Positions 1-32,000 of a DNA stretch of 32,000 nucleotides are shown in pieces. The translations under genes were made by a program, and so were the position numbers. Position 1 is the stretch's first letter. Every line of letters begins with the position of its first letter. The stretch comes from Nitratidesulfovibrio vulgaris str. Hildenborough (GTDB taxonomy: Bacteria > Desulfobacterota > Desulfovibrionia > Desulfovibrionales > Desulfovibrionaceae), in the NCBI RefSeq assembly GCF_000195755.1, contig NC_002937.3, forward strand, positions 2,880,001 to 2,912,000. The letters run 5' to 3'. Under the pieces are notes generated by a model that did no database searches, was not told the origin of the DNA, and worked only from the letters and a program-made list of their open reading frames with translations.

Positions 1-470
1 GCACAGACGACGACACCTGAAAACCACGGCAAGGCAGAGCACACGACCTCGTCCACGCCGAGTCGTTCCAGTGCCCAGAAGGCCCCCACCACGTCGACCA
101 GCGTGTCGATGGCACCCACTTCATGAAAATGGACGTCCTCGGGCCGGACACCGTGCACCGCCGCCTCGACCTCGGCAAGGCGCGTGAAAGCACGCCATGC
201 GCGTTGGCGCACGGTCCCGGTGCAGGCAAGCCCATCAAGCACTGCCGCCATGTCCGGCAGCGTCCTTAGCGGCTGAGGGTCATCCCACTCCACCGAGAGC
301 GTGTGACCGGTCAGCCCGTGCCGCGTCACCGGAATCGCACGTATGCGACAGTCGACGCCCGCAGCGACGAAGAGTGCCTGCAACGGCTGCATGTCGACGC
401 CCAATCCGGCGAACGCGGCAAGCACCATGTCTCCGGCGATACCTGCCCTGCAATCCATGAATAGCCGCAT
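1..470 (-). CDS. larC: LarC-type nickel-insertion protein (DUF111/UPF0272), N-terminal part; the gene continues past the window start
   Basis: Own minus-strand translation from ATG (468-470). It is open to the window edge, so it is absent from the ORF track: MRLFMDCRAGIAGDMVLAAFAGLGVDMQPLQALF...VHFHEVGAIDTLVDVVGAFWALERLGVDEVV. The GIAGDM and FHEVGAxDxxxDxxG blocks are characteristic of the DUF111/LarC family. Confidence 0.7.
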   Translation of the reverse strand, partial: MRLFMDCRAGIAGDMVLAAFAGLGVDMQPLQALFVAAGVDCRIRAIPVTRHGLTGHTLSVEWDDPQPLRTLPDMAAVLDGLACTGTVRQRAWRAFTRLAEVEAAVHGVRPEDVHFHEVGAIDTLVDVVGAFWALERLGVDEVVCSALPWFSGVVVC

Positions 471-708
471 CCCTGCTCCTTTTGCTGCCCTGTCCGCACA
501 CGACGGCCGAGGCTCGTCATGCCAGCCATGGCTGGCGACACGCCCGACTATATACCCGCGGCCACGCCATCCACCGTGTCGCAGAAGCCATCCGATACGG
601 TCACAGTCGCCGAAGACGGGATGGGGTCCAAGCACACGTGGGGTGTGCCCGCATCGCCGCCCGCATCGCCGCCAACGCCATGGACCATTGCCTGTCAGTG
701 CGTTGCGG

Positions 709-1575
709 CTAGTAGACCTTGCGCCGCGAGAACCCCGACCCGAGGACATTGAAGGTGTTCTCGATGATCATGAAGGCGTTGGGGTCGGCGTTGAACACCA
801 GTTCTTCCAGCCGCTTGAGCTGTATGTTGGGCACCACGATGAGTGCGACCCTCTTGCTGCGCCCCGTGAACGCCCCCTGCCCTTCAAGAAGGGTCACCCC
901 CCGGTGCAGGTGTTCAAGCACGTCATGTGCGATGCAGTCGACACAATCGGAGATGATGAACACGAGTTTGCGCTGGTTGAAGAGCGAGTGCACATAGTCC
1001 ATGACCGTCGAATAGGTGTACACCATGATGACGGAATACAGGACGACATCGGTCTCCATGGTGGCAAGGCCTATCATGAACAGCAGGAAGTTGTAGGCGA
1101 AGCTGAACTGTCCGACCCTGATGTTCCAGCGCTGGTGCAGGACGATGGATATGATCGTGAGCCCGCCCTCACTCCCCAGTGACCGCAGTACGATGCCAAG
1201 TCCGGCACCGCACACCGTGCCCGCCGCCACCGCGGCGAGCAAAGGGTCGTGGATGCTCGACTGGAAGGTGATGAACTGCGCCGCCAGTGTGGTCACCGCT
1301 GTTCCGTAGAGGCTGTAGAAAAAGAAGCGACGGCTGACGCACAACCAGCCGACCACGAATATGGGCAGGTTCAGCAGCACATACCAGACGGCAGGCGTGA
1401 AGAGCCCCGTGGCGTAGTAGATATAGAGACCGGTACCGAACACACCTCCGGAGATGAACGCATGGGGCATGGCGATGGACTTGAGTCCCAGCGAGAAGAG
1501 CACCCCGCCCACCGTTAGCAGGAACAGGTTCCACGGCACTGTCATGGTCACGTCGCGCATCCGTCGCGCAAGCAT
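709..1575 (-). CDS. YitT-family integral membrane protein (DUF161 TM region plus C-terminal DUF2179-like domain)
   Basis: 288-aa ORF. It has several hydrophobic helices (WNLFLLTVGGVLFSLGL, VWYVLLNLPIFVVGWLCV, ...) followed by a soluble tail ending ...QLKRLEELVF...IENTFNVLGSGFSRRKVY. GGAGGG lies just upstream of ATG 1575. A collinear paralog sits at 6490-7365. Confidence 0.85.
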   Translation of the reverse strand: MLARRMRDVTMTVPWNLFLLTVGGVLFSLGLKSIAMPHAFISGGVFGTGLYIYYATGLFTPAVWYVLLNLPIFVVGWLCVSRRFFFYSLYGTAVTTLAAQFITFQSSIHDPLLAAVAAGTVCGAGLGIVLRSLGSEGGLTIISIVLHQRWNIRVGQFSFAYNFLLFMIGLATMETDVVLYSVIMVYTYSTVMDYVHSLFNQRKLVFIISDCVDCIAHDVLEHLHRGVTLLEGQGAFTGRSKRVALIVVPNIQLKRLEELVFNADPNAFMIIENTFNVLGSGFSRRKVY

Positions 1576-1701
1576 ATTCCCTCCCTCGCACGGGGAGCCC
1601 GCATCGGGGCTGTTGTGCGATTCTCTGAATCAGGTATAGAATGGTTCCAGCAGGATAACCGTAACCGTCCCGTGCGCCAAGACCGCCGCAAGGAGGCCAC
1701 C

Positions 1702-2385
1702 ATGCTCATTCGCGAGTGGATGACCCGCAACGTCATCACCGTCACACCCGACACGTCCATGATGAAGGCGTCGAAGTTGATGAAGGAGAACGGCTTCCGC
1801 CGTCTGCCCGTTCTTGACGGCAACGGAAAGCTGATCGGCATCGTCTCCGACCGCGACATCAAGGAGGCTTCGCCCTCCAAGGCGACCACGCTCGACATGC
1901 ACGAGCTGTACTATCTGCTGTCCGAGATCAAGGTCAAAGACATCATGACCCGTGATCCCATTTGCGTCCAACCGGATGAAACCGTCGAGCGCGTGGCATT
2001 GCTGATGATCGAAAAGCACATCGGCGGTATGCCCGTCGTCGATGAGGAAGGTCAACTCGTCGGCATCATCACCGACAGTGACATCTTCAAGGTGCTCATC
2101 GCCATCACCGGCGTCCGTAGCGGCGGCGTGCAGTTCGCCTTCGAACTGGAGAACAAGCCCGGAACGCTGAAGCCCATCATCGACACCCTGCGCGAACTCA
2201 ACGCCAGCATCGACGCCATCCTCACGTCCGACCAGACCGGTTCGGACGACACCCGGCGGGTGTTCATCCGCATCGTGCCCATGGACCGCGCCGAAGAGAA
2301 CCGTGTCATCGAAGCCATCAAGGAAAAGTTCCCGCTGCTGTACTGGGCACGCGCGCGTGTCCACGAGATGGAGCGCCCCGCCTAG
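1702..2385 (+). CDS. CBS-pair domain protein with ACT-like C-terminal domain (AcuB-like)
   Basis: The track ORF 1615-2385 is trimmed to ATG 1702, which is preceded by AGGAGG (1691-1696). There are two CBS repeats (MTRNVITVTPDTSMMKASKLMKENGFRRLPVLD..GIVSDRDI and IMTRDPICVQPDETVERVALLMIEKHIGGMPVVD..GIITDSDIF). A ~80-aa regulatory-type C-terminus follows. Confidence 0.85.
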   Translation: MLIREWMTRNVITVTPDTSMMKASKLMKENGFRRLPVLDGNGKLIGIVSDRDIKEASPSKATTLDMHELYYLLSEIKVKDIMTRDPICVQPDETVERVALLMIEKHIGGMPVVDEEGQLVGIITDSDIFKVLIAITGVRSGGVQFAFELENKPGTLKPIIDTLRELNASIDAILTSDQTGSDDTRRVFIRIVPMDRAEENRVIEAIKEKFPLLYWARARVHEMERPA

Positions 2386-2543
2386 CCAGTGCACCCCCCC
2401 GCTCCGCTTCTATCGGCGCGGGTTTCGAAGGTAGAGGCGCGCGAGTCTTGAGTGTGCATGGCCCCCGAAGCGGATGCCATCCGCAGTGAGGCTGTCCCTT
2501 TTCAGGTATCGGCGTCCGCAACGTGAAAGACATCTATGACAAG

Positions 2544-2573
2544 AAGCCCCGGTGGAGCGTTCCACCGGGGCTT
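2544..2573 (+). terminator. Strong stem-loop (13-bp stem, GCGT loop); possible terminator of the CBS gene
   Basis: aagccccggtgga-gcgt-tccaccggggctt is a perfect inverted repeat about 160 nt after the CBS stop codon. No real T-tract follows on either strand, so its terminator function is uncertain. Confidence 0.3.
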
Positions 2574-3461
2574 TGCCGTGCAAGAGAGGCCGTGTCATGT
2601 GCCGTGCGGGGCATGTGGCCCAAGACCGAAGCCCCCCGCTATCGCGTTGCCATGTCCATGCCGTCTACTCCTGCGGTTCCAGCCTGTGTACCCGACATGC
2701 AGAGACGACGGCGCAAGACCCGTCGAGGAACGCAGATGGCTGTTCGCCGATTCGCTAAGAGACGCCCGCCGCCAACGGCTACGACACAGGCTGCGCGACG
2801 CAAACGGATGAGCCCGTGAAGCCACGAGGCATCAACGCGCACCGTTTGTGATTAACATCACAATCGGTGCCAAAACAAGGGTAATCAGTGACGTGAGCAC
2901 CTCTCCGAAGCCAGCAAGGAGCTCCACTTCCGCAACGATGCACTGGCAGCCGACGAACGGCACCACACAAGCAGCGCCTCGTTCGATTGTGAAATAATGC
3001 ACTAATGTTGACAAAAAGTCGGTCCTCCGGCTATGTTTCACTTGCCGTGGCGGAGAATCCGCCCTCCTCCCCGCTGCCATTGCGGGCGGGTTCTGTCGGT
3101 CCACCACTGCACGCCAGCCCCCTGCGCTGCCCTGCCGGGCAGCGCAGGTTAACGGCTGTTCACCTAAACACCCCTATCCCATTGGAATAGCTTTCAAAAA
3201 AAGCCATTCCCCATCCTTGAATTTTTCATGACATTGTGGCATGTTACCTTCCGTTGCGTGACGAAGGGCCATCGAAAGGCGGGGCGTACCCCTGCATTGA
3301 CATTACCCCTTACGCACCGTAAGCAAGCTGTACAGAACCTGCACGGTTCCCGACCATGGCGACATGCAGCGGATAGCTGCTGACCATCAGCTGGAACATT
3401 GTTTCCGGCCTAATGACTGGTGCATTCACACACCGCCTAGACACTGTCCAAGGAGAAAACC

Positions 3462-3779
3462 ATGGCTGAAGTCACTTACAAGGGCAAGAGCTTCGAAGTC
3501 GACGAAGACGGCTTCCTCCTCCGCTTTGACGACTGGTGCCCCGAGTGGGTGGAATACGTGAAGGAATCCGAAGGGATCTCCGACATCTCCCCCGACCACC
3601 AGAAGATCATCGACTTCCTGCAGGACTACTACAAGAAGAACGGTATCGCTCCGATGGTTCGCATCCTCTCGAAGAACACCGGCTTCAAGCTGAAGGAAGT
3701 CTACGAACTCTTCCCCTCCGGCCCCGGCAAGGGCGCCTGCAAGATGGCCGGCCTGCCCAAGCCCACCGGCTGCGTCTAG
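3462..3779 (+). CDS. dsrC: DsrC, dissimilatory sulfite reductase-associated sulfur carrier (TusE/DsrC family)
   Basis: 105 aa: MAEVTYKGKSFEVDEDGFLLRFDDWCPEWVEYV...GPGKGACKMAGLPKPTGCV. It has the two conserved C-terminal-arm cysteines (Cys93 and penultimate Cys104). AAGGAGA RBS lies just upstream of the ATG. An intrinsic terminator follows immediately. Confidence 0.97.
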   Translation: MAEVTYKGKSFEVDEDGFLLRFDDWCPEWVEYVKESEGISDISPDHQKIIDFLQDYYKKNGIAPMVRILSKNTGFKLKEVYELFPSGPGKGACKMAGLPKPTGCV

Positions 3780-3799
3780 TCGTTACGACAAGACACTTC

Positions 3800-3832
3800 G
3801 AGGCGGAAGCGCAAGCTTCCGCCTCTTTTTTT
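3800..3832 (+). terminator. Rho-independent terminator of dsrC
   Basis: gaggcggaagc-gcaa-gcttccgcctc forms an 11-bp perfect stem with a tetraloop. It is followed by TTTTTTT and lies 21 nt after the dsrC stop. Confidence 0.88.
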
Positions 3833-4242
3833 GGCATGCAATCAGACGCGACGCATTCGCGCCTGTCAGGCACGGTTGTGCCCGGCATGAAACGCCCCCC
3901 CAAGCCCGCTTTCCCTTCGACCGCACACGTGTCATCAGCAGAACAAATCGCCCCGCACCGCGTGGAGCGGTGGCATCAGCTGCACCTCCCCGCATCATCC
4001 ATGGCGTCCGAGTCCCATTGTGCTGCGCCTTTCCCGACGGCACCATCGCATCGTCCATGCACAGTGCAGGGCAGCCACCCTCTGCCTTTCAGCGTATTCG
4101 ACTGGAAGGCGTTCGAGTCACGCGCTGTGCATTGGGCCTTCCCGCCGGAATGAACGCTCATTTCCATCGAAAAGTCAGCACGTTCCGCCACGGCATGACC
4201 GGTCACGCGGACATCAGGTGCAAACCGCCATATGAACGACAA

Positions 4243-4268
4243 GGGCGACAGGATACCCCCTGCCGCCC
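4243..4268 (-). terminator. Stem-loop downstream of the 90-aa minus-strand gene (possible terminator)
   Basis: gggcgacagg-ataccc-cctgccgccc pairs at 9 of 10 positions. On the minus strand it is followed by ttgtcgttcat and starts about 40 nt after the stop at 4308. Confidence 0.35.
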
Positions 4269-4307
4269 GGTCATCGCGTCATGCGGTTTCCGATTCGTCG
4301 ACACCGC

Positions 4308-4580
4308 CTAGTGCACGGTGCCCTGCTCATCTTCATGAAGCATCCTGTCGAGGGTCTCGTCGCGGTGCATCAGCGTCGAAGCCATGACCATGCTGAAGCT
4401 TCTATGAGCCTTGTTCCAGGCCCGGAAGATTTCGTGCATGGCGGAAAGCATGGAAGTCATGGTCTGCTGGGGCACTATGAAATCGCCCTCCGGGTTGCGT
4501 TCCAGCCCATCCAAGGCAACATCCATGTGGGCCAGTTCTTCACGCACCTGTTCGAGCAGGTCTTCTATCGAAGTATTCAC
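4308..4580 (-). CDS. Small hypothetical protein (90 aa, helical, acidic)
   Basis: GTG start is preceded by caGGAGAcggat. The codon pattern looks coding, and no competing ORF is present. I recognise no family. Confidence 0.5.
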   Translation of the reverse strand: MNTSIEDLLEQVREELAHMDVALDGLERNPEGDFIVPQQTMTSMLSAMHEIFRAWNKAHRSFSMVMASTLMHRDETLDRMLHEDEQGTVH

Positions 4581-4879
4581 ATCCGTCTCCTGAATATCTG
4601 GGCGAGGTAGCCTTGCGGCCGCACCTGATTACCAGCGGGTTCTCAAGAGGTCTGTTATAATCTCCCCACCATGTCAATAAACGATAATGCATTGAAACTA
4701 TACACCTAGTTTGCGAAGCATCCGCGGTTGGCGTTTCATTGCAGACACTTTCCGCACTCTCGAAGACCCGAGAAAAGACGAAAAAACAGCCTGCGGCCCC
4801 CGGTATCGGCCCCACCGCATGGCGCCCCGACGACACACTCGACAGCGCCCACACACACCGCGTCTCCCGTGGACACACA

Positions 4880-4917
4880 GAAGGGCGGCAACCGGACTCT
4901 TTCCGCTGCCGCCCTTC
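4880..4917 (-). terminator. Stem-loop downstream of the binding-protein gene (probable terminator)
   Basis: gaagggcggca-N16-tgccgcccttc has 11-bp perfect arms, and the loop can pair further (cgga/tccg). It starts about 45 nt after the stop at 4963. On the minus strand it is followed by tgtgtgtcc. Confidence 0.45.
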
Positions 4918-4962
4918 GATGGTCAGGAATCATGCAAGTATCAGCCAAAGATCATTGGCACT

Positions 4963-6348
4963 TCAGCGACCGGCCACGTTCTCCTGCCACCCCTTCTCCA
5001 GTGCCTCAAGCCACGAAGCAGGAATTTCCGGCAACGCCGCCCCGGCGAGAATCTCCGGCGAAAGCGTTGCCTTGCCAAGGTCGACGGCGGCAAGGCGCGC
5101 CCTCTGGTCTTCTGTCAGACGGCGGACATCCAGCACCGGGAAATCGCCCCAGTTGGCAGGGTCCAGTTTGGCGGTCTGCGCCTCGGGCGACAGCAGGAAA
5201 TTCGCCACGACCATGGCACCCGCCCTGTTGGGGGCATTGAAGGGGATGGCCACGAAATGGGTATTGCGGATGCTGCCCTCGCGCAGCACGAGGGTTCGCA
5301 CCGTGGGCGGATACGTGCCCTCGCCGATGTTGGCCTGGGCGTGCACCGGATGGTACGAGATGGAGAAGTCGACCTCGCCCCGAGCAAAAAGCGAATCCTG
5401 CATGGCGGCATCGCGGGGGTAGGCGCGTCCCTCCTGCCACAGATACGGCTTGAGGCCGTTCAGAAAGGCCCACAACTGCGGGGTCTTGGTATCGAAGAGG
5501 GCCTTGTCGAAAGCCCCCATGTACTGCTCGTGGCCGCCCGTCGCGGCATAGAGAAGCTGCCGCACAAAGGCCGAGCCCGTGAAGTCGGGCGGCTGAGGAT
5601 AGGTGAACCGTCCGGGGTGCGCCTTGATCCATGCCGCCAGTTCCTCGACGGAACGCGGGGGTTCTGGAGTGCGGGCCGTGTCATACTCAAGCACCAGCTG
5701 GGCACTGCCCCATGGCGACTCGTACCCCTCGACAGGATAGCCGAAGTCCATGTCACGGTGCCCTGCCTCGACAAGAGCCGACGAAGGGAGCGCGCCACTG
5801 AAGGGCCCCCACAGGAGTCCCGCCTCACGGGCGTTGCGGAAGTTCTCACCGTTGATCCACAGAAGGTCCATCGTCCCCGTGTCACGCCCGGCCTGTTTTT
5901 CAGCCAGCAACCGGTTGACGAATACGGCGGCGTCCATGGGGACGCGCTCAAGGCGGATGCCATGCCGCTCCTGAAGACGGGGCGCCACCCACGCATCCAT
6001 CCAGCGGTTCACATGCGCGAAGCCGCCGTACATGAACATGCGCACGGTGGTCCCGCGTGCACTCTTCTCAATGTCGGTCCACGTGGTGTTCTCGAAACCG
6101 GGGGGTGCCACACGGGTGAACGCCCCGCTGCCGACATCGCCCACCATCGCCCCCGTGGACCCATTGGCCACTGGCCCCGTGGGCGTGGTGGCATTCACGC
6201 CGGTCGCACCAGTGTTCGGCACAGCATCGCCACTGTCGCCACAGGCGGCAACAAGCAGCGCGCTTGCCATGCACAGCAGCAACAGCCAGCGACGTACAGC
6301 ATGACCGCCGCGCTGGCACCCGCCGAAGACATCCCACGGTTCTCTCAT
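4963..6348 (-). CDS. Periplasmic ABC-type substrate-binding lipoprotein (YnjB-like; family assignment tentative)
   Basis: 461 aa. The N-terminus HAVRRWLLLLCMASALLVAAC-GDSGD is a signal peptide with a lipobox (VAAC). The mature part has a binding-protein-like composition with blocks such as LLWINGENFRNAREAGLLWGPF. The exact start is uncertain. Confidence 0.65.
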   Translation of the reverse strand: MREPWDVFGGCQRGGHAVRRWLLLLCMASALLVAACGDSGDAVPNTGATGVNATTPTGPVANGSTGAMVGDVGSGAFTRVAPPGFENTTWTDIEKSARGTTVRMFMYGGFAHVNRWMDAWVAPRLQERHGIRLERVPMDAAVFVNRLLAEKQAGRDTGTMDLLWINGENFRNAREAGLLWGPFSGALPSSALVEAGHRDMDFGYPVEGYESPWGSAQLVLEYDTARTPEPPRSVEELAAWIKAHPGRFTYPQPPDFTGSAFVRQLLYAATGGHEQYMGAFDKALFDTKTPQLWAFLNGLKPYLWQEGRAYPRDAAMQDSLFARGEVDFSISYHPVHAQANIGEGTYPPTVRTLVLREGSIRNTHFVAIPFNAPNRAGAMVVANFLLSPEAQTAKLDPANWGDFPVLDVRRLTEDQRARLAAVDLGKATLSPEILAGAALPEIPASWLEALEKGWQENVAGR

Positions 6349-6489
6349 GCCCTTCTCCGTTCGCGTTCAGATGTGTAGGTCCGCATGATGCCATCGTGCC
6401 CGCACGACCGCCGACGGATGCAGGCTGATGCTCCTCCGTCGGCAGACCGCCCTGTCTGGAACGTCAGCCCGTTTTCATCAGGGAGCGGC

Positions 6490-7365
6490 TCAATATACCT
6501 TGCGACGTGCGAAGTTGGCCCCGAGCACCGTAAAGGTATTCTCGACGATGAACAACGCATGGGCATCAAGGGTGAAGACCAGTTCCTCAAGTCTCTTGAG
6601 CTGAACGTTGTTCGTCACGGTCATGACGATCTCACGGTTGTCGCCCGAATACCCGCCGCGCCCCTGCAGGACAGTCGCCCCCTGCTTGAGCGCAGAGGTG
6701 ATTTCGGAAGAGATTGCCCGACTGCGGTCGGAGATGATGAACACGACCTTGCGCTGGTTGAAGAGCGAAAGCACATGTTCCAGCGTAACAGAGGCGATGA
6801 ACACCTGAATGAGCGAGGCGATGACAAGGTCTATCTGCATGGTGGCAAGGCTTGCCGTGAACAGCACGCAGTTGAACACGAAACCGAAGCGGCCGATACC
6901 GATGTTCCATTTGCGGTTGAGCAGCACCGCCACGACATCGAGCCCCCCGCCGGAACCGAGCGAACGCAGCATCATGCCGCCCCCTGCCCCGCAGACGACA
7001 CCGCACGCCACTGCGGCATAGAACTGGTCGGTGATGCCGAAGTCGAAACGCAGCACCTCACCGAAAAGCGTGGTGGCAAGCATCCCGAAGAGGCTATAGA
7101 GGAAGAAGCGCCTCCCCACGCAGAACCAGCCAAGCACGAACAACGGCACGTTCAGCAGCAGGTACCATGCAGCGGGGCTGAACCCGCCCGTGCCGTACCA
7201 CAGAAGCAATGCCGTACCGTAGACCCCGCCTGTCAGAAAACCGTGATGGACGGCGATGCCCTGCGCGCCGGCGGCGAAGAGGGCCGAACCTGCCGTGAGC
7301 AGAAAGAGGTTCCACCATACCGAATAGGCGAGTTCCTGCCGCGAGGGTAATCTCAAAGACATCAT
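6490..7365 (-). CDS. YitT-family integral membrane protein, second paralog
   Basis: The track ORF 6490-7554 is trimmed to the ATGATG at 7365, giving MMSLRLPSRQELAYSVWWNLFLLTAGSALF.... This matches the N-terminus of the paralog at 709-1575. Shared blocks are WNLFLLT, LRSLGS.GGL, LFNQRK.VFIISD, QLKRLEELVF and ENTF.VLG..F.RRKVY. Confidence 0.85.
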   Translation of the reverse strand: MMSLRLPSRQELAYSVWWNLFLLTAGSALFAAGAQGIAVHHGFLTGGVYGTALLLWYGTGGFSPAAWYLLLNVPLFVLGWFCVGRRFFLYSLFGMLATTLFGEVLRFDFGITDQFYAAVACGVVCGAGGGMMLRSLGSGGGLDVVAVLLNRKWNIGIGRFGFVFNCVLFTASLATMQIDLVIASLIQVFIASVTLEHVLSLFNQRKVVFIISDRSRAISSEITSALKQGATVLQGRGGYSGDNREIVMTVTNNVQLKRLEELVFTLDAHALFIVENTFTVLGANFARRKVY

Positions 7366-7664
7366 GGCACCTGTGCGACCGAAGGCCGCAACGCGGGCCG
7401 TAAGCGGCCCGGAAAGAGGTAACGGGATACGTGGGGGCCGTCTCGTCAGCCCCTCGAAGCGCAAGCCCCTGCCTGTAGCAGGCGCTCTTGTCAAGCCGTA
7501 CTGCAATCGGGCGGACCGCATGGTCGCGCCGAAGCAGGCCGCACCGGCAGCCAAGGGACGGTCAGGCTGTCACCCATGGTACCGGCATACCTGACGCCTG
7601 CTGCAACCGGTCGGACCACCTGCCGGGGCGTACCTAGAAGAATGCCGTCGCGGGGCACCAAGAA

Positions 7665-7732
7665 CACGTCAGGCAACGGCGATTTAACGCCAGCCCCCCG
7701 GACAGCACGTCAGGCAACGGCGATTTAACGCC
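7665..7732. repeat. Two perfect 27-bp direct repeats separated by 14 bp
   Basis: cacgtcaggcaacggcgatttaacgcc occurs at 7665-7691 and again at 7706-7732. The site is intergenic, between the stop of the 7759-8280 gene and the start of the YitT paralog. Related GTCAGG words occur nearby at about 7560 and, inverted, at about 7590. Confidence 0.9.
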
Positions 7733-7758
7733 GTGGCACCGCCCCGGTCGAGATGGGT

Positions 7759-8280
7759 TCAGGGGCGGGTGCAATCAGGCCATGTGAACCTTGGCAAGGC
7801 GTCCTGAAGCGTCCTGCACAGGCGTAACCCCGACTCGACAAGCAGCTGGGCATCGTCCTGCATCTTGTACACATAGCCTGTAGCCTGCAATCGGTTGTCA
7901 CCCCTCCGGCATATCTCCTCCGCGCCATCAAGGGTATGTTCCACCTTGCGGACACTGCGCAGGGCATGGTCGAACGCCTCGTGCACGGAGGGTTCCTGTG
8001 CACGTTCGACGACCCCGAGTAGCCGCTTCATGGAAACGCCCCCCTTGTCGCGGATATCTGCAAGATGCGCCTTGTCAGTCCGGATGCGTGCACACAGACC
8101 CGTGTCCGCATCGTAGGCCACGGCAAGGTCGTTGCCGGCTTCGATGAGGCTTCTGATGACTGCGGCGTCCGGCCCTTCGACCGTGCGCGCCGCCACGGCA
8201 GACGCTGGGGCCGACAGGCAGGCGATGACAACGCACGGCAGCAGCGATGCGAAGATACGGGAACGCAACGGATTCGGCAT
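7759..8280 (-). CDS. Secreted hypothetical protein (signal peptide, 173 aa)
   Basis: The track ORF is trimmed to ATG 8280, which is preceded by tGGAGGAGtc. The N-terminus MPNPLRSRIFASLLPCVVIACLSAPASA-VAAR looks like a Sec signal peptide. I recognise no family. Confidence 0.55.
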   Translation of the reverse strand: MPNPLRSRIFASLLPCVVIACLSAPASAVAARTVEGPDAAVIRSLIEAGNDLAVAYDADTGLCARIRTDKAHLADIRDKGGVSMKRLLGVVERAQEPSVHEAFDHALRSVRKVEHTLDGAEEICRRGDNRLQATGYVYKMQDDAQLLVESGLRLCRTLQDALPRFTWPDCTRP

Positions 8281-8489
8281 GACTCCTCCACAGGATGCGG
8301 GAACGCAACGTGGTACGTCGATCATGCGCCGCCCCCCGACAGCAACGAACAACCATCGGGACTACAGGGGCGCATGGCACGAACGATATCATGGTCGCGC
8401 TCGTGCGTCATATATTCAAGTCAACAGCATCACCCATCATGATGAAGAAGGCAAGGCGCGCGGATTCCGGGCACGGAACCACAATGCAG

Positions 8490-8520
8490 CGACCCCCGGC
8501 ACGGACGATGCCGGGGGTCG
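8490..8520 (-). terminator. Stem-loop after the TauE/SafE gene (probable operon terminator)
   Basis: cgacccccggca-cggacga-tgccgggggtcg has a 12-bp perfect stem and starts about 37 nt after the stop at 8557. On the minus strand it is followed by ctgcattgtggtt. Confidence 0.55.
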
Positions 8521-8556
8521 TGGCGTGAGAGACCTTCGGGAGAGAGAGTATCGGGC

Positions 8557-9357
8557 CTACAGCAGTCCCCACAGCATGCGCGTGCCCATCACCAGCAGCA
8601 GTACCGCGAAGATACGCTTGAGGCGGGCCACGGGAAGGCTATGGGCAAGCCGTGCGCCGAGCGGTGCTGTGAACACGCTCGCGCCGACGATGCCGATGAG
8701 CGCCGGGACATGGATGAATCCGAAGGTGTTCTCGGGCAGGCCCGCGACAGCCAGCCCGTTAACGATGTAGCCCACCGTGCCAGCCACGGCGATGGGAAAG
8801 CCGATGGCTGCGGAAGTGCCGATGGCGGTATGCATGGGCACGTTGCACCATGCCATGAAGGGAACCGAAAGCGTACCGCCGCCGATGCCCACAAGGCTCG
8901 ACACGACGCCAATCACGTTACCCATGCCGAACATGCCGCCACTGCCGGGAAGTTCGCGGCTGGCCTTGGGCTTGAGGTTCAGCAGCATCTGCGCTGCGAC
9001 CCAGTACAGGAAGCACACGAAGAACCCTTTCAGGAACGACGTAGACAGCCCCGCCGCCACCCACGACCCCAGAAGGGTGCCGGTGATGATGCCGGGGGTG
9101 ATGCGGAAGACCACCTCGCGCCACAGCACCGCACCACGCTTGTGGTGCGCGCGGAAGCTGGAGACGGAGGTGAACATGATACTGCCCAGCGACGTGCCGA
9201 GTGCGAGATGCTGTATGAACTGGTCGGGTATATGCTCCAGCGCGAACGCGAAGTTGAGCATGGGCACGATGACAAGCCCGCCCCCGACGCCCAGCAGCCC
9301 CGCAAGCACGCCAGCCACGGCACCGACAGCCAGATAGAGTAGCAGCGACGTGATCAT
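8557..9357 (-). CDS. TauE/SafE (TSUP, DUF81) family anion permease/exporter
   Basis: 266 aa, fully hydrophobic. It has the typical N-terminus MITSLLLYLAVGAVAGVLAGLLGVGGGLVIVPML and an internal repeat ...VGIGGGTLSVPFM.... It starts 6 nt after the upstream dehydrogenase gene ends. Confidence 0.9.
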   Translation of the reverse strand: MITSLLLYLAVGAVAGVLAGLLGVGGGLVIVPMLNFAFALEHIPDQFIQHLALGTSLGSIMFTSVSSFRAHHKRGAVLWREVVFRITPGIITGTLLGSWVAAGLSTSFLKGFFVCFLYWVAAQMLLNLKPKASRELPGSGGMFGMGNVIGVVSSLVGIGGGTLSVPFMAWCNVPMHTAIGTSAAIGFPIAVAGTVGYIVNGLAVAGLPENTFGFIHVPALIGIVGASVFTAPLGARLAHSLPVARLKRIFAVLLLVMGTRMLWGLL

Positions 9358-9363
9358 GCGAGG

Positions 9364-10389
9364 CTAGACCTTCCCGTACAGGGCCGCGCGGGAGATGCCC
9401 GCCACATCGGCACTGCCGGTGAGGATCATGGCCTGCACCAGTTGTGCCTTGAGGGTGTCGACATAGCTGGCCACACCTTCGGCGAGGCCGCCCACGGCGG
9501 CGATGGAGAACGGACGCCCTATCATGACGGCGTCGGCACCGAGGGCGAGCATCTTGAAGACGTCCACGCCATCGCGCACACCGCCGTCAACGAGCACGGC
9601 AAGGCGGCCCTTCACGGCATCGGCAATGGCGGGCAGCACCTCTGCGGTACCGGGGGTATGGTCGAGGACGCGTCCGCCATGGTTGGAGACCACGATGGCG
9701 TCGACACCCACTTCGGCAGCGCGCAACGCATCGTCGGCGCACATGATGCCCTTGAGGATGAACCGTGCCCCGGCCCCGTGCACCTTGGTGACGATGGCGG
9801 CAAGCTCTTCAGCCGTCTTCGGGGCCACGGGGCGGCCCATCTTGCGCAGGGTGATGAGGCCCGCCGCGTCGACGTCCATGCCAAGCACCTTGCAGCCGGT
9901 GGCGAGGGCCTTGTCCAGCTTCTGGTCAAGTTCATCGCCGTCCCACGGCTTGACGAAGGGGATGCCCCGCCCGCCCGCTGCGGTGATGGCGGCAAAACCG
10001 CTCTCATGGATGAAGGGCGGCACCCCGTCGCCTGTGCAGCCCACGAGCCCCCGCTCGTTACAACCGCGCACGATGGCGTCGATGTAGTCCTCTTCGCTGA
10101 CGCCACCGCCCATGTTGAAGGAAACACCTCCGATGGGCGCGGCGAGCACGGGCATGTCGAGGTCGAGCCCGAGCAGCGTGGTACGCGTGTCCGGTGCGCT
10201 CACGCCATGAACGAGGCGCATGTTGAGTCTGACGGCAGCAAGGGCCGAAAGGTTGTTGCGGAAGGCGTTTCCGGTGCCCAGACCGCCCATGCCGGGCACC
10301 TCTCCGGCGCATGCGCGCCCGTCACAGACGGGGCACACGCGGCAGTAGCCCTTCATGAGTTGGCGTGCCTTGTCTCGTATCTCTTTCAT
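9364..10389 (-). CDS. FMN-dependent alpha-hydroxy-acid dehydrogenase/oxidase family protein with N-terminal Cys4 motif
   Basis: The track ORF is trimmed to ATG 10389, which is preceded by GGAGGAG. It has a TIM-barrel FMN family signature ...AIVVSNHGGRVLD... and ...LVDGGVRDGVDVFKMLALGADAVMIGRP.... The N-terminus is MKEIRDKARQLMKGYCRVCPVCDGRACAGEVPGMGG. Confidence 0.85.
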   Translation of the reverse strand: MKEIRDKARQLMKGYCRVCPVCDGRACAGEVPGMGGLGTGNAFRNNLSALAAVRLNMRLVHGVSAPDTRTTLLGLDLDMPVLAAPIGGVSFNMGGGVSEEDYIDAIVRGCNERGLVGCTGDGVPPFIHESGFAAITAAGGRGIPFVKPWDGDELDQKLDKALATGCKVLGMDVDAAGLITLRKMGRPVAPKTAEELAAIVTKVHGAGARFILKGIMCADDALRAAEVGVDAIVVSNHGGRVLDHTPGTAEVLPAIADAVKGRLAVLVDGGVRDGVDVFKMLALGADAVMIGRPFSIAAVGGLAEGVASYVDTLKAQLVQAMILTGSADVAGISRAALYGKV

Positions 10390-10511
10390 GAGGCTCCTCC
10401 GTTGCCACGCGAACATGGGCGGTGCGGGGCGCACAGTCCCGATGCCGTGGGTCGCGGTTGCGGTGGGGTGGATGGGTGCGCGGCAGGCCGCGCCTTCGGG
10501 CGGGGCTGCGC

Positions 10512-11240
10512 TCATGGTCTTTCCTCCTGATGCACCCACTCCAGAAAAAGCTCCTCCACGCGGAGGATGTGTTCATGCATCTCGCGAAAGGCCAGCTGGG
10601 CGTCACGCAGTTCGATGGCGCGCATGATGCGCTCATGGGTCATGATGGCCCACTGCCTGCGGCGCGGCGTCTGCAAGGTGAAATCGCGGCTTTCGCTGAG
10701 GATGTCGTGCAGACGCACCAGCATCTCCTCCAGAACGGAGTTGCGCGTGGCGCGTGCGATGAGCAGATGGAATTCGCCGTCCTCGTCCGAACCGGTGCCG
10801 CCCCCTTCGATGGCAGCCCGGTGGCGCGCGAGCGCGTCACGCAACTCGGCCATGTCCTGCCCGGTGGCGTTGACCGCCGCCAGCGAGGCTATCTGCGGTT
10901 CGATGAGACGTCGCAGTTCGAGAATCTCGCGCAGCTTCTCGCGTCGCTGTTCGATGACCTCGGCGAAGGGCTCGATGAGGTTCTCTTCGGAACCGCTGAG
11001 GACGTAGGTGCCGTCGCCAAGGCGACAGGTGACGATGCGCTGCTGTTCGAGCGCGCGGATGGCTTCACGCAGGCAGTGCCGGGAAACGCCGAAGAGCTCG
11101 GCCAGTCGACGCTCCGGGGGGAGCTTGTCGCCGGATTTCAGCTCACCCTCGTCGATGAGGGTGCGTATCTGGCCCACGATCTCTTCGTGGAGGCGTTTTC
11201 GCCGTGCCGGTTTGAACACCGGCATCTGATGCGTCTTCAT
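10512..11240 (-). CDS. GntR-family transcriptional regulator, FadR (FCD) subfamily
   Basis: Winged-HTH block: LHEEIVGQIRTLIDEGELKSGDKLPPERRLAELFGVSRHCLREAIRALEQQRIVTCRLGDGTYV. An all-helical FCD-like C-terminus follows. The start is set at ATG 11240, with ATG 11225 as an alternative. Confidence 0.85.
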   Translation of the reverse strand: MKTHQMPVFKPARRKRLHEEIVGQIRTLIDEGELKSGDKLPPERRLAELFGVSRHCLREAIRALEQQRIVTCRLGDGTYVLSGSEENLIEPFAEVIEQRREKLREILELRRLIEPQIASLAAVNATGQDMAELRDALARHRAAIEGGGTGSDEDGEFHLLIARATRNSVLEEMLVRLHDILSESRDFTLQTPRRRQWAIMTHERIMRAIELRDAQLAFREMHEHILRVEELFLEWVHQEERP

Positions 11241-11255
11241 GGAGAGGTGCCTTGC

Positions 11256-11290
11256 GTGATTGGTCCAACCAATAATTGGTTGTACCAATC
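11256..11290. promoter_or_regulatory. 35-bp near-perfect palindrome containing two TGGT-N3-ACCA (FadR-type) operator motifs
   Basis: tgattggtccaaccaataattggttgtaccaatca contains ttGGTccaACCaa (11259-11271) and ttGGTtgtACCaa (11275-11287). It lies 16 bp upstream of the GntR start codon. Confidence 0.6.
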
Positions 11291-11480
11291 ACATCTCCGG
11301 CCCACCCTGTCAATGCGGTTTTTTATGGCTTTCATTCCATGTTGTTACCGATAGAAACGCACGGTTTCCGGCTTTTGCCGAGAAACCGTGCGCGCACGAC
11401 GGAAGGGGACGCTGCCAGCAGCTACCGGACGCCTGCGTCAGACGACACGCGAACCGCTTCCAGCGCAGGCGGGAAAAGGG

Positions 11481-11960
11481 TCACGGCAGAGGACGGCCCT
11501 CGGTGATGAAGGATATGCCTTGCGTGCCCGCAGTCCCTATCATCACCCCCTGTACCAGCAATGGCGAAATGGGCCCCGCCGCATTCCATGTGACGATGAA
11601 CGAAGGGCCGAGACCACCGGTGTCGTCGCGCTCTTCCACGATGAAGCGCGCAGACCCCAGTGGGGGCAACAGCAGGGGGGCAGAGAGGTAGTTACGAACA
11701 GTCTGCCCCTTCTCGTTGACGTAGCGCACCTCGGTGAGGGTCACAGGCAAACGGGCGTCGGTATTGCGCACCGAAAGCATGGTCGTGAGGCTCAGCGTGC
11801 GTTCCTTGTTGCCGTAGACCACGCTGGAGTACACCGGGACGTAGATGGAACGCGGGCTTCCGGCATGTCCGGGGACAGCGGCCAGCAGCAGCGTGATGAG
11901 ACAGAGTACGCAGACAAAACGACCGGCCAGTCCTGACATACAAAACCTCCGTTGGCTCAT
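11481..11960 (-). CDS. DUF3124-family secreted protein
   Basis: Signal peptide: ...RFVCVLCLITLLLAAVPGHAGS. The mature part (SIYVPVYSSVVYGNKERTLSLTTMLSVRNTD..PVTLTEVRYVNEKGQTVRNYL..PLGSARFIVEE.DDTGGLGPSFIVTW...GISFITEG) matches my memory of DUF3124. ATG 11960 overlaps the ArsR stop (ATGA). ATG 11939 is an alternative start with a GGAGG RBS. Confidence 0.65.
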   Translation of the reverse strand: MSQRRFCMSGLAGRFVCVLCLITLLLAAVPGHAGSPRSIYVPVYSSVVYGNKERTLSLTTMLSVRNTDARLPVTLTEVRYVNEKGQTVRNYLSAPLLLPPLGSARFIVEERDDTGGLGPSFIVTWNAAGPISPLLVQGVMIGTAGTQGISFITEGRPLP

Positions 11961-12319
11961 GTCCGTTCCCGGACGTGCTCAAGGCCCTGCCTGAAGAGTG
12001 TTCGCACATGGTCGTCATCAAGTGAATAGAAGGCGTTCTTGCCCTCGCGCCTGAACCGCACCAGTTTGGAGGCACGCAGCAGTCGCAGCTGATGCGACAC
12101 GGCAGACTGGGTGAGGCACAATAGCGCCGCAAGGTCGCACACGCAAAGCTCATCCATGGACAGGGCCTCGAGGATACGCAGCCTCGTGGGGTCACCCATG
12201 AGCTTGAATACGGTAGAGAGGGCCGTCACGTCCGCGTCGGGAGAAAGACGGGAACGCACACGGGCGATGATGTCGCCGTGTTCGCAGTGCTGTTCGCAGA
12301 CGGGGGTGTCGTCCCGCAC
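11957..12319 (-). CDS. ArsR/SmtB-family metal-responsive repressor
   Basis: 120 aa. GTG start is preceded by GGAGG. HTH core: FKLMGDPTRLRILEALSMDELCVCDLAALLCLTQSAVSHQLRLLRASKLVRFRREGKNAFYSL. It has the alpha-3 ELCVCDL metal-site motif and extra N-terminal Cys/His residues (CEQHCEH). Confidence 0.9.
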   Translation of the reverse strand: MRDDTPVCEQHCEHGDIIARVRSRLSPDADVTALSTVFKLMGDPTRLRILEALSMDELCVCDLAALLCLTQSAVSHQLRLLRASKLVRFRREGKNAFYSLDDDHVRTLFRQGLEHVRERT

Positions 12320-12727
12320 GCTGTACCTCCGGATAGTTGAACGTGCTGGAGGCTAACCCGCGCGACCCCTCCGATGCAAGCATTCCCGGAACGCGCAGAC
12401 CGATGCAGATGCCGCGTCTGACGGTGCCCCGGCGCAGTGTCGACATCGACATGCCAACGGGCATCGCTCGCACGCGAATGGCGCCACGGGAGAGGTGCAG
12501 CATCACGCGGACACAGCCAGCACGCGTCAACGCGCCACCGCCCCGGGGCGGACTTCCGCCACGCATCCCGCCCCCGAATCGCGATCCCAGAAACCGTATC
12601 GCGTAAGCACTCACTAGCAGATTGCTCAAACAACCTTTTCGTGACACATGGCGGCATCATCGAAAACCGCCCCGTCCGCCCCGCCCGCATGGCGGAAGGC
12701 ACAACGCGCAACGCTGCGAGAGGTATC

Positions 12728-13279
12728 ATGGAGACCAGATACGCCAACCCCGCACCGCTCGGGCTCATGGGCTTCGGCATGACGACGGTGCTGCTCAACA
12801 TCCACAACGCCGGGTTCTTCCCCATCAGCGCGATGGTGCTCGCCATGGGCATCTTCTACGGCGGGCTGGCGCAGGTCATCGCCGGCATCATGGAATTCCG
12901 CAAGGGCAACACCTTCGGCACCACCGCCTTCACCTCCTACGGTCTCTTCTGGCTTTCGCTGGTGGGTCTCATCGTCATGCCCCGCCTCGGCTGGGCTGAA
13001 GCCACTCCCCATGCCTACATGGGCTGGTACCTCTTCATGTGGGGCGTCTTCACGCTGTTCATGCTGCTTGGAACATTGCGCTCCAGCGTGGTGCTGCGGC
13101 TCATCTTCCTGCTGCTTACGGTGCTGTTCTTCCTGCTGGCGGCACGCGACTGGACGGGCAGCGAGACCATCGGCACCATCGCCGGTTGGGAGGGCATCCT
13201 CACCGGTGCCTGCGCCATCTACCTTGCCATGGCAGAAGTGTTGCATGAACAACTGGGGCGCAAGGTGCTGCCTTTCTGA
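12728..13279 (+). CDS. satP: GPR1/FUN34/YaaH-family acetate(succinate) channel
   Basis: The track ORF is trimmed to ATG 12728. It has the signature N-terminus [24 protein letters not shown] and six hydrophobic helices, including ...[10 protein letters not shown].... Confidence 0.88.
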
Positions 13280-13402
13280 CCACGACTTCAACAAGGTGAC
13301 GCGGCGACAATGACCGGGCAGCCCTCGGCTTCAAGACGCGCCCCGGAAACAAGCCCATTCTTCGAAGTTGTGGCGTAACGCCCACACCCCGCATGACCCG
13401 CC

Positions 13403-13432
13403 GGCGCGACAGTCCAGTACGGACGTCGCGCC
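13403..13432 (+). terminator. Stem-loop downstream of satP (possible terminator)
   Basis: ggcgcgac(a)gtcc-agtac-ggacgtcgcgcc forms a 12-bp stem with one bulge, followed by gtcttcgttc. It lies about 125 nt after the satP stop. Confidence 0.4.
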
Positions 13433-13851
13433 GTCTTCGTTCACACTGTGCGCTCACACAGTGCAGGACGCACAGCACACTGCATTTTTTATTGCATACC
13501 ATTCCGGTTCATTGATGTATTCGTCCCGATACCGGCAGTGTGGCTTCGACTGTCCCCCTAGAACCCGTTGCATAAATACAGAACGCCTGTCTCGCACTTC
13601 GTCGCGGGAAAAATGAACCAGTCGACTCCGAATGCAGTCTTCTCAAGGCCTTGCGCTTGCCTATACGATGCATTCACAAGGATTACGCCACTTACCCGGG
13701 TTTTCTCCGCAACCGAGTGCAAGGCTTGTGAAATAATGTTCTTTTAGAAAATACAGCCCATCACTTTCCAAAACCCTCACAACATGCCAATGTCCATGCA
13801 AAAGTTCGTCAGGAGTGCATCGTTGTAACTTCTCATTGATGAAGGTTGGCC

Positions 13852-14631
13852 ATGCCCAAACGCTACATCTCCGTTGTTGTGTTCACTGGACTGATGGCAA
13901 TTGTCGCGTTGTTTGGTTATTCAATACCAGGAGACGTGGCCGGAGCCGTTCCGACGCGCATCCGATTCGACAACGCAGGTGGCAAGGTGGTGTTCGACCA
14001 CAAGAAACACGCCGCAGACTATGCAGTACCCTGTGAGCGGTGCCACCATGAAAGCGCGACACCCCGCGAAAACGTCAAACCCTGCGGAACCTGCCACGGT
14101 GTCACGTTCGACGACGCCTTCCGCAAGAACCACGCCGCCGCCATCAACGATGGCGCCTCCTGCGTGACCTGCCACCACAGCGAGTACGCAGCCGCCAAGT
14201 GGGACCACGATGCCCACGCGCAGGGGTACAGTCCGTCCTGTACAGACTGCCACCACGACACCTCCATCGAACCCACGCCCACCAACTGTGCAGACTGCCA
14301 CAGCGACGGCAAGAACGGGGCCTCTCCGGACAGGAAGACCGCCGTCCACACCCGTTGCGCCCCCTGCCATGCCGACATGTTCGACGCAGGGGTCAAGGGC
14401 TGTGCCAGCTGCCACCCCTTCACCGACACGCGTGCCCGCTTCGCCTCGACGAAGGAGGCGGTGGTCGGCCCCGGCAGTGCAAGCTGCCAGACCTGCCATG
14501 CCGACCAGAAGCTCAAGGACCTCGTGCCCGGACGCATGGCCGCCTTCCACGGGCAGTGCATGTCGTGCCACGAGAAGGAGGGCAAGGGCCCGTTCAAGAA
14601 GGACCAATGCCAGCAGTGCCACCTGAAATAA
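13852..14631 (+). CDS. dhcA: Decaheme c-type cytochrome, membrane-anchored or secreted
   Basis: It has ten CxxCH motifs: CERCH, CGTCH, CVTCH, CTDCH, CADCH, CAPCH, CASCH, CQTCH, CMSCH, CQQCH. The N-terminus has a hydrophobic helix (YISVVVFTGLMAIVALFGY). ATG 13852 is preferred over the track TTG at 13846. rnfC lies immediately downstream. Confidence 0.9.
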   Translation: MPKRYISVVVFTGLMAIVALFGYSIPGDVAGAVPTRIRFDNAGGKVVFDHKKHAADYAVPCERCHHESATPRENVKPCGTCHGVTFDDAFRKNHAAAINDGASCVTCHHSEYAAAKWDHDAHAQGYSPSCTDCHHDTSIEPTPTNCADCHSDGKNGASPDRKTAVHTRCAPCHADMFDAGVKGCASCHPFTDTRARFASTKEAVVGPGSASCQTCHADQKLKDLVPGRMAAFHGQCMSCHEKEGKGPFKKDQCQQCHLK

Positions 14632-14644
14632 GGTAAGAACCACC

Positions 14645-15850
14645 ATGAGACAGCGTTTCCAGATTCTGAACGACCCTCGTTTCCATCTCGTCTACGGGGT
14701 GACGGAGCGTTTCTGCGAAGCCCCCGCCCCCTCGAAGGTACGCCTGAACAGGGAAGGGTTCACACTGGTGGCCGGCCTCAAGAAGAAGAGCGTCGTCCAT
14801 CCGGGCATGCTCCTCGCCGAACACCCCTCCCCCGCCAAGGGCGACCTGTTCGCCTCCATCCACGGTGTCGTCACCGACATCACCGAGCGAAGCATCTTCG
14901 TCTCTGCCGCCGAACCGGCCGAAGACGTCCCCGTCGTGGAACCGGTAGACCTTCTGGCACAGGGGCTTGAAGGTGAGGAACTCGCCCTCGCGGTCAAGAA
15001 GCTGGGTGTGAACACCCGCTCGCTGGGCCGCAAGTGCAAGACCCTCATCATCAACGCGCTGAACCCCGACCCCGGCGTCACGTGGGCCGAACCCATGCTG
15101 CAGACGCACGTCAACAACCTGCGTGTGGGCATGGAACTGCACCGCCGCATGTCGCGTGCCGAGAAGGTGGTCATCGCCCTTCCCAAGGGGTCGCAACTGG
15201 TCTTCGACGGCATCACCACCGCCTACGTCGAGCCGGAATACCCCAACAGCATCGACAAGCTGGTGGTGAAGGCCGTCACGGGGCTTGAGAACCCCGACGA
15301 CGTGGGCGTCGTCGGCCTGCACAACATCTGGAGCCTCGGACGCGTGGGCAGGCTTGGCACCCCGCTCATCGAGACGGTGCTCACCATCGCCAGTTCGACG
15401 AAGTCGGGCAACTACATCGTGCGGGCGGGCTCCACCATCGGTGAACTGCTCGAAGTGGCGGGCATCGAACTGCAGGACGGCGACACCGTCGTCCGCGGCG
15501 GCCCCCTGCGCGGCGAGAGTCTCGACCGCCTTGACCGCAGCGTGACCAAGGGCACCTACGGCCTCTTCGTCGTCGAGAAGGGTGCGGTGCCCCCCATGAA
15601 GGGACACAACCCCTGCATCAGCTGCGGGGCGTGCGAACTGGTGTGTCCGGCCAACATCAACCCCAGCAACCTGAGCCGCTACGCCGAATTCGCCCTGCAC
15701 GAGCGGAGTCAGGCCGCACACATCGACTCGTGCCTCGAATGCGGACTCTGCGGGTACGTGTGCATCACACGGCGCCCTGTGCTTCAGTACATACGTCTCT
15801 CGAAGCAGAAGCTCGCCGAGAAGACCGTGTGTCATTTCGTGGAGTTGTAG
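14645..15850 (+). CDS. rnfC: Rnf complex subunit C (divergent; two 4Fe-4S motifs)
   Basis: 401 aa. RnfC-like blocks are present: KTLIINALNPDP.., ..STIGELLEVAGI.., VVRGGPLRG. There are two ferredoxin motifs, CISCGACELVCP and CLECGLCGYVC. It is the first gene of an rnfCDGEAB-order operon. Confidence 0.88.
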   Translation: MRQRFQILNDPRFHLVYGVTERFCEAPAPSKVRLNREGFTLVAGLKKKSVVHPGMLLAEHPSPAKGDLFASIHGVVTDITERSIFVSAAEPAEDVPVVEPVDLLAQGLEGEELALAVKKLGVNTRSLGRKCKTLIINALNPDPGVTWAEPMLQTHVNNLRVGMELHRRMSRAEKVVIALPKGSQLVFDGITTAYVEPEYPNSIDKLVVKAVTGLENPDDVGVVGLHNIWSLGRVGRLGTPLIETVLTIASSTKSGNYIVRAGSTIGELLEVAGIELQDGDTVVRGGPLRGESLDRLDRSVTKGTYGLFVVEKGAVPPMKGHNPCISCGACELVCPANINPSNLSRYAEFALHERSQAAHIDSCLECGLCGYVCITRRPVLQYIRLSKQKLAEKTVCHFVEL

Positions 15851-15987
15851 GATGCGCCCGCCCGCACCGCGAATCGTACCCGACAGGGGCCGTAGCGCGA
15901 ACGTGTCGGCCACGCCTTCGATGAACACCCGCCCCGTCACCGCCGTGCGGCGACCGGGCACCTCGAGTAGGGACTAGGGAGGAGACC

Positions 15988-16944
15988 ATGTCCGAAACGA
16001 AACGACAGCCGGTCATGCTGGCGGTGAGCGTCCCGCCCTTCTGGCACTGTGGACGCACGGTGCAGAAGGCCAGCATCAGCACGCTTCTCGCACTGGCACC
16101 CGCCGCGCTCATGGCCATATGGCACTGGGGCGTTCCGGCGGCGCGGGTGATGGCCCTCGCCATGGCCACCGGCGTGGTGGTCGAGGCACTCTGCCAGCGC
16201 GTCATGGGTCGCGAACCCGAAGTGGACGACCTCACCGCCGTGGTATCGAGCCTGCTTTTCGCATTCCTGCTTCCGGCGAACGCGCCATGGTGGCTGGTCA
16301 TCGTGGGCGTCACGCTGGCCATCAGCCTCGGCAAGATGGCCTTCGGCGGCCTCGGGACCAACCCCATCAACACGGCGCTGGTCGGCTGGGCCATGCTGCA
16401 CGTGTCGTGGCCCGTCCTCATGGACCCCAACGCCATGCAGCTTGACACCATGCTCATCGACCCGCTGGTGCGCCTCAAGTTCTTCGGCGCGGCGGCGGTG
16501 CACGACATCAGCCTCACCGACCTCATCATGGGCAACCAGATAGGCGGACTGGGTGCGGCGCAGACCGGGGCGCTGTTCCTCGGCGGCTCGTACCTCGCAG
16601 CCCGTGGCACCATCCGGTGGGAAATCTCGCTGAGCTTCTTCGTGGGTGTGGTGGCCGTGGCCGCCATCTTCAACATCCTCAATCCCGACCTGTATGCCAC
16701 CCCGGTCTTCCACCTGCTGACAGGTTCCACGCTGCTTGGCGGCTTCTTCCTCGCCACCGAGGGCGCAAGTTCACCGGGCCGGCAGATACCCATGATGCTC
16801 TACGGCCTCATCGGCGGCGCGCTGGTCATCATCATCCGGGTCTACGGCATCTACCCCGACGGCGTGCCCTTCGCGGTGATGCTCATCAACCTGCTGGCCC
16901 CGCTGCTCGATTCCATCCACCCGAAGCCCTTCGGAGTGAAGTAG
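15988..16944 (+). CDS. rnfD: Rnf complex subunit D (NqrB-like membrane subunit)
   Basis: 318 aa, polytopic. AGGGAGGAG RBS is present. Its operon position and blocks such as ..FGGLGTNPINTALVGWA.. and ..YPDGVPFAVMLINLLAPLLD.. are typical of RnfD/NqrB. Confidence 0.88.
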   Translation: MSETKRQPVMLAVSVPPFWHCGRTVQKASISTLLALAPAALMAIWHWGVPAARVMALAMATGVVVEALCQRVMGREPEVDDLTAVVSSLLFAFLLPANAPWWLVIVGVTLAISLGKMAFGGLGTNPINTALVGWAMLHVSWPVLMDPNAMQLDTMLIDPLVRLKFFGAAAVHDISLTDLIMGNQIGGLGAAQTGALFLGGSYLAARGTIRWEISLSFFVGVVAVAAIFNILNPDLYATPVFHLLTGSTLLGGFFLATEGASSPGRQIPMMLYGLIGGALVIIIRVYGIYPDGVPFAVMLINLLAPLLDSIHPKPFGVK

Positions 16945-16946
16945 CC

Positions 16947-17522
16947 ATGCGTGACATCATCAAAATGATCGTCGTGCTCTCGGGCATATGCGGCATCGCG
17001 GGCTTCGCCCTCTCGTACCTCAAGATGAGCACCGCCCCCCGCATCGAGGAACAGGTGATGACGTACGTGCAGGGCCCCGCCATCCTCAAGGTCTTCACCG
17101 ACATCGACAACTCGCCCATCGCCGACAGGCGCAAGTTCACCCTGCCCGATGGCAAGCAGGTGACGGTGTTCCCCGGACGCAAGGGCGGCAAGCTCATCGG
17201 CGTCGCCATCGAAGACTTCGGCAAGGGATTCGGGGGCGACGTGGGCATCATGGTCGGCTTCGACGTCTCGCGTGACACCCTCGTGGGCATCGGCGTCACC
17301 ACCATGAAAGAGACCCCCGGCCTCGGTACGCTCATCGCCGAACCCTCGTTCACGGAGCAGTTCATGGGCAAGCCCATCGACTCGAAGCTGAAGAGTCAGG
17401 GCGGCCCCATCGACGCCGTGTCCGGTGCCACCATTTCCTCGACCGGCGCGGTCACCGCGCTTGGCAATGCGGCCAAGGTCTACACCCAGCTCAAGCCCGA
17501 AATCGTGAAGGCGTGGCCCTAG
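16947..17522 (+). CDS. rnfG: Rnf complex subunit G (FMN-binding, NqrC-like)
   Basis: The track ORF is trimmed to ATG 16947, 3 nt after the rnfD stop. It has an N-terminal anchor (MRDIIKMIVVLSGICGIAGFAL) and the flavinylation motif IDAVSGATISSTGAV. Confidence 0.9.
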   Translation: MRDIIKMIVVLSGICGIAGFALSYLKMSTAPRIEEQVMTYVQGPAILKVFTDIDNSPIADRRKFTLPDGKQVTVFPGRKGGKLIGVAIEDFGKGFGGDVGIMVGFDVSRDTLVGIGVTTMKETPGLGTLIAEPSFTEQFMGKPIDSKLKSQGGPIDAVSGATISSTGAVTALGNAAKVYTQLKPEIVKAWP

Positions 17523-17533
17523 GGGAGTCAGTC

Positions 17534-18205
17534 ATGCAGCAGATCATCAAGGAATTCACCAAGGGCCTGTGGCAGGAACTGCCACCTTTCCGGCTGGTGC
17601 TCGGCCTGTGCCCCACCCTCGCCGTGACCAAGACGGCGAGCAACGGCCTCGGCATGGGGCTTGCGGTCATCTTCGTTCTCGCCCTCTCGAACATGATCAT
17701 CTCGATGGTGCGGAACATCATCCCCAAGAAGGTGCGCATCGCCTGCTTCATCGCCATCTCCGCCTCGCTGGTGGTGGCGGTGGAACTGCTGATGCAGGCC
17801 TATGCCTACCCCCTCTACCAGCAACTCGGCATCTTCGTGCCGCTCATCGTGGTCAACTGCATCATCCTCGGTCGCGCCGAGGCGTTCGCCGCCAAGAACC
17901 CGGTGTCGCTCTCGCTGGCCGACGGCCTCGGCATCGGCCTCGGCTTCACGCTGTCGCTGGTGTTCCTGGGTGGCATCCGTGAACTGTTCGGCACGGGCAT
18001 GCTGTTCGGCACGCAGGTGATGTGGCAGGGCTACCAGCCCTTCGGCATCATGGTCGAGGCACCGGGGGCGTTCATCTGCCTCGGCCTCACCCTTGCCGCC
18101 ATGAACGTGATCAACACGTGGCAGGCACGCCGCAAGGGCCTTGAAGCACCCGAGAACCCGCAGTCGGGCTGCGCGGCCTGCAGGGCCTGCGCGGGCATCA
18201 AGTAG
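17534..18205 (+). CDS. rnfE: Rnf complex subunit E
   Basis: ATG 17534 follows AGGGGAG. RnfE/NqrD blocks are present: LGLCPTLAVT, LGIFVPLIVVNCIILGRAEAFA. Confidence 0.9.
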   Translation: MQQIIKEFTKGLWQELPPFRLVLGLCPTLAVTKTASNGLGMGLAVIFVLALSNMIISMVRNIIPKKVRIACFIAISASLVVAVELLMQAYAYPLYQQLGIFVPLIVVNCIILGRAEAFAAKNPVSLSLADGLGIGLGFTLSLVFLGGIRELFGTGMLFGTQVMWQGYQPFGIMVEAPGAFICLGLTLAAMNVINTWQARRKGLEAPENPQSGCAACRACAGIK

Positions 18206-18214
18206 GGGGACACC

Positions 18215-18790
18215 ATGGACGTATTCGAGATTTTCATCTCAGCCATCTTCGTCAACAACATCGTCCTCGCCCAGTATCTCGGCAACTGCCCGTATCTCGG
18301 CTGTTCCCGCGAGAAGGGCGTGGCCCTCGGCATGGGGGCGGCGGTTGTCTTCGTCATCATCATGGCGACGCTGTGCACATGGCTCATCCAGTACCATGTG
18401 CTGGTTCCCTTCGACCTCGCCTATCTCCAGACCATCGTGTTCATTCTGGTCATCGCGGGGCTTGTGCAGTTCGTCGAGATGTTCCTCAAGAAGATGGTGC
18501 CCCCCCTGTATGCGGCACTGGGCATCTTCCTTCCGCTCATCACCACCAACTGCGCCGTCATGGGCGTGACCATCCTCGTACAGCGCGAAGAATACGACCT
18601 CATGACCTCGCTCACGTACGGTCTGGCTTCCAGCCTCGGCTTCGTGCTGGCGCTGCTGCTCATGGCGGGCATCCGCGAGCGACTCGACACGGCGCGGGTA
18701 CCCAAGGCCATGATAGGCACGCCCATCGCGCTCATCATGGCGGGGCTCATGTCGCTGGCGTTCATGGCCTTCAAGGGCATGACCTCGTAG
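18215..18790 (+). CDS. rnfA: Rnf complex subunit A
   Basis: 191 aa. RnfA/NqrE blocks are present: IFVNNIVLAQYLGNCPYLG, LGIFLPLITTNCAVMGV. Confidence 0.92.
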   Translation: MDVFEIFISAIFVNNIVLAQYLGNCPYLGCSREKGVALGMGAAVVFVIIMATLCTWLIQYHVLVPFDLAYLQTIVFILVIAGLVQFVEMFLKKMVPPLYAALGIFLPLITTNCAVMGVTILVQREEYDLMTSLTYGLASSLGFVLALLLMAGIRERLDTARVPKAMIGTPIALIMAGLMSLAFMAFKGMTS

Positions 18791-18859
18791 ACGGCATCAA
18801 CGGAAGAGGGGCGCGGCCCGCGGGCCGTGCCTTGTGACCATACAGAAAAGGACGATAAC

Positions 18860-19747
18860 ATGGTTACGCTCTCGGTTATCACGCTTCTGGGACTCGGGCT
18901 GGTGACAGCGTCGGTGCTCGCCGTGGCCTCGCGCGTCTTCTATGTGGAAGAAGACCCCCGCGTCGAAGCGGTGCTGGAGGTCCTGCCCGGTGCCAACTGC
19001 GGCGGCTGCGGCTATGCGGGCTGCGAAGGCTACGCCACGGCGGTGGTCAACGACCCCGACATCCCGGCCAACCGCTGTTGCGCGGGCGGCGAACTCACCA
19101 GCATCGCAGTCGGTGAACTCACGGGCAAGACCGTTGCCGCCTCCGAACCGCAACGTTCGTTCCGGCGCTGCGACAAGGTCTCCGGCAAGGTGCTTTCGCG
19201 CTACGCCTATCAGGGGGTGCCCTCCTGTGCCGCGGCGGCCCTGCTCTTCGACGGTTCCGACTCGTGCTCGTATTCGTGCCTCGGCCTCGGCGACTGTGTG
19301 GAGGTGTGCCCCTTCGACGCCCTGCACATCGAGAACGGCCTGACGCACGTCGACCTTGCCAAGTGCACCGGGTGTGGCGTGTGCATCAACGCCTGTCCCC
19401 GCAACACCCTTGAACTCATCCCCGTCCGCGCGCGCGTCGCCGTGATGTGCTCCACCAAGGAAAAGCTCAAGGCTGTCATGGAAGTGTGCGAGGTGGGCTG
19501 CATCAACTGCGGCAAATGCGTGAAGGCGTGCCCCGCGCACGCCATCTCGCAGGAGACCGGACGCATCGAGATCGACCAGAAGAAGTGCCTCTCGTACGGC
19601 CCGGACTGCAACGAAGCCTGCGTTACGGCCTGTCCGCGCAACATCATGCGCCACATGTGCCCGGTGTACCTCGCGCAAGAGACTGTCGACAGTGCCCCGC
19701 CGCCCGTTTCGGAACAACCCGGCATCCAGCAGGGGGACAACGCATGA
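18860..19747 (+). CDS. rnfB: Rnf complex subunit B (polyferredoxin type)
   Basis: The track ORF is trimmed to ATG 18860. It has an N-terminal anchor, then the CGGCGYAGCEGYA cluster motif, then four ferredoxin-type Cys motifs (..CVEVCP, CTGCGVCINACP, CINCGKCVKACP, ..CNEACVTACP). Confidence 0.9.
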   Translation: MVTLSVITLLGLGLVTASVLAVASRVFYVEEDPRVEAVLEVLPGANCGGCGYAGCEGYATAVVNDPDIPANRCCAGGELTSIAVGELTGKTVAASEPQRSFRRCDKVSGKVLSRYAYQGVPSCAAAALLFDGSDSCSYSCLGLGDCVEVCPFDALHIENGLTHVDLAKCTGCGVCINACPRNTLELIPVRARVAVMCSTKEKLKAVMEVCEVGCINCGKCVKACPAHAISQETGRIEIDQKKCLSYGPDCNEACVTACPRNIMRHMCPVYLAQETVDSAPPPVSEQPGIQQGDNA

Positions 19748-20754
19748 AGACCTTCAGCAGAAGAACCTTTCTCGGCATGGCCGGACTCACCGGTGCCGGT
19801 CTCTGTCTCGGGCTGCCCGTGGGTGCCCGGGCGGCGCAGGCACTGCCCGTGACCGAAACCCGTGTGCAGATGGGAACCTACGTCGGCATCACGGTCGCCG
19901 GAGTCTCCGCCATGCAGGCGGAAGAGGCCCTCGGGCGGGCCTTCGCGGAGGTGGCACGCCTCGAGGCGGTGTTCAGCCGCTTCGACGGGGCAAGCCCCGT
20001 CAGTGAACTGAACCGCGCCGGGCGTCTGCCTGACGCACCCGCCGAACTCGTCACCCTCGTCGACCGCGCCCGTCGCTACGGCAGCCTCACCGACGGTGCC
20101 TTCGACATCACCGTCCAGCCCGTGGTCGACCTCTTCCGGCGCAACGGCAACCCGCGTGGAACCATGCATGTCGACGAGGCCGACCTCAAGGCCGCCCGTG
20201 AACTGGTGGGGCTTGCCCACCTGCAGTCCGGCAGCGGACGACTCGGCTTCGACCGGTCGGGCATGGGCATCACCCTCGACGGCATCGCCAAGGGGCACAT
20301 CGCGGACATGGCGTCCGCAGTCCTCACCGCGCACGGCGTCACCGACCACATCGTCAATGCGGGCGGCGACATCATGGTGCGGGGCATGAAGGCTCCCGGC
20401 ACGGCATGGCGCGTGGCAGTGGCCTCGCCCAACGGAGGGGCCTCCTATCCCGAGACCGTGCGGCTGACCGAATGCGCCATCGCCACTTCGGGCACATCCG
20501 AGGTGTACTTCGACGCACGGCACCAGCATCACCATCTCATCACCCCTGTGGCAGGGCGCAGCCCCGCCAGTACGGGCAGTGTGTCCGTCATCGCCCCCAC
20601 GGTGATGGAGGCGGACGCCCTCGCCACCGCGCTCTCTGTCATTCCCCCGCAGGACGCGCTGCGCCTTGTGGCATCGCTGCCCGGTCGCGCCTGCTGCATC
20701 TTCACACGCGACGGCCGGCGCTTCACCTCGTCCAACTGGGCGACCTTCGCCTGA
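19744..20754 (+). CDS. apbE: FAD:protein FMN transferase ApbE with twin-arginine signal peptide
   Basis: ATG 19744 overlaps the rnfB stop (ATGA). The N-terminus is MKTFSRRTFLGMAGLTGAGLCLGLPVGARAAQA. ApbE-type blocks are present: ..FDITVQPVVDLF.., ITLDGIAKGHIADMA. Confidence 0.9.
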   Translation: MKTFSRRTFLGMAGLTGAGLCLGLPVGARAAQALPVTETRVQMGTYVGITVAGVSAMQAEEALGRAFAEVARLEAVFSRFDGASPVSELNRAGRLPDAPAELVTLVDRARRYGSLTDGAFDITVQPVVDLFRRNGNPRGTMHVDEADLKAARELVGLAHLQSGSGRLGFDRSGMGITLDGIAKGHIADMASAVLTAHGVTDHIVNAGGDIMVRGMKAPGTAWRVAVASPNGGASYPETVRLTECAIATSGTSEVYFDARHQHHHLITPVAGRSPASTGSVSVIAPTVMEADALATALSVIPPQDALRLVASLPGRACCIFTRDGRRFTSSNWATFA

Positions 20755-20789
20755 TCGACGCCCTGAACGACACGACGGCAAGAATGAAC

Positions 20790-20820
20790 ACTCCCCGGAA
20801 GGTCATGCCTTCCGGGGAGT
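20790..20820. terminator. Bidirectional stem-loop between convergent apbE and MarR genes
   Basis: actccccggaagg-tcatg-ccttccggggagt has a 13-bp perfect stem. It sits between the stop codons at 20754 (+) and 20849 (-). Confidence 0.7.
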
Positions 20821-20848
20821 CGCTCTTCGGGTGTTCCGGTGCTCCGTA

Positions 20849-21265
20849 TCAGAGTCGGGTGATGATGCGCCTGAGCATATGCATGAACACAGGAGCCTCC
20901 TCCGGTGCCAACGCTGCCGCGATGTCCTCGGAGAGTTGGCAGTGCAGCTTATGGTGCTCCTCGAAATACCGCCTGCCATCCACGGTGAGTCCCACCTGTA
21001 TGGAACGACGGTCCCGCTCATTGGGTTTACGCGCCACAAGTCCGGCCCTCTCGAGCCTGTCCACGAGGACTGTCAGCGCCCCGGTGGTCACACCGAGCTT
21101 TTCCGCCAGTTCCTTCATGCGAAGGTCTCCGGCAACACCGAGTACCTCCAGCGTGTGCATCTGGGGCAAGGTGATGCCCGACTCGCGCACGACGCCCTGT
21201 TCCCAAGAGGAGAACCGCTCGTAGAACTCGACGAGCAGCGATGTGAGCTCCTCCGTCTGATCCAT
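20849..21265 (-). CDS. MarR-family transcriptional regulator
   Basis: The track ORF is trimmed to ATG 21265, which is preceded by GAGGTG. Winged-HTH block: LPQMHTLEVLGVAGDLRMKELAEKLGVTTGALTVLVDRLERAGLVARKPNERDRRSIQVGLT.DG. It starts 8 nt after the ATPase stop. Confidence 0.85.
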   Translation of the reverse strand: MDQTEELTSLLVEFYERFSSWEQGVVRESGITLPQMHTLEVLGVAGDLRMKELAEKLGVTTGALTVLVDRLERAGLVARKPNERDRRSIQVGLTVDGRRYFEEHHKLHCQLSEDIAAALAPEEAPVFMHMLRRIITRL

Positions 21266-21272
21266 AGTCACC

Positions 21273-23174
21273 TCATTGCCCCCGCACCATTCCCCGGTCG
21301 CTGAACGCAAGGGATGCCGACAGCAGCACTACGAAGATCGAACCGACATTATGGAAGACCGAGGCTGCTATGGGTGAAAGCAGTCCATACGCACTTCCCA
21401 TGACCGCAACCGTATTGAACAGCAACCCGAGGGCGATGTTCACCTTTACGATGCGGAGCATACGCCGCGAGAGCCCGATGAGGAAGGGGATGTTGCCGAC
21501 CTCATCGCGGGTGAGTGCCATTCCGGCAGTCTCCAGCGCCACATGCGTTCCCGCCGCCCCCATGGCGATGCCCACGTCGGCACCTGCCAGTGCCGGGGCA
21601 TCATTGACGCCGTCACCCACGAAAAGCACCCTGCGGCCCTGAAGTTGCGCATCCCTGATGATGTCGAGTTTGTCTTGCGGCTTCAGCCCCGCCCGGTGCT
21701 GGACGATGCCCACGGCTTCGCCAGTGCGCCGCACCGCCTCGTCATGGTCGCCGGAGAGGATGCCCAGCGTATGCACCCCCAGACCGCGCAACGCTACGGC
21801 CATGTCCCGTGCGCTGTCGCGTACGGTGTCGGTGACGGCGAGGACGCCCATGGGCATGCCCTCAAGCGTGACGACAAGCGGTGTCACGCCCTGCCGCACC
21901 ATGTCGTCATGAGCCTCACGCAGTATTCCGGGCAGGAGGTCGACACCCCCGGCGAACGCGGCACTGCCCACAGCCACGACACCTTCCGGGCAACCGGCCC
22001 GGACACCGAGCCCCTGTTCCATCAGCACGCATTCCGCCACGACAGGCTCAACGCCTTCCGCGGATGCGGCGTCGACCACCGCACGTGCAAGCGGATGCGT
22101 ACAATGGCGTTCGACACCCGCCGCCAGGGCCAGCACCCGCTGCCGCGTCATGCCCTCGACCACAGAGACATCGCGGACACATGGTTTGCCAAGGGTGAGA
22201 GTTCCCGTCTTGTCGAAGAAGGCCGCGTCAACACGGGACAGGGCCTCAAGATGCCGACCTCCCTTGACGAGGATACCCTTCCTCGCAGCGCGGGCGACCG
22301 CAGCCACCGTCGCTGTCGGGGCGGCCATGAGAAGGGAGCAGGGGCACCCCGCCACAAGAACCGCGACGGCCCGTGACGACTCGCCGGTGATGAACCATGC
22401 CGCAGCAGCGCAGACCAGCACCAGTGGCGTGAACCACTTCGCGTACCTGTCCACCAGCCGCGCAGTCGTGGGTTTGTGCTCTTCGGCCTCGTTGACCAGT
22501 CGCACCACGCGGCCCAGTGTCGTATCTTCCCCCACATGCTCCGCAACGATCTCTATGACACCGTTATAGTTGAGGGTCGCCGAGAACACCCTGTCACCTG
22601 CGCCACGGTCACGGGGTACAGGCTCACCTGTCACGGTCGACTCGTCCACCGCCGTCACCCCCTTCACGATGACGCCGTCAACGGGAATACGCTCACCGGG
22701 CCGCACGAGAAGGAGGTCGCCGGGGCGGACGGTATCGAGAGGCACCTCGACGGGGGTATCACCGTCCAGTTTCGTCGCGGACTCCGGGGTCATCTCCGCC
22801 AACGCACCGATGGAAGCCCGCGCAGCGTCACTGATGGCCCCTTCCAGCAATGCTCCAAGCGTCATGATGAAGCTGACGACGGCTGCGGTCAGGTACTCGC
22901 CCTGCAACAGGGCGCCGATGATGGCGAGGCTCACCAGTTCGTCCACGTTCACGCGCCGCTGGCGCAACCCGTTGATGGCCTCCCTGATGATGGGCAACCC
23001 GTTGAGTCCCACCGCGGCAAGGGCCATCGCCTCGGCAAGCCATTGCGGCTGCATGCCGCCGACGCCCCACAGGTACCCCGCAAGGGCGATGCCACCGCCA
23101 CCAAGGCAGCGCATGAATTCCTGTGTATCCAGAAGTTCCCGATAGGTTCCGATATGCGCAAAACGTCCGATCAT
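21273..23174 (-). CDS. Heavy-metal-translocating P1B-type ATPase without N-terminal metal-binding domain
   Basis: 633 aa. It has a CPC transmembrane motif (VAGCPCSLLMAAP), the phosphorylation site FFDKTGTLT, the hinge GDGVNDAPAL and a TGEP actuator loop. No N-terminal CxxC HMA domain is visible. Confidence 0.9.
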   Translation of the reverse strand: MIGRFAHIGTYRELLDTQEFMRCLGGGGIALAGYLWGVGGMQPQWLAEAMALAAVGLNGLPIIREAINGLRQRRVNVDELVSLAIIGALLQGEYLTAAVVSFIMTLGALLEGAISDAARASIGALAEMTPESATKLDGDTPVEVPLDTVRPGDLLLVRPGERIPVDGVIVKGVTAVDESTVTGEPVPRDRGAGDRVFSATLNYNGVIEIVAEHVGEDTTLGRVVRLVNEAEEHKPTTARLVDRYAKWFTPLVLVCAAAAWFITGESSRAVAVLVAGCPCSLLMAAPTATVAAVARAARKGILVKGGRHLEALSRVDAAFFDKTGTLTLGKPCVRDVSVVEGMTRQRVLALAAGVERHCTHPLARAVVDAASAEGVEPVVAECVLMEQGLGVRAGCPEGVVAVGSAAFAGGVDLLPGILREAHDDMVRQGVTPLVVTLEGMPMGVLAVTDTVRDSARDMAVALRGLGVHTLGILSGDHDEAVRRTGEAVGIVQHRAGLKPQDKLDIIRDAQLQGRRVLFVGDGVNDAPALAGADVGIAMGAAGTHVALETAGMALTRDEVGNIPFLIGLSRRMLRIVKVNIALGLLFNTVAVMGSAYGLLSPIAASVFHNVGSIFVVLLSASLAFSDRGMVRGQ

Positions 23175-23356
23175 GCCGACTCCTGATATTTTTTATGCAT
23201 GAAATCTTTGATACAAAAATACTTTGCAATCAAGATAAAATAACATCTTATTTATCAGCAGGATAAGAACATAAGCCTCTTGCGACGCACACAAAGATCA
23301 CATCAATCCGTGTCCGCACCAGCTCAGGCAGAGCCAGCCGCCCCCTGCAGAATGCC

Positions 23357-24691
23357 ATGGCCTTGACATCGGCCCCATCAGGCAGGATGCTTGGCAGCAT
23401 ACGATACATGTCAGGAGCCTCACGCTTGCCGACCTCTTCCCATTCCGCGACACCGCGCCCGCCCTTCATGGGGCTGACACTGGCAGACGCCCTGAACATG
23501 GCCCCCGCCATGCTCTGGCACATCGACAGTGCCTACGGCGAGATCACCTTCTGTAACGAGCACAGGCTCACCGGGCAAAGCGACGCCCTGCGGCTCATGC
23601 TCAAGGACCCCCGCCATGCCGCGTCCATCGCCCACCCCGAAGACCTCGACGCCTGTACGACGGCCCTGCGTTCCATCAGGGCGCTTCATCCGGTGTCGCT
23701 GCTCTTCAGGGCACGCGACGACGATGGTGAATGGCGCTGGCTGGTGATGCTGGGGCACCCCGTGCCGGAAACGGCGGGCAACTATGTGGGTCTGCTTGCC
23801 TGTTGTGACGGACTCGCCACCACCCTGCTGGGGCGGGGAGGCGAAGTGCCGCTGGCGCAGAGCATCGAGTTGCTGGACACACCCGTACTGCTGGTGGAGT
23901 TCGCAAGCCGCAAGGTCGCCGCAGCCAACACGGCAGCCCGCAACCTGCTCGGCTATGCGACCCCCGACGAGTTTCCGCCGCTGGACATGTTGCTGGGCAG
24001 TGCGGGAACACCCTATCGCAACAGCATCTTCGAACAGCTCATCTTCAAGGCTTCGTGGCGCGGGACTCTTCCCCTTCAGGACGCACAGGGCCGCGCACTG
24101 GCGTGCTCGCTGCACCTGCGCCCCCTCGCCCGTGAAGGGCACAACTACCTGTGGATGAGCATCGCGCCGGTGGCCTCGGCACCCGCGCCTTTCACGCGCT
24201 TCGACAGTGGCATGGCAGCCGCGGCCGAAGCACTGCAACTGGCCATAGACACCCGTAGCGCACTGGAGGCGATGCTCACCCACCAGCCGGAGGCGATGCA
24301 GGCCGAAGGACTGATGCTCTCACGCATCTATCCCGAAGAGGACAGGGTCGAGGTCACCGGGGTGGGGACGCCCTTCGCGGGCATGGAAGACAAGGCAAGC
24401 TATCCCTATGTCGGTTCCATTGCCGAGAACCTCGTCCAGTACGGGCTTGGACATCTGGTCGTCGAGGAGACGACGCGCAGCATCCGCCCCATCGACTGGG
24501 TGCTGTTCATCCCGCGCAACGTCCATTCCTATTATGCCGAACCATGGTTCGAAAACGGCAAGCTGCGCTACGTGCTCATCTACTGTTCCACTGCACCTGC
24601 GGCCTTCCCTCCCGGCGGAGTCCCAGCCTGCCGGGACATGCTGGCTCGACTTGCCGACACGCTGAAACGTCTGGAAGGCAACGCCCCCTGA
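23357..24691 (+). CDS. PAS-domain sensor protein with no recognisable output domain
   Basis: There are two PAS/PAC-like segments (..IAHPEDLDACTTALRSIRALHPVSLLFRARDDDGEWRWLVMLGHPV.. and ..LLVEFASRKVAAANTAARNLLGY..WRGTLPLQDAQGRALACSLHLRPL..). A ~150-aa GAF-like C-terminus follows. The start is uncertain, with candidate ATGs at 23357, 23387, 23408 and 23468. Confidence 0.6.
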   Translation: MALTSAPSGRMLGSIRYMSGASRLPTSSHSATPRPPFMGLTLADALNMAPAMLWHIDSAYGEITFCNEHRLTGQSDALRLMLKDPRHAASIAHPEDLDACTTALRSIRALHPVSLLFRARDDDGEWRWLVMLGHPVPETAGNYVGLLACCDGLATTLLGRGGEVPLAQSIELLDTPVLLVEFASRKVAAANTAARNLLGYATPDEFPPLDMLLGSAGTPYRNSIFEQLIFKASWRGTLPLQDAQGRALACSLHLRPLAREGHNYLWMSIAPVASAPAPFTRFDSGMAAAAEALQLAIDTRSALEAMLTHQPEAMQAEGLMLSRIYPEEDRVEVTGVGTPFAGMEDKASYPYVGSIAENLVQYGLGHLVVEETTRSIRPIDWVLFIPRNVHSYYAEPWFENGKLRYVLIYCSTAPAAFPPGGVPACRDMLARLADTLKRLEGNAP

Positions 24692-24808
24692 CCCTCGGCA
24701 GAGGATGAACCCCCTACATCGATGACGTCTCCGGCGTAGGGGGGGGCAGATGCCAGCCCACAGCCGGACAGACGTCGGGAATCAGACCAGCCTCTACTCG
24801 ATCATTCC

Positions 24809-24847
24809 AAAGGCCATATCTGGCACTGCCAGTTATGGCCTTTTTTG
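24809..24847 (+). terminator. Rho-independent terminator after the PAS gene
   Basis: aaaggccata-t-ctggca-c-tgccag-t-tatggccttt is an extended hairpin followed by a T-run (ttttttg). Confidence 0.7.
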
Positions 24848-24938
24848 TTGCAGAACATTGTCAAACCACACCCGATGACCTAACGCTGGTTTCAAGAACC
24901 TTGCACACACAACATCGTAACAATCTGGTTGGGCCAGA

Positions 24939-25634
24939 ATGAAACAGAAAGCGGCACACACGGCATCCGAACAGATCATGAAGCTCGTCCATAGCCTCGG
25001 ACTCACTTCAGGAGAGCGTCTGCCCGGAGAACGCGACCTCGCCGAACGCCTCGGCTGGAGCCGCAATACCGTGCGCGAGGCCATCTCGGCCCTCGCAGCC
25101 CGAGGGCTGGTCGAAATACGGATGCGTAGCGGCGTCTATCTGTGCGACTCCGGCCCGGACGCCATCTGCACCGGCCAGAGAAGCTGCGGCGACGCCGTGG
25201 ACGCACTCACGGTGCTGGGTCCCGCACTGGTGGAACGCGTCTGCACGCGATGCACCGACGACGACCACGAACGTGCCGAACGGGTCACGGCACGGCTGGG
25301 CAGGGCCCTTGTCGACCGCAACCCGCACGACGCATGGCTGGGCCTGATGGCCTTCTACGGCGGTCTCGCCCAGAGCACCGGCAACGCCCTTTTGGAGCAC
25401 AGTGCCGAGGAGGTCGCCACGGCGGGCCTTCGTGCCTGTGACGTGCTCGCGGGAAACGAACTGCCGCACGACGCCCTTCAGACGTTCTTCGCCGCGCACG
25501 TGGAGATGCTCCAGGCCATGCGCCGCCGCGAACGGATACAGGCGCGGCAACTCGCCGAAGACAGCCTGACGGCCTTCGGCAGGATGTTGCAGGTGGCGGG
25601 GTATGCCCCGCAGGAGGCAACCCATGACGCGTAG
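24939..25634 (+). CDS. GntR-family transcriptional regulator, FadR (FCD) subfamily
   Basis: 231 aa. HTH block: ASEQIMKLVHSLGLTSGERLPGERDLAERLGWSRNTVREAISALAARGLVEIRMRSGVYL. A helical C-terminal domain follows. It is the first gene of the co-oriented cluster. Confidence 0.85.
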   Translation: MKQKAAHTASEQIMKLVHSLGLTSGERLPGERDLAERLGWSRNTVREAISALAARGLVEIRMRSGVYLCDSGPDAICTGQRSCGDAVDALTVLGPALVERVCTRCTDDDHERAERVTARLGRALVDRNPHDAWLGLMAFYGGLAQSTGNALLEHSAEEVATAGLRACDVLAGNELPHDALQTFFAAHVEMLQAMRRRERIQARQLAEDSLTAFGRMLQVAGYAPQEATHDA

Positions 25635-25845
25635 GGATTTCCTGCGCCTGCGGATGGGTGGAGGACGCTCCGCAGACGCGGAAGCACGTCCCGTGAGACA
25701 GGCACACGCTGGCGGGGCCACTCCGCTGCGTGACCTCTATCTGCGGGCGATGCAGGCCGGGGTCGATCCGGCGACCATGACCCCGGAGGAACTGGCAGGA
25801 AGATTCGGTTCAGAGGCAACGTCTAACGACGCGCACGGCGGATAG
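25624..25845 (+). CDS. Candidate small protein (73 aa) with N-terminal twin-arginine-like motif but no hydrophobic core
   Basis: ATG 25624 overlaps the GntR stop by 11 nt. The protein starts MTRRDFLRLRMGGGRSADAEARPV.... There is no clear RBS and some rare codons (AGG, AGA). It could be non-coding. Confidence 0.35.
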   Translation: MTRRDFLRLRMGGGRSADAEARPVRQAHAGGATPLRDLYLRAMQAGVDPATMTPEELAGRFGSEATSNDAHGG

Positions 25846-25913
25846 AGAAGCGCCGGGGCGACCGCCAAGTCAGGCCCCGACGCAGATGGCCGTCGTCCGC
25901 AGGGGAGTACCCG

Positions 25914-27323
25914 ATGGACATGGACAGCAACGGTACACTTTATCTTGAGAGCCGCAAGCTGGTCAAACGGTGGAGCGGCCCATGGCCCGCACTGATCAAT
26001 ACATTGATCATGGCGGTGTTCTTCTACATCACGTGGTGGATTTTCCAGGACCCGCGCGGCGTGTTCCGCATGTACACGCCCTATGTGGGCTACATGGTCT
26101 GCCGCTGGATGCTCATCCTCTTCATCTGGGTGGCGTACATCTTCGACTTCTGGCCGTTCAAGCGGTCATGGCTCGAGCGCACCCACCCGCTGGTCAAGGG
26201 GCTCGTGCTCACACTGGTGAGCGTGGCGGCGATGGTCATCGTCATCAAGGGCTTCTTCATCGAACTGCTCGGCAACTACGGCATCGCCTACTTCAACCCT
26301 GAACGGTTGCAGGCCATGGGCATCACGCACTTCTATGCGCTGGAATACGCCACTGAAGCCATCATGATGTTCGCCGCCATCGCCTCGTGGCTGTCGCCCA
26401 GCTGGGTGGTCGCCTGCGAAGGCGCACCGTGGAACAAGCTGAAGCAGCCTGCCAAGGGCCTCACCATCATGGTGGTGACGTTCTTCCTCAGCATGATCGT
26501 CTACTTCGTGACCATGCACTCGCACATGGCCATCCTGTTCTACCCGTGGCAGCAGTACACGGCCATCACCCCGCCCTACTGGGAAGCCTTCGCCAACACC
26601 GTGTCGGGCAACTTCCACATCGCGTGGATCATGTGCTGCACCGTCGTCGTGTGGCAGTTCGAGACCATCTGGGAACGCTACCCCTTCAACCTGATCAAGA
26701 CCGACTGGCTGCGCCGCACCGCGTCGTTCTTCGGCATCATCCTCATCGCGCTGGCGCTGTGCTTCTTCCTCTACTACGCACAGGACCTCGTGTGGGGTGA
26801 GACCATCCGCGGCACGCGTCGTCTTGCCGCGCCCGACTGGCGCTGGCTGCACGTGGGCGAGATGGCCATCTTCTGGCTGGTTCCCACGCTGTTCCTCAAC
26901 TTCTACTGCAACAACTGGCCCAACAACTTCAGCCGTCCCGTGCGCGTATGCCTGCGCACCTTCCTGACGGCGGCACTCGCCGTGCTGGTGTACGTGGTCT
27001 ACTACAAGACCGCCCACCTCTTCCTCGGCACCCAGAAGGGCTTCTCGCACCCGCAGCAGTTCCCCATGATCCCGATGATCTGGCTGATCAACATCTTCCT
27101 GATCAACGTGTGGTTCATGGACGGCTGGCCGGGCTGGAAGGCCGTGCCCCGCACCGCCGAAGAGATGCGCGAAGTCGAAGAGGAGAAGGTGGCGAGCGAC
27201 GTGAAGTGGACACCCGCCCTCGCACGCGGCCTCGCCGTGGGTGTGGCCTGCGGTGCGGGTCTCTACGCCATCGTCATCGCCATCCTGCCATGGGTCGGCA
27301 AGACCGTTGAAATCATCAAGTAA
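25914..27323 (+). CDS. Trp/aromatic-rich polytopic membrane protein (about 11 TM), family not recognised
   Basis: 469 aa. GGGGAG RBS lies upstream of the ATG. I see about 11 hydrophobic helices by eye and count roughly 28 Trp residues (motifs such as ITWWIF, FDFWPF, WPGW). An acidic linker (TAEEMREVEEEK) precedes the last helix. Confidence 0.8.
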   Translation: MDMDSNGTLYLESRKLVKRWSGPWPALINTLIMAVFFYITWWIFQDPRGVFRMYTPYVGYMVCRWMLILFIWVAYIFDFWPFKRSWLERTHPLVKGLVLTLVSVAAMVIVIKGFFIELLGNYGIAYFNPERLQAMGITHFYALEYATEAIMMFAAIASWLSPSWVVACEGAPWNKLKQPAKGLTIMVVTFFLSMIVYFVTMHSHMAILFYPWQQYTAITPPYWEAFANTVSGNFHIAWIMCCTVVVWQFETIWERYPFNLIKTDWLRRTASFFGIILIALALCFFLYYAQDLVWGETIRGTRRLAAPDWRWLHVGEMAIFWLVPTLFLNFYCNNWPNNFSRPVRVCLRTFLTAALAVLVYVVYYKTAHLFLGTQKGFSHPQQFPMIPMIWLINIFLINVWFMDGWPGWKAVPRTAEEMREVEEEKVASDVKWTPALARGLAVGVACGAGLYAIVIAILPWVGKTVEIIK

Positions 27324-27339
27324 GGCCCGGGAGAACGAC

Positions 27340-28497
27340 ATGAACGACAACAAGATAAGCCGTCGCGACTTCGTCAAGGGCGTCGCCACGGGCGTATGCG
27401 CCGGTGCCTTCGCCTCGATGGGCCTGTACTCGTACACCCAGTCGGCCTACGACAGGCTGCCCAAGGTCCAGCGCAAGTTCGAGGACTTCGGGGCCTGCCG
27501 CAGCGTCAAGGTCATCAACATCTCCGAGACCAGCTGGTTCAACAACGCGCACCTCATCGGCGACATCCACGACGCCGGGGGCCTGCTGGTGAACCAGTAC
27601 ACCCTCAACTGGGCCCCCTTCGCCAACGGGCAGGGCAAGGCCAAGGGTTCATACGATTCGGGCCTTGCCAGCATCAAGGACCTCATCCCCAACGACCTTG
27701 AAAAGGCGTGGGAGATCCAGAAGAAGCTGGCCCTGCACCCCGAGAACCCCGGCGGCTTCTCCTGCCTCATCGAGGTGGAGGAACTGGACGGCACCAAGCA
27801 CAAGTACCTGCTGGACACCGGCTGGTCGTACGACTGGATGGAGAAGAGCTTCAAGCGCGAGGGCATCGACAAGATGCTCCAAGCCCGTGAGATCGAAGCC
27901 CTGTTCATCTCGCACGAACACTGGGACCACTTCTGGGGACTGCCCGTCACCATGAAGTACGACAACCGCATCCCCCTGTACGTGCACGACGGCTTCTACA
28001 AGGAAGGACTCCAGTACATCAAGGACAGCGGCTACAAGGGTACCCCGGTCATCCAGAAGGAACCCATGCGGCAGATCATTCCCGGCATGGCGGTGCTCAA
28101 GTTCGACGTGCCCATCATCAACCGCGTGTTCGGCGAGACCTCGCTGGCGTTCAACGTCAAGGACAAGGGTCTCGTGCTCATCTCCGGGTGCTGCCATCAG
28201 GGCATCCTGCAGATGGCCGACTTCGCCTACACCGACCTGAAGTACGACAACGACAGGTTCTACGGCATCTATGGCGGTCTGCACATCTCGCCCTTCGAGG
28301 ACTGGGACCCCAAGTACGACGACCTCGTCATCTCGCTTGCCAAGTGGAACTTCGAACGCATCGGCTGCAACCACTGCACCGGGCACCTCACCGCGAAGAA
28401 GTTCATCGAACGCGGCTACCCCGTGGTGCGCGGTACGGCACGGTTCAGGTCGTCGTCCCCCGACTACCTCGGCAACGGCGACACCATCACCTTCTAA
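27340..28497 (+). CDS. Tat-exported metallo-beta-lactamase-fold protein (COG1237-like subfamily, tentative)
   Basis: ATG 27340 follows GGGAGA. Tat signal: MNDNKISRRDFVKGVATGVCAGAFASMG. The MBL motif HxHxDH is present as ISHEHWDHFWGL. Further blocks ISGCCHQGI, GGLHISP and GCNHCTG resemble the COG1237 type. Confidence 0.85.
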   Translation: MNDNKISRRDFVKGVATGVCAGAFASMGLYSYTQSAYDRLPKVQRKFEDFGACRSVKVINISETSWFNNAHLIGDIHDAGGLLVNQYTLNWAPFANGQGKAKGSYDSGLASIKDLIPNDLEKAWEIQKKLALHPENPGGFSCLIEVEELDGTKHKYLLDTGWSYDWMEKSFKREGIDKMLQAREIEALFISHEHWDHFWGLPVTMKYDNRIPLYVHDGFYKEGLQYIKDSGYKGTPVIQKEPMRQIIPGMAVLKFDVPIINRVFGETSLAFNVKDKGLVLISGCCHQGILQMADFAYTDLKYDNDRFYGIYGGLHISPFEDWDPKYDDLVISLAKWNFERIGCNHCTGHLTAKKFIERGYPVVRGTARFRSSSPDYLGNGDTITF

Positions 28498-28504
28498 CGC
28501 ATGA

Positions 28505-28528
28505 GGGGCGGGGCTTCGGCCCCGCCCC
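28505..28528 (+). other. Very GC-rich intra-operon stem-loop (10-bp stem, TTCG tetraloop)
   Basis: ggggcggggc-ttcg-gccccgcccc lies in the 46-nt gap between the MBL stop (28497) and the COG0523 start (28544). No T-tract follows. Confidence 0.6.
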
Positions 28529-28543
28529 CTTCCGGAACGCCGC

Positions 28544-30490
28544 ATGAACACCGACTTCTTTCTCCCCCCCGGTGCCGACGGAGTCTCCCCCGCACACCTT
28601 GCCCGTCTTGCCGCCAACGCCCTGTCCGCCGCCTGCCGCGACGCCCGTTTCAAGAAGCTCACCGGCTGGCGCGGGCTTGCCCATTGTCAGGGCGGTACAG
28701 GGGCCTTCACCTGCCGCATCGCACCCCATCAGGGCGTGTTCGGCATCGACTGTGAAGGGGTTGAAAGCAGGACAGGGGCCGTGCTGCTGCGTTGCGGCAT
28801 CCACTATTTCCCCGACCCCGATGAGGCGCTGTGCGACACCCTGCGCCTCGACGCCGCCGTCGCCACCCAGCATGCCGACTATGCCACCGCCATCCGGTCG
28901 TTCGTCACCCTTCCGGCCCTGCGCGGGCCATTCCGCATGGGACGGCTGGACGTGGCCGCCGCGCCAGACGGTACTTGGCTTCTGCTGCGCACACAGGCCG
29001 AAGAACGCAGACGCGTCATCGCCGACGAGGGCATCGGGTCGCCGCAGACAGGCTGGGCCGTGCGCCCCGGCGAGACCGAAGAGGACATGCCAGCCCTCTC
29101 TCTCGCACGCCATGTGACGGATGTGGTGGCAGCTGCCGTCACCGCCTGCACGGGCACGCCCCCGCGCTTCTTCCGCCGGGCGACCCTGCCCGCCTTCATC
29201 TCGCACCGCGACGCAGAGGGTGCCCTGTACCCCGTCACCACCGACGATGCCAGCACCGTGGCGGATACGCTGGCATGGGGCGACATCAACGCCATCCCGT
29301 CTGATACTCTCGCCGGAGAGGGCCAACCCTGCCTTGAGGTGCGCGCCGCCGACGCGCCCGACGCACCCCTGCCCGAAGACCGCAGGAACGCACCCGTATG
29401 GTTCGCGCACGACCTTGAAGCACCGCGCTGCACGGCCCTCTTCCCCCGTCTGGCCGACAGACGCCCCGCCCTCGTTGTGGTGGGCGGCTTTCTGGGTTCG
29501 GGCAAGACCACCTTCCTGAACAACTGCATCGAATACCACCGCGCCCGCGAACGTTTCGTCGCAGTCATCCAGAACGAGGTGGGGGCAACAGGCGTCGACG
29601 CCCGTCTCATGGGCGACGGGGCCGAGGTGCTGGCCCTCGACGAGGGATGCGTCTGCTGCTCACTGGCGGGCAGCCTTGCGGGTGGCATTCGCGCCATCAC
29701 CGCCGACTTCACACCCGAGGTCATCCTGCTTGAGACCACCGGCCTCGCCAACCCGCTGAACCTGCTGGCTGAACTCGACACCCTGCGTGACATGGTGCGC
29801 CTCGATGCCGTGGTCACCGTGGTGGACGCCGCCAACATCGTGCCCACCCTGCGCGACAGCGACATCGCCCGCGACCAGATTCGCGGGGCCGACATCATCG
29901 TCTGCAACAAATGCGACACCGTCGATGAGACAGGACGCGCCGCCCTGCGCGCCACCCTCACGGGGCTGAATGGCAGGGCCGCCCTGCACGAGACCAGCTT
30001 CGGCCGCATCCATCCCTCGCTGTTCATGGCGCTGGAAGGCGAACGTCCGCCGCGCGGTCTCATGCCCGCCCCGCACGGTACGCACGCCACACACGCCGAC
30101 GAGGGCTTCGCCGCCGTGCGGCTGTTCTTCTCCGGTACCATTGACGAGGCGGCACTCGCGCCCCTGCTGCAGCAGTGCCCCGGTGCGCCCTTCCGCATCA
30201 AGGGCATCGTCCGCGTCACGGATGACGAGGCCCCGCGCCTCGTCCAGTGCGTGGGGGCACGATGCGAGGTCGAACGACTTGATGGCGGCTTCGAGGGCAC
30301 GCCCTTCCTCGTCTTCATCGGACGCAACCCGGACGAGACCGCCTTGCTGGAACACTGGGCCGCACTGGGTGCCACTGCCGAACCCCCTGCACCGCAAGCA
30401 GAGGCAGACACGCAGCCCGCACAGGCCACGAAGTCGGCATCGGGCGGACAGTCGTCCGACGCCACAAGAGGATGCCATGACCATCATTGA
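28544..30490 (+). CDS. COG0523/CobW-family G3E GTPase (metallochaperone type) with ~305-aa N-terminal extension
   Basis: 648 aa. The GTPase core starts near aa 308. It has Walker A GGFLGSGKTTF, the metal motif GCVCCS, Walker B LLETTGLANP and NKCD. A CobW_C-like segment follows (FRIKGIVRV.......LVFIG). The C-terminal tail is ...GCHDHH. Confidence 0.85.
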   Translation: MNTDFFLPPGADGVSPAHLARLAANALSAACRDARFKKLTGWRGLAHCQGGTGAFTCRIAPHQGVFGIDCEGVESRTGAVLLRCGIHYFPDPDEALCDTLRLDAAVATQHADYATAIRSFVTLPALRGPFRMGRLDVAAAPDGTWLLLRTQAEERRRVIADEGIGSPQTGWAVRPGETEEDMPALSLARHVTDVVAAAVTACTGTPPRFFRRATLPAFISHRDAEGALYPVTTDDASTVADTLAWGDINAIPSDTLAGEGQPCLEVRAADAPDAPLPEDRRNAPVWFAHDLEAPRCTALFPRLADRRPALVVVGGFLGSGKTTFLNNCIEYHRARERFVAVIQNEVGATGVDARLMGDGAEVLALDEGCVCCSLAGSLAGGIRAITADFTPEVILLETTGLANPLNLLAELDTLRDMVRLDAVVTVVDAANIVPTLRDSDIARDQIRGADIIVCNKCDTVDETGRAALRATLTGLNGRAALHETSFGRIHPSLFMALEGERPPRGLMPAPHGTHATHADEGFAAVRLFFSGTIDEAALAPLLQQCPGAPFRIKGIVRVTDDEAPRLVQCVGARCEVERLDGGFEGTPFLVFIGRNPDETALLEHWAALGATAEPPAPQAEADTQPAQATKSASGGQSSDATRGCHDHH

Positions 30491-31226
30491 ACAGGGCGGG
30501 CCACTCATGTGGCCCCTGCTGGGGCTTTCCATCCTCGCCTGCGCGGTCATGCTCGACCGTGGCATCGCCCTCTCCACCTTCGGCTTCCCGGCCAAGGGAT
30601 TCCTCTCGGCACTCACCGAAGCCGTGCGGCGCAGCGACGCCACGGCCTTGCGCGCCCTGTGCGCCGACCTGCCCGAAGCGCTGCGCCCCTTGCTGGACGT
30701 GCTGTTCCCCACTACGCCACGCCCCGACAGGGAACGTGCCGTCCGCATCATGGGCGAGGCGGTCCTGCATGAACTGACGCGCCGTGTGGGGGTGCTCGGC
30801 CTCGTGGTGCGGGCCGCGCCCCTGCTGGGGCTGCTGGGCACGGTGCTTGGCATGATATCGACCTTCTCGACGGTCGCCGCCTCCGGCGGGGGCATCGACA
30901 TGGCGGGACTCGCTGCCGGGATATGGCAGGCGCTCATCACCACTGCCGCCGGACTCGGCATTGCCATTCCCGCGCTGGCGGCGCAACACTGGTGCAACCA
31001 GCGCATCGACGCCGTAGCCGAGGCCCTCGAACAACTGGCCGATGCCGTCGAAGCCCTCGAACGTACCCCTGCCGGTCTTGCCGACGCAGCATCCCCCGAG
31101 GCGCGTGTCCTGCCCCTTGAACGTATGAAGGCGGCCCAGCCCGCCCCGCGTAACGGCACCAGCCCCGGTGCCGCACCAGCCCCCACCCTACCCGCCGCCG
31201 GGCAGTCCCATGCGCCACGCGACTAG
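30477..31226 (+). CDS. exbB: MotA/TolQ/ExbB-family proton-channel protein
   Basis: ATG 30477 overlaps the COG0523 stop by 14 nt. The sequence includes MTIIEQGGPLMWPLLGLSILACAVMLDR... and the family core ..APLLGLLGTVLGMISTF...AAGIWQALITTAAGLGIAIPAL... Confidence 0.82.
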   Translation: MTIIEQGGPLMWPLLGLSILACAVMLDRGIALSTFGFPAKGFLSALTEAVRRSDATALRALCADLPEALRPLLDVLFPTTPRPDRERAVRIMGEAVLHELTRRVGVLGLVVRAAPLLGLLGTVLGMISTFSTVAASGGGIDMAGLAAGIWQALITTAAGLGIAIPALAAQHWCNQRIDAVAEALEQLADAVEALERTPAGLADAASPEARVLPLERMKAAQPAPRNGTSPGAAPAPTLPAAGQSHAPRD

Positions 31227-31656
31227 ACGCGCCTTCTCGCGCCGCATGGCCGAAGAACCCGACATCACCCCCCTGCTGGACGTGGTGTTCATCCTGCTGC
31301 TGTTCTTCGTGCTTGCGGCCACGTTCACCGTGCGCGGCATGGACCTCGACCTGCCGCCCGCGCAATCGGGCAAGGCCGTTTCCGGCAAGGTCAAGGAATT
31401 GCGCCTCGACAACCGGGGCACGCTCACCTGTGACGGCGTGGTGCTTGGCGAGGAAGGGCTGGTCGCCCTTGTCCGCAGCAACGCCGACCATGGCAGGGGC
31501 ACGGGTGCGCGCCTCGTCCTCAAGGCATCGGGAGAGGCACCGGTCGCCGCGCTGTTGCGGGTCGTCGATACGGTACGGGCCAATGGCGGGCAGCAACTCG
31601 TCATCGCAACGTCCCCCGCGGTAGCGGGCGGCAGTGACAGCCCCGACACACCATGA
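31210..31656 (+). CDS. exbD: ExbD/TolR-family protein
   Basis: ATG 31210 overlaps the exbB stop by 17 nt. It has a single TM with the conserved Asp (DITPLLDVVFILLLFFVL) followed by a periplasmic domain. Confidence 0.8.
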   Translation: MRHATRRAFSRRMAEEPDITPLLDVVFILLLFFVLAATFTVRGMDLDLPPAQSGKAVSGKVKELRLDNRGTLTCDGVVLGEEGLVALVRSNADHGRGTGARLVLKASGEAPVAALLRVVDTVRANGGQQLVIATSPAVAGGSDSPDTP

Positions 31657-32000
31657 CCCCCGCCGAACGTTTCGCCGCCTGCCTTGCCGTGTCGGGCTTC
31701 GTGCATTTCGTGGCTACGGGGCTGCACGCCACCGCCGACCCTGCAACCTTCGAACGGGCGGTCTCCATCGTCTGCGACCTCGCACCACCGGAAGCCGTCG
31801 TCAGATTCGGAGACGCCACCTTCACCGGAGAGGCGGACGCGACCGACGGCAAGGCCACCGAGGATGAAGCGCGCAAGGCCATGCGCCGCTACCTGCATGA
31901 CGTGAGCGACGCCATCCACGCCCGTCGCCTGACCACCCCCGGCACCTCAGGCTGTCTCGGCACGGCATGGGTGAGTTTTGCCATCCTCCCCGACGGCAGG
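31653..32000 (+). CDS. tonB: TonB-like energy-transducer (partial; continues past window end)
   Basis: Own translation; the ORF is open at the window edge and so absent from the track. ATG 31653 overlaps the exbD stop (ATGA). The sequence is MTPAERFAACLAVSGFVHFVATGL..., a TM helix with an S-x3-H motif. Later ...RRYLHDVSDAIHARRL......GTAWVSFAILPDGR resembles the start of a TonB C-terminal domain. Confidence 0.6.
   Translation, partial: MTPAERFAACLAVSGFVHFVATGLHATADPATFERAVSIVCDLAPPEAVVRFGDATFTGEADATDGKATEDEARKAMRRYLHDVSDAIHARRLTTPGTSGCLGTAWVSFAILPDGR

Follow-up and report, generated by a model that had tools for sequence, protein, structure and literature searches.

A conserved gene cluster around a Tat-signal MBL-fold protein and a new family of membrane proteins in Desulfovibrio vulgaris and other anaerobes

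Background

In Desulfovibrio vulgaris a hairpin is followed by eight genes on the same strand, and the question raised by this locus is whether their products, among them a GntR regulator, a tryptophan-rich membrane protein, a Tat-signal metallo-beta-lactamase (MBL)-fold protein, a COG0523 GTPase and ExbB-ExbD-TonB, serve one common function and which function that could be. A preliminary description, made from a window of 32,000 nucleotides (the whole stretch of DNA that was analysed), had treated the eight genes as a single functional unit. Nobody has described the function of this cluster, and as an undescribed system in a genetically tractable organism it is directly testable.

Gene organisation of the cluster

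The segment of the window considered here holds the D. vulgaris genes DVU2801-DVU2808 (Table 1). The eight same-strand genes, the four junctions at which they overlap and the hairpin reported earlier at 24809-24847 are all real, and the earlier domain calls stand as well (GntR and FCD, Lactamase_B, TAT_signal, cobW and CobW_C, MotA_ExbB, ExbD and, on the full gene, TonB_C). The overlaps are exact (25624/25634, 30477/30490, 31210/31226 and 31653/31656) and measure 11 nt between the small-protein start and the gntR stop, 14 nt between exbB and the GTPase gene and 17 nt between exbD and exbB; the remaining gaps in the run from gntR to tonB are 68, 16 and 46 nt. For the PAS gene DVU2801 the public gene starts lie at 23427 or 23468.

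Table 1. Features of the cluster in the window, with the evidence for each.
Feature	Position	Strand	Evidence
PAS-only cytoplasmic protein DVU2801	23357..24691	+	PAS_3 25.8 bits
Hairpin and T-run, predicted terminator of the PAS gene	24809..24847	+	dG -24.6 kcal/mol, z -3.7
Proximal putative GntR operator CTGGTTGGGCCAG	24925..24937	.	1 mismatch to consensus CTGGTTGGACCAG
GntR-FCD regulator DVU2802	24939..25634	+	GntR 58.5 bits, FCD 43.7 bits, both above cut-offs
Small RR-motif protein, 73 residues	25624..25845	+	conserved motifs, HMM matches
Trp-rich membrane protein DVU2803, 469 residues	25914..27323	+	AF2 model, conservation
Tat-signal MBL-fold protein DVU2804	27340..28497	+	Lactamase_B 29.0 bits, TAT_signal 25.1 bits
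Extended COG0523 protein DVU2805, whole gene	28544..30490	+	cobW and CobW_C
Adaptor domain, residues 1-305 of DVU2805	28544..29458	+	conserved in 35/35 fused orthologues
COG0523 (G3E) GTPase module of DVU2805	29459..30490	+	cobW 139.7 bits, CobW_C 44.4 bits
ExbB-type proton-channel subunit, next gene after DVU2805	30477..31226	+	MotA_ExbB 87.6 bits
ExbD-type subunit	31210..31656	+	ExbD 94 bits
Short TonB, start only inside the window	31653..32000	+	full gene to ~32162, TonB_C match

Conservation of the cluster across genomes

The order PAS, GntR, small protein, membrane protein, MBL, adaptor-GTPase, ExbB, ExbD and TonB recurs in 43 independent genome loci from Desulfovibrionales, Desulfobacterales, Alpha- and Betaproteobacteria, Leptospirales and Anaerolineae (at least five phyla), the hosts being anaerobes of sulfidic settings. 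Since the same order is found in so many independent loci the arrangement reflects more than chance, and this synteny, a check that had been proposed together with co-occurrence, bears out the claim of a single functional unit. It would be extremely improbable that unrelated genes without a common function had merely come together in D. vulgaris: the hairpin that parts the PAS gene from gntR and the gaps of 46-68 nt within the cluster would suit such a juxtaposition, but it is already contradicted by the synteny across phyla between unrelated flanks, and the four translational overlaps and the conserved GntR operator speak against it too. The flank census of the 43 loci revealed no recurring flanking family and no outer-membrane receptor. 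Chemotaxis receptors and PAS sensors recur next to the cluster, in one locus (L028) a rubrerythrin gene adjoins the cluster, and a P1B ATPase near the cluster shows no linkage in the other loci.

The equal rank given to the eight genes was not upheld. The median identity to D. vulgaris across the loci is 74.7% for the membrane protein and the MBL protein versus 34–47% for their neighbours, and ExbB-ExbD-TonB, GntR and the GTPase module turned out to be clade-specific extras. The core consists of four genes, encoding the membrane protein, the Tat-MBL protein, the adaptor and the small RR-motif protein, to which the COG0523 GTPase, GntR, the PAS protein and ExbB-ExbD-TonB are added in particular clades. 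The conserved unit also takes in the PAS gene 5' of gntR, which corrects the preliminary description.

The membrane protein and the MBL-fold protein

DVU2804 passes the cut-offs for Lactamase_B (22.7 bits) and for the TAT_signal family TIGR01409 (16.7 bits). The Tat signal is universal among its orthologues, all of which keep the SRRDF motif and the glycine-rich h-region, and the HxHxDH motif and the downstream His/Cys ligands are likewise invariant (H192, H194, D196, H197, C284, H286, H315, H345 and C346). From the signal and the invariant ligands the protein is predicted to be exported as a folded metalloprotein. A comparison with PDB sequences gave matches to 7dck (1e-17), 2p4z (5e-14) and 3h3e (6e-7), which places DVU2804, by sequence, closest to the group of 7dck, 2p4z and TM1679, which were entered as uncharacterised MBL-fold proteins or as "metal-dependent hydrolases". 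Because of this family assignment its reaction may be guessed to be a hydrolysis or a group transfer, with an anionic ester or a sulfur compound as substrate. The MBL gene adjoins the membrane gene in 42 of the 43 loci and also in distant branches with MBL proteins of 37–44% identity, so that the two gene products would seem to be an obligate pair. Transposon insertions are tolerated by both DVU2803 and DVU2804.

DVU2803 contains 28 tryptophans in its 469 residues and has a topology of about 11 helices with the N-terminus inside (K+R, 19 inside versus 7 outside). That it had been called unclassifiable is confirmed: there is no Pfam, NCBIfam or PDB sequence match, and when its AF2 model (pLDDT 79.8, pTM 0.83) was compared with the PDB by Foldseek no matching solved fold appeared (best E 0.08, TM at most 0.23). 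Only 161 representatives are found among 1.84 billion proteins and none of the ten scanned has a Pfam match; DVU2803 belongs to a new family. Its invariant His, Asp and Glu residues gather at the periplasmic face, with the five invariant histidines placed where helices 5, 6, 8 and 9 meet the periplasm and in the loop next to them. The periplasmic loops combine strong conservation with low model confidence, which fits the expectation for a partner interface. On the other side of the membrane the N-terminal and 408–412 strands form a small cytoplasmic sheet in the AF2 model.

The adaptor, the GTPase and the small protein

The N-terminal domain of DVU2805 (~300 residues, here called the adaptor) has no Pfam match at E≤1, and its AF2 model (pLDDT 95.1, pTM 0.93) finds no matching solved fold in the PDB by Foldseek (best E 0.026, TM 0.11). 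Wherever the GTPase is absent the adaptor is a separate protein adjoining the MBL gene, as in L058, L059 and L053 (E 1.8e-23 to 1.2e-14) and in Anaerolineae (E 4e-7 to 1.6e-3), and because this separate gene persists without the GTPase the adaptor is tied to the MBL enzyme and not to the GTPase. From gene linkage only, we infer for it a role specific to this system. The alignment of the domain, which had been described as Cys-rich, contains no invariant Cys and, more generally, neither a conserved cluster of Cys, His or acidic residues nor conserved metal ligands, and no likeness to known Tat chaperones was seen. The proposal that the GTPase serves the MBL enzyme gains indirect support through the adaptor and its position beside the MBL gene.

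In the GTPase module both the P-loop GFLGSGKTT and the metal motif GCVCCS are conserved, suggesting that it is competent. It resembles YjiA in the PDB (2.4e-19), misses the CobW, ZigA and PRK11537 (YjiA-type) equivalog cut-offs by a wide margin and ends, in D. vulgaris, in a His-rich tail.

The small protein carries two conserved motifs, M-x-RR-D/E-F-L/F at the N-terminus and LFxxAMxxG(I/V)DPAT in a C-terminal helix, and has no hydrophobic segment and no match in Pfam or NCBIfam. With an HMM it was found in 31–32 of the 43 loci and, among the distant branches, in L050, L054, L058 and L059/L060.

Regulation

The gene gntR is present in 28–31 loci, and DVU2802 reaches no NCBIfam equivalog cut-off. 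When analysing the region upstream of gntR, a 13-bp palindrome CTGGTTGGACCAG was identified at -4 to -18 of the start in 26 loci (Desulfovibrionales and Alphaproteobacteria) and in the window, where the proximal copy CTGGTTGGGCCAG stops 1 nt short of the start codon. About 22 loci carry distal copies between -95 and -124; at that position in D. vulgaris, 118 nt 5' of gntR, the hairpin loop (24821–24833) reads CTGGCACTGCCAG. The palindromes lend weight to the suggested control by an FCD-type GntR, and DVU2802 probably represses the operon, its own gene included. A mutant in DVU2802 shows a defect when moved from sulfate-depleted to sulfate-rich medium (PMC5371734).

The arms of the hairpin (24809–24825 and 24827–24843) are 94% complementary and none of 200 shuffled sequences folds as well. 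As a predicted terminator it would leave the PAS gene transcribed apart from the cluster in D. vulgaris. DVU2801 shows weaker PAS_8 and PAS_9 matches besides PAS_3, has neither an output domain nor a hydrophobic segment, and its orthologue adjoins the cluster in 26 loci (median identity 38%).

ExbB, ExbD and a short TonB

Genes for ExbB are found in 23 loci and for ExbD in 21–22. About half of the loci are without ExbB-ExbD-TonB, and TonB is therefore not essential to the core chemistry. The cluster TonB, read whole from the identical contigs L044–L047, has 169 residues, with the SxxxH motif kept in its transmembrane helix, no proline-rich spacer and a C-terminal TonB_C domain; all cluster-linked orthologues are 168–179 residues long with 2–8% proline. 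Following the suggestion to look beyond position 32000 for a receptor, TonB was found to end about 160 nt further on, followed by convergent formate-dehydrogenase genes and no receptor. The flank census contains TonB_C and TonB_2 matches and no Plug or receptor family, none of the 43 loci has a TonB-dependent receptor within 10 kb, and no motif resembling a TonB box could be recognised with confidence.

These features raise the idea that ExbB-ExbD and the short TonB serve no outer-membrane receptor and act directly on the complex of membrane protein and MBL protein, proton-motive force driving a change of conformation, for example to extract substrate, release product or gate the complex. The uniform shortness of TonB with SxxxH kept and no proline-rich rod, the receptor-free surroundings and the translational coupling of exbB, exbD and tonB to the GTPase gene would all agree with this. 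Receptors, however, often have their genes at other places in the genome, the ~50-residue linker could, if extended, still span the periplasm, and given also the loci that do without these genes and the missing TonB-box-like motif we consider such direct action unlikely.

Discussion

Our preferred reading, held tentatively and at somewhat less than even chances, is that the cluster encodes a periplasm-facing two-subunit metalloenzyme, matured by the adaptor and GTPase before Tat export, repressed by GntR and energised by TonB. One subunit would be the MBL-fold metalloprotein, exported by Tat and with its binuclear-type metal site intact; the second would be the 11-helix Trp-rich membrane protein on which it docks or beside which it stays anchored. 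In the cytoplasm the adaptor would hold the folded MBL precursor, probably by its twin-arginine signal, and in the proteobacterial versions the fusion with COG0523 may couple this holding to GTP-dependent metal loading ahead of export. The small RR-motif protein could share the recognition step of the adaptor as competitor, escort or checkpoint. GntR would repress its own operon through the CTGGTTGGACCAG palindromes at the promoter and start codon until released by a small ligand, with the PAS proteins as a second input, and ExbB-ExbD with the short TonB would supply proton-motive energy, either for substrate uptake through a receptor encoded elsewhere or for direct action on the complex. Against this reading weigh the adaptor, which lacks a conserved Cys/His/acidic cluster and Tat-chaperone likeness, the small protein, whose RR motif comes without a hydrophobic region, and a TonB with no linked receptor and without the usual spacer.

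The association of COG0523 with ExbB-ExbD-TonB is typical of zinc-starvation regulons, a likeness pointed out earlier which stands as a resemblance only, the GTPase falling far short of the equivalog cut-offs for ZigA, CobW and the YjiA type. It invites a reading as a metal-acquisition pipeline, in which a complex of a metal scarce in sulfidic habitats is taken up into the periplasm by TonB energy, the metal is freed or bound by the MBL protein, the Trp-rich membrane protein acts as permease, and the adaptor docks the GTPase at the cytoplasmic face of the permease, where the GTPase receives the metal for delivery to client proteins. The conserved CxCC, the His-rich tail of DVU2805, the sulfidic habitats, the sulfate-shift phenotype of the DVU2802 mutant and the cytoplasmic sheet of DVU2803, which could dock a partner, are in line with this. 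We nevertheless find it rather doubtful: besides the missed cut-offs, the regulators at the loci are GntR/FCD, a sigma-54 PAS activator or an XRE-cupin protein with no metal sensor seen among them, whole branches keep an adaptor, itself devoid of conserved metal ligands, without the GTPase, the P1B ATPase is unlinked elsewhere, no receptor or binding protein is linked, and 75% identity across phyla would be unusual for a permease and a scavenging hydrolase.

Such conservation of both subunits is typical of respiratory enzymes, and the pair might instead be a redox enzyme: a small reductase, respiratory or detoxifying, that acts on an oxidant in the periplasm, its MBL subunit bearing a redox-active dimetal site like that of flavodiiron proteins and its membrane subunit in electron exchange with the quinone pool. 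The five invariant periplasm-side histidines of DVU2803 are compatible with this, the chemotaxis receptors and PAS sensors would fit energy taxis, and the rubrerythrin gene in L028 points the same way. It is nonetheless very unlikely, as the cluster has no Fe-S, haem c or flavin subunit and DVU2803 matches the NrfD-like subunit of alternative complex III by Foldseek without significance (E 0.08, TM 0.15). The metal site itself also differs, flavodiiron proteins carrying the motif HxExDH whereas that of DVU2804 is the hydrolase-type HxHxDH.

Gene content and organisation of the cluster

The eight co-oriented genes of the ORF table are matched by gene calls made independently on public contigs, four in number, with identical proteins (from D. 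vulgaris chromosomes, for example CP000527). Analyses with Pfam and NCBIfam confirmed all domain assignments of the preliminary description, including the twin-arginine signal on the MBL-fold (metallo-beta-lactamase-fold) protein, and the four gene overlaps claimed there proved exact. The strong terminator placed in front of the cluster was borne out by computed folding as a hairpin followed by a T-run (-24.6 kcal/mol, z -3.7), while a search beyond position 32000 for an outer-membrane receptor revealed none, the public contigs carrying convergent formate dehydrogenase genes after TonB. The locus tags DVU2803 (membrane protein) and DVU2804 (MBL-fold protein) were assigned via transposon-table coordinates. 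A scan of the window against Rfam gave no riboswitch or other RNA element, the PADLOC anti-phage models gave no match except a marginal HTH match for GntR, and no plasmid copy was found in PLSDB by tblastn. The text of the papers searched does not mention DVU2803-2808, and a description of the cluster was not found there; in the RB-TnSeq paper DVU2803 and DVU2804 appear in the insertion table only.

Elsewhere in the window lie a gene for a membrane protein of the GPR1/FUN34/YaaH family, a family of acetate/succinate channels, and a gene for a class III multihaem cytochrome c, the latter followed on the same (+) strand by an Rnf-type operon.

Positions of the cluster genes and of other features in the window
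Feature	Position	Strand	Basis or sequence
GntR (DVU2802)	24939-25634	+	ORF table; GntR and FCD domains
Small RR-motif protein, 73 residues	25624-25845	+	ORF table
Membrane protein (DVU2803), 469 residues	25914-27323	+	ORF table
MBL-fold protein (DVU2804), 385 residues	27340-28497	+	Lactamase_B, twin-arginine signal
COG0523 protein (DVU2805), 648 residues	28544-30490	+	cobW and CobW_C
ExbB	30477-31226	+	PF01618
ExbD	31210-31656	+	PF02472
TonB, 169 residues in full	from 31653	+	TonB_C on complete gene
Hairpin in front of gntR	24809-24843		Computed folding
GntR palindrome, window copy	24925-24937		CTGGTTGGGCCAG
Palindrome within exbB	30989-31001		CTGGTTGCACCAG
P1B-type ATPase	21273-23174	-	CPC motif
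Class III multihaem cytochrome c	13846-14631	+
Rnf-type operon	region to 19747		RnfD-, RnfE/A- and RnfB-like proteins (Pfam)
GPR1/FUN34/YaaH-family membrane protein	12437-13279	+
Tandem palindromes upstream of second GntR/FCD regulator	11260-11288		TTGGTCCAACCAA and TTGGTTGTACCAA
Second GntR/FCD regulator	10512-11288	-
FMN-dependent dehydrogenase	9364-10539	-
TauE/SafE sulfite-exporter family protein	8557-9357	-

Conservation of the linkage

With one genome scanned for each species, and components counted by tblastn together with all-against-all clustering, 43 loci were found, all with identical gene order and strand. They are found in Desulfovibrionales, Desulfobacterales, Alphaproteobacteria (Rhodoplanes, Rhodobium, Breoghania and Oleispirillum), a betaproteobacterium, Leptospirales, Deferribacterales and Anaerolineae. 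A lack of conserved linkage had been named beforehand as one result that would refute the reading of the genes as a single unit, and since the order is kept in other genomes this reading stands; that the genes, several of which occur in only part of the loci, have come together by chance is highly improbable.

Occurrence of the components among the 43 loci and median identity to D. vulgaris across loci
Component	Loci (of 43)	Median identity
Membrane protein	41-42	74.7%
MBL-fold protein	42	74.7%
Extended COG0523 protein	35
COG0523 N-domain		33.9%
GTPase module		46.8%
GntR	28-31	37.3%
Upstream PAS protein	26	38.4%
ExbB	21-23	43.8%
ExbD	21-23	43.0%
TonB	21-23

The membrane protein and the MBL-fold protein are about 75% identical across proteobacterial classes, compared with 34–47% for their neighbours. 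As divergence of the neighbours is normal, the pair has not been transferred recently but is exceptionally constrained, and the contrast speaks for a chemistry that is under tight constraint, and probably important, in anaerobes living in sulfidic habitats. The two genes are still adjacent, although sometimes in reversed order, in distant branches with an MBL-fold protein of only 37–44% identity.

When 146 flanking ORFs were analysed in a Pfam census for a recurring flanking family, TonB domains alone exceeded two loci, and the large flanking ORFs encode chemotaxis receptors, MetE, glycogen phosphorylase and similar proteins with no TonB-dependent receptor among them. The P1B-type ATPase gene, which is divergent from the PAS gene (DVU2801) and encodes a protein without an N-terminal metal-binding domain, and the MarR regulator gene adjoining it just upstream were rejected as cluster members, the ATPase having a homologue in 0 of the 43 loci. 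The downstream formate dehydrogenase was likewise rejected on account of its convergent orientation and lack of conservation.

Halodesulfovibrio sp. MK-HDV (WYDS01000008.1) has two membrane proteins, P0019 (80% identical) and P0112 (66%), and as the longest contig is the same for both (170,485 bp) this strain probably carries the cluster twice, in diverged form. ExbB-ExbD-TonB is missing from the copy with P0112, whose flanks encode a dCache chemoreceptor and a dCache histidine kinase.

The membrane protein and the MBL-fold protein

The membrane protein matched nothing in Pfam, NCBIfam or the PDB sequences; among 1.84 billion representative proteins a profile search gave just 161 matches, mostly fragments, and a Pfam scan of ten full-length distant relatives identified no domain. 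An AlphaFold model, which is confident (pLDDT 79.8, pTM 0.83), shows about 11 helices, and when run through Foldseek against the PDB it gave nothing significant (best E 0.08, TM at most 0.23). The top Foldseek matches, an alternative complex III subunit for the membrane protein and PcyA for the adaptor (residues 1–305 of DVU2805), were discarded (TM <0.2). The name "AAT family amino acid transporter" given in IMG is unsupported, there being no AA_permease-type match in Pfam or NCBIfam, and a comparison of the model with the structure of ApcT (TM 0.13, E 1.2) gives no support for a LeuT/APC fold.

The distribution of lysine and arginine (19 inside, 7 outside) puts the N-terminus in the cytoplasm, and given this topology the periplasmic face carries the invariant residues H204, H235, H313, H368 and H379, and also D308 and E316. 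Beside them lie loops in which conservation is strong and model quality poor, and which may constitute the interface to a partner.

DVU2804 belongs to the MBL-fold superfamily (PF00753, 29.0 against a cut-off of 22.7) and contains HxHxDH and the downstream ligands; H192, H194, D196, H197, C284, H286, H315, H345 and C346 are all invariant. A reading of the cluster as a redox enzyme seems improbable. A class B (B1/B2/B3) beta-lactamase identity was not supported, the PDB profile matches being 7dck (1e-17), 2p4z (5e-14) and TM1679 (3h3e, 6e-7) with marginal glyoxalase II only. These three nearest solved structures were deposited as uncharacterised MBL-fold proteins and form a group which we take to be COG1237. 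DVU2804 has the HxHxDH, GCxH, GGxH and HC(T/S)G motifs in common with them and adds a Tat signal, a conserved N-terminal extension of ~100 residues including the motif ISETSWF, and an insertion at residues 100–135; it also has an obligatory membrane-protein partner, whereas the relatives are soluble.

The protein is a predicted Tat substrate (TIGR01409, 25.1 vs 16.7), and SRRDFVKG with a Gly/Ala-rich h-region is present in every orthologue with an intact N-terminus. As the conservation of SRRDF and the Gly-rich hydrophobic region continues into the mature N-terminus, the protein may stay anchored in the membrane.

The extended COG0523 protein and the small RR-motif protein

DVU2805 is a COG0523/G3E protein with conserved P-loop (GFLGSGKTT) and metal motif (GCVCCS), its GTPase module scoring 139.7 bits with PF02492 and 44.4 bits with PF07683 and matching the structure of YjiA (2.4e-19). 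The module did not reach the NCBIfam equivalog cut-offs for CobW (104 vs 332.1), ZigA (89.1 vs 600) or PRK11537 (YjiA-type, 86.4 vs 361) and is, as judged from its sequence, a COG0523 member outside every characterised subfamily.

The adaptor has no match in Pfam but is present in 35 of 35 fused orthologues. It had been called Cys-rich, which is a detail of D. vulgaris, as not one cysteine is invariant among the orthologues. Its structure model is very confident (pLDDT 95.1, pTM 0.93) and Foldseek against the PDB gave no match (best E 0.026, TM 0.11). Free-standing homologues of 270–345 residues adjoin the MBL gene where the GTPase is not encoded, both in three distant-branch loci (L058, L059 and L053; E 1.8e-23 to 1.2e-14, HMM) and in Anaerolineae (E 4e-7 to 1.6e-3, HMM). 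These were recovered with the full-length query together with local HMMs, the query with the N-domain alone returning empty, probably through a word-index failure with an Ala-rich query.

The small protein, found by HMM in 31–32 of the 43 loci and in distant branches, has a conserved N-terminal RR-D/E-F-L/F motif and a conserved C-terminal helix of the type AMxxGIDPAT, and no hydrophobic region follows its RR motif. Since adaptor and small protein are both present also in distant branches, the ancestral system consists of the membrane protein, the Tat-MBL protein, the adaptor and the small protein.

Regulation

DVU2802 is a FadR-like (FCD) GntR regulator (PF00392, 58.5 bits; PF07729, 43.7 bits) with a palindrome of the TGGT-N-ACCA type, and reached no NCBIfam equivalog cut-off for UxuR, LldR, NanR, PdhR or GlcC. 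The upstream regions of gntR have a 13-bp palindrome, CTGGTTGGACCAG, in common, which is the sole conserved upstream element found there. Copies of this type are located at -4 to -18 of the gntR start codon in 26 loci and at -95 to -124 in about 22, a third often lies at about -210 to -297, and the PAS gene is sometimes preceded by one. In the window CTGGTTGGGCCAG is the top match in 32 kb, and the loop of the hairpin in front of gntR, CTGGCACTGCCAG, is situated at -118, the position of the distal copy elsewhere. The conservation in both position and sequence supports autoregulated GntR control, with the palindrome as candidate operator. DVU2802 is a predicted repressor, and its mutant is impaired when excess sulfate is restored after sulfate depletion (PMC5371734).

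The regulator is replaced by a divergent PAS-sigma-54 activator in the Desulfobacterales loci and by an XRE-cupin regulator in one Anaerolineae locus, and chemotaxis receptors adjoin the cluster in four loci. A further palindrome within exbB, CTGGTTGCACCAG, is one mismatch from the GntR operator and may be due to chance (18 matches with up to 3 mismatches vs about 11 expected). Just upstream of a second GntR/FCD regulator in the window, which is followed by genes for an FMN-dependent dehydrogenase and a TauE/SafE sulfite-exporter family protein, the tandem palindromes TTGGTCCAACCAA and TTGGTTGTACCAA are nearly the same word as the cluster operator, so the two regulators might cross-talk.

TonB-ExbB-ExbD

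The three energising proteins were assigned by their domains (ExbB PF01618, 87.6 bits; ExbD PF02472, 94 bits; a TonB_C match) and by an SxxxH helix motif (SGFVH) in TonB. Every cluster-linked TonB is 168–179 residues long and keeps the SxxxH motif and the C-terminal domain, and a proline-rich spacer was not found (2–8% Pro, no Pro-rich segment). No TonB-dependent receptor is located within 10 kb in any of the 43 loci, and TonB-ExbB-ExbD is here an atypical energiser.

A short TonB and no linked receptor leave two readings, a receptor encoded elsewhere or direct action on an inner-membrane complex. We consider it unlikely that the short TonB energises the membrane-protein/MBL complex directly, and unlikely too, if slightly less so, that the cluster is a pipeline for metal acquisition, for which a COG0523 GTPase and a TonB unit are at hand and a linked receptor is not.

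Possible function of the cluster

The reading that we favour, still tentatively, is a metalloenzyme facing the periplasm and made of two subunits, the membrane protein and the MBL-fold protein. The adaptor would mature the MBL enzyme ahead of Tat export, and in versions fused to the GTPase metal would be loaded in a GTP-dependent manner; GntR would repress the system and TonB would energise it. A bolder proposal, to which we give a small likelihood, is a new envelope machine in which a periplasmic MBL metalloenzyme is seated on a new-fold membrane protein, the short TonB-ExbB-ExbD acts directly with no outer-membrane receptor, and an adaptor of new fold gates the Tat step by reading RR motifs on the enzyme and on a decoy-like small protein. 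If true, the range of TonB-type energy transduction would come to include an enzyme of the inner membrane, and Tat quality control would gain a factor of a new class.

Some neighbours in other loci are of sulfur type: a rhodanese (L054, the MK-HDV locus), TauE (L056) and a CoA-disulfide-reductase-rhodanese fusion that precedes the module in L038. In L059 (5194–8591) two type I phosphodiesterase-family genes come after the module, with an APS kinase gene between them; together with L038 this gives scattered hints at sulfur or phosphoester chemistry. In two Desulfobacterales loci with the PAS-sigma-54 activator in place of GntR, a NifX/NafY-type (Nitro_FeMo-Co) domain protein is encoded directly before the membrane gene (L035, 8716–9432; L039, 9285–9740), with weak scores below the Pfam cut-off. 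A lead to sulfur metabolism from these neighbours and the NifX-like domain was set aside as too scattered for evidence.

We rate the cluster as an undescribed system with its core outside known families. Of its four core proteins, three (membrane partner, adaptor and small protein) are in no described family, and for two of these there are confident models that match no solved structure. Through this system the COG0523 metallochaperone family would gain a client that can be clearly assigned, and the system raises the question of the role of a spacer-less TonB without a linked receptor. As transposon libraries, deletion methods, a named regulator and a predicted operator are available in D. vulgaris Hildenborough, every proposed step is directly testable.

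Comparison with known systems

In Zur-controlled zinc-starvation islands COG0523 proteins are found with TonB-ExbB-ExbD and a ZnuD-type receptor. The cluster shares with them the co-occurrence of a COG0523 GTPase and a TonB energising unit but differs in its GntR/FCD regulator with a palindrome of its own, in its short TonB without a linked receptor, and in its core genes (membrane protein, MBL-fold protein and adaptor), which have no counterpart there.

COG0523 metallochaperones with a dedicated client include the activator of Fe-type nitrile hydratase, CobW with cobaltochelatase and ZNG1 with methionine aminopeptidase 1. Like these, DVU2805 has the G3E P-loop, CxCC and CobW_C, and its linkage to one metalloenzyme suggests GTP-dependent delivery of metal to a specific client. 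Unlike in these, the client here would be an MBL-fold protein exported by Tat to the periplasm, and recognition is proposed to occur via a fused domain of ~300 residues, of no known fold, that is also found free-standing without the GTPase.

Tat proofreading chaperones of exported metalloenzymes are TorD/DmsD, NapD and HyaE/HybE, and vestigial RR motifs are found in NarG-NarJ. The adaptor resembles the former as an enzyme-specific cytoplasmic helper beside a Tat substrate that would need its cofactor before export, although it has no sequence or fold similarity to them and the cofactor would be a simple metal site, not molybdopterin or NiFe. A separate small RR-motif protein also sets the cluster apart from these proofreading systems, and, as with the vestigial motifs of NarG-NarJ, the RR motif here may be a binding handle.
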